From: Acidobacteriota bacterium
GTDB lineage: Bacteria > Acidobacteriota > UBA6911 > JACQSX01
Direction of reading: 5' to 3'
Length of the DNA: 64,000 bases
NCBI GenBank assembly: GCA_036507075.1
Contig: DASXQR010000146.1
Location: 32,001-96,000 of the forward strand
Position numbers and translations under genes: made by a program
Notes under the pieces: model-generated
Told to the model about the DNA's origin: nothing
Seen by the model: the letters and a program-made list of their open reading frames with translations, nothing else
The model's database searches: none
Part shown: in pieces, positions 1 to 64,000 of the stretch
Numbering within the stretch: the first letter of the stretch is position 1
Layout of the letters: each line of letters begins with the position of its first letter

Positions 1-1493
1 AGGTGCTCTGTTGAAAAGAACTCATTTCCCGGCCATTGATCGTCGATAATAGAAAATGGCAGGGACCCAAAGCGCTCCCGTAATTCCTTGCGTGTCTTTT
101 TCTCGTCCAGGGCTTTTTCCGGCTCTTCTTGAGCAAGATTCTTTGCCGTTTTGTCTGCGAGATCATCGAGTCGGCGCTCACGCTCCTCGGCGGGAATATC
201 GCGTCCCGCTCGCGGTTTCACAGAGGTTTTTTCCGCTTCTGCAGCGATTTCCTCTGCCGCGTTATGAACGCCTTTCTGCTGTTTCTCCGCATTCGCTGTC
301 TCGCCCCACTTCTTTCGAATACGGCCAACCAGGGTTTCCATAACAGGTCGAATGATCTTACGAAGGTCGTGACGCAATTCCTCTACGGGTTCCACGCCGC
401 GTTTAACATTACGAACTCGAAACGCTTCGTCGAGCACAGGGTCAAAGGATATTTCAATCCCAATAAACCGTGCAATTTCACGCACACCATCGGGGTAGAA
501 CCGCGGAATGATGTCAAAGAAAATTTCCCGATTCGCACGAACCACCGAAAGGGGCTCGTTTTCAATAATACGGCGTTCGCGATTGAACGTAGTCTCAGCG
601 CCGGAGCCCCTCTTTGGTCTCCACTGTTCGGGCAAGAGTGTTATTCTGACCTTAATCGGTGCCATCACGGTTGGATCGCTAGCGAGCGGCCAGGGAACCT
701 CTTCGTCAAATTCGAGTGTGGCTTTGGGATCGTCGGCAAAGCGCGAGTCGAGCAGGTAGAGGGGATCGTGCGCCGCTACGGGCGCACCGTTAACCTCAAT
801 GACTCTTCCGCCGGCTAGAAAATACCTATAAGTGCGCGCGACCCACTTGATCAAATCAGTCTGGACGCGATCAATGGTTCGAACATCCTTTGCCTTCAGT
901 GCCTTGCGGGAACTCGCTTGTGGTGCGACCGAAAGACGATCGCATTTCGACCAGACGACGAGCGTACCTGAGGTTTTCGAGTTCGGTAAATCAGCAAATT
1001 CTGCTGGTAGATCGCGCGCTTCGGGGGTAATCATCTGTGTGAGAGTGCCCTCCGCGATTTCATCCAAGTCTATGTATGTGTAGAGAAAAGGGCCGCTGGA
1101 GTTGTCGCGGCTGTACACCTCGACTCGACGGCATTGGCTGATGGCGCCAAGAGTACCGCCGACACCGAAACGCCCCATACCCTTTCGGCTGTTATACCGT
1201 GTCGATTCACCAAGTACTAGACACCTCTGCAAAACGTCCGCCGGCATGCCAATACCGTCGTCACTAATCGCGATCTTATCTACAACCGTCAGCGATTCTG
1301 ATTTCTTGCCTTTTTGGATTGTTTGGAGGGTCTCTATTAAACGCACCCTTATCTCGTTTGCGCCTGCTTCGAACGCGTTGTCAAGAGGCTCACCAATCGC
1401 CGCTTCCAGCGTGTAGCCGGAGGAGCGGAGTGAGTTTAGAGCTTTGTCGACACGAATTAACGGCACCGGTTCGACTAATGTTGTTGTTGCCAT
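1..1493 (-). CDS. MORC-like GHKL ATPase (HATPase_c_3), runs off the left edge; absent from the ORF track
   Basis: Manual translation from ATG at 1493 (SD AAGGAG at about 1503-1508): MATTTLVEPVPLIRVDKALNSLRSSGYTLEAAIGEPLDNAFEAGA...ISDDGIGM...GRFGVG, i.e. the GHKL E-x-x-x-N, DxGxG and GRFGxG motifs. The same frame is open at the window edge (...SIIDDQWPGNEFFSTEH). Confidence 0.88.
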   Translation of the reverse strand, partial: MATTTLVEPVPLIRVDKALNSLRSSGYTLEAAIGEPLDNAFEAGANEIRVRLIETLQTIQKGKKSESLTVVDKIAISDDGIGMPADVLQRCLVLGESTRYNSRKGMGRFGVGGTLGAISQCRRVEVYSRDNSSGPFLYTYIDLDEIAEGTLTQMITPEARDLPAEFADLPNSKTSGTLVVWSKCDRLSVAPQASSRKALKAKDVRTIDRVQTDLIKWVARTYRYFLAGGRVIEVNGAPVAAHDPLYLLDSRFADDPKATLEFDEEVPWPLASDPTVMAPIKVRITLLPEQWRPKRGSGAETTFNRERRIIENEPLSVVRANREIFFDIIPRFYPDGVREIARFIGIEISFDPVLDEAFRVRNVKRGVEPVEELRHDLRKIIRPVMETLVGRIRKKWGETANAEKQQKGVHNAAEEIAAEAEKTSVKPRAGRDIPAEERERRLDDLADKTAKNLAQEEPEKALDEKKTRKELRERFGSLPFSIIDDQWPGNEFFSTEH

Positions 1494-1552
1494 AACAGTT
1501 ATCTCCTTATTTGGTGTGTACGTCTCCGAGAATCGTTGTTTAGAGTAGCGAC

Positions 1553-1759
1553 TCAGTGCCAGTACCTATCGGCCTTCCTTTGGATACGCCGCGTCATCTG
1601 ACAGACGGCGGGGCGAGAGATCCCAAAGGCTCGGGCCACCTGTGCCTGTGAAAAACCCAGCGAGAATGCCGCAACAAGGACGCGCTCTCTGGAGGTTAGA
1701 AAGTTGGAAATAAAGGATTTAGCGCAAACTGTGCGCTCGAGGGTTGATAGGGTTCTCAT
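1553..1759 (-). CDS. Small sigma-70 region-4-like HTH protein
   Basis: LTSRER...GFSQAQVARAFGISRPAVCQ HTH pattern; SD GGAGG just upstream; first gene of the MORC operon. Confidence 0.7.
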   Translation of the reverse strand: MRTLSTLERTVCAKSFISNFLTSRERVLVAAFSLGFSQAQVARAFGISRPAVCQMTRRIQRKADRYWH

Positions 1760-2216
1760 TTGTCCTCCGTGCTCTCTGTCCGCCTACGGCTGGTCAGAGC
1801 GGAATGTGCGCCAGGAAATTCCGGCGACACTGCCTCTTCTTATAACACCGGTAAGGGTCATTTGTTAACTGGTCATTGAGAAAACTTTCGCAACTGTTAG
1901 GGTTATTCTTGAATTCCCGCTTCCCGAACGCTCACGCATCGCCTGCGCGTACAACCAACAAACTCTTGCAAAGAAGAAACCGAGCAAAACAGGTAATAAC
2001 AGACTACGGTTATAGCGCGCATTGAGGGATTCATCATCCCGGGAAGACAAAGTTGCTTTCACAACCAAAAGAATTCTGCCGAAAAACATTCACACCGTTA
2101 ACTATCTGAGCACGATTCTTTACACTGGTGAATGTCAACGCGTGACCGTCTGCAGACGCAACTGTTGAGATTAGCGTGCAAAGGCTCAAAGCCAGCACCG
2201 GAAAGGGGAATTGTAA

Positions 2217-2393
2217 ATGGCAACTTTCGTGATCTACGAAGATACACGGAAAGAGTACAGGTGGCGCTTGGTGTCGAACAATGGAAGAATCATCGCAGAT
2301 TCTGCCGAAGGATACAGCACCAAGTCCGGCTGCCGTACCGCTGTGGACCTCGTAAAAACGGAGGCACCAACGGCCCACGTCGTAGAAAAATAA
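2217..2393 (+). CDS. DUF1508/YegP (UPF0339) family small protein, 58 aa; absent from the ORF track
   Basis: MATFVIYEDTRKEYRWRLVSNNGRIIADSAEGYSTKSGCRTAVDLVK matches the F.iy.d..geyRWRL.a.NG.iIA.s.EgY family signature; purine-rich SD upstream. Confidence 0.9.
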   Translation: MATFVIYEDTRKEYRWRLVSNNGRIIADSAEGYSTKSGCRTAVDLVKTEAPTAHVVEK

Positions 2394-2402
2394 CGCTCGG
2401 CT

Positions 2403-2431
2403 CGGGGGCTCGGCAACCTGTTGAGCCCCCG
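2403..2431 (+). terminator. GC-rich hairpin after the DUF1508 gene
   Basis: cgggggctc...gagcccccg inverted repeat directly after the stop; no clear U-tract. Confidence 0.45.
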
Positions 2432-2508
2432 GGTGACCGCCACAAGAACGGAAAGGTGGTCTGGAGATTTTCGACAGGAACTGAGAAGGACAGCGACTCA
2501 ACGTGGAA

Positions 2509-2536
2509 TTGACACTAACTTTGAAACGCGTACACT
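2509..2536 (+). promoter_or_regulatory. Sigma70-type promoter of the caspase-helicase gene
   Basis: TTGACA (2509-2514), 16-nt spacer, TACACT (2531-2536), 18 nt before ATG 2555. Confidence 0.6.
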
Positions 2537-2554
2537 TTAATTACTTGTCTTGAT

Positions 2555-5500
2555 ATGTCCTTCAAAAGCGTTTTTATCGGCATCGACCGATACCAATCTT
2601 CCCTGATTTCCAATCTCTCGTGCTCGGTACGTGACGCGAAGGCGCTTCACGGGCTTTTCGGTGACGCCTTCGGCACCTCGGAGTCGCTTCTGCTGACTAA
2701 CGAACTAGCAACTCGTTCCGCAATTCTCAAAGGCATCCAGAATCTTCAACTGGCGAGCCCTGACGATGTTGTGGTTATCGGCTTTTCTGGCCATGGGTCG
2801 GACTCGCACCACCTGATTACATACGATGCTGATCCGCTCACTCTCGACGCAACAGCGATACACTTGGACGAACTCACAGATCTATTTTCCAGAATCCCCG
2901 CAGCAAATCTAGTGTTACTACTTGACTGCTGCTTCGCTGGTGGCGCTGGGTCGAAGGTCTTTCATGCTCCTGTGGCAGCAAAGGCACCAGCCTCAGCAGA
3001 GGCACTCTTAAATAAAATTAGCGGGAGAGGGCGGATAATATTCACCGCCGCGACTGCTGACCAAGAAGCCATTGAAGATCGGCGGCGAGGCCACGGCTTG
3101 TTTACATTTTATGTTATCGAGGGCCTCCGAGGTGCACCGGAAATCGTGAAAGCCGGCAGTATACCGGTATTGTCTCTACTGCAATTTGTCTCTCAATCAG
3201 TTATCGAAGCGGCACGGCAAATTCGGCATCAGCAGGAGCCAACCGTTAAGGGTGTCGTTGAAGGCGAATTGAGATTTCCAGTCCTCGCGCCCGGACCGAT
3301 TTACAAAGGATTTTTCCCCGAGTGCGCAGCCACGCCGGTCGGGCCAGCCATCAGTGATTTGGTTAATTTTGGATTTCCGCCGCCAATCATTCAGATTCTG
3401 CAAACCGCGATTCCTTCTCTTAATGAGCTTCAGCAGGACGCGATCAATAAAGCAGGTCTATTCGACGGGCAGCATCTGGTCGTTTCCGCGCCAACCACGT
3501 CTGGTAAGACAATGATTGGCGAACTGGCTGCGCTGCACGGTTTTACAAAAGGCGAGCGCAGTTACATGTTGTTGCCGCTGAGGGCGCTGGTCAATGACAA
3601 ATACGACGAATTCACGGCCAAGTATGGTTCCTTTGGTCTTCGAATAATTCGCTCAACAGGCGAAATCGCCGACGACAACGACTCCTTACTCCGTGGTAAG
3701 TTCGATATCGCATTCCTAACGTACGAGCGATTTGCAGCTCTCGCTCTAACCGTCCCTCACATTATGCGCCAAGTTGGCGTGATCGTTATCGACGAAGTGC
3801 AAATGATCACAGACCGTAATCGGGGCGCCAATCTTGAATTTGTGCTCACATTACTAAAAGCGCAACGGCTTTTGGGCATCGAGCCACAGATGATTGCTCT
3901 CTCAGCAGTGATTGGTGACACGAACGGTTTCGAATCGTGGCTTAATGCGCGCCTCCTGTACACGGAGAAGCGACCTGTGCCGCTTGATGAGGGCCTCATC
4001 GACATGAACGGAGCGTTCCGCTACGTGTCAGAGGCGGGTAAGGAAGAAGTCATCAATAATTATGCGCGACCTGAGTACCGAAAGGGGTCATCGCAGGACA
4101 TCATCATTCCACTTGTGCGGCAGTTGGTCGCTGGCGGAGAGAAGGTTATCGTCTTTCGTGAGACAAAGCCGATTGTGCGAGCAACAGCTGAGTATTTGAA
4201 GAATAACTTGGGTCTTTCTCAAGCGATCGAAACTTTAAACCTGCTTCCTATGGGTGACCCATCTGCTGCGTCGGCACAACTTCGCGGGTGCCTGGAGCAC
4301 GGTGTTGGCTTTCATAACGCCGATCTTGATCGCGAGGAGCGACAGGCTATTGAGGCGACTTTTCGGGATCCGGCCAGCTCTTTGAAAGTGCTTGTTGCGA
4401 CCACTACTCTGGCGATGGGCGTGAATACACCCGCTTGGTCGGTGGTAATCGCAGGTCTTGAGCATCCCGGTTCTCCGTACAGCGTGGCCGAATATAAGAA
4501 TATGGTCGGCCGAGCCGGCCGGCTCGGGTTCACCCCTAAAGGGAAGTCATTTTTAGTTGCGCCGACCCAGGCCGATGCTTACCATCTGTGGAATACATAT
4601 GTTCTGGGCAAACCTGAATCGCTGGTTTCGCGGTTTTCAGATCAGGAACCATTGTCGCTCGTCTGCCGCGTACTCGCAACCGCGGCAGCTTCAAAGGCCA
4701 ATAGTCTCTCCGAACAGGAGCTTGTAGACTTCATTCATTCGACCTTTGCGGCGCATCAGAAAGGACAGTATCTTGACGCCGCGACAGTCTCAGGAACTTT
4801 AGAGCGACTCCTTGGAGGGGGGCTGGTCGAACGGATCGACGACCGCTACCGATTGACTGAACTGGGTAAGGTAGCTGGAGAATTGGGTATTCAGGTCGAA
4901 AGTGTTGTGCGCATTTCACGATCCCTTCGTGGGCTCTCCGCTGGCGAACTAACAGATACCGTCTTATTGGCAGCCGCTCAGACTGCCGTGGAATTGGATG
5001 AAGTGATTTTTCCCGTTCATAGAACATCGACAAAGGAACGGGATCGCTGGCAGGGTGCCGTACGCCAACAGCATTTGCCACCCTCGGTGGCAAGCGAACT
5101 TCGGGCGATTGACGGTCGTGGCTACACCGCGCGATGTAAGCGTCTGTCGGCCGTCTTGATGTGGATCGACGGTGTAGAGCTCAATCGAATGGAGGCCTCA
5201 CTCTTACTGCACTTGCCTGGAGACAATGCAGCTGGACCGATCCGTGCATCGGCGGAGCGAACGCGCGACTTGATCGGGGTCGTCACTCGAATTGGTACAC
5301 TGGTGTCTACTAATGAAGGTTCTGAACCTAGTAATCAAATCGACCAACTTAGCATTCGACTGGAACTGGGCATTCCTGTTGATATGTTGTGGCTTGCAAA
5401 AGAGCTCAAGCGAAGTTTAGAGCGTGGAGACTACCTTGCTTTGCGGCGAGCTGGTTTAACTACCGTAGAAGCAATTGACGCGGCTGACAAAAGTGCCCTG

Positions 5501-5632
5501 GCGCGTGTAATAACGGGCGATGTAAAAATCAAGCGGATTCGCGAGGCTATTGAAAGGATTAAGCAAGCCAAACCTGTAAACACCGATGATCTGCCAATGC
5601 CTCTGCCAGCAATGCGGGCGGGCGAAACTTGA
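2555..5632 (+). CDS. Caspase-like (peptidase C14) domain fused to a Ski2/Hel308-like SF2 helicase
   Basis: N-terminal FSGHG and LLDCCFAG His/Cys dyad; helicase motifs Q (LNELQ), I (APTTSGKT), Ia (PLRALV), II (DEVQ), V (ATTTLAMGVN), VI (MVGRAGR), then a wHTH/ratchet-like region. Confidence 0.92.
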   Translation: MSFKSVFIGIDRYQSSLISNLSCSVRDAKALHGLFGDAFGTSESLLLTNELATRSAILKGIQNLQLASPDDVVVIGFSGHGSDSHHLITYDADPLTLDATAIHLDELTDLFSRIPAANLVLLLDCCFAGGAGSKVFHAPVAAKAPASAEALLNKISGRGRIIFTAATADQEAIEDRRRGHGLFTFYVIEGLRGAPEIVKAGSIPVLSLLQFVSQSVIEAARQIRHQQEPTVKGVVEGELRFPVLAPGPIYKGFFPECAATPVGPAISDLVNFGFPPPIIQILQTAIPSLNELQQDAINKAGLFDGQHLVVSAPTTSGKTMIGELAALHGFTKGERSYMLLPLRALVNDKYDEFTAKYGSFGLRIIRSTGEIADDNDSLLRGKFDIAFLTYERFAALALTVPHIMRQVGVIVIDEVQMITDRNRGANLEFVLTLLKAQRLLGIEPQMIALSAVIGDTNGFESWLNARLLYTEKRPVPLDEGLIDMNGAFRYVSEAGKEEVINNYARPEYRKGSSQDIIIPLVRQLVAGGEKVIVFRETKPIVRATAEYLKNNLGLSQAIETLNLLPMGDPSAASAQLRGCLEHGVGFHNADLDREERQAIEATFRDPASSLKVLVATTTLAMGVNTPAWSVVIAGLEHPGSPYSVAEYKNMVGRAGRLGFTPKGKSFLVAPTQADAYHLWNTYVLGKPESLVSRFSDQEPLSLVCRVLATAAASKANSLSEQELVDFIHSTFAAHQKGQYLDAATVSGTLERLLGGGLVERIDDRYRLTELGKVAGELGIQVESVVRISRSLRGLSAGELTDTVLLAAAQTAVELDEVIFPVHRTSTKERDRWQGAVRQQHLPPSVASELRAIDGRGYTARCKRLSAVLMWIDGVELNRMEASLLLHLPGDNAAGPIRASAERTRDLIGVVTRIGTLVSTNEGSEPSNQIDQLSIRLELGIPVDMLWLAKELKRSLERGDYLALRRAGLTTVEAIDAADKSALARVITGDVKIKRIREAIERIKQAKPVNTDDLPMPLPAMRAGET

Positions 5633-5663
5633 TAACTTCCGGCGCAAATAGTCCGGGCCCGAC

Positions 5664-7220
5664 TCAAGCTGCTATACTCAGATCATCATTCTCCTCCTGA
5701 CCCCGAACGGCAATAGGGGTTTTCTGCAAAATCATTTCAATTTTGGGGATAAGCTCGTCCCAAGTTCGAAGTCTGTCCCGAAGTGGGCTGCCAGTTGAAT
5801 ATTCAAAGCGATTTGCGATGAGATCAAAGGGAACTTTTAGCATAAACTCCGCATTTTTTCCGATCACGAGCCGGTTCGAAGTCAGGTTTTCCACCAAATC
5901 GCGCTTTTTGTCCAAAATTGCAGTTTTGTACGCAGAATAAGCACTTCCGGCGAGTTCGAGGAATCGCGCAAGCCGATCGTGAAGCGAGGTCCCACCACGG
6001 CTTAAATCCACCAATTTTTCCTCCACATCCCTCTTCGTTCCCAGAAGAGCGTTTTTGCGCTGAACGAACGTGTCCTGATCGACGAGGCGGTCAATGTAAG
6101 CGTCGGTCAGGCGGGCGAAACGCTCCTGAATTGCCGACAACTGCAGGTTCAGCGAATCGATCAGTTGTTTTTGGAGACGGATCCAATCCGCCTTGATCTG
6201 CGAGAGTTTTTGCCGGAGATAAGCCTGCTCAGGGGCGCTGAACCGGAGAAGGAATAATTTCTGAACCAGGCTGTTTTCCACCGCCTCTTCCCGAATGGCG
6301 GTAGTTGGACAAGAAGCGGTATGGCAACGGTAATAGATATGCCCTTTCTGCTTTTCTCCGACCAGCGAGTAATTACATAGCTTGCATTTGAGCAAACGCC
6401 GAAACAGGAACTCGTGCTTTTGACTGCGAATGTTGAACTTGCCATCCAATACTGACTGGACGCTATCAAACAGGGCTTTCGACACGACCGGCTCATGCAC
6501 GCCGGGGAAATGTTCCCCGGTACGGCGCAAACGTATGACGCCGGTGTAAAACGGATTGCGGAGAATCGTTGAAAGCCCGTTGCGGGAAACTTCATTGCCC
6601 CGGCGGGTGCGCAGTCCGAGGCGAAAAAGCTCGTCACCTAAAGTATCTAGATTATGTCTGGCGGTTGAGTAAAGCTCGAAGGCCCGCCGAATGAGCGGCG
6701 CTCGCACCGGGTCAGGACTTTTTGGTTTGCCGGGACCAATGTCCGAATAGCCGAGAGGGGCCTGCATGGGCAGCAGCCCTTGGTTGAGCCGCCCATAAAA
6801 GCCCTTGCGCGTCTCTTCCCGCAAATTACGAATGTAGTCGGCTGCAACTACGGCCTGAATGTCGGCCGAAAGACGACCGCCACGCGAACGCAGGTCCAGA
6901 CTCTCGTTGGCAAAGAAGATCTCTATGCCTTGGTCGATGAGTTCACCAAGATCCGCCCAGTCTTTGAGGTTGCGCGCCCCTCGGTCGATTTTGTGGATGA
7001 TCACGCCAGCGGCGCTGCCCCGGCGAAGCAGCTTAAGCATTCTGTTGAAAACCGGTCGGCCGCGCTTGGCCGCAGTTTCGCGTTCCTCAAACCATTGGCA
7101 CACGGTCAAATTGTTTCGCGCGGCGAAGCGCTCGATGGCGGCGCGCTGTTCCTGCAGCGAAACGCCGCGTTCGCCCTGTTTGGGCGTAGAGACGCGAATG
7201 TAGGCAAAACATTGCCGCAT
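5664..7220 (-). CDS. Large serine recombinase (resolvase, recombinase, zinc ribbon and coiled-coil domains)
   Basis: YIRVST catalytic Ser, DRGARN, LRNPFYTG, CKLC...YYRC...C zinc ribbon. Confidence 0.95.
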   Translation of the reverse strand: MRQCFAYIRVSTPKQGERGVSLQEQRAAIERFAARNNLTVCQWFEERETAAKRGRPVFNRMLKLLRRGSAAGVIIHKIDRGARNLKDWADLGELIDQGIEIFFANESLDLRSRGGRLSADIQAVVAADYIRNLREETRKGFYGRLNQGLLPMQAPLGYSDIGPGKPKSPDPVRAPLIRRAFELYSTARHNLDTLGDELFRLGLRTRRGNEVSRNGLSTILRNPFYTGVIRLRRTGEHFPGVHEPVVSKALFDSVQSVLDGKFNIRSQKHEFLFRRLLKCKLCNYSLVGEKQKGHIYYRCHTASCPTTAIREEAVENSLVQKLFLLRFSAPEQAYLRQKLSQIKADWIRLQKQLIDSLNLQLSAIQERFARLTDAYIDRLVDQDTFVQRKNALLGTKRDVEEKLVDLSRGGTSLHDRLARFLELAGSAYSAYKTAILDKKRDLVENLTSNRLVIGKNAEFMLKVPFDLIANRFEYSTGSPLRDRLRTWDELIPKIEMILQKTPIAVRGQEENDDLSIAA

Positions 7221-7283
7221 AAAAAGGAAAAATATGGCGTTAAAAGGCGGGTTCTTGGAGGCCCGGTCGCAGGTTACCTCGGA

Positions 7284-7460
7284 TTACCAAGGAACGTCAA
7301 AGTTGTTATCCCCAGAGCGCCCAGCCTCGAGTCGCTCAAAGATCTGCCAAACCACGGTTAAATAACGCTCCAGGTTTTCTTCGGCTTCCTTGAGTTGCTG
7401 GTCGTTAAGCTCGGGATAAAGCTCGCGCAAGGTTGGAACCTTATCAGGGGCCTTGCTCAT
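7284..7460 (-). CDS. Small hypothetical protein upstream of the serine recombinase
   Basis: MSKAPDKVPTLRELYPELNDQQLKEAEENLERYLTVVWQIFERL is helical and co-oriented with the recombinase; start placed at ATG 7460. Confidence 0.65.
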   Translation of the reverse strand: MSKAPDKVPTLRELYPELNDQQLKEAEENLERYLTVVWQIFERLEAGRSGDNNFDVPW

Positions 7461-7494
7461 CTGGTCAACATAAACGAGATTGCAAGCGTTGGAT

Positions 7495-8500
7495 AGACGG
7501 GAAAACTTGAATCGCAGTACCCCCTGAATCCGAATCAAGTTTTCCCGCCTAGAAAATTTTCCCGCAGAGCGCGATGATCCGAGCCGCAATGCATCCCATT
7601 GACTACATCCTGGAATTTCTTTATGAAGCAATTCGAATTATTCTTGTCGAAGAGCTGCATGTTCACGTGCGCTCGAAAATGCTGCGCTGTCGGCGGCGGC
7701 GCATGCGCCGTGTCGCGCCACTTCCCCTACATGAGCGACGACGGTCTGTGCAATGTTATCTACAGGCGCAGTGCCGAATTCGCTTGCGCCAGCACTTTGA
7801 GCTGCTTCGCGATCCCTAGCCAGATTCAACTTTTCCCTCCTTTTTTCAAATCCGCCGGGTTGCTATGGTGAACGTACACGCCGAAAGCTTCCCACTTTGA
7901 GTTCTGCGCCTTGAGTACCTCCTGGTCCGCAGGGCGGAGAGTTCAATTTGAATCGGAGGGAGAAATGAGAATCAGGGAAATCTCGGTCAGGTATGCGGCA
8001 AGCGAAGTTAGGTTGGAGGAAGGCGAAAGCTTTAGAAATTCCCGACAGGTCTTTGAGGCGTTCAGGCAGTTGGCACTGGAGCCGGTCGAAGTCTTCAGAG
8101 TCATCCTTTTGGACGGCAAGAACCGAATGCTCTTTTATGAGGACATCAGCCGGGGCAGTCTAACCGGGGCCTTGGTTCATCCGCGCGAAGTCTTCTGGTC
8201 AGCCATTCACCACCGAGCCGCGGCCATTATTTGCCTTCACAATCATCCTTCGGGTGATCCTGAGCCGTCGGCGGAAGATCGTGAAATCACAGCCCGGCTG
8301 AAGCAAGCAGGTGACCTGCTCGGAATTCGGGTGCTCGACCACATCGTAATCGGCGACGGTTGTTACGTCAGTTTCCAGGATCGCGGCGAACTTTAGAGCT
8401 TGCTGGATTGCGGTGATAAGGCGGGTGTTAAGGCGAAAAGCTTGCACCCGCCGTCGCTTTTTCAACCGGACCCCCTACTCGCATTCAAGTTTTCCCGCCT
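7495..8500. repeat. 16-bp motif TCAAGTTTTCCCGCCT: direct copies at 7535-7550 and 8485-8500, inverted 15/16 copy at 7495-7510
   Basis: Read directly from the sequence. Confidence 0.85.
7965..8396 (+). CDS. radC: RadC-like JAB domain protein
   Basis: VHPREVF, HNHPSGDPEPSAED, VLDHIVIG; ATG 7965 preceded by GGAGG. Confidence 0.93.
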   Translation: MRIREISVRYAASEVRLEEGESFRNSRQVFEAFRQLALEPVEVFRVILLDGKNRMLFYEDISRGSLTGALVHPREVFWSAIHHRAAAIICLHNHPSGDPEPSAEDREITARLKQAGDLLGIRVLDHIVIGDGCYVSFQDRGEL

Positions 8501-8547
8501 TTTACCAAATCCTCTGAACCTATACATTGAGAATTAGCAAAACCAAT

Positions 8548-8844
8548 ATGAAACAAAACACAAATTCACATCCAAACCAACTCGTGGTTTACCGAATGCG
8601 GATGAAATTCAGTCAAAGCCGCGTGGCCCGACTCTTGGGCCACAAAAATGAGGAGATGCTGTCCCGTTACGAGCACGGGCGATCCTTGCCGCCCTTGCTG
8701 ACCGCCTTGAAACTGGAAATTATCTATCGCGTGCCGGTGGCTTTCCTCTATCCGGAACTTTACGAAACTTTGCGTAATCGAATTCGCGCCGAGGAAGGGA
8801 AACTCTCCGTCCGGGGTCTTCAACAAGCCCTGCCCTTGAATTAA
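8548..8844 (+). CDS. XRE-family HTH regulator
   Basis: SQSRVARLLG...LSRYEHGRSLP...LEIIY. Confidence 0.85.
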   Translation: MKQNTNSHPNQLVVYRMRMKFSQSRVARLLGHKNEEMLSRYEHGRSLPPLLTALKLEIIYRVPVAFLYPELYETLRNRIRAEEGKLSVRGLQQALPLN

Positions 8845-8855
8845 CCGCAAGACAA

Positions 8856-9149
8856 ATGACCAAGATTCTTGATCGTCTCAGCTCGCCACAAGACCGCTTC
8901 CACCCGCAGACGGCCAAAGAGTTTTTCGCGTTGCAGCTTGCCCGCAAGCTGGGAGCCCTGGACCGAGTTGGTCACTTTGTGTTGCTGGTCGACCAATATT
9001 CACAAGGAACACTGCTGCGGATCTACCGGAGGGCTCGCAAGACTCAGCAAGGAACAACGGGGCTGGCAGACCGCTTCGAGGCGGAATTGGCGCATATCAA
9101 CCACAAGGAGGAAGGTAATGACTCACAAGTTAGCCGCCATCAAGGTTGA
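8856..9149 (+). CDS. Hypothetical helical protein of the element core
   Basis: Tightly packed in the operon between the HTH and RuvC-like genes. Confidence 0.6.
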   Translation: MTKILDRLSSPQDRFHPQTAKEFFALQLARKLGALDRVGHFVLLVDQYSQGTLLRIYRRARKTQQGTTGLADRFEAELAHINHKEEGNDSQVSRHQG

Positions 9150-9582
9150 GCGGCGAAGCGTGGCGACGGCCGTCTTTGTCGGCGACAGACTGGACTACGT
9201 GCAACGACGCCAACTTTCATCTGCGCCATCAAAGGCCGAAGCCAGTGCCGTGGGTTTTGTCAATTGGACCGTCAATACGTTTGAAATTCACTCGGTCGCG
9301 CTTGAGGCCGTAACCAATGGAGACGTGCGCCGCGTCCAACTAACAGAATCGATCCTGAAAATGCTTCGGGAAAACGGCGTCCCCATCTGGAAATTGTCAA
9401 AGCAGGACATGTTTGCCGCTTACGGAATCCCACCGCTTCGCACGCGTCGGGAGTTGTGGAAAGTAATTCTGTCGATCTGGCCGATTCTTGACCGCGGTGA
9501 GCAAGGAAACGACGGCATTTTGGACGCCGCGGCGTTGGGTCTGCTGGTTGCTACTGAACGCCTGCTCCTTACAGAGACCTGA
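9118..9582 (+). CDS. RuvC/RNase H-fold-like protein, first catalytic Asp replaced
   Basis: SD AAGGAGG before ATG 9118; LAAIKVERRSVATAVF / VALE / SKQDM / DAAAL aligns by eye with RuvC motifs I-III. Confidence 0.6.
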   Translation: MTHKLAAIKVERRSVATAVFVGDRLDYVQRRQLSSAPSKAEASAVGFVNWTVNTFEIHSVALEAVTNGDVRRVQLTESILKMLRENGVPIWKLSKQDMFAAYGIPPLRTRRELWKVILSIWPILDRGEQGNDGILDAAALGLLVATERLLLTET

Positions 9583-9611
9583 TGGAATGAACGTGAGAGG
9601 TATTAAACAAA

Positions 9612-10424
9612 ATGACATCTTCCATGGTTGGACCCTTGAGTTACATCGGCGGCAAGAATCGCCTGGCCAAACGAATCATCGCCCTGTTTCCCGAGCACAC
9701 GACCTATGTGGAACCGTTTGCCGGCGGCGCGCAAGTGTTCTTTCACAAGGAACCGTCGCCCGTAGAAGTGCTCAACGACTTGGACTTTGAAATCGTAAAT
9801 TTCTTCCGCGTCTGTCAGTGGCACTTTGACGAATTGGTTCGCTATTTAAGATACATTCTGATCAGTCGAAAGTGGTACGAGCTGCTGTCGGCGACAAATC
9901 CAGAAACATTAACTGACATTCAGCGGGCCGGACGCTTCTTTTATCTGCAGAAGAATTGTTATGGAGGCCTCGTCGTCAACCCAACGTACCACTACGGCGT
10001 CATCAAGCCGTCAAACTACAATCCCCGGCGCATAACTGAAATAATCCAGAAAACTCACGAGCGGTTGCAAGGCGTTCAAATCGAATCGTTGCCGTACGAA
10101 AAGATCCTGGAGAAATATGACCGAAAGACCACGTTGTTCTATCTGGATCCGCCATATTGGAATCGCCGATTGTACCGTTTCAATTTCAAGGAGGAAGATT
10201 TTATCGAACTGGAAAGGCTCCTGCACGGCGTGAAAGGCAAGTTCATCTTGTCTCTGGATGACAGACCAGAAGTGCGGCAACTTTTTTCCCGCTTCTCAAT
10301 CACCGGAATTGAGCTGTCCTACACGGCACAGAGAAAAAGCGGAAACCGCTATGGAGAGGTCCTAATCATGAATTACGGCTCAGCTTCTCATCGGGAACCG
10401 CGCGCGACTGCCGCACAGATTTAG
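9612..10424 (+). CDS. Dam-like DNA N6-adenine methyltransferase
   Basis: YIGGK, YVEPFAGGA, LNDLD, YLDPPY motifs. Confidence 0.95.
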   Translation: MTSSMVGPLSYIGGKNRLAKRIIALFPEHTTYVEPFAGGAQVFFHKEPSPVEVLNDLDFEIVNFFRVCQWHFDELVRYLRYILISRKWYELLSATNPETLTDIQRAGRFFYLQKNCYGGLVVNPTYHYGVIKPSNYNPRRITEIIQKTHERLQGVQIESLPYEKILEKYDRKTTLFYLDPPYWNRRLYRFNFKEEDFIELERLLHGVKGKFILSLDDRPEVRQLFSRFSITGIELSYTAQRKSGNRYGEVLIMNYGSASHREPRATAAQI

Positions 10425-11772
10425 AAACCCTGGGGTCCATCGTCGTTGGTACTTGGAGTCTCGTTAGAATATCCTCTTCGCGCAGAAATACCAGGAACTC
10501 TTGTCCGACTTGCTTCTTGCAGTTTTCAATCGCTGCCCGCACCGCGTCGGCTTCTCCTCTCAAAATGTGGACCCCAGCTAGCGCTCGGTAAGAGAGCGCA
10601 ATGCAACGCTGATTTCCTGCGCGGATTGCGATTTCGTTGGCGGCGATTGCCGCCTCCCAGGCTCGTTTGATCTGGCCCAGTCGCCGGTACAAATGTGACA
10701 GCAAAATCTCGGCGTCGCTTATGTCATCGGCGATGGCGAGATGCTGGCAAAGGGCAATACATTGCCGAATCCATTCGACGGCCATCCCATAACGGTCTTT
10801 GGACAAGCGTGTGTGACCGGCGTTCCAGCTTTGATCGCCCAGCATCGAATGCACTCGACCGATATTGAAATACGCACTCTGGATACCGTAGTAATCCTCC
10901 GCCAGCACGCAGGCCTCAAGGGCCTGTTGGTAGAACCGCAAGCCTTCCCCATATTGCCCGCGCTCTTTACAAAGCAGTCCCAGACCGTTATAGATCTCAC
11001 CAAGCAACTGATGGTCACGCTTCCGCGCAACTAACGTGAGCGCTTTGCGATAGAACTGCTCGGCTTGATTCAATCGGTGTTTACGCCAGTGAATCCACGC
11101 CGCTGTTGCGCAAGCCTTCGCCTCGGACCAATCGTGATCTTCTGTTGTATGCTTCAACGCTCCTGCCGCTCTTGAATGAAGCTTCAACGCTTCGTCGTAA
11201 TTCCCCTGACGTTCCAACGTCCGCGCTGCACTGCAAAGCGCCATTACCTGATGATGGGGCAGCGCTGCCGCCTCGGCCGCGCGCTGATAGTGATCCAAGG
11301 CCTTCTTGAGCTTGCCGTCGTTGAAAGCTCTATCCGCCCGCCAAAAATGCTCGACAAACCTGTAGAACCGTTTTTGATCGTCATCTTTCAATCCAGAGAT
11401 ACGCGACGCCGAACCCAGAAAAGATTCCATTCTCGATAACTCAACATCGAGTCTGATCTGTCCAGGAGCAACCTTCAGGCGGAACGGGCCGTAAACCTTC
11501 TGCTGACTCTCAATCGGCGTAGCGCCTCCCTTTCTTTGAATGTGACGCCTGATCTGCTTTCCCACACTCAACAGCGAGTTCTTTCCCCAGGAAGGAAGCA
11601 AGGCGATTTGCTCGGTCTCCACGAATCCTTCATCCGATTGAGGGCTCTTCAATCTCGCGATCGCAAGAAGGCAATACAGTTCAAAGAACCTCTTTGACAG
11701 AGCCAGATGATGGCCGCGGAATTTCACCACACGATCAGCCAAGGTGATTGCCAGCGTTTCTGCGCGACTCAT
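10366..11772 (-). CDS. TPR-repeat protein with an N-terminal winged-helix-like region, probable regulator
   Basis: Several TPR helices (YNGLGLL...G.Y.E.L..YQQAL; YFNIGRVH); the N-terminus resembles OmpR-type DNA-binding domains. Confidence 0.7.
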   Translation of the reverse strand: MSRAETLAITLADRVVKFRGHHLALSKRFFELYCLLAIARLKSPQSDEGFVETEQIALLPSWGKNSLLSVGKQIRRHIQRKGGATPIESQQKVYGPFRLKVAPGQIRLDVELSRMESFLGSASRISGLKDDDQKRFYRFVEHFWRADRAFNDGKLKKALDHYQRAAEAAALPHHQVMALCSAARTLERQGNYDEALKLHSRAAGALKHTTEDHDWSEAKACATAAWIHWRKHRLNQAEQFYRKALTLVARKRDHQLLGEIYNGLGLLCKERGQYGEGLRFYQQALEACVLAEDYYGIQSAYFNIGRVHSMLGDQSWNAGHTRLSKDRYGMAVEWIRQCIALCQHLAIADDISDAEILLSHLYRRLGQIKRAWEAAIAANEIAIRAGNQRCIALSYRALAGVHILRGEADAVRAAIENCKKQVGQEFLVFLREEDILTRLQVPTTMDPRVSKSVRQSRAVPDEKLSRNS

Positions 11773-11873
11773 CGCGATTTGTGAAGTTTTGTGAAATTAC
11801 GTTGCAGACAGCTTAACACAGGAACGGGCAGGATCTGGAGCGTAGGGGCTCGGAATGAGAGCTCAAACACGAG

Positions 11874-12290
11874 ATGCGGAGAGACGGTATGGGATTGTAT
11901 GACTCAGAGATCCTGCTCTTTCAAACTTGTCGAGGTTTTGACGGCAGGACTCATCCCGTAGACATCGGAAAACGTAACGGTCGGCTCGCCCTGCTGTTTC
12001 ATCCCCGACTAGTCGCTCTCCCTTCCGGCATCGCAGCCAGTTGCGCTGAGGACCGAGCGCGCAGAAGAATTCGTCAAGCGTTCTTTTGGGGACTGACGCC
12101 CACGGAAAAGCGAACGTGGCAAAAGGCGCTCGAGGGCAGCTCTGTCCGGCAGATCGCGCGTGAGGAAGGCGTGAGTCGCTCGGCGATTTATGAGCGATTC
12201 CGGGGCAACTCTAAAGGTCAAGGCGGCATGATCGCCAAAAATCCCTATGTGGCCGTCTGGTGGTACTTCCGCTCGGAAAAGATTCTATGA
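11874..12290 (+). CDS. Sigma region-4-like HTH protein
   Basis: LTPTEK...SVRQIAREEGVSRSAIYER; ATGA overlap with the next gene. Confidence 0.7.
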   Translation: MRRDGMGLYDSEILLFQTCRGFDGRTHPVDIGKRNGRLALLFHPRLVALPSGIAASCAEDRARRRIRQAFFWGLTPTEKRTWQKALEGSSVRQIAREEGVSRSAIYERFRGNSKGQGGMIAKNPYVAVWWYFRSEKIL

Positions 12291-13663
12291 GCAAAATCGT
12301 CGAAAAATTTATTGCCGGGATTTGGAACCGGTCGGCTACCGAAGGCGAGCCCCAAGTAGTCATTCGCGGTCTGGACCTTGGGCTGTCCATTGTTGACGGC
12401 CAGCTTACTCGGAGCCACACGGGCATTCCCCATTCCAAACGACCGGAGCACGTGGCGATCCTCGGAAAGACCGGCACCGGCAAGAGTTCACTACTTCGAT
12501 ATATGGCGCGCCAGGACATTGGTCGGGATCAAGGCTTTTGTTTCTTCGATCTTCATGGTGACGCGACTTCTGTCCTGCTCGGCCTGGTGGCATCAGAGGA
12601 GCGAAGGAGTAGCCGGGACCTGAGTGAAAAGCTCGTCATTATTGAACCGGCTGACCGCGAGTTCTCGGTGGGCCTGAACGTGCTGGAGGAAACCGGCCTA
12701 CAAAGCAGCTTTGTTCAGATCGCCGAGTTTGCGCAGATTCTAAAACAGCGCTGGCATTTGGACGCCCTGGGCGCGAGAACCGAAGAACTGCTCCGAAACG
12801 CGCTCGCGGTCGCCTTGGACAACAATTTGACCTTACTCGAAGTGGCGCCGCTTCTAACCAACCAAGCGTTTCGCGCCGCTTGTCTTCGCCGCACTGCCAA
12901 TCCGGAAATCAAGGATTACTTCGAGGGACGCTACAACCGTGCAAGCGAAGGGATGCAGGCGACGACCAACAACGCGATTCTGAACAAACTGACCGCTTTT
13001 ACGGCCGATCCACACTTCCGCCACATTCTCGGCCAGCGGCAATCGACGTTTTCGCTTCTTGATGCGCTGGACCACGGCTGTTGGGTCGTCGTGAATCTGG
13101 ACAAAGGGCGCTTAGGAGAGCAGGCCGCAACGCTCGGAAGCCTGCTGTTGACCAAACTGAAAAACGCTCTGTTCTCCCGTCGCAGCCGGAACCTGTTCAC
13201 CATTTACGCCGATGAAATTCAAAACCTGGTGACCTTTGACAGCGGCTTGGATGTGTTGCTTTCGGAAGCTCGAAAATTTGGTATCTCCGTCTGTTCGGCG
13301 AATCAATATCTTGATCAGTATCCCCAGCAGATGCGCGCGGCGATCATGGCGGTCGGCACGCACGTTTGCTTCCAGCTTTCCGCCGCGGACGCCGACAAGC
13401 TCGGCGCGGCATTTGACGGCGGGAAAACTCTTGCTGAGATTCTGAAAAACCTCCCGCAGCGTCACATCGTAATCAAGTCCGGTCATCATCGATGGCGGCA
13501 GGCCGTGGTTCCTCAGATCGAAATCCCACAGGTTGACTGGAGAGATCTTTACAACAGATGTCGTCACCGATGGGCCAGACGGCGAACGGAGATTGACGCG
13601 GAAATCCGCGCACGCCAACAGCGTTTCAGTCGCCAGGATGAGGTGCTCGATGACTGGGAATAA
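12287..13663 (+). CDS. TrwB/VirD4/HerA-like coupling ATPase without transmembrane segments
   Basis: HVAILGKTGTGKS Walker A, FDLHGD, YADEIQN Walker B, SEARKFG, ANQYLDQ. Confidence 0.88.
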   Translation: MSKIVEKFIAGIWNRSATEGEPQVVIRGLDLGLSIVDGQLTRSHTGIPHSKRPEHVAILGKTGTGKSSLLRYMARQDIGRDQGFCFFDLHGDATSVLLGLVASEERRSSRDLSEKLVIIEPADREFSVGLNVLEETGLQSSFVQIAEFAQILKQRWHLDALGARTEELLRNALAVALDNNLTLLEVAPLLTNQAFRAACLRRTANPEIKDYFEGRYNRASEGMQATTNNAILNKLTAFTADPHFRHILGQRQSTFSLLDALDHGCWVVVNLDKGRLGEQAATLGSLLLTKLKNALFSRRSRNLFTIYADEIQNLVTFDSGLDVLLSEARKFGISVCSANQYLDQYPQQMRAAIMAVGTHVCFQLSAADADKLGAAFDGGKTLAEILKNLPQRHIVIKSGHHRWRQAVVPQIEIPQVDWRDLYNRCRHRWARRRTEIDAEIRARQQRFSRQDEVLDDWE

Positions 13664-14414
13664 CAAGAAGGCGGTGGTGATCCAGGAACGCGACCGTTTG
13701 CTGTTTCGAGAGCTCTCGCGAATGAGGGTGATCGATCGGGAACAGGTCAAAGTGGTGGCAGGTTTCCGGTCCACGACTGCCGTCAACCTTCGCCTGTCGA
13801 AATTGCTTCACGCCGGTTTCTTGCGGCGCATCTTCATTGGTACTGCGCCAGGTAACAAGAAGGCACTGTATACGTTGTCCTCCACCAGCGCGGCGCTCGT
13901 GGGAGATGACCGATCTCGCAAGTCGCTCTCTCTGTCAGGAACCCTTGGCCTCGAGCATCAACTTGCCGTCAACGCAATCTACCTGACCATCAAGTTCCAC
14001 CCGATCGCAGTTAACGACCTTAGGTTTGAGCGCTGGATTACTTTCCGCCAGCCCCTTCCCGGCACCGCTTTGATTCCCGATGGGTACTTCGAGCTGCAGT
14101 CGCCAACCGGAATTCACCCAATGTTTTTGGAAGTGGATCTCGGCACCGAAGTCTCAAGAATCTGGCGGGACAAGACGGCAGCCTATCTGCAGTTGGCCAC
14201 CTCAGGTCAGTTTGAAAAGCTCTTTCATCAATCCAGATTCCGGGTCCTGGTCGTGGCCACTACGAGGCGGCGCCTCGAAACCATCCGGTCGAGCGTTGCC
14301 AAATCCACTGAAAAGATCTTTTGGTTTTCCAACTTCGAGCAAATCAAAGGCAATTCCTTCTGGGCTTCGGTTTGGCTTCGACCGAAGGGCAACCAACTTC
14401 AATCACTTTTCTAA
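13650..14414 (+). CDS. Replication-relaxation family protein (PF13814-like)
   Basis: RD..L...L N-terminal wHTH, HQLAVN, IPDGYF, FLEVDLGTE; GAGGTG upstream; overlaps the ATPase stop. Confidence 0.85.
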   Translation: MTGNNKKAVVIQERDRLLFRELSRMRVIDREQVKVVAGFRSTTAVNLRLSKLLHAGFLRRIFIGTAPGNKKALYTLSSTSAALVGDDRSRKSLSLSGTLGLEHQLAVNAIYLTIKFHPIAVNDLRFERWITFRQPLPGTALIPDGYFELQSPTGIHPMFLEVDLGTEVSRIWRDKTAAYLQLATSGQFEKLFHQSRFRVLVVATTRRRLETIRSSVAKSTEKIFWFSNFEQIKGNSFWASVWLRPKGNQLQSLF

Positions 14415-14423
14415 AGAATTCTT

Positions 14424-14855
14424 ATGCGCTATTGCAACAACTGTCATCGAATCACTGAAGGCGACCCGCTCTTTTGCCAGTTCTGCGCCAGAAGCTATGA
14501 CGTCAAGCTCTGCCCTCATCGACACGTCAACCCGCGAATCGCCGATGTCTGTTCTGAATGCGGCTCGCGGGATCTGAGCACGCCGGCTCCCTCGATGGGA
14601 CTCGGCAAGAGACTTCTCCTATTTTGCTTGTCGGCGGGCCCCGGCGTGTTCCTCTTGCTGATGACGATCCTTCTCGTTGTCGGCTTCATCCAGGTCATCT
14701 TCGGCGATCCTGCAATGCTCTTCCGCTTCCTGATCTTGGCCTTGTTGTTCGGCATTCTCTGGCGGATTTATATGTTTTTCCCACCTCCGCTTCGCAACTT
14801 GTTCAAATCCATATGGCCCAAAACTCGACCCAAGCGACAAACGCCCAGGCACTGA
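14424..14855 (+). CDS. Double zinc-ribbon membrane protein
   Basis: CNNC, CQFC, CPHRH, CSEC followed by two hydrophobic helices. Confidence 0.8.
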   Translation: MRYCNNCHRITEGDPLFCQFCARSYDVKLCPHRHVNPRIADVCSECGSRDLSTPAPSMGLGKRLLLFCLSAGPGVFLLLMTILLVVGFIQVIFGDPAMLFRFLILALLFGILWRIYMFFPPPLRNLFKSIWPKTRPKRQTPRH

Positions 14856-14914
14856 TACCCCAACTCGCCGCGTCGGCCAAACGCGCAACCACGCCATTTT
14901 ATTGGCTTTCTCTG

Positions 14915-14964
14915 GCCTATCCCATAGGCAGCCCTGCCTATGCCGGTGCCTACAACTCTGCCTA
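14915..14964. repeat. Phased (T)GCCTA motif array upstream of the excisionase
   Basis: TGCCTA at 14935, 14947 and 14959 (12-bp period), GCCTA at 14915, inverted TAGGCA at 14925. Confidence 0.7.
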
Positions 14965-14994
14965 TACCGAAACTCCCAACCCGAGGTGTCCCGC

Positions 14995-15279
14995 ATGAGT
15001 GAAGACATTCTTGGCAAGCCGATAAACATCCGTGACGTTGCCAAATTGATCGGCCTCTCGCCCTGGAGTGTAAGACACCGGCTCATCCCGAAGGGATTGC
15101 CGCACTTCCGCTCCGGGGCCAGCGGCAGGTTGATTTTCTACACCAACCAAGTCGTCCGCTGGATCGAAGACCAACAGAAAGGAGGGAAACAAAGTGGGTC
15201 TCTGGAAAAGAGGACAGGTCTGGTGGGCTTACTGGTACGTCGACGGCGTCCGGCACCAGGTATCGACAGGCACAGGTAA
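14995..15279 (+). CDS. Excisionase-like HTH (MerR/AlpA-type) protein
   Basis: INIRDVAKLIGLSPWSVR...GLPHFR...LIF....VVRWI; GAGGTG upstream; directly before the integrase. Confidence 0.8.
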   Translation: MSEDILGKPINIRDVAKLIGLSPWSVRHRLIPKGLPHFRSGASGRLIFYTNQVVRWIEDQQKGGKQSGSLEKRTGLVGLLVRRRRPAPGIDRHR

Positions 15280-16234
15280 TCGAAGACAAGCCGAGAGCAT
15301 CATGCAGAAGCTCAAGCAGGAGGCCAACGCGAGACGCCACCAACTAATCGAAGCGGACCCGCACATGACGTTTGGGGCCTTGGCCGCCAGGTTCATCGCA
15401 AACGGCAATCCGTCTCATCATCACCTGGAGCGGCTCGAAATGCTGCTTACGTACTTCGCCGACACGCCGGTGGTGCGGATTAACCGGGCCATGGCGGGTG
15501 AGTACAGGGCGTGGCGCCACGCCGCCAAGCAAGTCTCCGACGCGACCATCAACCGGGATCTATCCGTGATGCGGCGGCTGCTCTACTGGGGCGTCGAGCA
15601 ATCCTTGTTGCTGGCAAACCCTCTAGCGCGCCTGCGAATGGAGAGGGAGCGCAGAACAGGACGGCCGGTGGTCAGCATTGTCGAGGAAGCTAACCTTTTG
15701 AAAGCCGCAGCCGACCACCTGAAGGACATCATCGTCGCCGCGCTGGACACTGGCATGCGGCGCGGCGAGATCCTGCATCAACGGTGGGAGCACGTTGATT
15801 TTACGAGGCGCTTGCTCTTTGTCACCCGGTCAAAAACGCCCGAAGGGGAAGCCCGAGAGATCCCGCTGACCCGGAGACTGCTGACCCTGCTCTGGAGTCG
15901 GCGGCAGCCCGAAGGCCTGATCTTCACCTTCAACCAGGTAGCCATTCGCGACATTAAGACTGCCTGGAAACGGACGCTGAAGAATTCAGGGAGCCGCCAC
16001 ATCCGCTTCCACGACCTGCGGCACACGTTCAACACCCGGCTGCTGGAAGCCGGAGTCATGCAAGAGGTGCGGATGGCCCTGATGGGTCATTCCAACCGCG
16101 AAAGAGTGCATTCCATTTACACCCACGTGGAACTGCCGGCTAAACGCGAAGCGATCGCGAAGCTTGAACAGTGGGTGCAAGACCAAAAGCAACTAAAGGG
16201 AGGAGGAGAAAATGCCATCACCCAAGCAGTCTGA
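15194..16234 (+). CDS. Tyrosine recombinase/integrase
   Basis: TGMRRGE, FHDLRHT, LMGHS, catalytic Tyr in IYTH; N-terminal arm-binding-like beta region. Confidence 0.95.
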   Translation: MGLWKRGQVWWAYWYVDGVRHQVSTGTGNRRQAESIMQKLKQEANARRHQLIEADPHMTFGALAARFIANGNPSHHHLERLEMLLTYFADTPVVRINRAMAGEYRAWRHAAKQVSDATINRDLSVMRRLLYWGVEQSLLLANPLARLRMERERRTGRPVVSIVEEANLLKAAADHLKDIIVAALDTGMRRGEILHQRWEHVDFTRRLLFVTRSKTPEGEAREIPLTRRLLTLLWSRRQPEGLIFTFNQVAIRDIKTAWKRTLKNSGSRHIRFHDLRHTFNTRLLEAGVMQEVRMALMGHSNRERVHSIYTHVELPAKREAIAKLEQWVQDQKQLKGGGENAITQAV

Positions 16235-16421
16235 AGCTGCCTCTGCAAAGGCCGCCTCAACCGGACGAAAACCCTGGAAGAAAAGGACGCCTGTCGAAGT
16301 TGTATTGGAACAGGCCGACAAGCTCAAACAGGAGATCGCCCAGACCGAAGACGACCTGAAGCAAAAGCGCAAGCAGCTTGCCAAGTTCGAAGAGGCACGC
16401 AAGATCTTCGAAACAAGCTAA
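16212..16421 (+). CDS. Small basic coiled-coil protein
   Basis: Strong SD (GGAGGAGGAG) before ATG; followed by a terminator. Confidence 0.7.
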   Translation: MPSPKQSEAASAKAASTGRKPWKKRTPVEVVLEQADKLKQEIAQTEDDLKQKRKQLAKFEEARKIFETS

Positions 16422-16427
16422 ACAACC

Positions 16428-16467
16428 AAGGAGTTTGCCCGATGGGGGCAAACTCCTTTTCTTTTTT
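16428..16467 (+). terminator. Intrinsic terminator closing the transfer/recombination operon
   Basis: 13-bp stem aaggagtttgccc/gggcaaactcctt followed by a T-tract. Confidence 0.9.
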
Positions 16468-17447
16468 GACCCAGACCCGGCCTCCTTACAGGGGAGTGTC
16501 AGAATCAAATTAGGGGCAATGACGCCTCAAATCCAATCAGGGAGAGAAACATGAAGCGAAGTATCCATAAAGAGAGCGGCATCGGACGAGATGCCTCGGG
16601 ATGTTGAAGTCGAACCGGGAACGACGGCCTATGACCTCTGAATTTCGATCCGCACCAGCATGCCATCGGCACCGCTAACGGCGAAATCCTGCACGGCAAC
16701 GATGCGCTCTATTCCAAGGTGAGCGAAGGCGAACAAGCTGCTGGTCACCTCGGGAGAAAAGTCTTTTTTTCTTCCCAGGGGCGCCCGACCATTTTCCTGC
16801 GATCCTGCCGGTAGCCCCGAGGGTGGCTGTTCTGGAATCTCGTCGCTCGCATGGCGTTGGTCCCCCCCCATTTTTTTTCTTCCCAGGACAGATCGCGGAC
16901 CACCGAATCATCGATCCATTGGGGCACCATTTGATTCCTGACCGAAGTGGCCTGCAGCCAAACGCAAGAGTTGATTGCTCCTTGGTGCGCGTCGGCTGGT
17001 GTGCGCAAGGCTCGTTGTGGCGGATCCGCTCGGGGGGCGCGCCGCAAGAGAAAAGGGTTACTTCCCCCAAGGCCCCGGTCAGGATATGCCGAGAGATCGC
17101 CATTTTGACTGAGAAATTTCTCACCAGAAAAGACCTGCGAAATTCGCAGACTTGTCACCGGCCGATGACGTCACAAGCACTCTCGAAGGTCGGCGAACAA
17201 AGGAGAGTAAACCCCACAAAGGGTGGTACAGTTCGGAGCATTAGGAAGAACAGTTTTGGTATAACCAATATTGCTTGACTCCTCTGCGCTGTTTTTGCGG
17301 ATAATTGCGCCAACAGCAAGAGCAATTCTCCCGGACTCTTGTTTTTCTCAAGACTCGAAGACGGCACGGCGTAGGTGACCTTCCACGTCAGGAGCCATCG
17401 GAGTGACGAGGAAACGTAATTGTCGGGCTGCGTATTGGAGGCACATC

Positions 17448-17918
17448 ATGGGGACCAAGCAAACCACGAAACGAGGTACGGACAGGACGAGGTCGAAGCA
17501 GCGACTGAAAGCACTTGCCCGTCGGTACGCGCAGGTCTTGCGCGGGATTAACACCCAGGAGGCCGCACGACGCAAGCTCTCAAAGGAACTCTATGAGCTC
17601 GCGTTGGATTCCGAAGATGCGGAGCTGGCGTTACACGAGCACACCTTCGGCCCCCGCAAGACCAAGCCAGTTGTCAAACATGTGCCATTGGCGAGTCCGG
17701 AAGCGGCGTTATGGCTGATGTGCTGCAATATTTGGGTGCCCCTGCCGATCATCGTGTGCATCCTTGCTGGGTGCCCGCCCGTCCTGCTGCCCCCGGGCAG
17801 AGTCTGCTTTTTAATAAACTGTCAGATGAAGGTCCGTTCTCGAATCGCAGGCCCCTGCCCTAGAACGACAGCCAAACGAGTCAGACTGCGTTTTCTATTG
17901 ACCTGGACTGACACGTAG
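17448..17918 (+). CDS. Hypothetical protein with basic/helical N-terminus and Cys/Pro-rich hydrophobic C-terminus
   Basis: GGAGG before ATG 17448; no recognisable family. Confidence 0.5.
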   Translation: MGTKQTTKRGTDRTRSKQRLKALARRYAQVLRGINTQEAARRKLSKELYELALDSEDAELALHEHTFGPRKTKPVVKHVPLASPEAALWLMCCNIWVPLPIIVCILAGCPPVLLPPGRVCFLINCQMKVRSRIAGPCPRTTAKRVRLRFLLTWTDT

Positions 17919-17982
17919 GAGCAAGCTTTGTGAAACCCCAAGGAAGTTGGACTCCGAGGCTAAACCTGCTTAAAAGACTACG

Positions 17983-19263
17983 GTGTTGCTCACAATGAAC
18001 ACAGAGTATGTCATTGACGCCCTAAGCATCTGCAAAGAAAGGCCCGGCCAGACAAGGCTTTCCATACTGCTTACGCTATTGCTTGAACTAAGACGACGTG
18101 GTGATTTGTTCTTCTGTGTCTTCGATCAGTCAGCATTTCACGAGTTTAATAAAAGGGGGGGTACACAGTCGAAGCTGTACCAACAACTTCGAAGACATCC
18201 TAAATATTTTTCTCAAGTGCGCGGTCAGGCAGATGTCAAGATTCTTGACCTTGCCGAGCGGAATCACTCACGGATCATTAGTAACGACAATTTTCGGGAG
18301 CACCGGGCAGCTTACCGTTGGTTGCAATCAGACAAAGATCGTCTAATAAACGTTAGTGTAGTGAAAGATCGAATTATTTGTGAACCACTGGCTATAAACG
18401 TGTCTGAGATCACCGACGAAGCTCAACTTTGGAAGGACCTCGAGACAACTCTAGTTGGTGACGTTGTCACACCGCCGCCTCCGCAAACACTACTACGCTC
18501 CGCTAACCCATCACCAGCAAAGTCCGCGAAGGCCCAAGGAGGCGATGATTTCGTTGCTTTAACGCAGCCTTCAGGATCCCCTCCGGCAACGGGAATCCAT
18601 CAACACGCCGCGAATTCTAAAGGAGGTGCTGCAGTGGAACAGAGAATAGGAACGATAACCGAAACAAAGGCTCGTGAGCAGCTCGGAATCTTGGTACTTG
18701 ATGGATCGGGATCTATGAGTGCCCAAGGGGAGACGAATTTGACGAAAGCCGGTGAGGTCAACATCGCCGTTCAGGGTCTTATGGCGCGACTTAGAATTTC
18801 AAGGCTAAGGGAGAATTTCTATTTGGCAATTATTACTTACGATGATCAAGTTAATTCGAGCCGCCTACCGCCCACTCCAGTTACTCAGGTCGATCCGACC
18901 TCCGACTACAACCCGCTCCACGGCCATGGAAATGAGACCGCCATTGGCGATGCTCTAAATGCGGCTGCATCTGTCGCATTTCAGTTCCTGTCTGAACAAC
19001 AAAGCTTTCCCCGCTCAGTAGTAATTGTCTTAATGACTGATGGCCAAAACAATTGTGGTCAGGACCCGGTCGAGGTCGCAAATAAGATCAAAAACAGCGG
19101 CAAACGTATCACTATATGCGCTGCTGGCTATGGGAAGGGCGACGATGTGGATGCCCTAACCCTGCAAAAGCTTGTGACCGATGGCAACGGATATGTGCGT
19201 GCATACGATCCAGAAGTGCTTCGTAAGTTCTTTGAAGCAAGTATTAGCAGGGTCAGAGGCTGA
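17983..19263 (+). CDS. PIN/NYN (Zc3h12a-like) RNase domain fused to a TerY-like vWA domain
   Basis: YVIDALSI...FD...ADVKILDLA...IISNDNFREH PIN acidic motifs; Pro/Ala/Ser linker; vWA MIDAS LDGSGSM, TAIGDAL, LMTDG. Confidence 0.85.
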   Translation: MLLTMNTEYVIDALSICKERPGQTRLSILLTLLLELRRRGDLFFCVFDQSAFHEFNKRGGTQSKLYQQLRRHPKYFSQVRGQADVKILDLAERNHSRIISNDNFREHRAAYRWLQSDKDRLINVSVVKDRIICEPLAINVSEITDEAQLWKDLETTLVGDVVTPPPPQTLLRSANPSPAKSAKAQGGDDFVALTQPSGSPPATGIHQHAANSKGGAAVEQRIGTITETKAREQLGILVLDGSGSMSAQGETNLTKAGEVNIAVQGLMARLRISRLRENFYLAIITYDDQVNSSRLPPTPVTQVDPTSDYNPLHGHGNETAIGDALNAAASVAFQFLSEQQSFPRSVVIVLMTDGQNNCGQDPVEVANKIKNSGKRITICAAGYGKGDDVDALTLQKLVTDGNGYVRAYDPEVLRKFFEASISRVRG

Positions 19264-19275
19264 CATCTAAACTTC

Positions 19276-20307
19276 ATGCTTCGGAAATTCTTGCGCTGGC
19301 CGCGCATTAAAGGGCCTAACATTAAGAAGCAGCCCGACGGCGGGCTTCGTGCTGACGCACCTTTAGAAACTGCGACAAGCAGGGATTCTACACTCGCCCA
19401 ACTACCCCCAGGAACCACGTCCCTCATACCAAAAAGACCGCAAAGAGCGGCCGCTGTGAGTAGTAAGGCTGCCAAATTGACGAATGAAGATCACTGCGAC
19501 TTGTATAGGAGTGATCGGATCCTTGCGGTTGCACTTGCTGACGGCCTCGGCTCATCCGCCGACAGCTCAGTTGCTGCAAAGTTAGCTGTCAAGACTTTTT
19601 TGCACCAAGTGGAACAAGTTGATGCGGAGCTCCGAGAAGTATCAATTGCGGACCTTCACAGTTTTTGGAATCGCACGTCACAGAAAATAACAAATCACTT
19701 TCAGACTAATTTCGCCAAATATGCTGGTCTAGCGCATCCCCTTGAGACGACCTTGATTACGGTAGTCGACCAGGGAGATAGTTACCTAATCAGTTACTTG
19801 GGGAATGGCAGCATCTGGTATGTCCGGGGCGACTTCTGGGAGTTTCTGGATCGCCGTTGGCCATGGTCAATCTCCGACTTACTTATAAGTCAAAGCGTTC
19901 TCGACGATGACGGTCGTGATGCGCTCTATGGATTGATCGGTCATACCGGCCTACACGGAGAGATTCGAACACTCATAGTCAACAAAGATCATCACCGCGG
20001 TGAGATACTTATCGTGACAACAGACGGAATAAGCTCTCCAGATCACCTAAAAGTCGGCCACGACCCGAACAACAAACTGTGGCTAGAGGTTAATCCCTAC
20101 ATTGAGCGACTACTGCGTGACCACCTGCGCCGCTATCTCACGTCCAATTCGCCGAGCGTGACATGCCGTAACGGCTGCCTTCAAAAAGTCTTGGACGATT
20201 TTCTTACCGTGGAAACCTTCGATGACGACGCCAGTCTCGGTATTATTGTTTCAGACTCGGTCTTCACCTATCCCAACAGAAACCATCTGGCAGCTCATAG
20301 CAAATGA
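19276..20307 (+). CDS. PP2C-family (TerY-P type) protein phosphatase
   Basis: NEDH, ALADGLGS, LGNG, TTDGI, DDDASL motifs. Confidence 0.85.
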   Translation: MLRKFLRWPRIKGPNIKKQPDGGLRADAPLETATSRDSTLAQLPPGTTSLIPKRPQRAAAVSSKAAKLTNEDHCDLYRSDRILAVALADGLGSSADSSVAAKLAVKTFLHQVEQVDAELREVSIADLHSFWNRTSQKITNHFQTNFAKYAGLAHPLETTLITVVDQGDSYLISYLGNGSIWYVRGDFWEFLDRRWPWSISDLLISQSVLDDDGRDALYGLIGHTGLHGEIRTLIVNKDHHRGEILIVTTDGISSPDHLKVGHDPNNKLWLEVNPYIERLLRDHLRRYLTSNSPSVTCRNGCLQKVLDDFLTVETFDDDASLGIIVSDSVFTYPNRNHLAAHSK

Positions 20308-22016
20308 GGATCACAGTCCGCCCCGGCTCGTGCGTATCAACTGGTTTGTCGAATGTTCCTTCTCACAGCGAGGCGCACTCGATCCTTATACATAGTGTAC
20401 ATTTCAACGAGGGCGGTCAGGGAAAGATCTACAAAGTAGACCAGATAGACGGCAGAGGCAGTTCTGACCTAGTCTTGAAGTTGTTTGACGCTGGAATCCC
20501 TTCCACCTTGAAACAGATAGCGGCTGCAGTCCGGGACGGCATATCGTGTCACAACATTCGTCAAGTAAGCTCTCTACGAGCTCTACCCCTTTTTCTTTTT
20601 GAAGGCACGGCGTCCGGTCATGCTGTGATGGGTTATGTGATGCGCGAGGTGCCTGGCCGAGCGTTTAGCGAGATTTTGGAAGGGCACCTAGACGACTATC
20701 TCACTCTTAGCCTCAACGATCGACTCGACTTATGTCGTCAGTTTGTAGAGGGAATGTGGATCCTTTATGCTCTCACGATTGTTCATGCGGATCTAAATGG
20801 TCAGAATCTGATGATTGACCTATCTAACAGGACTCTGGCGATCATTGATGTGGACGGCGGCGCCGTCGCAAGAAGTGGCTCTGTCCCAATCGTTGTCAAA
20901 CAGGAGCCAGGATGGCTTGCTCCAGAGATATTCGCTCAGCTAAGCAGAACGATCAGGGCCGAACCTGTTTTTGTCAGCATGGAGGCAGACCTCTGGTCTA
21001 TCGCCTCTGGGGTTCACTACTTACTATTCGGAATGTCTCCCTTCTTTTTTATCGCTAATCAGCCCGACATACCTGAATATCTGCGTCGGTATCAATGGCC
21101 AGAGCACCGAGGCGTTCATACTATCGCAACAAGAAATCACCATGCTTTCCGACATTACGAGGATGTGTATTCTCAAGTGCCCGACTTGCACAGGATGTTT
21201 TTTGTGACCTTCCAAGAGGGTTATGAAAATCCGTCGCGACGAATAGCCGCATATACTTGGCTCCAGGTGATCAGCGGCGTCTTAAAGTCGACGGGTCATT
21301 CCGAACGGCGTTCTCCAGTGAAACCGCAGCCAGAGGAACCAGCTGTCGTATCGCCTCTGCCAGCCCAACCGAGACGGCCCGTTGCCCGTCCCCCGTCCCC
21401 GCTTAGGCCGCCAGTCCAAAAACCCGCTCCCAAACCACCGCCCCCAGTGATTCCTTTCGGCCCAAAACCGCCGACACTGGTGGGACAGCGCAGGCAGAGT
21501 TCGTTCACGGTGTTTGCGGTCGCTGCAATAGCGGCGATCCTCGGTGTGGCCATCGTCGCGGTTATGCTGAATCCAGACGTAACCCGGCCTTCGATAGAAA
21601 CGTTTACTGTCAACCCTGCGACCCTGCAGGCTGGTGAGCATGCCACCATTCGATGGGTTGTAAGAAACGCGGGGGAGGTCAGAATCGACAATGGCATCGG
21701 TATTGTCGCTACCAGCGGGAACATCGATATTACTCCACCGATGTCTACAGTGTATCGCCTCACTGCGACGTCATCCGTGGGTACGATCGAGGGAGAGGCT
21801 GTGGTGGCAGTTGCCGCGCCTCCGCCCCCACCGCCACAGGAGAAAACGGCCGCCGACTACGTCCAAGAGGCCAATGTTTTGTATGAAAATCGACAGTATC
21901 TCAGAGCGATAGACGCTTGTGATAAGGCATTGGTTATATCTCCCGATGATCAAGAGGCTACGCGCTTGAAAGCGCAGATCAGGAACACAATCGAGATCTT
22001 GAATGGATCGAAATGA
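20304..22016 (+). CDS. Ser/Thr kinase with Pro-rich linker, TM helix, Ig-like domain and C-terminal TPR
   Basis: EGGQGKIY, VLKLF, HADLNGQN, IIDVDG, APE, DLWS; TM FTVFAVAAIAAILGVAIVAVML; ATGA overlap with the phosphatase. Confidence 0.9.
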   Translation: MRITVRPGSCVSTGLSNVPSHSEAHSILIHSVHFNEGGQGKIYKVDQIDGRGSSDLVLKLFDAGIPSTLKQIAAAVRDGISCHNIRQVSSLRALPLFLFEGTASGHAVMGYVMREVPGRAFSEILEGHLDDYLTLSLNDRLDLCRQFVEGMWILYALTIVHADLNGQNLMIDLSNRTLAIIDVDGGAVARSGSVPIVVKQEPGWLAPEIFAQLSRTIRAEPVFVSMEADLWSIASGVHYLLFGMSPFFFIANQPDIPEYLRRYQWPEHRGVHTIATRNHHAFRHYEDVYSQVPDLHRMFFVTFQEGYENPSRRIAAYTWLQVISGVLKSTGHSERRSPVKPQPEEPAVVSPLPAQPRRPVARPPSPLRPPVQKPAPKPPPPVIPFGPKPPTLVGQRRQSSFTVFAVAAIAAILGVAIVAVMLNPDVTRPSIETFTVNPATLQAGEHATIRWVVRNAGEVRIDNGIGIVATSGNIDITPPMSTVYRLTATSSVGTIEGEAVVAVAAPPPPPPQEKTAADYVQEANVLYENRQYLRAIDACDKALVISPDDQEATRLKAQIRNTIEILNGSK

Positions 22017-22057
22017 CTTAAATCGCGACTATTTGACTGGAATATGGTCGGCAGAAT

Positions 22058-22420
22058 CTATTTGGAAAGAGATTGTCGATACGTACCCGCTAGTTGGACA
22101 TTGCCTTCTCTATCCATCCTGATTTGCAAGATCTGGCCATTGATACCGACGAATTGGTGTTCCACATATGGACCGGTTATTTTTTGGTGTTGGTTGTTCC
22201 AACCTTGAAGCATTTTGAAAAAACTCTCCGGTGTTAAGCTGGGATTTCGTATTAACTGGATTGAGGCCTGTAATTCAGCAGATGCCGCTATGAACGTATC
22301 TAAGCGTCGCTTCTCCCCAGATATGTATGGATCGTATATTTCGTCTATTTTCTTAGGCAAAATAGATTCTTCGGCCTCGCCGTTTTCTGGCATAAAGGGC
22401 CGCTCGCCTTCTCGCGGCAT
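22058..22420 (-). CDS. Orphan hypothetical protein
   Basis: 120-aa ORF with protein-like composition; no motif recognised. Confidence 0.4.
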   Translation of the reverse strand: MPREGERPFMPENGEAEESILPKKIDEIYDPYISGEKRRLDTFIAASAELQASIQLIRNPSLTPESFFKMLQGWNNQHQKITGPYVEHQFVGINGQILQIRMDREGNVQLAGTYRQSLSK

Positions 22421-22534
22421 GTTGTAGTAGGAGATTTAATGAGTCAGACTGAGTCCCGCTGGAGGGGTTGGGGTAATAGTAACAGTCTAGTGAGAACTGT
22501 CAAGCAAGCCAGTAGCAATGTTAGAAGAATCGGT

Positions 22535-22815
22535 TGTCGCGAGTACGTTAGCAAATCTTCGCCAGCGAGGAGCTGGCCCCAAAACAATCGCGAGTTCGAA
22601 TCCACAGGGTGTGAGATCTCAGTCGATGGGCTTTATCGTGGCAGACCTGACACTCGTGGCAGGCTAACAGTCTCCGACCTTGAGCCTGGCAGCCATAATC
22701 TCATCGCCACACAACGGCCTCGTTACCGCGATGAAACCGTTGAAGTCGTGTATCACCTGGTCAGAATACGATAACTGCGACGCTCCAAATGGCAGTTGGT
22801 TTCCTTATGTCAATC
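22535..22815 (+). pseudogene. Decayed copy 1 of the N-terminal (helical plus PEGA) module of the 23747 gene
   Basis: Across frameshifts: STLANLRQRGAGPKTIA / GCEISVDGLYRGRPDTRGRLTVSDLEPGSH / VSPGQNTITATLQMAVGFL, versus intact STITHFQRRGAGPQTV / NCEVYMDGLHRGQTDSVGKLEVSGLEPGRH / VSPGQNLLRVELQRAVGYL. Confidence 0.8.
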
Positions 22816-22819
22816 GTGA

Positions 22820-23245
22820 TCATTACCGGACTCCAACCGCAGGCTACGCCTTTGACTCTTGATCGGATCGAAACGATTAATTGAATCAGAAGCAACTGAC
22901 GCCCCTCATTGCGGGCGAGATGACCGCCAGAGGCCTGCGGTTTCCCGTCGGCGCGAGGTCATTGACGCGCACTCAGCCAACGGGGACAGGACCTAAGAGA
23001 CTGGGAGCACTGAGTCGGTTCCTTGTCAGTCTGCACGTTGGTCATTTCGAATCGAGTTGCCTAAATGTGATATGATCGCCGATGGAATTGAGCGTGGTGG
23101 CACGGACTTCTTTGGCACGTTAGCAGTTTCCGACGGTTGACCCCGGCACCCGCTCCGTTGGACCGAGTGGCCTCGGTACCGCTATGAGAGTGTTCACGCG
23201 CGCCTAACTCCGGGGCAGAATCTAGTCGGAGTGCCCTTGCGTCTG
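22820..23245 (+). pseudogene. Decayed copy 2 of the same N-terminal module
   Basis: PLTLDRIE / LIAGEMTARGLRFPV...GTGPKRLGALSRFL / PKCDMIADGIERGGTDFFGTLAVS / LTPGQNLVGVPLR, versus intact ALSLEQVQ / VIAGEIQDRGLGFDV...GAGPQTVRALSRFL / VSPGQNLLRVELQ. Confidence 0.8.
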
Positions 23246-23548
23246 GGAGCCTTTATATCGAACGCACTTCGTCAGATTAGCAGTCAGTTCGCGGGACGTG
23301 TTCTTCGACGTTTTGGGCGACACTTGCACTTTCAAGCCATTTACCAACTCAGAGGATATCGATGAGAATCTGTGACAAGTGTGGCAAAGAGCGTGTTTTG
23401 GATGGCGGGAGGACATGTGAGACGGGCCACTTCATATGTAAAAAGTGCGTTTGGGAAACAGCCAGCTTCTTTAGTGCAGAGCGAAAACACTGTCCGCTTT
23501 GCAAGAAGACCCTAAGATAAATCGTACTCTGGACAGAGGGAATCCAGC

Positions 23549-23731
23549 ATGGAGTCTATTGGGGGCTTACTGCTGATAATTGTCGTGCTTTGCCTTATGC
23601 TTGGTGCTCTTTCCAGAATGATTCTTCCTCCGCGACTAAGAGAAAGCGGGTGGCCTCGCCTGGCCCGGAATCTTTTCCGTGCCCTTTGGTCTCACTTGCA
23701 AGGACGAAGGTCCGGAAAGTTTCGGCCCTGA
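23549..23731 (+). CDS. Small membrane protein
   Basis: N-terminal hydrophobic helix, GAGGG upstream, ends 15 nt before the next gene. Confidence 0.5.
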   Translation: MESIGGLLLIIVVLCLMLGALSRMILPPRLRESGWPRLARNLFRALWSHLQGRRSGKFRP

Positions 23732-23746
23732 GGTCCGTTTACACCA

Positions 23747-25849
23747 ATGTTTGGATCGGAGATATTTCCATGTCCGACGGCCAAGCGAATAAGTACGCGA
23801 TGGACTATCTTGTTGTGTATTCTCACCGTCCTCCTTGGGATCCGGCTGATCGGCCAGGAACGAGCCTTGAGCCTTGAGCAGGTTCAAAAGCTAGTCGACC
23901 AAAAGGTGCCGGATGTAGTTATTGCTGGTGAAATCCAGGACCGCGGCTTGGGATTTGATGTTTACCGCAGTACGATAACGCACTTCCAACGCCGAGGAGC
24001 CGGACCCCAGACCGTGCGCGCGTTATCACGATTTCTTCTTACCGCGAGCCTTGTCGTTTGGACGAATCCACCGAATTGCGAAGTTTATATGGACGGTTTG
24101 CATCGTGGCCAAACCGATAGCGTGGGTAAATTAGAAGTATCTGGTCTGGAACCCGGCAGGCACGCCGTAATGGTCTCTAAGGCGAACTATTCTGGAAGAG
24201 ATGCGGAAGCCATGGTTTCACCAGGGCAGAATCTTTTAAGAGTGGAGTTGCAAAGGGCCGTGGGTTATTTGACAGTATCCCCCAAGACTTCGGGAACGCA
24301 TATTGCAGTTAAGGGATTGGGGAATTATGACAACTCTATTCGAGATCTTGAATGTTCACCCGGCGTCTACGACATCACTGTATCAAGGTCATATTTCAAA
24401 ACATTCACGACACGAGTAACCATCTTGGCAGGACGGAAGGTCGAAATTTCACCGGCCCTCGACTTCGATCCTCGTATCCAGTGGAAGCAGCTCAAGAATG
24501 GGCTAACTAACATTAACGTTTATTGTATCGGTATTGACGAGCGTCAGAGACTCTACGCGGGGACGGGGAATGGGGTCTTTGTTAAGTCTGCAAACGCCGA
24601 CTCTTGGAGCTTTTGGGCGCTTAAGGGCCTTGAAGTGAGGTCTCTCTCAATCGATCCCAAAAACTCCGATATAGTTTACGTCGCTCTCGAGCATGGAGGC
24701 GTCGTCAAGACCACGAATGGGGGAGCCTCGTGGCATCGAATTGATAAAGGACTGCCCAACACAAATGTCAATGCTCTCGCTGTGGATCCTCGAAACAACC
24801 GTGTTGTCTACGCTGGTCCAGACGCCTTTGGTATCTGGAGGACCATTGACGGTGGCAGCAACTGGCGCAGAGTTGGTCCCGGTCGAGATGTCAGGTCGTT
24901 CTCGATAGACCTGCTAACCACCGGCATCTTATACGCCTCTACTTCGACTGGCATCATGAAAACCGTTGATCTAGGTACCACGTGGTATTCTCTAAACTCG
25001 GGTCTTCCAAACCCTTTTATAAATGGGTTGAGCATAGATCCCACGAAGTCGGAAATATTGTTTGCAGGGCCGTCTGGTCGCGGCGTTTGGAAGAGTGTCG
25101 ATGGTGGGGCGACCTGGTTCGAGGTGAACAACGAACTTACAAAGGCCGTCACGATTTTGGCATTTATTGTCCATCCGCAAAACTCTCAGATAGTTTATGC
25201 AGCGTCAGACGCCGCTGGTGTGTTTCAAACAATCGACGGGGGATTGAGTTGGTCTCCCATTAATAATGGACTTGGCAATCTAACGATTGGACGGCATGCG
25301 GTCGTGATCGATCCCAATGATGGAAGGGGCGGTGTGATGTACGTGGGAACCGTTGGTGCCGGTGTATTTACAACTGCCCTTCCTGCGCTCACGATCTTGT
25401 CTGAAATGGCTAACTCGCAAATGAGCTCCTCCTCGACAAAGTTTGTGGCTACTCTGAATTGCGCGCTTGACTCTGGTGTGATCACTGTTCGTGCAGATTC
25501 GCCAAATGGTGCAAGTTTTGAAAATTCCTGCGACAAACAAATCACGGTTCAGTTCAAAGCTGCCGGAAGGTGGAGTTTCCGGCCAGCCGAAGGTCTTCAC
25601 GGCGCTTCTGGACACACGACCTATCCTGTTACTTCCTTTTCGAGAGCAAAGTACAGGGTTGAAAGCGCTCCGCCTGGTAGTCTCGTCATTCGACGCCAAG
25701 GCGGCAGTTATCAATTTGTCGGAGATGCAGGGACACTGATTCTACATGAGCATGAGACTGTGGCTTTTGTGATGAACGATGAACCGAATGGCTATTGGGA
25801 TAATCGAGGCAGCGTCGAGGTGTCATGGCGTTGTATAGATTGTGAGTAG
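23747..25849 (+). CDS. Exported protein: PEGA domains, BNR/VPS10-like beta-propeller and C-terminal LecA/PA-IL-like lectin domain
   Basis: Signal/TM helix; repeated (S/T).DGG.(S/T)W Asp-boxes; C-terminal FVMNDEPNGYWDNRGSVEV resembles the PA-IL NDVPGTYGNNSGSF motif. Confidence 0.8.
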   Translation: MFGSEIFPCPTAKRISTRWTILLCILTVLLGIRLIGQERALSLEQVQKLVDQKVPDVVIAGEIQDRGLGFDVYRSTITHFQRRGAGPQTVRALSRFLLTASLVVWTNPPNCEVYMDGLHRGQTDSVGKLEVSGLEPGRHAVMVSKANYSGRDAEAMVSPGQNLLRVELQRAVGYLTVSPKTSGTHIAVKGLGNYDNSIRDLECSPGVYDITVSRSYFKTFTTRVTILAGRKVEISPALDFDPRIQWKQLKNGLTNINVYCIGIDERQRLYAGTGNGVFVKSANADSWSFWALKGLEVRSLSIDPKNSDIVYVALEHGGVVKTTNGGASWHRIDKGLPNTNVNALAVDPRNNRVVYAGPDAFGIWRTIDGGSNWRRVGPGRDVRSFSIDLLTTGILYASTSTGIMKTVDLGTTWYSLNSGLPNPFINGLSIDPTKSEILFAGPSGRGVWKSVDGGATWFEVNNELTKAVTILAFIVHPQNSQIVYAASDAAGVFQTIDGGLSWSPINNGLGNLTIGRHAVVIDPNDGRGGVMYVGTVGAGVFTTALPALTILSEMANSQMSSSSTKFVATLNCALDSGVITVRADSPNGASFENSCDKQITVQFKAAGRWSFRPAEGLHGASGHTTYPVTSFSRAKYRVESAPPGSLVIRRQGGSYQFVGDAGTLILHEHETVAFVMNDEPNGYWDNRGSVEVSWRCIDCE

Positions 25850-25995
25850 TTAACTGGCTCCTCTCCCTAGCAGGAGGGCATTTCGACGTACACCGAGCCG
25901 ACTAAACCTGGGAAGCGTGGCTTCGTCCCGTGTCATCCGATAGCTAGTTCCCAACTGGGGATTAAGTTGACTTTGGCGCTTTAACTGGAGAACAT

Positions 25996-26625
25996 ATGGG
26001 TGTGACACATAAAACCTTAACAACGCTGTTCCTGACAATGTGTATCGCGGGCAGTTTGACACTCACCACACAAGGTGCGCCGATAGAACAGATGTCCAGT
26101 CTCGGCCTTGACAATACGGAAATGGTTGTCAGTCTTAATACTCCGATTAGTACGAAGGCGTCGAGGAGAGGAGATACATTCGCTGCTCAGATCGTTTCAC
26201 CAGAGGAATACCGCAGTGGAACTATTGAGGGACACATCAATAGTGTGAAGAGAGCGAAGAAAAGGAATAGAGCGGAAATCCTGTTCGTCTTCGAGACGAT
26301 AACGATGAATGGTAACAATTACCTCATCAGAGCTGATTTGACAAACGTTGCAAATTCGAAGGGTGTCAAAGAAGTGGATGAAGAAGGCCGAGCGATAGGT
26401 AAAACGTCGAGGAAGAAAGCCATCGGCTCAGCCGCGGCAGGAGCTACTATTGGCGCTATCATTGGTGCCATAGCAGGCGGCGGAAAGGGAGCTGCTCAAG
26501 GCGCAGGTGCTGGCGCTATTGCGGGTCTCCTGATAGGTATCACGTTCACCACTGCTAGTTCGGACCTGGAATTTGCTCCGGGTTCACAATTCACCATCAT
26601 GGTATCGGATAGATCACGGGAGTAG
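25996..26625 (+). CDS. Secreted TrbI/VirB10-like beta protein with glycine zipper
   Basis: Signal peptide; LNTPIST...GDTFAA...IEGHI; GAIIGAIAGGGKGAAQGAGAG. Confidence 0.7.
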   Translation: MGVTHKTLTTLFLTMCIAGSLTLTTQGAPIEQMSSLGLDNTEMVVSLNTPISTKASRRGDTFAAQIVSPEEYRSGTIEGHINSVKRAKKRNRAEILFVFETITMNGNNYLIRADLTNVANSKGVKEVDEEGRAIGKTSRKKAIGSAAAGATIGAIIGAIAGGGKGAAQGAGAGAIAGLLIGITFTTASSDLEFAPGSQFTIMVSDRSRE

Positions 26626-27098
26626 ACTGAGCACGTCGTTTGTGCGGAAGAAGGCGCTGCAAGAAGGAGGGATGGCAACCAGTTCCTGAGGGCATACTAT
26701 CGATGTGGATTCGCACTTAAATCGCCGTGGACTGCGAACCCGGGTGATTCCCGAGAACAGGCACAGAACATGGTCGCGCGTTCGGAAAAGCGGTATCATA
26801 ACTAGATGCTAACTAACGGCTCGGCCTTATGCCGGAGTTGACACTCAATGAGGCCGTCGAGCAACTATTGCAGACATTGCCTCCGAGATCAGAACAAATT
26901 CGGTTGTCGTCGTATGAAACACCACCGCAATTTACGCCTGCTTTTAACAGATGATGAATGCTATCTAGCTGAAGTCAACAAGGATCAACCACGACATCTC
27001 ATTGATGTTCGACGGCTCCACAAGAAGCCCGGCGTTCTGAGGGTTATCCGTCAAATGATTCGAGAGATGCAGCGTTCCTTACATCGATGGAATCTTGA

Positions 27099-27683
27099 GT
27101 GAGCGCACCACGACCATTTCCTGAAGGCATCTACCAAGCCGCGAAACTCATGTTCTTCATCGATGGTGAGAACCTTGCAATTCGTTACGGCAGCATCTTG
27201 GCTGACGGAGAGACGCAGGACCACGTGGAATATGAGCCTAATGTCTTCGTTTGGTCGCGCATCGCTAATGTTACCCAGCACACGCGGTGGGAGGTGCTGC
27301 GCCGGTATTACTACACGTCGATCCAGGGCGACGTCGTGAGACTCGAGGAGATTGAGGAACGACTAAAGGGTCTTGGTGTTGAGTCACCGCGCGTTTTTAA
27401 GAAACATGCGGGAAAGCGGTCGAAGCGCGTTGATATTTCGCTTGCAACCGACATGCTCACCCACGCGCACCGCAAGAACTACGATGTCGCGGTACTCATT
27501 GCTGGCGATGAGGATTACGTCCCACTCGTGGATGCTGTCATGGGAGAGGGCAGACGCGTCCTTGTGTGGTTCTTCGAGAAGGGATTAAACCCGACTCTCC
27601 GCCGCAGAGCTGATTATTTCTTTGACATCGGCAAGTTTTTTTTCCAATCTCGAAAGGACCTCGGGATTTACGGTTGGATCTGA
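27099..27683 (+). CDS. NYN domain (LabA/DUF88 PIN-fold) protein
   Basis: FIDGENL, YYY, KRVDISLATDM, LIAGDEDYVPLV, ADYF. Confidence 0.92.
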   Translation: MSAPRPFPEGIYQAAKLMFFIDGENLAIRYGSILADGETQDHVEYEPNVFVWSRIANVTQHTRWEVLRRYYYTSIQGDVVRLEEIEERLKGLGVESPRVFKKHAGKRSKRVDISLATDMLTHAHRKNYDVAVLIAGDEDYVPLVDAVMGEGRRVLVWFFEKGLNPTLRRRADYFFDIGKFFFQSRKDLGIYGWI

Positions 27684-28279
27684 ATGGGTTATTGCCAAAT
27701 CTCACTTCAGTCGCCAGCCCAAGTTCGGGTTATAGCTCGTGACCTGGAGCGGCGTCCCCGCGAGTGTGATTAGTGGGGTTGCTGTTCCCGACGTTGATTC
27801 CCGACACAGTGACGAGTTGCTTGACAACATTCGCCTCAACCTTAATGACAACCGCGGACTGTCTGACAAAAAAGTTAAAACCAATCAAACACACCCCCCG
27901 GGAAAGGTTATGAAAACCCCCTGCGGGTAAGCCCGTGAAAATCCACAGGAGGGATATCTAAGCCGGGTCGAAGAATCGTCAGCGCGGCTCGCGGATGAGC
28001 GGCAGGTTGTGAGAACGATGGAGGTGACAATATCGCGGGAAGAACTGGTGCCCTGTGGGCTTCAGTCTAGGCTTTTTCTGTTGACCCTTTCGTAAAGCGC
28101 ATGTGCTATAATTTGGTGTCCCAGTTTAAGAGAGCGTAATCTTCGACGATCCTTCTGACCCTCTGATTTTCCAGGCCCTTGAGGCACTCCGAGATGCCGT
28201 CCACAAGAAAAGGGCAGAACTCACACGAGCGATAAAGCGGCAGGATAAGTCGGCTTCTTCGTCGCAACCCGATGACGAA

Positions 28280-29743
28280 GTGCGGCGCTTGGTGAGTGAG
28301 GTGCAGCGGGCTAACGAGGCTTTGGGCGAAGAATTGAAGAGAGTCCAGGAAAAGCTCGGCATTCCCGAGCAACTCCTTAGGGAAATTGAGGCTAGCAGGC
28401 TGCCCAACGAGGAAAGCCGTATCTGGCACCAACAAGTTGAAGGGGCACCCCCAACAGCTTATCTTGACGATCTTGCCGCCTCTGGTCTAGAAGAATTACG
28501 CTCGTTAGTGGACAGAGCCTGGTTGAGCGATCAAGCGGCTCGAACATATCGGCTTGGGACTGAGTTTCTATCCACGCCCCTCCACATTCTGAATGGGCAG
28601 AGATTCATCTCTACAAAGCAAGTGAGTCCTCAGCGCTTTGCTCAAATGATCTTAGTGTGCCGGGATCATTTGGCCAAGCGCGATGATCTTGATTTCTTTG
28701 CAGCCCCTCTTCTGGTGACTGAAATCGCAATGTTGGGGAATCATCTAGACGATCTTCGATTCCTCGGCAAGCATGCAGCAACGAAGGTCAGTATGCTTCA
28801 ATCGATGATAGATGATGAGGTCAGTGCGACGGTTTACGAACTACTTGTGGGAGCTGCGTGTGTGAGGAGTGGATTAGATCTGGAGATGCTGATTCCGGAG
28901 TTGAACGCGAGGACGCCAGACTTTCGTGTACATAGCTTGAGTGTACCAGCTGTTATTGAATGCAAACGCCGTCTTGGTCCGTCGCAGTATGAAGTTAGAG
29001 AAGCTAATCATATCGAAATGCTCTACCACTCCGTAGTTCGGCCACTCACGAACGAGAGACATCTTCATGTATCAATAGAAATCGTGTTCACTGACGAAGT
29101 GGAAAGTGTTGGGCCTGAGCCTTTTGCGGCGGCTTTGCAGTCGCTGCTGAGGGCCAGCGATATGTCTGGGGAGTGTGAGGTCAATTGGGGCAAGCTTTCA
29201 TACGAAACTTTGCCCTATTATGACGACGTTGTACGCACGCGTCTGTATTCCCCTGATTTCATGGAAGGCGTTTTTGGCTGGTCAACCTGTCAGAGACGGT
29301 GGGATGGAATAATATGTGAAGTGGAACCACCTAATAGAATTATTGTCTCGAAGTATCGAGAGCCGCGGTGTCTGAAGTGGATGAGCAGGAGCCCTACTGC
29401 CGTCTTGAAGAAATCGCGCGGTATCACATCGCTCTGGGCAAAGGCCATCCGGCAGATTCCGGCTGGAGAGATGGGATTCGTTTACCTAGCTTATCCGGAA
29501 GGGGGTGGGACCGAAATAGCGGATGCAAGGTCATCCCATATCATAGATACCTGTAAAGAATGGAGGCATCGTTGGACGATAACCGTTCCACTCACAATGG
29601 TTAACCGGCTTTATATGAGAACGTTTGGCCCAGGCAGTCCCGATTTGATCGAGAGCACTCTTGTATTCGTAGAGGGCAATTCGCACCATTTTTTGAAGGA
29701 TTTTCCCACCTGTGTCTTTACGGTCCCGCCACGGCGCTCTTAA
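28280..29743 (+). CDS. Hypothetical protein with a PD-(D/E)xK nuclease-like core
   Basis: YELLVG...TPDFRV...VIECKR; the frame is open about 50 codons further upstream, so the start is uncertain. Confidence 0.7.
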   Translation: MRRLVSEVQRANEALGEELKRVQEKLGIPEQLLREIEASRLPNEESRIWHQQVEGAPPTAYLDDLAASGLEELRSLVDRAWLSDQAARTYRLGTEFLSTPLHILNGQRFISTKQVSPQRFAQMILVCRDHLAKRDDLDFFAAPLLVTEIAMLGNHLDDLRFLGKHAATKVSMLQSMIDDEVSATVYELLVGAACVRSGLDLEMLIPELNARTPDFRVHSLSVPAVIECKRRLGPSQYEVREANHIEMLYHSVVRPLTNERHLHVSIEIVFTDEVESVGPEPFAAALQSLLRASDMSGECEVNWGKLSYETLPYYDDVVRTRLYSPDFMEGVFGWSTCQRRWDGIICEVEPPNRIIVSKYREPRCLKWMSRSPTAVLKKSRGITSLWAKAIRQIPAGEMGFVYLAYPEGGGTEIADARSSHIIDTCKEWRHRWTITVPLTMVNRLYMRTFGPGSPDLIESTLVFVEGNSHHFLKDFPTCVFTVPPRRS

Positions 29744-29829
29744 TGCGGGGATTCGGATTATTTATGACCGAGACGACCGCTAGCTGCCGATGGTCTCGTG
29801 AAGGAACCATCCCTGCTGGAACTGGGCCA

Positions 29830-30060
29830 AACTGTGGTGAACAGGGTGAATCGAGTAGTCATAATTATTAACGCAAAGCGACTTTTCGTCGAATGGGCCG
29901 ATCGCTTCGATGACGGCGGTAAGTCTTTCGGAGTGCAGATTCGGCTGAACTGCCTTTCTCGTTCCGGTATTCGAATGTGACGAAAATTTCCCCACATTCA
30001 TCAAGGCTCATTACGCCGAGATTTTTGAGAACGCACTTGAGACTTGGATGCTGAAGTCTC
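29830..30060 (+). pseudogene. Frameshifted fragment of a conserved hypothetical gene
   Basis: VNRVVIIINAKRLFVEWAD and, in another frame, FIKAHYAEIFENALETW; cut off near the island end. Confidence 0.4.
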
Positions 30061-30245
30061 GGTCAGGGTCCGGTTGAGATCGAACGGTGAAGGGTTCCCG
30101 AAGTGCAAAACTTTCTGTAGTTAAAAACGTAGCTACAAGGGCTACGGGCTTCAATAAATCGCAACAGGTTTCAATAAGAATGCCATAAGCGCTTGAAAAG
30201 TAAGTAGTTGGAAATAGGCAATTTGCGGCGTTTGCCGCGAACGGA

Positions 30246-30290
30246 CTTACAAGCAGGAGGTCCGCGGTTCGAGCCCGCGAGCGCCCACCA
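30246..30290 (+). repeat. tRNA-Val(TAC) 3' fragment, att-site copy 1
   Basis: CTTACAA-GCAGG-AGGTC-CGCGG-TTCGAGC-CCGCG-AGCGCCC-ACCA; no 5' half or D-arm upstream; identical to 47050-47094. Confidence 0.9.
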
Positions 30291-30722
30291 ATGTTTTCGA
30301 TGCTTTACGGCCATTTTTTGATGGCCTGGAAATGCCTGGGGTGAACCCCTTGGGGTGGACCCCTCCTCTGGCCGACAAACCATGGCAACTAGCGCTGCCC
30401 GATTCATCAGGGATTGCGGACTGCAAGGTGCCATCTAAGTTATCCCGAGGGTACCCAGGGAATTTGACTTTCACTTTGGCGGGGCACCTCTGGAATGACC
30501 AGAACTGGCGAGGGACAAAGTCGGCGAAAAAGACGTGCGCGGGGAGGGAAAAAACAGGTACCCAGGAGGGAAAACGCAGACTTCCGAAAACAATCTCAGT
30601 AATGGCAGCTACTTACGTACTTCACCTGTGACAGGCAAACGCAAACCCTGTTTTCCTATACGACCACACCGAGAAATTTTTCTGTATTACCCGCAACACC
30701 GGTTCCAGCATAATATGTCGTC

Positions 30723-31046
30723 ATGCGAATTGCGGGCGGGTCAGCGAAGCTGAAGCATGCAGTTCTCCCGCTGGCTGCGGTTCTGTTTTTGGCCTTTACC
30801 GCCGAATACGGACACCTGGTCGAAGAATCCGTCGCGCATGCTGCGGCAACGGGCGCAAGAACACCTGCTCCGAACGGCCACAGGTGCCACAACTGCGTCA
30901 CGTCGCAGCCCCAGATAGACTCCCCAAGCTGCTCTTTTCAGGCCTCTTTCTCGGTGCTTGAAATTGCGCCGATTCGTCAGACGCGCGGGCCGGTCTCTCT
31001 GGCGCTGCGCGAACTCCCAGCCAACCGGGCGCCTCCTTCCAACTAA
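30723..31046 (+). CDS. DUF2946/CruR-like leader protein with CxxC and C-terminal RAPP arrest motif
   Basis: N-terminal hydrophobic segment, HRCHNC, terminal NRAPPSN; sits 230 nt upstream of a TonB-dependent receptor. Confidence 0.78.
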   Translation: MRIAGGSAKLKHAVLPLAAVLFLAFTAEYGHLVEESVAHAAATGARTPAPNGHRCHNCVTSQPQIDSPSCSFQASFSVLEIAPIRQTRGPVSLALRELPANRAPPSN

Positions 31047-31276
31047 TAACACTCGTTGGCGTTCCTCTCTGATCGCGTTTTCGGCAGCCGGAGTCCCGAT
31101 TCCGCTGTTTGCGCGATTTGACCGGATCCATTTCATCTACAACCGAATTGCCGGCATTCCATCCGGCGGATGACGCGGTCCGTGCACTATGCCGATGGGC
31201 AACCAACGCAGAGGGTGCCGCGCGGCAAGGTCGGGGGGCAGTTTCCGGTTTCGATTTCTGAGCTTGTGGAGAATTT

Positions 31277-33482
31277 ATGTTACCTAAAAGGAATTTCCTG
31301 GAATCTATCGGTCTGATTTTCGCCGTTTGCCTGTTGCAGGTTCCTGCATTGGCACAGGCTGGCGCGACTGGGACTGTTCACGGTGTAGTCACGCTCGAAG
31401 ACTCGGGCAAGCCCATCCACGGCGTGTCGGTCACGATCATTGAATTGCGCGCCTCGGCAGTCACCGGTGATGACGGTTCGTACGAGATCAAAAACGTGCC
31501 CCCGGGTACGTACACTGTTATGGCCCATCTGGACAGGGTTCCCGACGTTGTGCAAACCGTCCAGGTGCCGGGCGGCGCCACAGTGGAAGCCGGTTTCAAG
31601 ATCCGGCTGAGAGCCGCCGGGGAAAAAGTAACGGTAACGGCCAGCGGAAGCGAGGAGACCTTTCTCAACACGATTTCACCCGTGACCTCTCTGGACTCAA
31701 CCGACTTGCTGGAAAAAAACACTCAATCACTGGGTGAGGCGCTCGATCACGAACTGGGAATTGCCAAGCGCACATTCGGGCCCGGAACCTCCCGGCCCGT
31801 GCTGCGCGGCTTCGATGGAGACCGGGTACTTGTCTTGCAGGATGGAAATCAAATCGGATCCCTTGGCTTCCAGTCCGGCGATCATGCCGAGCCGATCGAT
31901 GTTTTGACCGTCGATAAGCTTGAAGTAGTAAAGGGCCCGGCCACACTTCTTTATGGCAGCAATGCCATCGGTGGCGTGGTCAACGCCATTACCGGGCATG
32001 AATCGGCCCACCCGGGCACACGAGGCTACGTGACAGGCGTGGCCGGCACGAATAACTATCAGGCAGGCGGCAGTGGAGGTGTCGAGTATGGCACGCACGA
32101 CTGGGTCGTCTGGGGAAACGCCGGCGGCCAGCGGTCCGGCGATTACGATACTCCCATGGGACGAATCACCAATTCCTACACACGCGACGGCAACGGCTCC
32201 GGTGGCTTTGGTTACTATCCGGGGCGCAGCTTTCTCAGCGTCGATTACACGTTAGATAAGAGGCGCTACGGCATTCCCTTTGACCCTGAAGAAGAGGATC
32301 CCGAGGTGGTATACCTGAACCCCCGCCGCCACAGTTTCCGCCTCAACGGAGGAATTCGCGATTTGAAATCCTCCATTGGCGGCGCGCAGGTTTCGGTGCA
32401 ATACAACGATTACAGGCACTCTGAAATTGACTCCTTCACCAGGGAAGTGGCAACCTCGTTTGAGAACAAGACATTCGACTACCGGGCCGTCTTCGATGAG
32501 CGAAAGGCAGGACGCCGGTCCGGCAGTTTCGGTTTCTCGGGCATACATAGAGATTACCGTTCTTCCGGGGCGGAAGCTCTCGCACCTCCGACCGTACAGG
32601 TCGCTTTCGCGCTTTTCGGCCTGCAGAAGTTCGACTTCGAACGCGTAAGTTTTCAGCTCGGTGGAAGGTTGGAACATAACGATTACAACCCAAGGGGCAT
32701 ACTGGATCGGCCCACTCCCGATCGCTCGTTTAACGGTTTTTAGGTCGGCCGGGTTGCGAGTGGCTCTCTGGAACGACGGCGCCCTCACCGCCAATTACAG
32801 CCATTCGTACCGCGCCCCGTCCCTTGAAGAGCTATACAACAACGGCCCTCACGCCGGCAATGCCACGTTCGAGATCGGGAATCCCGACTTGGAACGTGAG
32901 AAAGGCGACGGCGTTGATTTCTCGCTTCGCCATTCTTCAAGGAGGCTGAGAGCCGAAGTTAACTACTTTTACTATCACCTTGACGATTTTATTTTTCTGG
33001 CGCCTACGGGGAATATCGAAGACGGTTTGATCGAGGCAGATTATGCACAGGGGACGAGCCGATACACAGGCGCCGAGGGGCGGCTGGAAATCGGTCTGCA
33101 TCCAAATCTATGGCTCCTCTCAAAGTTGGATTACGTTAATGCCAAACTTACGGATACCGGCACGCCGCTTCCGCGCATTCCGCCTCTGCGAGGTGTAGTC
33201 GGAATTGAGGCCACGTATGGGGGATTCCGCCTTCATCCTGAGCTTGTAATGTCGAATCATCAGGAGCGGATTTTCCCGACAGAGACCCGAACGGCCGGAT
33301 CCACGGTGTTCAATTTCACAGCGTCCTACACGATCGCGCAACAGCACGACGCACACATCTTTTCAATAACCGCCTTCAACCTGGGGGACCGGTTGTATCG
33401 CAATCACCTTTCCTTCATCAAGGACTTTGCGCCGGAGATCGGACGGGGCGTGCGCATCAGCTACACAGTGAGGTTCTTCTGA
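31277..33482 (+). pseudogene. TonB-dependent receptor (ZnuD-like, N-terminal carboxypeptidase-regulatory-like domain), split by a frameshift at about 32740
   Basis: Signal peptide; plug motifs RPVLRG and EVVKGPATLLYG; barrel continues in the +1 frame (YRAPSLEELY...YTVRFF, terminal Phe). Confidence 0.85.
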
Positions 33483-33620
33483 TGTGGACGGCTGCATGTA
33501 TTCACCCAGACTGAGACTGGCGGCCGTGCCGCGAGCATTCTGATGAAAAAAACGCTCTGCGTACCAGCAATTTGATGGTGTTGGAACCGGTTCGGCGGCT
33601 CTGAGACATTTTGGGAAGTG

Positions 33621-34635
33621 ATAGGGGTAGGGAGAGCCGCTAGGCTCCCCCACCCTCCGAACCGGACGGGCGGATTTCCCGCATCCGGCTCTCCAGTCGA
33701 CAGGTCGTTGGTCCAGCGTTGATGATCCTGCCAGCCGCGTGAAACTCCTTTCCTGCCACGCCGCTTGCGCAGAATTGTGCGTAACCTCCGACGTATCATC
33801 TGATCAAGGATCCTGAACGTCGGGCGGTTGCTGTGTTTGAAATATTCGAACCATCCGCGTGACGTTTGATTCAGCTCTGCGATGATGTCTCGCAGGCTCG
33901 TGCCATTGGTCCGTTTTGTCTTGCCACGGATGCTGTCCTTGAATTTCATAAAACTCTTCTTACGTGGCCATCGCCGACCTCGGTCGAATCGATATCCCAG
34001 AAATTCAAATCCATCTTTGCCAGCGTCAATGATGCGGGTCTTGGTCGGATGCAGCTTTAGTCCATTACCAGCCATCCATTGCTGTATTCGCTCCAAGACC
34101 TGTGTTGCCTCCTCTTCTGTTTGGCACAGAACTACGAAGTCGTCAGCATATCGAACCATCTGGACCCCTTGCTCAGCCATCTCCTTGTCGAGCGGATTTA
34201 AGTAGATGTTGGCCAGCAGGGGACTGATCACCGCTCCCTGCGGAGTCCCCTCCTCAGGTTCGTAATACTTCAGTCCTTCCATCACTCCCTGCTTCAGAAA
34301 ACCCGCCATCAGTGCCAGCATTCTCCCGTCACTGATCTTTCCCTCTACGCGCTCCATCAGTCTGGAATGACGGATGGAATCAAAATAGCTCTTTATGTCC
34401 GCATCCACCACCCACGTGTATCCCCGCTTGAGCAGATTGTCGACCTGACGCAGCGCCTTCTTACAACCCCGTTTCGGTCGAAATCCGTAGCTATGTTTGG
34501 CAAACGTCTGCTCAAAAATCGGCTCTACCGTGTCTCGTATCGCTGTCTGCACGATCCGGTCTCTTACTGTGGGTATGCCCAGCGGTCGCTTTTCCTTACT
34601 CCCGCTTTTGTTGATCCACTGCCGCCGCACCGGCC
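33621..34635 (-). mobile_element. Group II intron relic: 5'-truncated RT/maturase plus domains V-VI
   Basis: RPLGIPTVRDR, GTPQG, YADD; DV GAGCCGGATGCGGGAAATCCGCCCGTCCGGTTC (33691-33659); DVI ending CCCCTAT at 33621; RT0 and DI-DIII absent. Confidence 0.92.
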
Positions 34636-34871
34636 CAGTGCAGAGATTGTGCCTCTCACCGTCTCCCACCTTTTATTCTATATTAGCGGACGCTTGCCGG
34701 AAGTCCGGTTACGTTTAGGCAGAGACCGGTGCCTGGGTTGCTAAACTTTTTTTCGTGTTTTTTCCGACTCGTCAGTTCTGTTATGCGTGCAAAGAACTGA
34801 AGGTGGTCAAAAAGCTGCTCCCCCTCTTGGATGCTACCGCGTGCGCCTGCGCGGTTTGCCCGGCAGTATCG

Positions 34872-35126
34872 ATCGCAGCGCTTGAACAAACGATCACCGA
34901 CGCGGGTGTGGTGATCACGCGGCTGGCGGATCTCAGCGGTGCCCACGGCTACTCACAACCAGGCCGCATCACGATCCTCGAGTCGCTCACGCCAGCGGAT
35001 ACGGCGACGGTGCTCGTCCACGAATTCGCACACGAGCTCCTTCACCAGCGTGGCGACGATCGACCAACGTTCAAGACCGTGCGCGAAACCGAAGCCAAGG
35101 CCGTGGCGTTCATCGTCGGCACAGCG
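34872..35126 (+). pseudogene. Fragment of an ArdC-like/ImmA-IrrE zincin metalloprotease domain
   Basis: GAHGYS..GRITI....TVLVHEFAHELLH...RETEAKAVAFIV. Confidence 0.75.
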
Positions 35127-35128
35127 AG

Positions 35129-35240
35129 TTTGCTCGATGCGGCCCGCGATGCCATAGCCATGCTGGGGGCCCATGGCACTAAGCGTTTTCACGACCATGA
35201 GAGCCAGCGTGCCCTGCCAGACTTCGGCCTTCGCGCTCAT
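35129..35240 (-). pseudogene. 5' fragment of an acidobacterial PadR regulator
   Basis: MSAKAEVWQGTLALMVVKTLSAMGPQHGYGIAGRIEQ, cut off where it meets the ArdC fragment. Confidence 0.75.
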
Positions 35241-35526
35241 ATTGGTTGCCCAAATGAGTATCGCAGGTTTCCGTCGGAAGGCAACAGCACGGATGAATCC
35301 AGCCATTATGCTGGAGGCAATTGTCTTAGCATAGAAAGGGAAGCTACAGCGAGGTGTCGATGACGTCTGGTTCTGCGACACGTCGATTCCATCGTCCATC
35401 CAGTTTCGCCAACTCACCCATCTGATTTGCCGATAATCTGTGTCGGCGACTTTGCTTGAAACTTGGCCCGCGAGGATCGCAAACGGCCTGATTTCCACCC
35501 AACTCCAGCCAATAGACATAAAGAAA

Positions 35527-35559
35527 AGCTCCCGTTAAACAAATGATTTAACGGGAGCT
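35527..35559. repeat. Perfect 13-bp inverted repeat beside the tRNA-Leu fragment
   Basis: agctcccgttaaa - 7 nt - tttaacgggagct. Confidence 0.85.
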
Positions 35560-35573
35560 ACGTTTTGCGACGT

Positions 35574-35631
35574 AGGACTTAAAATCCTGGGCCCCGAAAG
35601 GGGCGTACCGGTTCGATTCCGGTCCCGGGCA
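35574..35631 (+). repeat. tRNA-Leu(TAA) 3' fragment (att scar)
   Basis: AGGA-CTTAAAA-TCCT anticodon arm, long variable arm GCCCC-GAAA-GGGGC, ACCGG-TTCGATT-CCGGT, CCCGGGC-A; no matching 5' GCCCGGG or D-arm. Confidence 0.85.
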
Positions 35632-35686
35632 GTTCAAGTCAACAACTTAGCGCGTCTGACAATTTTGGCACGGTACATACCGGACG

Positions 35687-38100
35687 TCACTTTTCTTCTT
35701 GGCCCCGGTTCTCCACTTCGGCAATCCGCCTGATCAGTTCGACGACACGAGCCGGACTTAGGGAGATCGAATCAATTCCAGCCTTCACCAGAAATTGGGC
35801 GAACTCCGGATAATTGCTCGGCGCCTCGCCGCAAATTCCAACCTTGCGGCCCTTCTTGTGGGCCTTTTTGATCAATTCCTCAACCGTTACCTTGATCGCG
35901 TCATTACGCTCGTCGAAAAGCGGCGCGAGCAGTTCTGAATCCCGATCAATGGCCAGGACGAATTGCGTCAGATCATTGCTGCCGATGGAAAAACCGTCAA
36001 ACCGCTCGGCAAATTGCTCGGCCAATATAATGTTGGAAGGAATTTCACACATGACATAAATCTGCAAGCCGTCTTCGCCGCGCTTCAATCCGTTTTTCGC
36101 CATGACCTCCAGGACTTTGTCGGCCTCCTCCAGAGTGCGGCAGAACGGAATCATCGCGATCACGTTTTTGAAACCGATCTTGTCGCGGACGCGTTTGAGC
36201 GCGGCGCACTCCAGTTTAAAGCCGTCGCGGTAGCGTTCATGATAGTAGCGCGAGGCACCGCGAAACCCGAGCATGGGATTGGCTTCTTGGGGCTCAAATT
36301 GGCTGCCGCCGATGAGATTCATGTATTCATTCGTTTTGAAATCGCTCAGTCGCACCAGCACAGGACGCGGATATTGCGGCATGGCAATTTTGGCGATCCC
36401 TTTTGCCAGATGCTCGATGAAGTACTCCTTTTTGTCCGGATAGCCGCGTGTTAACTTTTCGATCTCTTTGCGCGCGTCTTTATCCTGCAGCTTGTCAAAA
36501 TGAACCAGCGCCATCGGATGAATTTTGATGATGTTCCCGATGATGAACTCAATGCGCGCCAGGCCGATGCCCCGGCACGGCAAATTCCACCAGCGCAAGG
36601 AGCCAGCGGGACTGGCGATGTTGATCATGATCTCCGTTTTAATTTTTGGAAGGTCCTCGATACTGACCTCCGCCTCTTCGTAGTCGAGAATGCCTTTATA
36701 TACATAGCCCTGATCGCCCTCGGCGCAGGAAACCGTGATTTCATCGCCGTCCTTCAATCGTTTCGTCGCCTCACCGGAGCCAATAATGGCCGGGATACCC
36801 ATTTCGCGACTGACGATCGCGGCGTGACAAGTCCGCCCGCCAAGGTCTGTCACGATAGCTTTGGCTTTGCGGAAGATCGGCCCCCAATCCGGTGTGGTCA
36901 TTTTCGTGACCAGAATATTTCCCTCCTTGAATTTCTTTAGTTCCGCGGTGCTGTGAATCTGCTTCACTCCTCCGGCGGCGATTGATTCACCAACACTCAC
37001 GCCGGACAGAATTCTTTCGCCTTTCTGCTTGAGACGATAACTCTTGAGGATGCCGGGTTTTTTCTTGGAATGCACCGTCTCGGGCCGAGCCTGAACGATG
37101 TACAACTCGCCGCTCTCCCCATCCTTCGCCCATTCGATGTCCATTGGACGTCGGTAATGCTGTTCGATTAAACAGGCCCATTCGGCCAGCTTCAGGATTT
37201 CCTTGTCGTCCAGAACAAATCGGGACTGATACTTTTTGGGAACAGCGATTTCCTTTGTGACCTGGCCGCGGCCCCTGGCGTAAATGATCTTTTTTTCTTT
37301 TGCTCCAGGCACCTTGTCCAGAAGAGCCCGGGGCTTGGGCAGAAATGGTTTGAACACAGTGTATTCATCGGTGTTCACTGCGCCTTTTACAACAATCTCA
37401 CCCAACCCCCACGCAGCACTGATGCGAACGGTCCCGGGAAAACCGGTTTCAGTATCGATGGTGAAAAGGACGCCCGCGCCCGACTTGTCGGAGCGCACCA
37501 TCTTTTGAATGCCAATTGAAAGGGCGATTTTGAGGTGGTCGAAATTTCTGTCTTCGCGATAACTGATGGCGCGGTCGGTAAAGAGCGAGGCATAGCACTT
37601 GCGGCACGCCTCAATCAGTGCCTTTTCACCCGTGATGTTCAGATAGGTTTCGAGTTGGCCGGCAAAACTGGCGCCGGGAAGATCTTCGGCTGTGGCGCTG
37701 CTGCGCACCGCAACGTCTGCTTCCTTTTTTTCGTACCGCCTCGCAAGCTCACGATAGCAGTCCCGAATCTCTTTCTCGATCTCCTCGGGGATATGTCCGG
37801 CAATGAACAGCTTTCGAATGGTTTTGCCGACCTCCGCCAGGGTCTCCCTGTCTTTTTTCAGGCGATTCACCTGGTCGCGGATCTTTTCCTCGATATTATT
37901 CTCCCGAACGAACCGCCAATATGCTTCAGCCGTTGTTGCAAAGCCATCCGGTACATGGACCTTTTTTCCCTTCAGGACACGAATCATTTCGCCCAGCGAC
38001 GAATTCTTTCCGCCGACGATGTTTGCGTCCGCTGAACTCAATTCCTCGAACCACCGCACGTAAAGCTTTTTCTCATTTGCCATCACCGCTTTGCTTCGCA

Positions 38101-38104
<4 letters not shown>
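35687..38104 (-). CDS. ppsA: Phosphoenolpyruvate synthase
   Basis: VGGKN, VAVRSSATAEDLP.ASFAGQ, GGRTCHAAIVSRE, GFSIGSNDLTQ. Confidence 0.96.
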
Positions 38105-40956
<2,852 letters not shown>

Positions 40957-40994
40957 GGTGAGAGCAGTTTTCGAACGTTCCTAACTTGGCATGG

Positions 40995-41507
40995 TCAGCT
41001 TCTCGACCGGGCGCGGGTGCGAGCAGCCTTGCGGGCGGCAGCCGACCGGCCCCCCGGACCTTTAGTACGAACGGCCTTTTGTGCCGCGGCGGAGCGAGCC
41101 TTTGCTCCGCGCTTGCGGGCAGCCGTGCGCGCCTGGCGGGCAAGCGACGATTTCGATGCGGCTGAATGGCCCTCGCGGCGCAGAGCAGCTCGGATGGCTC
41201 GCGAGCGGGCTGCCGAAGGCTTCTTTCTTGATCGGGCGCGCTTTAAAGCCAACTTCGCGCTGCGGCGGGTTTTGGCCGACGTCTTCCCCTTCTTGGGCGG
41301 CCGGAGTTTCACGCCGGCACGCCTCGCCTTTGAGAGCCCGATTGCGATCGCCTGCTTGGTTGAGCGCGCGCCGTGCTTCCCTTCGCGAATGTGGTGCATT
41401 TCCTCACGCACGAACTCGCCCGCCTGCGTCGAGGGTGCCTTGCCTTCGCGCTGATCCTCTTTAGCCTTTTCCAAGGCCTCCTTATCCGTATCCTGCTCTG
41501 ACATCAT
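40995..41507 (-). CDS. DUF6496-like basic, histone-like DNA-binding protein
   Basis: GKAPSTQAGEFVREE...ARSTKQAIAIGLSKARRAG with an Arg/Lys/Ala-rich tail; SD AAGGAG upstream. Confidence 0.8.
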   Translation of the reverse strand: MMSEQDTDKEALEKAKEDQREGKAPSTQAGEFVREEMHHIREGKHGARSTKQAIAIGLSKARRAGVKLRPPKKGKTSAKTRRSAKLALKRARSRKKPSAARSRAIRAALRREGHSAASKSSLARQARTAARKRGAKARSAAAQKAVRTKGPGGRSAAARKAARTRARSRS

Positions 41508-41716
41508 GATTCTCCTTTCCGGGAATATGTGGTCGCGCGGCTCACGTTCTCTCTTGTCAAGGAAACAAATGCAATCCCATCGCGAAGCCCGAAGATTCCT
41601 ATCATCATGAGGTAATCGTACATTAGACCGGCACGGTCTCGTAGGAATGAACAAACTTGTCATACGGACTCACCGCCAACGACACCGCTTCCTCAGAACC
41701 TGAGAAAAAATCGACG

Positions 41717-41937
41717 CCACCGGGCCTGGAACGTGAGAAAAAATTCACCGCGAAGGCGCGAAGGCGCGAAAACAAGAATTACTGTAGTCCTCCAAGTGAC
41801 GCAATGACGGCAGACATTGCAGTATTTACGGGTACTTAGATAACAAAGCTATCTCACCTTAAGTCGCTTTTTTCGCGCTTTCGCGCTTTTGCGGTTCCAG
41901 TTTTTTGATTTTTTCTCACGTTCCTGCCCCGGTGGTG
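41717..41937. repeat. Imperfect long inverted repeat (REP/MITE-like)
   Basis: Left arm ccaccggg..ggaacgtgagaaaaaat..ccgcgaaggcgcgaaggcgcgaaaa; the reverse complement recurs at about 41868-41937. Confidence 0.7.
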
Positions 41938-42022
41938 AGCACGAATTTTCACTAGAGCTGAATATCCACTCACTTTGGAGACACTCGGGCTGACGTTGAA
42001 GGTTCGGGCATTTGTTGGCGCC

Positions 42023-42052
42023 TTGACGGTCGCATTGCACACAAGGTACCCT
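42023..42052 (+). promoter_or_regulatory. Putative promoter of a leaderless vapBC transcript
   Basis: TTGACG-N18-TACCT-like box (TACCCT), 6 nt before ATG 42059; no SD. Confidence 0.55.
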
Positions 42053-42058
42053 TTACAC

Positions 42059-42298
42059 ATGAAACGTACAAATCTTGTGCTTGATGAGCGACTGCTCGAG
42101 GAAGCCCTGCGCTTGAGTGGTGAGCGGACTTACTCGCGAGCGGTGGAGCGCGCTCTTGAAGATTTCGTTCGTCGCGTCAAAGCGTCGCGTATCCTGGAGT
42201 TGGCCGGATCCGGTCTTTGGCAGGGCGACCTGGCGCAGATGCGCGGCGACCGGGCAGTAGCAGGCTCCCGAAGGCGGACCAGGCGTGGTTCTAGTTGA
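42059..42298 (+). CDS. vapB: VapB antitoxin
   Basis: MKRTNLVLDERLLEEA.......AVERAL...VRR family pattern; overlaps vapC. Confidence 0.9.
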   Translation: MKRTNLVLDERLLEEALRLSGERTYSRAVERALEDFVRRVKASRILELAGSGLWQGDLAQMRGDRAVAGSRRRTRRGSS

Positions 42299-42683
42299 TA
42301 CCTCGGTCTGGATTGAAGTTTTTCGTCGTCCGGCCCCCCTTAGACTTGACTCAATTGTCGACCTTGAGGATGTCGTCACGTGCCTGCCGGTAATCCAGGA
42401 AGTGCTTCACGGTTTTGACCAGCCGCGAGCCTTCCAGATCGCCCGCGAATCGATGTATTCGCTGCCGCTGGTAGAGTCCCCCCTTGGCAGAGAGGTCTTT
42501 GACCAGGCTGTTGAGCTTTACCGGGGCGCTCGCCGCGCTGCGCTGACAATTCGCTCCAGCGTCGACTGCCTTATCGCAGCCTGCGCGCTGCGCAACGAAT
42601 TGACGGTCTTGCATTACGATCGCGACTTTGAACTGCTGGCGCGCGTATCGCCGTTGCAGGTACGCTCCATCTCCCGAACCTGA
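42285..42683 (+). CDS. vapC: VapC PIN-domain toxin
   Basis: LVDTSVWI, QEVL, SVDCLIAA, HYDRDF. Confidence 0.93.
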   Translation: MVLVDTSVWIEVFRRPAPLRLDSIVDLEDVVTCLPVIQEVLHGFDQPRAFQIARESMYSLPLVESPLGREVFDQAVELYRGARRAALTIRSSVDCLIAACALRNELTVLHYDRDFELLARVSPLQVRSISRT

Positions 42684-42990
42684 CTTGGGCTCCCGTCAAT
42701 CGCCGCGCAGCGGCGCGGCACCAGCACGCCGATACAGGTACGATCGCGGCACTGCCTCTCACCAGCGGGGCGCGTAAATCGCTGATGGAATTGGATTCTG
42801 TGCATCAGCAGTGCTGTTTGAAGAGATCTGTTTGGCGCTGTCTACTATCGCTCGAAATAGCACGACCGTTCGGCTCTATACTGACTTCGACTGGCCTCGA
42901 GAACAAAACCGCCGGTGTCATAGCTGGGCGAGAACCATGCGGGCGGGAAAACAGCACAGGCATCGGGACATTTCAAATTTGACAGGTGTT

Positions 42991-43046
42991 TAGGCGCTGC
43001 ATTAGTGACAGGCATCAGCGCCTATTCTGGCATCAGCGCCTATTCT
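42991..43046. repeat. 18-bp tandem duplication plus hairpin at the 3' end of the NHL gene
   Basis: ggcatcagcgcctattct at 43011-43028 and 43029-43046; taggcgctg (42991) can pair with either copy. Confidence 0.8.
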
Positions 43047-46000
43047 TCATCGAATTGTTAAGTTCATCGCACCGCCGGCCTGATTGAAGATCTGCATCAT
43101 GGCCGTTGATGCTTGACCAGCTCTTCCACTGAATAGAATGAACTGAGTGGTGTAGCCCCCAGAATCTGCTATGTGTGGAAAAAACACTTCGGATGTCGAA
43201 GCGGGCGCCGCTTCATTGGCTGTCGGCATCGTAGTGATCAAGAAATCGCTGCGCTCGTTGTGGCGTCCGCGCAATCCGATCACCGAAAGAGGGACAGCGC
43301 CTGAGACACGTACCACCCCTTGAAACGGAGTAGAGAACGACGTTAATCCCGGAATCTGATTCAAGAACTTTGCCACCTGCCCATTAGGCGGAATTGACAA
43401 CATGCCGATCAGACCAGCGGATGATCCATCAAGCCTCGTAAGTTCAACTGTCACACTGGCGGTCGAGGCTGCTGTATTAACAATTGCAATTCCCGTCTGG
43501 ATCGCTCCAATCTCGCTTTGATTGAAATTGCCTGCCGCTTCCGCATACAGGCGGAAAGCCGACGCAACGGGGACGGCCGGGACCGCCGCCTCGATGACGG
43601 TCGTGCCGCCGTTTCGAAAGGAAAAGATTGCGAGGCCGGATGGCGCCGCAGACCCAGCGGCGGGCACCACTCGCGCCCAACCGACTACACTCGTAATTCC
43701 TGCGCCGGATGTCGTCAACTTGAGTGATGCACGCGGAGGAATCGTATATGCAAAACTACTCGTCGATTCGCCGTTGACGGTCACAGTCGCCTGTCCTCCG
43801 GACTGATCCTGAAAGTGCACGGCGCCGTTGAGTGCTCTTTCGCTACTGTTAAGTAAAAGGATCTGAGTCTTCCACCCGCCCCCGTCAGCGAAGTGGGGAA
43901 ACACAACCACCCCGGTCGCGGGTGCAGCATCAAGGTCGATGACGGGCAATGTAGTAATCAGGAATTCACTTCGTTCATTGGCAAGGCCTCGAAGGGCGAT
44001 CGCACCGATTGGAACGGACGAGTTGAACGTGAAAGTCCCGCTGACGGACGAGCGCCCGTTGAAAGGAGGTTGGTTCAGAAATGCGGCGATTTGCCCGCCT
44101 GGAGGAATCGTCGTAGTGCCCTGATCAAAGTTACCGCTCTGGTCACTGAAGAAGAATGAAACAGCCGCGGCCTGACTAGTAGCGTTTGCCAAAGCCAGAC
44201 CCGTATTCACCGGGCCGTCTATTTCCGCCGCAATTCGCCCATTCTGGATCAGCGGCGTAGCAGCAACACCCGCTTCGCTGACCAGCACGCCATTCTGACG
44301 CAGGCCGAAAATGGCGACGCCGTAGGGTGACGTGCTTCCGGTATTCGGACGAACGCGAGCATAGCCTGTAGAGACTGTCTGCAGCAGTCCCGCACTCACC
44401 ATCGATACACCGCCTCGATCGGTGAATGACACAGGAACGCTCATATCGACTGCGGAGACCTTACGAATACGATGATTGCCCGTATCAGCGATATAAAGGT
44501 TTCCTATCGGGTCGAATGCGACGCCTTCCGGAACGAAAAGCTCCGCCGAGCCCGGCGGGCCGCCATCACCGCGAAAGCCGGTCCTGCCATCGCCCGAATA
44601 TGTCGAGATAACGCCCGCAGGCGTGACCCTGCGAATCCTGCTATTCCCCCATTCCGTGATGAAGAGATTACCCGCGCCGTCCACGGCAACGCTACGCGGG
44701 CGATTGAGCGCGGCAGAAGTCGCCGGGCCGCCGTCCCCTTCGAAACCCTGTGTGCCATTTCCAGCAACAGTAGTGATAATTCCAGACGCGTCTATTTTGC
44801 GCACACGATTCGTGCCGTCCGCAATGTAGAGATTTCCACTCGTGTCCACCCCGATTCCCTCAGGCGACTGAAGACTTGCAGACGTCGCAAGTCCACCATC
44901 TCCGGAGAATCCGGCCGTTCCATTACCAGCCACGGTACTGATAATTCCGGGCGGCGATACTTTTCGAATGCGGTGAGTTCCACTATCGACGATGAAAACA
45001 TTTCCCGCCGCATCGATCGCCACACCTCGAGGGCTGGAGATTCTCGCGGATGACGCAGGCCCGCCATCTCCGGCGAAGCCTCCCGTGCCGGTGCCGGCGA
45101 AGGTGCTGATCATCCCGTCAGGAGTGATCTTGCGAATGCGGCTGTTAAACGTGTCGGCGATATAGATGTTACCCCGCGTATCCACAGCGATCCCCTCAGG
45201 ACGGCTGAGTCGGGCAGAAGAAGCGGGCCCGCCGTCGCCGCCGGAGCCGGATGTTCCATTTCCTGCAAGCGTGATAATGATGCCGGCAGGAGTCACTTTT
45301 CGAACGGCGTGATTGCGAGTGTCGGCGATGAAAATATTTCCTTGAGCATCTACGGCTGCGCCTTCAGGCCCGTTCAGTTTTGCCGCGGTCGCCGGCCCGT
45401 CGTCGCCGCTCAGTCCAAATGTGGCACTTCCGGCCACTGTGTCGATGCGTAAAGCCGGCACCCATGTCGGAGAAATATCCTGGAGAATGGTGACCCGCGG
45501 CGAGTCGCTACGGACCACATAAACTCGGCCGGTTCGCTGGTTGATGGCAGCGTCCGTACTAAGCAGCGAACTACTCATCGAAATGCTTTGGGGAAGCCTC
45601 TCAATCTGCTGCGTGGAGCCATTCAAGACGTAGATGTTGCCGCTGCCGGCCACCATGTAGGCGTTATCCGTTGCGCGACGGATGGCAATTTTACCGATCC
45701 CGTCGTTGCCTCCGGTGGAGGACAGTGTCACCTCGGTGAGTCCGTCATTTCGTCCATCGACAATAGCCGACGCGATCCCGATTCCTACACCGGCAAACAA
45801 CCGGTTTGTCAGCGGATTAAAGGCCAACGTTCGCAGGTCTTCCCTTCCCACGTACCGATAGTTACCGTTGCCGCGATTCAGGATCAGAATGCCCGGTCCG
45901 GCCTGGTTCGGAGCAAACAACATCGTCACGTACACTTTGTTCTCGAGTTCATTAACGCTTATGGCGAGTGGCGCTCGTCCTCCGGTTGGAGTAAGCTCGA

Positions 46001-46640
46001 GAATGGAAGTCTGCAGTGTTTGCGAGTTGACGACGAACAGCTGGCTCGTACTGAGTTTGGTGAAGAAGATTTCACCTGTTCGTTCGTTGAAGCTCATCAG
46101 CGACTGAGAGTCGCAGCAATTCATCGTGATCGGGCTGAACTGGTCTGTGCGAACATCAATGACACCCGACGACGCGTCGCCTCCTCCCCATAAAACATAA
46201 ACCTTGTCGCGGCTCTCATCGTTCTGGACGTCGAGCAACACCAAAGCTCCCCCGGAAGTAATCTTTTGGGTGATCTGTCGTATCGGCTCATTGCGCACAG
46301 CATCAATGACCCAAATCGAAGCTTCCGGTCCCGTCGTATCATGGCTGACGGCGGCATAGACCTTGCCAAAAGTTTCATTGACTGCAATGTTATCGACTCT
46401 GCCCTGGCCGACCGGAATCGATCGGATTATCTGATTCGTGTTTCCGTCGATGACCAGGACGCTTTGGGTTTGTTGATCGGCCACAAAAATCTTGTTGGCC
46501 GCTTCATATACCGCTACCGCAGTCGGACTACCTGCGGGAACCGTACCAACCAACTGCGATTGCGCGGTCGCATCGGTGCCAACACGGGCCAAAACGCCAA
46601 GAACGAGAAACGTCAAGAACAGGAGTCTCCGCTGGCGCAT
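43047..46640 (-). CDS. Secreted YVTN beta-propeller plus NHL-repeat protein with a C-terminal acidobacterial domain
   Basis: Signal peptide; repeated AGnG..GFsGDGGPAtsA.l..P.GvAvD..GNlYIADt.N.RIRKv; FPHFADGGG repeats. Confidence 0.88.
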   Translation of the reverse strand: MRQRRLLFLTFLVLGVLARVGTDATAQSQLVGTVPAGSPTAVAVYEAANKIFVADQQTQSVLVIDGNTNQIIRSIPVGQGRVDNIAVNETFGKVYAAVSHDTTGPEASIWVIDAVRNEPIRQITQKITSGGALVLLDVQNDESRDKVYVLWGGGDASSGVIDVRTDQFSPITMNCCDSQSLMSFNERTGEIFFTKLSTSQLFVVNSQTLQTSILELTPTGGRAPLAISVNELENKVYVTMLFAPNQAGPGILILNRGNGNYRYVGREDLRTLAFNPLTNRLFAGVGIGIASAIVDGRNDGLTEVTLSSTGGNDGIGKIAIRRATDNAYMVAGSGNIYVLNGSTQQIERLPQSISMSSSLLSTDAAINQRTGRVYVVRSDSPRVTILQDISPTWVPALRIDTVAGSATFGLSGDDGPATAAKLNGPEGAAVDAQGNIFIADTRNHAVRKVTPAGIIITLAGNGTSGSGGDGGPASSARLSRPEGIAVDTRGNIYIADTFNSRIRKITPDGMISTFAGTGTGGFAGDGGPASSARISSPRGVAIDAAGNVFIVDSGTHRIRKVSPPGIISTVAGNGTAGFSGDGGLATSASLQSPEGIGVDTSGNLYIADGTNRVRKIDASGIITTVAGNGTQGFEGDGGPATSAALNRPRSVAVDGAGNLFITEWGNSRIRRVTPAGVISTYSGDGRTGFRGDGGPPGSAELFVPEGVAFDPIGNLYIADTGNHRIRKVSAVDMSVPVSFTDRGGVSMVSAGLLQTVSTGYARVRPNTGSTSPYGVAIFGLRQNGVLVSEAGVAATPLIQNGRIAAEIDGPVNTGLALANATSQAAAVSFFFSDQSGNFDQGTTTIPPGGQIAAFLNQPPFNGRSSVSGTFTFNSSVPIGAIALRGLANERSEFLITTLPVIDLDAAPATGVVVFPHFADGGGWKTQILLLNSSERALNGAVHFQDQSGGQATVTVNGESTSSFAYTIPPRASLKLTTSGAGITSVVGWARVVPAAGSAAPSGLAIFSFRNGGTTVIEAAVPAVPVASAFRLYAEAAGNFNQSEIGAIQTGIAIVNTAASTASVTVELTRLDGSSAGLIGMLSIPPNGQVAKFLNQIPGLTSFSTPFQGVVRVSGAVPLSVIGLRGRHNERSDFLITTMPTANEAAPASTSEVFFPHIADSGGYTTQFILFSGRAGQASTAMMQIFNQAGGAMNLTIR

Positions 46641-46699
46641 TGGCCGAAATTCTACCAGTTAGCCCGAGGGATTGCGAACTTGGACGAAGGCCTGCCACC

Positions 46700-46743
46700 G
46701 CCTTGGGAGCAGGGGGGCGGCAGTTCAAATCTGCCCGCCCCGA
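46700..46743 (+). repeat. tRNA-Pro(TGG) 3' fragment (att scar)
   Basis: GC-CTTGGGA-GCAGG, GGCAG-TTCAAAT-CTGCC, CGCCCCG-A; no 5' CGGGGCG or D-arm. Confidence 0.8.
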
Positions 46744-47049
46744 TTCAATGATGCGAGTCTTGTGCAGTCGGATGGGTCGGCAACCTTCCAGAACTGGCAA
46801 AACAGCGCTTCTACATCCCCAATTCCTGTCACCTGTATTCTCTTCTTACTACCGTGACAGGCACTTTCAGTTTTTTGATGGGTTCTGGCTTATCGGACTA
46901 CCATGTGGCCCCAGGTCAGTGTAGTCAATTTCGTAGCTGTGAAAGCCTCCAACTTCAACAAATTTCAGCAAGTTTCAATAGGGTCGCCGCAAGCGCTTGA
47001 AAATTAGTTAGTTGGAAATAGGCCATTTATTGGAATTGCCGGGAACAGA

Positions 47050-47094
47050 CTTACAAGCAGGAGGTCCGCGGTTCGAGCCCGCGAGCGCCCACCA
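47050..47094 (+). repeat. tRNA-Val(TAC) 3' fragment, att-site copy 2
   Basis: Identical to 30246-30290. Confidence 0.9.
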
Positions 47095-47187
47095 AGGTTT
47101 TCGATGATTTGCGGCTGATTCCAGCCGCGCACCAGGGTCCCCGTACCGGCGAAGACGGGTCCCAGCTCGCCTTTTCCAACAATCCCG

Positions 47188-47379
47188 ACGGAGCCGCGAA
47201 GTGTAAGCGAGCGGCACTCCAGACTGACGAGCCGGATCGGCAGCGTTGACGGCACGGCACGGGATCAAGGTCGCTGCAGAACTGCGGTTCTGCCGCGACG
47301 TTACTGTGCTGGATCCTCAGCCGTTGCTGATCTGCCTTGTCAGTCTGGATTGCCGCTCGCCTACACTTCGCGGCTCCGT
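47188..47379. repeat. 58-bp inverted repeat (51/58 identical), REP-like element
   Basis: Arms 47188-47245 and 47322-47379, 76-nt spacer. Confidence 0.9.
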
Positions 47380-47383
47380 TAGA

Positions 47384-50236
47384 TCACTCCTGACGCAGCG
47401 CCTCGAGGGGGTCTACTTGCGCCGCCTTGCGCGCCGGCAACCAGCAAGCCAGCAGCGCGACCAGCGTCAGCAGCGCCGCGATGATGGCAATGATCACTGG
47501 ATCAGTCCCCTTCACCTCGTAAAGCTGCTCGGCCATCTGGCGCTGCCAGGCGCTGCCGGCGAAATATTGGCTCTCGAGCAAGCGCTTCAAGGCGTAACCA
47601 CCCAGTGCGCCAACGGCCAGCCCCAGCAGCACCAGCTTCATCCCTTGCCGGGTCACCAGCAGCAGGACGTTGGCCCGTTGCGCGCCAAGCGCCATGCGGA
47701 TGCCGATCTCGTTGGTCCGTTGGGCCACCGAATAGGCCAGCACGCCGGAGAGTCCGATGGCTGCGAGCAAGAGCGCCAGCCCGCCAAAGAAACTCAAGAG
47801 CCGGGCAGACAGGCGTTCCTTTCCCAAGGTTGCCTGCGAGCGTGCCGCTTGCGTGCCGATTTCTGTGACCGGCAGATTGCTGTCCAGTTCACGCACGACC
47901 TGGCGCACCGTGGCAGTGAGCGCGGCCGGTTCGCCCGCGGTGCGCAGAGTGAAGTGCATCTCGCCGACTTCTGCGCCGTCTTGTTGCCAGGGCGTGTAGA
48001 GCAGCGGCTTGATCTCCTCGCGCTGGCTCATGTATTTGGTATCGGCGACCACACCGATGATTTCGACCTCGCGTTTGCTGCCTCTAAATGTGACACGCTT
48101 GCCGAGCGCGTCATCGTTGGGGAAGAACTGGCGCGCGAAGGTTTGACTGACGATGGCGACTTTGGGCGCACGCTGGTCATCCTGCGCCGTGAAGCCGCGC
48201 CCGCGCAGCAGCGGGATCTCCATCGTCGCAAAATAGTTCTCGCGCGCCATCTGGCGGTTGGTGGGGTGCGGTCCGGCGGTCATTGCCGACTCCCCGGGCA
48301 GCAAGATGCCGTTGACGAAATTGTCCTGAGCGATAAGCGCGACGCGCCCGAACGTCGCCGCGCGCACGCCCGGCAGGTTATCCAGCCGCGCAAAGAGTTG
48401 CTGATAGAACTGCACCAGCCGTTCGTCTTTGTACCCGCCCTGTTGCGGTTGTAATCTGAAGAGCAAGAGATTCTCCTGATTGAAACCGAGGTTGATTCGT
48501 TGCAGGTTGTGGAGTGTGCGGATGAACAAACCCGCGCCGACCAATAACAACAGCGAAAGTGCAACCTGCGCGACAATCAGACCTTTGCTCAAACGCGACA
48601 CTGCCCCCGTCGTGCGGCGGCCCTGTTTAATTGCTGTCGCCAAATCCAGACTTGTGGCGCGCCACGCAGGCGTCAATCCGAACAGCACGCCGGTCAATAC
48701 CGAGATGGCAAGCGTGAAGGCCAGCACACGCCAATCCAGACGAAGGTCGACGACGACGCCGGGCAGGATTCCTGTGTCTTTGTCGGTCAGCGCCAGGAGC
48801 GCGCTCCTGCCCCAGAAGGCGAAGAGCACGCCGGCCGCGCCGCCCAACCCCGCGAGCAGCACACTTTCGGTCAGCAGTTGCCGGATCAAACGCCAGCGCC
48901 CCGCGCCGACCGCGAGCCGCACGCTGATCTCTGCGCTGCGCTGGGCTGCCCGCGCCAGCAGCAGGTTCGCCACGTTGGCACAGGCAATCAGCAGCACCAG
49001 CGCCACCACGATGAACAAGCCGTAGATCGTGGTTGAATACATTCTGCGCCTGTCCAGCATCCCTCGGCCGCCGGATTCCGCAAGCAGGCGCGGGTAATCT
49101 TTCGGCTCGAGTTGCGCCGGTTGATTCGCTTTGCGCGGGGGCGGCATGACCTCCAAAGCGGCGGCTTGAAAAGCGCCGTTCAAGCTGTCGCGCGCCTGTT
49201 CGCAGGTCGCGCCCGGTTTGAGCCGTCCCATCAAATCCAGCCACCAGGCGCCTGGTTGGTTCGCCGTGCCCAATCTGCTGCGCTCACCCCGCAGCAACGG
49301 CTCGCAGGCAATCGGGACGGTGACGGCGGGGCGATAATCCACTTGCAACGTGCCGGTGAACGCGGGTGGCGTCACGCCGATGATGGTGAAGGGAATTTTG
49401 TTGAGTTTGAGCGGCTGGCCGATGACGGCGGAACTGGCGCCGAATCGCTCCTGCCAAAACTGATGGCTGAGCACGACCACTGACGCTGCTCCTAGCTTAT
49501 CATCCTCGTCGGTGATGCCGCGTCCCAAGACCGGTTGTACTCCGAGTCCGGCGTAATAGCCGCCGGACACGGCTTGCCCGTTGATGACCTCTACCTGGTC
49601 GCCCGCTGCCGCGGTCAATTCGCGGATTGGAGCGAAGGCAAAGAAATCGCTCAGCGGGCTTTCCGGCGCAGCGGCGCGCGCCTGGCGCATCTTTTCAAAG
49701 ACCTCGTAGCAAAACAGCGAAAGCCCTTTTGTGCCCGGCGGCGTTGGCACAAACGACGTGCCGCTCATCCCACCCGTCCTGAACGGGAGCCCGGCTTGCC
49801 ATTCAAAGAGCACCAACCGCTCCGGCTCAGCGACCGGCAAGGTATTCAGCAGCACGGCATCCATCACACTGAACAACGCCGTGTTCGCGCCAATGCCGAG
49901 CGCCAGCGAAAGTACGGCTACCAGCGTGAACCCTTTGCTCTTGAGCAGCATCCGCACGCCGTAGCGCAAGTCCTGAAACATTTCGTCCTCCAGTCTTCTG
50001 GGTTGCAGCAGCAGCGCGTCCCAGAACGCGCCCGCGCTTCGCCGCAGCAGATCAAGCCTGTGTCGCCGGTCGAGCCGGTTCCACTCGGCCAGGAGCATTT
50101 CGCGGCAGCGCAGCTCGGCCTCCCACTCCTGCCGCCAATCGGCTCGCAAGCGGCGCGGCACAATCACGCCGATGACGCGGATCAGCCGGAGGTGCGGTCT
50201 GGTGAAGAATCTTTTGCAGCGGGATAGCAGCAGCAC
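47384..50236 (-). CDS. ADOP-family duplicated MacB/FtsX-like ABC permease
   Basis: QDLRYG.R.L.K..GFT.VAVLSLALGIGANTA, LLIACANVANLLLAR, EIGIRMALGA, ARKAA.VDP..ALR.E. Confidence 0.93.
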   Translation of the reverse strand: MLLLSRCKRFFTRPHLRLIRVIGVIVPRRLRADWRQEWEAELRCREMLLAEWNRLDRRHRLDLLRRSAGAFWDALLLQPRRLEDEMFQDLRYGVRMLLKSKGFTLVAVLSLALGIGANTALFSVMDAVLLNTLPVAEPERLVLFEWQAGLPFRTGGMSGTSFVPTPPGTKGLSLFCYEVFEKMRQARAAAPESPLSDFFAFAPIRELTAAAGDQVEVINGQAVSGGYYAGLGVQPVLGRGITDEDDKLGAASVVVLSHQFWQERFGASSAVIGQPLKLNKIPFTIIGVTPPAFTGTLQVDYRPAVTVPIACEPLLRGERSRLGTANQPGAWWLDLMGRLKPGATCEQARDSLNGAFQAAALEVMPPPRKANQPAQLEPKDYPRLLAESGGRGMLDRRRMYSTTIYGLFIVVALVLLIACANVANLLLARAAQRSAEISVRLAVGAGRWRLIRQLLTESVLLAGLGGAAGVLFAFWGRSALLALTDKDTGILPGVVVDLRLDWRVLAFTLAISVLTGVLFGLTPAWRATSLDLATAIKQGRRTTGAVSRLSKGLIVAQVALSLLLLVGAGLFIRTLHNLQRINLGFNQENLLLFRLQPQQGGYKDERLVQFYQQLFARLDNLPGVRAATFGRVALIAQDNFVNGILLPGESAMTAGPHPTNRQMARENYFATMEIPLLRGRGFTAQDDQRAPKVAIVSQTFARQFFPNDDALGKRVTFRGSKREVEIIGVVADTKYMSQREEIKPLLYTPWQQDGAEVGEMHFTLRTAGEPAALTATVRQVVRELDSNLPVTEIGTQAARSQATLGKERLSARLLSFFGGLALLLAAIGLSGVLAYSVAQRTNEIGIRMALGAQRANVLLLVTRQGMKLVLLGLAVGALGGYALKRLLESQYFAGSAWQRQMAEQLYEVKGTDPVIIAIIAALLTLVALLACWLPARKAAQVDPLEALRQE

Positions 50237-50246
50237 GGTTTTGACC

Positions 50247-50573
50247 TCACGCGCGTGACGGTTTCGGGTCGCGCACTTTGGTCGGTCGTCTTTGCTCCAA
50301 CAGCCGGTAGCGTTTTACCGCCTCGGCTAACGCCTCCCGCCCTGCGCGCGTGAGCTCGTAGTATTTGCGCGGCGGGCGCGGCTCGGCCTGCGCGATACTC
50401 TGCTTCTCCCACTCGGAAGCGAGATATCCGGTTTCCTGCAGCCGTCTCAACGCCGGGTATACTGTCCCGCCCGGCAAGCCCGTGATGTCAATGATGTCAA
50501 AACCGTAAAGATAGCCGTTGGCCACCGCTTGCAGGATGACCGCCGTCGAGTAGGTGAGAAACCCTTTGCCCAT
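50247..50573 (-). CDS. PadR-family regulator
   Basis: YGFDI...GTVYPALRRL...RKYYELT..G. Confidence 0.93.
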   Translation of the reverse strand: MGKGFLTYSTAVILQAVANGYLYGFDIIDITGLPGGTVYPALRRLQETGYLASEWEKQSIAQAEPRPPRKYYELTRAGREALAEAVKRYRLLEQRRPTKVRDPKPSRA

Positions 50574-50599
50574 TGCGAACCCCTGAGGTTGTCTACGAT

Positions 50600-50630
50600 A
50601 GAATCCTATCTAGAAAGAATCCTATATAGA
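50600..50630. promoter_or_regulatory. Candidate PadR operator: 15-bp direct repeat
   Basis: agaatcctatctaga (50600) and agaatcctatataga (50616), 26 nt upstream of the padR start. Confidence 0.55.
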
Positions 50631-50937
50631 TCAGGGCGCGAATTCAAGTTTTTGGTTTTTTTCAGGATGACGATTCGCCACCCGGGGGCACGTTTTCTTG
50701 GTCTGGTTAAATGAGAGCGTACAGAAGGACCTGGTGCGATTACGTGACGACGCTAAGCTCCGTGGCCAGTGGCCACCGAAGTGGAAGGGAGGGAATGGCA
50801 ATTGGCTGACACCACCCACAGAGAGGCCGCATTGGGGGCAAAGGGAAGTGATCACCGTCATGGAAGTCGGTCGGGGCACTAGGTCTTCTTGGTGCGCAGA
50901 AAGTTCACAATTCGGTCAAATTTTGGAGCAGCGCCGG

Positions 50938-51242
50938 GACCGCAGAGTGGTCAAATAACATAGCCCGGGGCAGAGCGCGTTTTTTGCGCGACGCCCCGGG
51001 TTTAAGTGTCCCCAAAAGTTGAAAACCCCGGCAGGGGTTTCATATTTTGCGCAAAAACGACGTTGCAAGAGGTATTCCTTGAATGGATCCGAACGTGCGA
51101 CATGCCGTTTAAGAATGCTATCGATTGAAGCCGATTATTGGACCCCTCCGGGGTCCGGACAAACATTGGAGGATACTTGACCCGGGGCGCCGCGCAGAAA
51201 AACGCGCTGCCCCGGGCTGTTCTATTTGACCGCTCCGCGGTC
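50938..51242. repeat. About 105-bp imperfect inverted repeat with internal hairpins (REP/MITE-like)
   Basis: Left arm gaccgcagagtggtcaaata..agcccggggc..gccccgggt; right arm is its reverse complement, ending at 51242. Confidence 0.85.
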
Positions 51243-51355
51243 TAAATGCAGCAAGACACTCACAGCCAGGCCTTCCTCCTTGGCGGTATGAGGTCGCTCG
51301 CTAACACTGGTCACCTTCATCTTAGTAACAGAAAGTTCCCGAGGAGGAGGACGAA

Positions 51356-53320
51356 ATGCAAGGAGTTAATCCGGGCCAGACAATAAGCCACTCGAGGTTC
51401 AGGTGGATCAGCCCACTCGCCGCGTGTTTCGTTTTGACCGTCGGTCAGATCTTTGGTCAGTCCATGTCAACACGCTATGAGTGGCGCTCCTACGGCGGCG
51501 ACCCGGGTGGCATGCGTTACTCCCGCTTGAAGCAGATCAACCGTTCCAACGTAGCCCAGCTTGAGCGCGCCTGGACCTACCACACCGGGGAGATCGATCA
51601 GAATACCGGAAAAGGGATAGACAGTTTTGCGTTCCAATGCACGCCGATCATGGTTGACGGGATGCTGTACCTGTCAACCCCCAACAACCGCATTATTGCG
51701 CTGAACGCAGAGACGGGAAGGGAGCTGTGGGTCTTTGATCCGAAGCTGGATTGGACAAAAGTGCATAACTACCCCCGCAGTCGCGGCGTGGCGTATTGGG
51801 AAGAAAGCGTCAAAAGGAGCGCAGGCAAACGTATCTTCTTCGGCACAAACGATGGCCGTCTGATTGCGCTTGATGCAATGACGGGCAAGTTAATTGCTGG
51901 TTTTGGTCAAAACGGTGAGGTCGATTTGCGGCCGGGAGTCGCCGATAATCTCCCGGACGAGAATTACATGGTGACCTCGCCACCGGCCGTTTATCGCGAT
52001 CTGGTGGTAGTCGGCGGCGCACGCATCACGGAGACCTCCTTTCCGGGACCGAGCGGAGATGTGCGCGCTTTTGATGCCCGAACGGGCAGGCTCGTCTGGC
52101 GCTTTCACACTGTGCCGCGGCCCGGAGACTTCGGTCACGAGACCTGGGAGGGAGATTCATGGCGGGGGCGTTCGGGTGTCAATGCCTGGGGGCCGCTGAG
52201 CGTGGACGTGGAGCGCGGGCTTGTTTTCATCCCGCTGGGCGCCCCGGCATATGATCACTTCGGCGGGGATCGGAAGGGGCAAAACCTATTCGCCAACTCT
52301 GTGGTCGCGCTCGAAGCGGCAACGGGCAAGCGGGTCTGGCACTACCAGGTGGTCCATCACGATATCTGGGATTATGACATCCCGGCGCAGCCGAACCTGA
52401 TCAGCCTGCGTCGCAATGGCCGCAGGATTCCCGCCGTTGCCGTGCTGACTAAGAGCGGCTTTGTCTTCGTCTTTGACCGGCGCAACGGGACCCCGCTCTT
52501 TGAGATCAAAGAACAACCGGTGGCGAAGAGCGCTGTGCCCGGTGAAGCCTCGTGGCCTACTCAGCCGATTCCGGTCAAACCGCCGCAACTTGTCAGAAAC
52601 AGGATTACTCGCGAACAACTATCTCGCGCTACCCCCGAATCGCACAAGTATTGCATGGAACTCTTCGATTCACTCGACCATCCCGGCGGCGCGTATCAGC
52701 CTTTTGGAACGAAGCCGACACTGCGGTTTCCGGGAACGCTCGGAGGTGCTACCTGGTCTGGGGCCTCCTTTGATCCGGCGACCGACTCGCTATACGTGAA
52801 CGTTAATGAACTGGGGACCATGGGCTGGGTTGCCGGGACAGGTGAAAAGCGTGCCCCTTGGCCAAAGCGCTTTTGGGACCAGAACGAATGGCCGTGCCAG
52901 CAGCCACCCTGGGGGAAACTGGTGGCGATTGATCTTGACAGCGGCAATGTCCGCTGGAGCGTGCCGCTGGGCGTTGTTGAAGAGTTGGCGTCCAGGGGCA
53001 TTACCGATACAGGCGCCCCTAACCTCGGCGGCTCGATTGTCACGGCCGGTGGCCTCCTTTTTATCGGCGGCAGCAACGACCGCCGCTTCCGCGCTTTCGA
53101 CACGCGGACCGGCAAGGAACTCTGGGTTGCAAAGTTGGAAGCGAGCGGCCACGCGACACCAGCCACGTACAGGGGCAAGAGCACCGGCAGGCAATTCGTG
53201 GTTATTGCAGCGGGCGGCGGTGGCTACCTGAGCCGCCATTCGGGTGACGTCCTTGCCGCCTTCGCTTTACCAGCTTCAACCGCCGCGAAGAGAGCCGCGG
53301 GAGGCAAAAGGCAACGATAG
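51356..53320 (+). CDS. PQQ-dependent (quinoprotein glucose-type) dehydrogenase
   Basis: W..YGGD.G..RYS.L.QIN..NV..L, HHDIWDYD, PCQQPPWG, TGKELW; signal peptide; SD GAGGAGG. Confidence 0.93.
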   Translation: MQGVNPGQTISHSRFRWISPLAACFVLTVGQIFGQSMSTRYEWRSYGGDPGGMRYSRLKQINRSNVAQLERAWTYHTGEIDQNTGKGIDSFAFQCTPIMVDGMLYLSTPNNRIIALNAETGRELWVFDPKLDWTKVHNYPRSRGVAYWEESVKRSAGKRIFFGTNDGRLIALDAMTGKLIAGFGQNGEVDLRPGVADNLPDENYMVTSPPAVYRDLVVVGGARITETSFPGPSGDVRAFDARTGRLVWRFHTVPRPGDFGHETWEGDSWRGRSGVNAWGPLSVDVERGLVFIPLGAPAYDHFGGDRKGQNLFANSVVALEAATGKRVWHYQVVHHDIWDYDIPAQPNLISLRRNGRRIPAVAVLTKSGFVFVFDRRNGTPLFEIKEQPVAKSAVPGEASWPTQPIPVKPPQLVRNRITREQLSRATPESHKYCMELFDSLDHPGGAYQPFGTKPTLRFPGTLGGATWSGASFDPATDSLYVNVNELGTMGWVAGTGEKRAPWPKRFWDQNEWPCQQPPWGKLVAIDLDSGNVRWSVPLGVVEELASRGITDTGAPNLGGSIVTAGGLLFIGGSNDRRFRAFDTRTGKELWVAKLEASGHATPATYRGKSTGRQFVVIAAGGGGYLSRHSGDVLAAFALPASTAAKRAAGGKRQR

Positions 53321-53420
53321 CGCTGGAAGCCATTCGCCGGCGCGCTTGCAGGACCTCGGGCTAGGCGGAGTAGAATCGTTCTCGACGAGCTCGAGTTGCA
53401 CGATCCGAAGGAGGGATACA

Positions 53421-54785
53421 ATGAAAAGAAAGAATCTGTCGCGACGGCAGTTCCTGGCAACGTCAACCGGGGCGACGGTACTGGCGGCGTTGCCCCCTGC
53501 CAAGGCGGCTCCGTTCGCGCGGACCACGAAGGCCGCAACCCCTGCCCTCCTCGGCGGTGACCCGGTTCGGACGAAACCGTTTCCCCGCTGGCCCGTCTGG
53601 ACCGACGGGGATGAGCAGGCGATTCTCCCCGTGCTCCGGAGCGGCGTCTGGTCGCGCGCCAACATCGTCTCCGAGGCGGAGAAGAAGTTCGCCCGCCTGA
53701 TGGGCGCTGAACACTGCCTCCTCACGACGAACGGCACGAACGCCCTGATCACCTCGATCTACGGCCTCGGGATCGGCGCAGGCCAGGAAGTCATCACAAC
53801 CCCGTACACCTTCATTGCGACCATTCATGCGATCCTGATGAACAACGCCCTTCCGGTATTCGCGGATATCGACCCGGACACCTGGCAGATCGATCCCGGA
53901 AAGATTGAAGAGAAGATCACCAAAAACACGGCCGCGATCCTTCCGGTTCACATCATCGGCGGAGTGTGCGACATGGATCGGATCAACGCTATCGCGCGCA
54001 AACACAGCCTGAAGATTATCGAGGACGCCTGCGAGGCTCACCTGGCGGAGTGGAAAGGGAAGAAGGTGGGGACGCTGGGAGACCTTGGCTGCTTAAGCTT
54101 CCAGAACGGGAAGGCCCTGACGTGCGGCGAGGGGGGCGCGATCCTGGGGCACGACGAGCGGGCGATGGACCTCTGCTACTCATTCCACAACCTGGGCCGG
54201 CCAAAAGGGAAGTACATGCCACGCGACCGTGGCGGCCACCCCATCGCCGCCTCGAAGTGCCGGATGGCCGAGTATCAGGCGTCAATCCTGATGACCCAGA
54301 TGGAGTCGGTCGTGGAGCAAACGCGGCGGCGCGCCGAGAACGCGAAATACTTCACGGCGAAGCTCCGAGAGATCCCGGGAATCGTACCCCGCAAGGACTA
54401 CCCCGACGTCACTCAGCTTGCGTTCTATTATTACGGCTTCCGGTACAAGAAGGATGCGTTCGACGGCCTGCCGCGCGATCAATTTCTGAAGGCAGTTCAA
54501 GCCGAGGGAGTTTCGATGTCCAAGGGCCTCGGCGTGATCGAAGGCTTTCCGATGAACCGCGAAGGAGCGGTATTGAGCAGTCTGGACTCGAAAATCTTCC
54601 GAAGCGTTTACGCGAAGGAGACCCTCGACTCGTACCGCGACCGGAATCACTGTCCGAAGAGCGACGATCTGGTCGAAGAGACGGTCGGGTTCCACCAGCG
54701 GTACCTCCTGGGTACAAAGGAAGACATGGACGACATCTACAACGCCATCCTGAAAGTGTACGAGAACCGCAAGAAGCTAAGCTGA
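53421..54785 (+). CDS. DegT/DnrJ/EryC1/StrS PLP aminotransferase with a Tat signal
   Basis: SD AAGGAGG before ATG 53421; SRRQFL twin-Arg motif; IEDACEAH; SFQNGKALTCGEGG. Confidence 0.92.
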   Translation: MKRKNLSRRQFLATSTGATVLAALPPAKAAPFARTTKAATPALLGGDPVRTKPFPRWPVWTDGDEQAILPVLRSGVWSRANIVSEAEKKFARLMGAEHCLLTTNGTNALITSIYGLGIGAGQEVITTPYTFIATIHAILMNNALPVFADIDPDTWQIDPGKIEEKITKNTAAILPVHIIGGVCDMDRINAIARKHSLKIIEDACEAHLAEWKGKKVGTLGDLGCLSFQNGKALTCGEGGAILGHDERAMDLCYSFHNLGRPKGKYMPRDRGGHPIAASKCRMAEYQASILMTQMESVVEQTRRRAENAKYFTAKLREIPGIVPRKDYPDVTQLAFYYYGFRYKKDAFDGLPRDQFLKAVQAEGVSMSKGLGVIEGFPMNREGAVLSSLDSKIFRSVYAKETLDSYRDRNHCPKSDDLVEETVGFHQRYLLGTKEDMDDIYNAILKVYENRKKLS

Positions 54786-54891
54786 GCCCCGCCAAACGGG
54801 AGGTAGGGGGCGTGGATGCAAATATAGGGGCATGGCTGAATCCAATCTGATTCGCCACAAGACTGATGAAGAGAGCTCCTCTGGCTCACGA

Positions 54892-55275
54892 TCAGTTTAG
54901 ATACCCCAGGCCATGTCGGCCGCGGCATCGCTTGCAATAAGTGGGCGGTTCCGCGTTGTCTACGCGGTGTCTGACCGGTTTGAGTATCAGTAGATAGGCA
55001 AAGATTGCCTTGAGATCTTCGTCCGTCATATTTCGAAAATAAACCCAGGGCATCATCGAACTGAGATTGCGGACTCCCCCGACTCGACCGGTGCGCATGG
55101 TTTTGATGAACATCGCTTCGCCATAATGGGAGAGGCCGGATGAGTCAGGGGTGATGTTTGCGCTGGCCACATTTCCTTCGAAAACCCCGCCCCCGCCAAA
55201 TTCGAGCCCTGCGATCTCCTCCCCGTTTTTATCCCTCGGCGTATGACAACCCGCACATCTGCCTACATTGACGTA
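54892..55275 (-). pseudogene. C-terminal part of a cytochrome c; 5' part apparently lost
   Basis: CAGCH, ANITPD.SG, MPW..F.NMTDEDLKAIFAYL; upstream ORF part shows no signal peptide or cytochrome similarity. Confidence 0.6.
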
Positions 55276-55503
55276 GTTGGCAAGGCAGTCCTTCTCGAAA
55301 ACCCCGGCAGTGAGACACACACGTTCACCAAAGTTGCAGATTTCGGCGGAGGTTTCGTCGCTCCCCTTAACTTTCTCTCCGGCAACCCCATCCCCAGGCC
55401 TGAGTGCGCAATAGTTCTCCCCAGCGGAGACCTGGCTCCGCAGCCCGACGGTCCGGCCAACATTTTCGTGGAGGCGGGAGAAGCAGAAGAGGGTCACCAC
55501 CGG

Positions 55504-57210
55504 CTACTTTTTGTTTTCAGTGATGGTGGTGTAGCGATCGAGCGGCACATTTGTAAATTTTTCGACTTTGCCGCTCGGAGATGGCCACCGTACTTCAAGC
55601 CAGTCCAACTGGTCGGCTTTTCCCAGGCCGAGCACTTCGCGCATATCGTGCGAGGAAAGATAGCTGCCGCCGCTGGTCTTCAGACGCGAATGCCTCACTC
55701 CTGCGGCCGACCAGGTAATGACCGCCCCGAACGCGTCGCGATTGCAGCCAACCCCCTGCAGTTTGATTCCAATCCAGTGATTCTCGCGCGGGCTGTTGTT
55801 GCGCAGCAGCGTGGGCGCTTCGCCGTTGTTCGCGATCAGAACATCGGACAAACCGTCGTTGTTGATGTCTCCGACAGCCAGACCACGCGCGGAAAAACTC
55901 CGGCCGAACGCCGGACCGCCGCGACCGCTGACGTTTTCCAGGCGGGCTCCATTGTGGTGGAATAGCAGCAGCGGCTCTTTATATTTCACGCGCGATGAAT
56001 ACCGCTCGATCATATCATCGGGATGGCCATTGGCCAGGATCAGGTCCAGATGTCCATCGTTGTCATAATCAAAAAACTTCAGACCCCAGCCGCTCAACAG
56101 CCGGGTGGCTTCCGCGATTCCATTCTGGTGGGCAAGATCACTGAACGTCTCGTCTTTGTTGTTCCGGTAAAGCGAAAACATTTCCTGGTCGACGTTCGCC
56201 ACGAAGAGATCCTGCCAGCCATCCTCGTCGAAATCGGCGGCATCGACACCCATTCCCGAGCGGGGCGTTCCGTTCGCGCTGAAACCGACTTCGGACGGCA
56301 ATCCGATCTCTTCCCACTTATTTTTGCCTCGGTTCATAAAAAGAAAATTCTGGACCGTGTCATTGGCGACAAACAAATCGAGCTGCCCGTCGTTGTTAAT
56401 GTCGGTGGCGACCACGCCAAGCGATTTTCCGAGTGCGCGCTGGATGTCGGTGCCCTGCCCGACTTCAGCGAAAGTCCCATCTCCGTTGTTATGAAACAGC
56501 AGACTCGACGTCGGTTTGAAAACCCGGGGGATGCAATAGTAGCGTTTGCCAAGCTTGTTATCGCCGCAGAAGATGTGCTTATTGAGGCCGAACTCGACAA
56601 AACTGCAGACGAAAAGATCGAGTTTGCCGTCATTGTCGGCGTCGAACCAGACCGCGCTGGTGGTCCAGCCCGGGGCCGCGACTGCCGCTTTTTGCGTGAC
56701 GTCGGAAAACGTGCCATTGCGATTGTTATGATACAGAGTGCACCTACCGTAGGCCGTGACAAACAGGTCCGAATAGCCGTCATTGTCATAGTCAGCAGTC
56801 GCCACGCCCATCCCGAAGCTGCCGGCGCCGACGCCCGCCTTGTCCGTCACGTCGGTGAACGTGCCGTCGTGATTGTTCCGATACAGCGCGTTGCGCGGCG
56901 GATTCTCCGGATGGTAAAAATCCGACGGTCCGCTGTTTACCAGGTAGATATCGACCCACCCGTCGTTGTCGTAGTCGAGGAAAGCACAGCCGGGACCAAG
57001 TGTCTCCGGCAGATAGCGCATGTCGGACATGGCATTGTCATGCACCCATGAAATGCCGCTCTTTGCCGGTGTAATTTCCTCAAAGATCGCTTCGGGTATC
57101 GCCGCGCTTGTGGCACTTCGGCGCAGCCCGGCGGCGAGAATGAAGGTGAGGATGACGCACGTCAGAACAAAGCTTTTGATTCGCCCGCGCGTTGAAACGT
57201 GTTTCATCAC
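55504..57210 (-). CDS. CRTAC1-family FG-GAP/ASPIC-UnbV protein
   Basis: DYDNDG repeats; [10 protein letters not shown]...GLG...EVRWPS. Confidence 0.93.
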
Positions 57211-58442
57211 AAACCGGGCGGCTTTTCACCGCTGGGGATCTCTGTGCCGCCCACTGAGTGCGCTCCCAGTCTCTGGGTACGGTTGATTCTGTCCAGTCTG
57301 ACAAATTCGGCGCGCTCCCGCGCCGCGTCATCTTTCCGCCCGGCGCGTGCATAGGCGCGCGCCAGAACAAAACGCATCTCAGGACTGTCGGGGGCCAGGT
57401 CAACCCCAGCTTCCAACTGTTTTACGGCCCCCGCCACATCGCCGGTTTCAAGCAGAGCGCGTCCGAGAGCGTTGCGCGCGGGGAAGAGGTTGGGAGCGAG
57501 TCGCACGGCATCTTCCGCAAAAGAGAGGGCGTCTTTGTTGCTGCCGCGCTTCAGCAGCTCGAAGGCGATTTGAAGCATCGCGGGAACGTGGGAGGGATTC
57601 AGCCCCAGTTCACGTTTGAACTCTTCCAGTGCGGCGTCAGAGTTTTCCGTCAGAAGAAAGACTCCGTGCGCGTAATGGACATTGGGCGCCTGCGGGTAGC
57701 GCGACACCAGTTCCTGAAAACTGCTGCGCGCGTTTTGCACTCGGCGCGCTGCCATGTCAAAAGCGGCGCGGCCCGCCAACAAAACCTGTTCACGTTTGTC
57801 CGGTGGAACTTCGACCGGCAGGTAAGGCATTCTCAGAGTGTTGATTCCCATCGCTTCTATCACGCTGGAATTCTCGTTCTGGTCGCGCGCAAATTCCCGA
57901 AGAACATCGTACGCCATTTCGTACTCCTCAAATCGGGTCAACAGAATAGCGGTGTGAAAGCGAGCAACAGACGCGAGTTGATCGTCTGGTCGGATGCCGA
58001 GAAAACGTGCGCGTTTCAAATCGGCAAGCGCCTTGGGATATTCTCGCGTTTGGAACTCGCACAATCCCAGCAATGCCCAGGCGGGCGCATTCTTCGGCTT
58101 GAGCGCCACCAGCCGGCGAAACCAGTCGCGCGCTTCGTCATAGCGGTCCTGGTCGTACAGCATGGTTCCGAGATACCAGATTCCTTCCTCCCAGCGGGGG
58201 CGAATCTTCAGGGCCTGTTCGTATAACGACAATGCTTCGGCGATCCGGTCCTGTTCGCGCGCCGCCGTGGCGCGCGCGACAACTTTGGCGAAGCCGTCTG
58301 AGGAAGTTGAAACGCCGGAAGGTTTTCCGGCAGTGCCGGCCTGCGGCCCGCCCTCGGCGCCGGTCGCGGCAAGGATGGCAAAAAGAGCGACAACCCGGAG
58401 CCTGAAATTGAAAAGTCGGAATGTCCTGCCTAAAGATCTCAC
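57207..58442 (-). CDS. Exported TPR protein
   Basis: Signal peptide and tandem TPRs; paralog of 61409-62629. Confidence 0.9.
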
Positions 58443-59704
58443 GGCTTTTTTTCCTGAGGAGGCGCCCCCGGCTTCGATTGCTGCTGTGGCTTTTGAACCA
58501 GTTCTCCTCTGTAGGCGGGTCCCAGACCTTCCTGGGCGCCGGGAGCGGCGGCCTGACGCTCCGCCGTCAGCTTTTGCACCGTGGCTCGCTCGCGGTCTCC
58601 TTCATCCTTCCGCTTCAGACGGTAATAAATGGTCGCGAGAATGACATGCGCCTCCACGAAGTCGGGCGCGTCTTTGACCAACTGCTTCAGAATCTGCTCC
58701 GCCTCTGCGATTTTTCCTTCAGCCACACGGACGCCGGCGAGAAAGTAGCGGGCATTCGAATCGCGCGGTCGCACCAGCAGAGCCTTACCCAGATATGCAG
58801 CCGCCTCATCGTACTTCTGTTCTTCCTTCAAGATGATCCCGAGGCTCAAGTTCGCATCAAAGTCAATGGGGCTGAGCTCCAGCTCGTCCAAGAATGCCTT
58901 CCTGGCTGCTTCGCGATCACCCGTCGCGAGCAGGGCCCGGCCGTAATATGAATTTGCCATCGGTAGCTTTGCATTCAATTCCACCGCGCTTTTCAGCTCC
59001 TTCAGGGCGTTCGGGTAGTCATGCGCCATGAACTGAGCCGTACCGAGCATCAGGTGAGCTTCAGCGCTCTCTCCCTGGCGCAGGATCCGGTCCAGCAGTA
59101 TCTGTCCCTTTTCGATCTGCTGATCGCGGATGTATGCGCTTCCCAGCAAATAGTTAAGAGCTGCATCATGGGGACTTGATGACTGCAGCGGCGACAGCAG
59201 GTCTATCGTCTTTTTGTTCTCGCCCAACTGAAGATGACAGTCAGCCAGGAGCATAAGAGCGTTCCTGTTGTCCGGCATGGCAGCGACGATTTTTGAGAAC
59301 TCGACGGCCGCTCTTGGAATATCGGTCGACTTGTAGTACGCGAGCGCAAGGTTGTAACGCACGGTTTGGTTGCCGGGATCGAACTCCAGCGCCTTGTCAT
59401 ATTCCTTGACCGCCTCTTCATATCGGCCCAGCCGGGCGAGCGCCGCGCCCAGATTGGAACGTACCAGCAGGTTGTCGGGACCGGAGACAAGAAATTCTCG
59501 ATACTTTTTGATGGCTCCTTCAGTGTCGCCGTCCTGGTGAAGTTTGACGGCCGCAGCGAAGATTTGTTCCGGCGTCGAGCGGTCCGATTGAGCCAAAACA
59601 GTGGTGATGGAGCAGGCCAATATCGCCACGACTAAAATTCGGACCAGCGGCATGATGTAAGGAAGGATTCGGCGCCTGCTCTTCTGTGAAAGCTCTCCCA
59701 CCAC
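58439..59704 (-). CDS. Exported TPR protein
   Basis: Signal peptide and tandem TPRs (NLGAALA.LGRYEEA). Confidence 0.9.
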   Translation of the reverse strand: MVGELSQKSRRRILPYIMPLVRILVVAILACSITTVLAQSDRSTPEQIFAAAVKLHQDGDTEGAIKKYREFLVSGPDNLLVRSNLGAALARLGRYEEAVKEYDKALEFDPGNQTVRYNLALAYYKSTDIPRAAVEFSKIVAAMPDNRNALMLLADCHLQLGENKKTIDLLSPLQSSSPHDAALNYLLGSAYIRDQQIEKGQILLDRILRQGESAEAHLMLGTAQFMAHDYPNALKELKSAVELNAKLPMANSYYGRALLATGDREAARKAFLDELELSPIDFDANLSLGIILKEEQKYDEAAAYLGKALLVRPRDSNARYFLAGVRVAEGKIAEAEQILKQLVKDAPDFVEAHVILATIYYRLKRKDEGDRERATVQKLTAERQAAAPGAQEGLGPAYRGELVQKPQQQSKPGAPPQEKKP

Positions 59705-59720
59705 GATGATACAGCGTGCA

Positions 59721-61412
59721 TTAGCGGGCAGTAAAGTCCGCCGCGCGACCTTCCCGGATCCTAATATATTGGTCGATCGGCGGATTCACAAACTTCTCCA
59801 GCCTGCCGGAAGGTCCGGGCCATTTTACTTCCACCCACTCCACCTTTTCGGCTTGGCCGATACCGAGGACCTCGCGAGGGTCATGCGACGATAAATAGCT
59901 GCCACCGCCGGTCTTAAGACGAGAACGCTGCACTCCTCCTGCAGACCAGCTAATCCGCGCTCCAATTCCTTCGCTGTTGCTCTTTACGCCCTGCAGCCGG
60001 ACTCCGACCCAGTGGTGGTCGCTTCCCCAGCAGTTCTCAAGCAGCGTCGGAGCCTGCCCATTGCTCGCCACCAGCACATCGATTTTTCCGTCATTGTTGA
60101 AATCGCCCGCGGCAAGACCGCGTGCCGGAAACGAACGCTCGAATACATGGCCTGCGGTGTCGCTGATGTTTACCAGTTTCCCTGCATCATTATGAAAAAG
60201 CAGCGGCGGCTCTCGGTATTTCACCCGGGCCGAGTAGCGATCAATCATGTCATCCGGATGGCCATTTGCCAGGAACAAATCGGTGGCGCCGTCATTGTCA
60301 AAATCCAAAAACTTCAGTCCCCAACCGCTCAACAGGCGAGTTGCTTCCGCGACATCGTGCAAATGCGCTGTATCGGTGAAGGACTGATCCCGATTGTTGC
60401 GATAGAGCGAGAAAATCTCCTGGTCGACATTGGCGACGAACAGGTCCTGCCATCCGTCCCCGTCGATGTCGGCCGCATCGACGCCCATGCCGGACCGCGG
60501 TTGGCCGTGGGCGCTGAAGCCGACATCCGCCGCCAGCGCGATTTCGTCCCACCTGTCGCCGCCCCGGTTCACGAACAGAAAGTTCTGGACGGTATCGTTG
60601 GCGACAAAAAGGTCCGAGAGTCCATCGTTATTGATATCGGTGGCAACCACGCCGAGGGCTTTCCCCAGCGCCCGCGCGATCGCGGTTCCCTCGTCGGTCT
60701 CCTTGAATGTTCCGTTACCCTGGTTGCGAAAGAGGAAGCTGTGGGTGGGCTTAAAAGTTCTCGGGATGCAGTAGTACGGTTGACCGAGCTTGTTTTGGCC
60801 GCAGAAAATGTTCTTGTCAGCGCCGAACTCGACGAAGCTGCAGAGAAACAAGTCCAGAAACCCATCGTTGTCGTAATCGAACCAGACGGCGCTGGTAGTC
60901 CAACCCGGCGCTGAAACGCCGGCGGCATCGGCGACGCTCGAAAACGTCCCGTCTTTGTTGTTGTGGTACAGAAGACATTTTCCATACGAAGTCACCAGGA
61001 TATCGGTGTATCCATCCTTGTCGTAATCGGCTGCCGCCACTCCCATCCCGAATGTCCCACCGCCCACCCGTGCCTGGTCGGTGACATCGGTGAAGGTTCC
61101 GTCCCGGTTGTTCCGATACAGCGCATTTTTCAAGATCTTTGCAGGCTTGTAAAAATCGGACGGACCGCTGTTGACCAGGTAGATATCCATCCAACCGTCG
61201 TTGTTGTAATCGAGAAAGGCACAGCCCGGTCCCATCGTCTCCGGCATGTAGCGCTGAGGGGACATGGCGTTGTCATGCGTCCAGATGATGTGCGACCTGG
61301 CTGGAAGAACCTCTTCGAATACCGGTCTTTGTGTGCGCTCTGCCTCTGTGGCAAAGAAAAGAAAACCACAAAGACACAAAGGGCACAAAGACAGCGCCGG
61401 CGGCGGGTTCAT
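59721..61412 (-). CDS. CRTAC1-family FG-GAP/ASPIC-UnbV protein
   Basis: Close paralog of 55504-57210. Confidence 0.93.
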
Positions 61413-62629
61413 TTCGGTTCCTCTCGAGTGGTGTTGGATCGTTCGCGGAATTTCTGGCGCTCCTTTTCGATGCGTAAGAACTCCTCGCGCTCGCGCGCGG
61501 CTTCCGCGCTTCTGCCTGCCTTTGCGTAGGCCTTTGCCAACGCGAAATGCATCTCGGAGCTATCCGGCGCCAATCTGACGCCGGTGCGCAGCTCCGCGAT
61601 CGCGCGCGCCACCTCGCCGGTTTCCAGCAGGACCCGTCCGAGCGCATTGCGGGCCGCAAAATTCTCCGGAGCGAGACGCACTGCTTCTTCTGCAAACATC
61701 AGCCCGAGTTGGGGAGTACCCCGCTTAAGATATTCAAACGCGATTTCCAAACGCGCTGGAACATTGGAAGGCGATCCCGCCAATTCGCGGCGGAACTCCT
61801 CCATCGCTTTGTCCGGGGCCTCAGAAAGCAGAAAAGCGCCGTAGGCATAGTGAATACCCGGGAACGTCGGGTGACGATCGAGCAGCAGCAGAAACATTTT
61901 GCGAGCCTCCTCCGGGCGCCGCGCCGCCAGCGCGAAGCCGGCCTCCCCGGCCAGCATGACGGCATCGCGCTTGTCGGCGGGAAGCTCGGATGGGAGGTAG
62001 GGAAGGCGCAGGACATTGATGCCTGCCGCTTCCACGTACGGCTTTCCGCCCTTACCAGCGGCCGCCAGCTCACGGATCAGATCGAATCCGAGTTCAAATT
62101 GCTCGAAGCGAGCAAACAAGATTGCCGCGTGGTAAGTCGCGACCGTACGAAGTTCGTCGTTGCCGCCAAGTCCCAGCGTCAAACCCGCGTAGAGATGCCG
62201 AAGGGATTTCTCAAATTCGCGTAATTGGAACTCGCACAGGCCGAGCATGACTGCGGCGGGGCCGTTTTCCCTCTCCAGCGCAACCACACGATCGAATGCT
62301 CGGCGCGCCTCTGCATAGCGATCCAGCTCATATTGAAGCGTTCCCAAATACCACCAACCTTCCGACCAACTGGAATCCAACTTTACGGCGTCGCCGTAAA
62401 GTGCAATCGCTTCTTCAGATTTGCCCTCTTCGCGAGCGCGCGCCGCTCTGGCCTTTAACTCCTGCGACGCGGCCATGTCAGACTCGGCGCGGGCGGGCGA
62501 TTTCGCAGCCGGGCCCGATCTCTTCTCCGGCGGCCGCCGTGGAGCCTGCCGAGGTGTACCGAACGTTTCAGGTGCGGAGGTGGAGAGAAATAAGGTCAGG
62601 ATGAATGAGAATGATGCCAAGCGCTGCAC
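61409..62629 (-). CDS. Exported TPR protein
   Basis: Signal peptide; [14 protein letters not shown] and tandem TPRs. Confidence 0.9.
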
Positions 62630-62666
62630 AAAGAACTCCTGACGTTTATCCTCCTACACTGGAACT

Positions 62667-64000
62667 TTACTTCTCCAATGTAAGGCCGATCCGCTCGCTG
62701 GCAACGGAGGCTCCCTGGCGAACTGTCGCCTTGACTTCATAGCGCCCTGATTCAAACTTGTCGAGCGGGATAGTGGCTACAAAGGGAATACGCCCCAGGG
62801 AATTTGGCGGGGGCAGGTCTGGGGATCCGCGCCCGGCAGTCTGACCGTCCTTCAGAAATTCAAGCGTGAGCTCCGGCTTGGGCGCGCCGGAATGAGCGTA
62901 GATCACAAAATAAAGGGCCAGCGGTCCGTTGGGCGCCGGGCGGAATATGTCGCCGATGTTTGGCACAACCTTTCCGTCCTCGAACCTGAATGGATCGTCT
63001 GGATTCGTTTGCCCCGCGGCAATCGGATCAATCCTTTTGACAACGGCCAGGCTGCTCAAGGCCAATTCCTTGCTGACTTCGGGCACGATCAGGATCGAGC
63101 GACGCACGCTGGCCTTGTTCGATTCCCGGTCGAGAACCACCGTCTCGAGTGTGTAGCGCCCGGGAGAAACCTGAAAGGTGCGCATCAAAACATAGTTGCG
63201 ACTTTTCACATCATCGATCTTCTCCAGCGGTCCCTGCAGAGGAGAATCCTGCGTGATCTTCTCGACTACCGCTCCGTCGCGATCGCGCACCAATGCGAGC
63301 ACCGAGAATCTCGCGCGATAGGTCTTCTTGTCCGCTTGGGGGGTAAGCTGGAAGCTGGAAATCGGGACCTCGACGATCAGTGAGTGGCGGACGCCTTCGC
63401 TCTCGGGCTCGAAGCGAAATGTGGCGGCGCGATAATCAAAATCGCGCGAAGGCGTTGTCGAACCCAACAGCGCCAGCATCGGCATCTCGAAGGGCAGCAC
63501 ATTCCCGACGCTCGGCGGGAGCGCAAAATAACCGTTGCGCGCCTGCAGGGTCACATTCGGACGTGAGATTTTGACCGATATAGATCGGAACTTGCCGTTG
63601 TAGTCCTTGTTCTGCGACGTGTAAGCCAGCTCGTAATGGGTTCGCAGATCTTCTTCCACCCGCTGGATCCCGGGCCGCAAGTCATTGGTATTGGCGATCA
63701 GCAGGCCGCCGGTGCTTCGCGCGAGGTCCGCGAGCGGCTCCTGTGTATTCATGGTCGTGCTCGCCTCGGCGGTGTCGCTGAGCTTGGCTTCCTCGGCTGT
63801 GACAGGCCGGCCGGACGACTGCATCTGTCCCGCGCTGGTACGCGCCGCCCTGCCGAGCATTTGCTGCCCTTCCTGTCCCAGCAGTGTGGAATTCAAGCCC
63901 CGGGCGTCGATGGCATAAACGCTGACATTGGCGCGGTTCGCTTCGCTGATGGTGGCGCGATACAACTCGGCGACAGGAGGAGGCACCCGCAGACCTTCGG
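62667..64000 (-). CDS. Acidobacterial VWFA-related protein, C-terminal part (5' end outside the window)
   Basis: (S)EGL at the edge, ANRANVSVYAIDARGL, LA..TGG....TNDL, YELAY...DG.FR.I.V. Confidence 0.88.
   Translation of the reverse strand, partial: EGLRVPPPVAELYRATISEANRANVSVYAIDARGLNSTLLGQEGQQMLGRAARTSAGQMQSSGRPVTAEEAKLSDTAEASTTMNTQEPLADLARSTGGLLIANTNDLRPGIQRVEEDLRTHYELAYTSQNKDYNGKFRSISVKISRPNVTLQARNGYFALPPSVGNVLPFEMPMLALLGSTTPSRDFDYRAATFRFEPESEGVRHSLIVEVPISSFQLTPQADKKTYRARFSVLALVRDRDGAVVEKITQDSPLQGPLEKIDDVKSRNYVLMRTFQVSPGRYTLETVVLDRESNKASVRRSILIVPEVSKELALSSLAVVKRIDPIAAGQTNPDDPFRFEDGKVVPNIGDIFRPAPNGPLALYFVIYAHSGAPKPELTLEFLKDGQTAGRGSPDLPPPNSLGRIPFVATIPLDKFESGRYEVKATVRQGASVASERIGLTLEK

Follow-up and report, generated by a model that had tools for sequence, protein, structure and literature searches.

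A caspase-Hel308 helicase fusion of bacterial defence islands, a candidate DNA-sensing system with protease output

Background

Several described immune systems bear on a gene in which a caspase-like protease and a helicase are joined. In Hachiman (HamAB) and HamMAB, a Ski2/Hel308-related SF2 helicase senses DNA or genome integrity and gates an effector. HamMAB is made up of a trypsin-HamA protein, the HamB helicase and an MBL pro-nuclease, and the gated effector is a protease; DNA binding and ATP hydrolysis by HamB are reported to release this fused protease. The nuclease output that the original prediction ascribed to Hachiman thus needs correcting, since a protease output from a Hachiman helicase has already been described. 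Other systems use clan CD proteases as the immune output, namely the caspase of type IV Thoeris, canu CanA, SAVED-CHAT, type III-E Craspase (Csx29) and the gasdermin-activating proteases. Craspase couples nucleic-acid recognition to a protease, and the caspase-like protease of type IV Thoeris is called promiscuous and Arg-specific in a review. In none of these systems is the trigger a fused helicase; they respond to a signalling small molecule, to a complex with guide RNA or to a protein partner.

Regarding the helicase, Hel308 is stated to be absent from bacteria in one publication (PMC12278908). As for the combination of the two activities, among 473 cyanobacterial orthocaspases 3 are tabulated with C14, DEAD and Helicase_C domains together (PMC8283722, Table 1), and DEXDc is listed in a further census (PMC7475262). 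We found no functional study of a caspase-Hel308 fusion in the literature, where the supplementary tables of defence-discovery papers could list the architecture, and no model in PADLOC-DB v2.0.0 covers the whole protein or both of its domains. The earlier claim that no characterised system has this architecture therefore holds for functional papers and PADLOC models, whereas the domain combination itself had already entered the cyanobacterial orthocaspase censuses. Those censuses contain no function, context or family analysis; what is new relative to them is that the partner is a complete Hel308 and that the family is placed in defence islands.

Here we analyse such a fusion gene in a 64,000-nucleotide stretch of the genome of an Acidobacteriota bacterium (contig DASXQR010000146.1), hereafter the window. 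Because the fusion belongs to a large, horizontally spread family found in anti-phage defence islands, it probably cuts proteins when its helicase meets abnormal DNA.

Results

The fusion gene and its protein

The gene occupies positions 2555..5632 of the plus strand as a single open reading frame with an ATG start, and encodes a protein of 1025 aa (P0001). It had been read from the letters alone as a C14 caspase-like domain with a His/Cys dyad joined to a complete Ski2/Hel308 helicase, and Pfam, NCBIfam and structure comparison agree on this. Structure prediction, which had been proposed as a check, gave an AF2 model with a C14 fold and a five-domain Hel308-type helicase (mean pLDDT 89.9, pTM 0.83). 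In an alignment of 92 relatives, which are 41-80% identical to the window protein, H80, C125, C126, D27, D124, K318, D413, E414, Q416, R653 and R656 are invariant in all 92. Judged by this conservation, both enzyme halves are intact and strongly constrained.

The metacaspase-like C14 domain with its p20-like and p10-like halves spans residues 1-245 (2555..3289, plus strand). Pfam Peptidase_C14 (PF00656) matches residues 6-231 with E 1.5e-13, and its 51.4 bits stand above the gathering score of 21.4. Modelled alone, the domain reached a pLDDT of 88.6, and VIA-align placed it nearest to the plant metacaspase AtMC4 (6w8r; Z 24.5, rmsd 2.7, 222 aligned), followed by GSU0716 (Z 23.3), MALT1 (Z 22.6; Foldseek E 2.7e-12) and caspase-3/-8/-9 (about Z 20.5). 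As modelled, the protease half is a full caspase-hemoglobinase (C14) fold with both halves, nearest to the metacaspases. With metacaspases and bacterial orthocaspases of C14B (AtMC4, TbMCA2, GSU0716) it shares the fold (Z 21-24.5), the His/Cys dyad and the MCA2-aligned Asp motifs, while its VIA-align similarity to CHAT (Z 13.9) and to Csx29 (Z 8.6 and 7.1) is at clan level only.

Profile alignment with the chains of the Trypanosoma metacaspase MCA2 matched the Asp, His and Cys motifs, Asp27 and Asp124 included; these two residues we take to form a metacaspase-like acidic S1 pocket. The catalytic His80 (SGHG; codon at 2792..2794, plus strand) aligns with YSGHG of MCA2, and Gly81 beside it is likewise invariant in 92 of 92 relatives. 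The neighbouring cysteines of the DCC motif (D124-C125-C126; cysteine codons at 2927..2932, plus strand) align with DCAHSG/DCGHSG, where C126 falls at the position that differs between the MCA2 chains and that is presumably the catalytic Cys. In a 36-sequence domain set C126 is invariant and C125 at least 90% conserved, and the sequence evidence makes C126 the likely nucleophile. Behind the catalytic Cys lies a low-confidence loop (residues 127-150; 2933..3004, plus strand; AF2 pLDDT 52-60 at residues 131-150), a candidate autoprocessing linker by its pLDDT and conservation. Amid variable columns there, position 143 is always basic: 76 of the 92 relatives have R and the other 16 have K, and cleavage possibly takes place at this residue.

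The helicase half, residues 275-1006 (3377..5572, plus strand), comprises two RecA domains, a winged helix, a ratchet and a helix-hairpin-helix according to NCBIfam, Foldseek and PDB searches. Pfam finds DEAD at residues 291-453 (E 4.4e-22) and Helicase_C at 581-658 (E 1.2e-11), and the archaeal Hel308-type model PRK02362 of NCBIfam is covered from position 9 to 710 of 739 (E 1.6e-89). Foldseek matches the model to Hel308 9b15 (E 1.4e-43, TM(target) 0.87), and 9b15, 2va8, 2p6r and Hjm 2zj8 give TM(target) values of 0.82-0.88 over about 730-760 columns, so that the modelled helicase half carries the complete five-domain Hel308 architecture. The Walker A Lys318 (codon at 3506..3508, plus strand), D413, E414 and Q416 of motif II DEVQ (residues 413-416; 3791..3802, plus strand) and R653/R656 of motif VI are the invariant helicase positions, and the motifs appear intact for a predicted 3'-to-5' DNA unwinding. 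At the same time, scores against the NCBIfam Hel308 equivalogs (301, 239, 231 and 221 bits) lie far below their cut-offs (887, 891, 1200 and 1216), and the helicase is therefore a separate bacterial branch and not a Hel308 ortholog. It shares architecture and motifs with archaeal Hel308/Hjm and with the PolQ/HELQ helicase domain; unlike Hel308/Hjm it is bacterial, accessory and horizontally mobile, has the motif II DEVQ and carries an N-terminal protease of 270 residues.

The comparison with Hachiman is more distant than had been supposed. A PDB sequence search returned Hel308 2zj2 at E 8.1e-54, the PolQ helicase at 1e-34 and HamB at 1e-20; the proposed Ski2/Hel308 type is borne out, but the helicase is far closer to archaeal Hel308 than to HamB. 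The HamB structure matches residues 294-463 only, that is RecA1, the PADLOC HamB matches are partial, and the fusion begins with the caspase domain where HamB has an N-terminal helical bundle for binding HamA. In PADLOC-DB v2.0.0 the best matches are confined to the helicase (PDC-M23B 3.2e-33, HamB 2.3e-29, SngC 3e-28), and the 'caspase' model of PADLOC covers residues 8-154. The protease of HamMAB is trypsin-like and fused to HamA, whereas that of the window is metacaspase-like C14 and fused to the helicase itself, in a single-gene system without an encoded substrate. No HamA (DUF1837) was found among the neighbours in the window or the 252 neighbour proteins of 45 related loci, nor a trypsin or MBL-fold family among the neighbours examined in the window and these 45 loci.

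Genomic island and upstream region

The gene had been described as sitting between a MORC ATPase and an integrative element, which the annotation upholds. Upstream lies a GHKL/MORC-like ATPase (3..1493, minus strand; HATPase_c_3 E 1.3e-14) that extends beyond the window start to 598 aa in full (L082 17697-19493) and has only a weak MzaB match; downstream is a large serine recombinase (5664..7220, minus strand; Pfam Resolvase, Recombinase and Zn_ribbon_recom), which provides a mobile-element context. A tRNA-Val is located 8.2 kb ahead of the window start, and a direct repeat of its 3' half was found and aligned at 30246..30315 (plus strand), likely the far end of the island holding the fusion gene. 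The gene is inside the segment of ~38.5 kb bounded by the two. It adjoins SspBCD, encoded there as SspB (E 3.5e-92), SspC (E 0) and SspD (E 4.6e-116), and the island further holds a type II methyltransferase, recombinases and conjugation genes.

Immediately upstream on the plus strand is a DUF1508 gene of 58 aa (2217..2393; Pfam E 3e-17; NCBIfam HVO_2922 E 1.6e-22, with 79.3 bits against a cut-off of 90). Directly past its stop stands a GC-rich hairpin without a U-tract (2394..2439, plus strand; -32.5 kcal/mol, z -4.1), with none of 200 shuffles equally stable; it is absent from the output of the terminator scan. The fusion gene had been credited with its own near-consensus promoter. There is indeed, 18 nt ahead of its ATG, a promoter-like sequence (TTGACA-16-TACACT; 2509..2536, plus strand) that matches at 10 of 12 positions. 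With 3 such sites in the 4.3-kb region where 2.3 are expected, however, the match by itself falls short of significance, and only its position makes it suggestive. The DUF1508 protein had also been considered as a possible target of the protease. As partner or substrate we discard it: tblastn with the 58-aa protein found relatives at E below 1 in none of the 80 related loci, and the stable hairpin and the promoter-like site separate the two genes.

Family distribution and neighbourhoods

The fusion family occurs at no fewer than 463 places in a one-genome-per-species collection, in about a dozen phyla. Full-length copies are on 17 plasmids, and on no phage among the phages searched. None of 4 other genomes of the host's own family has a match, and 1 of 400 other genomes in the rest of its phylum does, with the helicase only; 18 loci at 80% identity or more are spread over several alphaproteobacterial genera. 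The distribution is very patchy, accessory and horizontally spread. The feature annotation of the 17 plasmid records with a full-length copy names the protein generically as a helicase throughout, for the most part as 'DEAD/DEAH box helicase', which leaves the family invisible to current defence catalogues.

The helicase part of one relative, P0131, is 43% identical to that of the window protein, and its first 250 residues hold no caspase and no Pfam match down to a threshold of E 0.05; a language model points weakly (0.89) to adenylate/guanylate cyclase and DUF2652 clusters. By its sequence this protein hints at effector swapping on one sensor. A suggestive case of a Mrr-like C-terminal domain is P0256, the sole protein with Pfam Mrr_cat (E 1.6e-6): phmmer single linkage joins the C-termini of 15 more sister helicases to its own, and 8 of these 15 rescanned by Pfam at E 0.05 gave no Mrr match. 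In addition, the helicase-only representatives P0121, P0137 and P0143 (730-750 aa, 40-59% identity) may be fragments or genuinely caspase-less forms.

The check for enrichment in defence islands turned out in favour of the prediction. Of 45 representative loci, 25 have a defence-type Pfam domain within three genes, compared with 2 of 20 loci drawn at random (Fisher p = 8e-4); this control, taken from 7 genomes of the window's own phylum rather than of the carriers, is small and imperfect. When mobile-element genes are counted too, the figures become 30 of 45 and 4 of 20 (Fisher p = 1e-3), and 15 of the 45 loci have neither kind of gene. The list of defence-type domains was compiled after viewing the related loci and then applied to the control, and dropping four soft assignments (ThiF alone, PIN alone, DUF499 and AAA_21/SMC) leaves 21 of 45 loci. 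The neighbouring domains include restriction-modification (RM), SMODS/SAVED/Cap15, GmrSD, Mrr, AbiV, AbiEi, TIR, STAND, caspase/CHAT, Schlafen and others. An association of the relatives with defence islands and mobile elements is thus supported. No neighbour is conserved: among 1759 ORFs from 80 loci and the window, the best cluster is recombinase-like and present in 10 of 49 locus groups, with the reservation that greedy ORF calling may hide small genes beneath antisense ORFs, as happened with DUF1508 in the window.

Discussion

With moderate confidence we read the fusion as a stand-alone, one-protein defence or abortive-infection system with a DNA sensor and a protease output, carried on mobile islands. 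For its DNA trigger, activation route, cleavage specificity and targets we infer the following scheme. The C-terminal Hel308-type helicase would be the sensor, loading on DNA structures that intact host chromosomes seldom expose, with 3' single-stranded tails, forks and ends from phage or plasmid replication or from DNA damage as candidate triggers. DNA binding and ATP turnover would shift the N-terminal metacaspase-like domain and thereby free or activate the protease, which may also cut itself after the basic residue 143. The protease, with its acidic S1 pocket, would then cut after Arg/Lys in cellular or invader proteins, and growth and invader replication would stop. HamMAB offers a precedent for proteolysis gated by a helicase, and the caspase-like protease of type IV Thoeris one for Arg-specific cleavage.

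A different account would make the protein a switch serving its mobile element, in which the helicase senses host DNA damage or replication stress and the protease cleaves a repressor or maintenance factor, leading to excision, transfer or the killing of cells that lose the element, in parallel to RecA-stimulated or ImmA-type repressor cleavage. The gene does reside on islands and on 17 plasmids (10 of 26 matching plasmid records are conjugative), is at most three genes away from a recombinase, transposase or relaxase gene at 12 of the 45 loci, and lies in the window between recombinases and conjugation genes; what is more, M78/ImmA-like peptidase-HTH genes are near the relatives in L007, L036, L046 and L076, and in L044 the next gene upstream encodes LexA. 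However, no repressor or other gene is conserved beside the fusion, so that a dedicated substrate would have to differ in every element, and many of the loci with defence genes have no core genes of an element that could be recognised. Since defence systems also ride mobile elements, the mobile context does not discriminate between the two accounts, and we consider the element switch unlikely.

An improbable reading, too, is that of a housekeeping-type repair or stress protein, a bacterial Hel308 acting at stalled forks whose protease clears blocking proteins or triggers death after irreparable damage, unrelated to invaders. It would suit the closest solved relatives, Hel308/Hjm and the helicase domain of PolQ, which are repair helicases. 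Microbial metacaspases have links to death under stress, and DNA damage also elicits a response from Hachiman. The accessory distribution described above, the near-identical copies across genera and on plasmids, neighbourhoods in which defence genes, not repair genes, are abundant, and the Hel308 equivalog scores far below their cut-offs speak against it. It is very improbable that the caspase-like domain lacks proteolytic activity and works as a scaffold or binds a ligand in what is simply a specialised helicase. Inactive caspase-like domains exist in other proteins, but none of His80, Gly81, Cys125/126 and the two pocket Asp residues has changed in any of the 92 relatives despite divergence to 41% identity, the pattern expected for a working active site.

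Beyond the DNA-sensing defence protein that we favour, we put forward tentatively, as a plausible wider view, that bacteria hold a true Hel308-architecture helicase which serves them chiefly as an immune receptor: one polypeptide would read aberrant DNA with its Hel308 motor and turn on the metacaspase it carries, so that the cell is killed or arrested with neither a partner nor a second messenger. Sister helicases with a Mrr-like nuclease at the C-terminus, and the one relative with another N-terminal domain, would be effector-swapped versions of this sensor, and together they would form a new, widespread family of innate immune receptors built on helicases, in parallel to Hachiman.

Conclusions

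If the proposed function is true, no known coupling of DNA sensing to caspase-type proteolysis would be simpler than this fusion, with its one protein, no signal molecule and no encoded substrate. It would make a tractable model for a translocating motor that gates a protease, and a DNA-activated protease might serve as a reporter or tool. Moreover, bacteria, which a published statement describes as lacking Hel308, would turn out to use helicases of the Hel308 type in immunity or conflict.

A single gene joining a C14 caspase-like domain to a Hel308-type helicase

The caspase-helicase is encoded in a single frame on the forward strand (window 2555-5632, 1025 aa), as seen from both the ORF list and the translation, and three Pfam domains exceed their gathering scores in it, namely Peptidase_C14 (residues 6-231), DEAD (residues 291-453) and Helicase_C (residues 581-658). 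Residues 275-1006 cover positions 9-710 of the 739 in an archaeal Hel308-type NCBIfam model (E 1.6e-89), with a score far under the equivalog cut-off of this model. The original prediction, that one ORF joins a C14 caspase-like domain with a complete Ski2/Hel308-type helicase, is thus borne out by Pfam, NCBIfam and structure comparison alike. Upstream lies a DUF1508 protein of 58 aa recognised by Pfam (window 2217-2393), with which the originally predicted region began, and the hairpin 3' of its stop codon is very stable (-32.5 kcal/mol, z -4.1). The near-consensus promoter that had been ascribed to the gene does exist as a site, TTGACA-16-TACACT at window 2509-2536, but three such sites are seen in the region against 2.3 expected, so the match counts as positional evidence only.

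Predicted structure of the two parts

An AlphaFold2 model of the whole protein, built on 92 relatives, has a mean pLDDT of 89.9 and a pTM of 0.83, the less confident parts being residues 129-150 and the C-terminal tail. Modelled separately (pLDDT 88.6), the protease part is predicted to form a complete caspase-hemoglobinase fold, closest to Arabidopsis metacaspase 4 (Z 24.5), followed by Geobacter GSU0716 (Z 23.3) and MALT1 (Z 22.6), with further matches to metacaspase 9 and caspases 3, 8 and 9; Foldseek leads to the same families. By domain profile the best solved sequence relative is the Trypanosoma metacaspase MCA2 (E 1e-5), to whose motifs the alignment matches Asp27, SGHG and DCCFSG. The second cysteine, C126, aligns with a position that is Ala or Gly in the deposited MCA2 chains, which we take to be active-site mutants. 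The two Asp residues of these motifs presumably line the S1 pocket of the Arg/Lys-specific metacaspases.

The helicase part of the predicted model fits crystal structures of Hel308/Hjm with a TM(target) of 0.82-0.88 across 730-760 columns, and the next structural matches are the PolQ helicase domain and Brr2. The sequence search gives the same order, with Hel308 chains at E 8e-54 to 7e-46, the PolQ helicase at 1e-34, Brr2 at 2e-28 and HamB, the helicase of the Hachiman defence system, at 1e-20 over RecA1 only. When caspase-bearing clusters are set aside, the nearest clusters in a language-model search are archaeal Hel308 too.

Conservation across the family

The first protein search returned 1133 matches at E <= 1e-3 among 7999 scored candidates, and the best 120 of these nearly all share the three Pfam domains and a length near 1020 aa, at 47-80% identity. 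Across 92 aligned full-length relatives, whose identity to the query is 41-80%, the residues H80, C125, C126, D27, D124, K318, D413, E414, Q416, R653 and R656 never vary. Position 143 belongs to the low-confidence loop that follows the catalytic Cys; 76 of the 92 sequences have Arg there and the other 16 have Lys, while the flanking columns vary freely. By analogy with metacaspases, whose linker is cleaved, residue 143 is a candidate for self-processing. The disordered C-terminal tail (residues 1007-1025, window 5573-5629) closes with an LPMP motif in roughly half of the 16 sequences aligned, and this motif may serve as a docking peptide. In more divergent relatives the last residues form a Pro-Asp/Glu-Tyr motif.

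Helicase relatives with other attachments

An exhaustive HMMER search with residues 271-1025 as query found 1134 representatives at E <= 1e-30. A family-specific caspase profile is matched by 74 of the best 150, and among these 150 every full-length protein with an N-terminal extension of about 270 residues matches it, with the exception of one (P0131, 1020 aa). The helicase part of P0131 is 43% identical to that of the window, and its N-terminal 250 residues differ from the caspase, find no match in Pfam and give a weak language-model lead to nucleotide cyclases. A second group of Hel308-like proteins (P0206-P0267; 860-950 aa, 30-35% identical) starts directly with the helicase, lacks the caspase and carries 150-200 additional C-terminal residues. 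Pfam identifies Mrr_cat in P0256 and a winged helix (Trans_reg_C) in P0216, P0255 and P0264, and phmmer places 16 of 27 C-termini of this group in one cluster, that of P0256 with its Mrr_cat included. These sequence comparisons hint that different effector domains may have been attached to one kind of sensor helicase.

Distribution and mobility

A collection holding a single genome for each species encodes at least 463 relatives, found in 463 of the 600 pattern-matched stretches listed. Judged by record title, the best 80 of these loci represent about a dozen phyla, namely Verrucomicrobiota, Acidobacteriota, Planctomycetota, Myxococcota, a CPR lineage, Chloroflexota, Actinomycetota, Cyanobacteria, Pseudomonadota, Bacteroidota, Bacillota, Gemmatimonadota and Omnitrophota; the ORF is intact (at least 980 aa) in 63 of the 80, the remainder being broken or cut at contig ends. 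The host genome holds one copy. No match was found in the four other genomes of the host family, and only one of 400 other genomes sampled from the phylum has a match at E <= 1e-50, which is a Hel308-like, helicase-only ORF of 737 aa devoid of the caspase (G261:C28:41975-43519), 33% identical to residues 266-787 of the caspase-helicase.

Eighteen loci (L054-L069, L079, L080) share at least 80% protein identity and come from different alphaproteobacterial genera, among them Bradyrhizobium, Sphingomonas, Xanthobacter, Bosea, Afipia and Rhodopseudomonas, which points to one element recently spread among these alphaproteobacteria. Full-length copies are present on 17 of 72,556 plasmid records, where all listed annotated rows name the feature "DEAD/DEAH box helicase" but one ("superfamily II helicase"), and on none of 50,697 phage records. 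The pattern of distribution is that of an accessory gene with horizontal movement.

Neighbourhoods of relatives

Clustering the ORFs of the window together with those of the 80 loci, 1759 in all, revealed no conserved partner gene; the commonest neighbour cluster, a serine-recombinase type of 519 aa, occurs in 10 of 49 locus groups. DUF1508 is found in none of the 80 related loci, which speaks against the earlier suggestion that the DUF1508 protein is a target of the protease.

For one representative per group, we then scanned with Pfam the flanking genes, three per side and each 80 aa or longer, covering 252 proteins at 45 loci; L006 and L034 were left out for their fragmented focal gene, and L022 is neighbourless on a 2.8-kb contig. 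At least one defence-type domain lies within three genes at 25 of the 45 loci (21 without four soft domain assignments), the kinds being restriction-modification enzymes, SMODS, SAVED, Cap15, GmrSD, Mrr, AbiV, AbiEi, TIR, STAND/NACHT, caspase/CHAT, Schlafen-AlbA2, DACNV, ThiF/E2-type modules, dCTP deaminase, AAA_15/21, DUF499 and PIN. Recombinase, transposase or relaxase genes are present at 12 loci, so that 30 loci have defence-type or mobile-element genes and 15 have neither. As control, 20 random 12-kb regions from seven complete genomes of the window's phylum were treated by the identical procedure, and two of them contain defence-type genes and four contain genes of either kind. The Fisher p values are 8e-4 for the defence type and 1e-3 for either kind, to be read with a domain list drawn up after sight of the first two neighbour scans, control genomes other than the carrier genomes, and related loci that are non-independent. 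The association of homologs with defence islands, proposed as a check of the original prediction, was observed in this comparison.

Some individual neighbourhoods deserve mention. In the locus L015 a 303-aa C14 protein (7514-8425) beside an nSTAND1-WD40 gene adjoins the caspase-helicase, and in L023 (5309-9856) the adjoining pair consists of a TPR-CHAT protein and a C14 protein of 705 aa. Of the 18 alphaproteobacterial loci, 16 have a 453-aa gene as second gene downstream of the caspase-helicase, in keeping with the recent spread of one element.

The island carrying the gene

On L082, the stretch of the host contig reaching upstream of the window, a tRNA-Val(tac) gene at 9730-9806 precedes the window start by 8.2 kb. 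Its 3' half recurs as direct repeats at window 30246-30315 and 47050-47115, which run from the anticodon loop up to some 25 nt beyond the tRNA-Val 3' end. With the tRNA gene on one side and a repeat of its 3' half on the other, the caspase-helicase therefore lies in a roughly 38.5-kb segment such as integration at a tRNA gene leaves behind. The T-stem of both repeats differs by paired changes (GGTGG/CCACC against CGCGG/CCGCG), and the arrangement suggests that two islands, of about 38.5 kb and 16.8 kb, are integrated in tandem at one tRNA gene.

The segment includes a phosphorothioation module of SspB, SspC and SspD (L082 12309-17563, window -5691 to -437; PADLOC E 3.5e-92, 0 and 4.6e-116), after which a 598-aa GHKL/MORC-like ATPase and a small HTH gene lie divergently on the other strand; these two could be the restriction partner of SspBCD or a separate system. 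DUF1508 and the caspase-helicase come next, followed by a large serine recombinase, RadC and a Dam-type methyltransferase, and then by a coupling-protein-like ATPase, a relaxase-like protein and a tyrosine integrase. The location first described for the gene, between a MORC ATPase and an integrative element, agrees with the GHKL/MORC-like ATPase upstream and the large serine recombinase downstream. Further on are three co-oriented genes (window 17983-22016), on which PADLOC gives weak kinase matches only. They encode a vWA protein with a weak NYN-RNase match, a PP2C phosphatase and a Ser/Thr kinase, a set resembling the vWA-phosphatase-kinase triads known as conflict systems.

A TonB-dependent receptor is apparently split into two overlapping ORFs (Plug, window 31277-32743; barrel, 32661-33482), directly after which the opposite strand encodes a group II intron reverse transcriptase/maturase (33461-34669).

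Discussion

Traces of this architecture exist in published tables: DEAD and Helicase_C are listed for three of 473 cyanobacterial orthocaspases (Table 1, PMC8283722), and DEXDc appears in a table of another orthocaspase survey (PMC7475262), and the passages concerned say nothing of what the combination does. In the matched passages of two large surveys of conflict systems by the Aravind group, no fusion with Hel308 or Ski2 is mentioned, and several spellings of "caspase-helicase" retrieved nothing from the literature, supplementary tables aside.

The nearest known system to be considered is Hachiman. According to PMC12278908, HamB is a Ski2-like DNA helicase which, on sensing damage to DNA, sets the HamA nuclease free, and Hel308 is stated there to be absent in bacteria. 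The caspase-helicase has no HamA, possesses a different N-terminus and carries a helicase nearer to Hel308 than to HamB, and it therefore falls outside Hachiman; with respect to archaeal Hel308, it is a non-ortholog. Control of a protease by a helicase is not without precedent: two preprints describe a trypsin-like protease on HamA in about 5% of Hachiman systems, which activates an MBL pro-nuclease (bioRxiv 2025.07.28.667249), and the release of this protease, in the HamMAB variant, by DNA binding and ATP hydrolysis (bioRxiv 2025.09.03.673762). For caspase-like effectors, a review describes the protease of type IV Thoeris as promiscuous and Arg-specific.

Taken together, the core of the original prediction stands, and the caspase-helicase ranks as a strong candidate for a defence system that is uncharacterised, widespread and encoded by one gene. 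By a mechanism that we put forward as a proposal, a Hel308-type DNA sensor would control a metacaspase-like protease in it.
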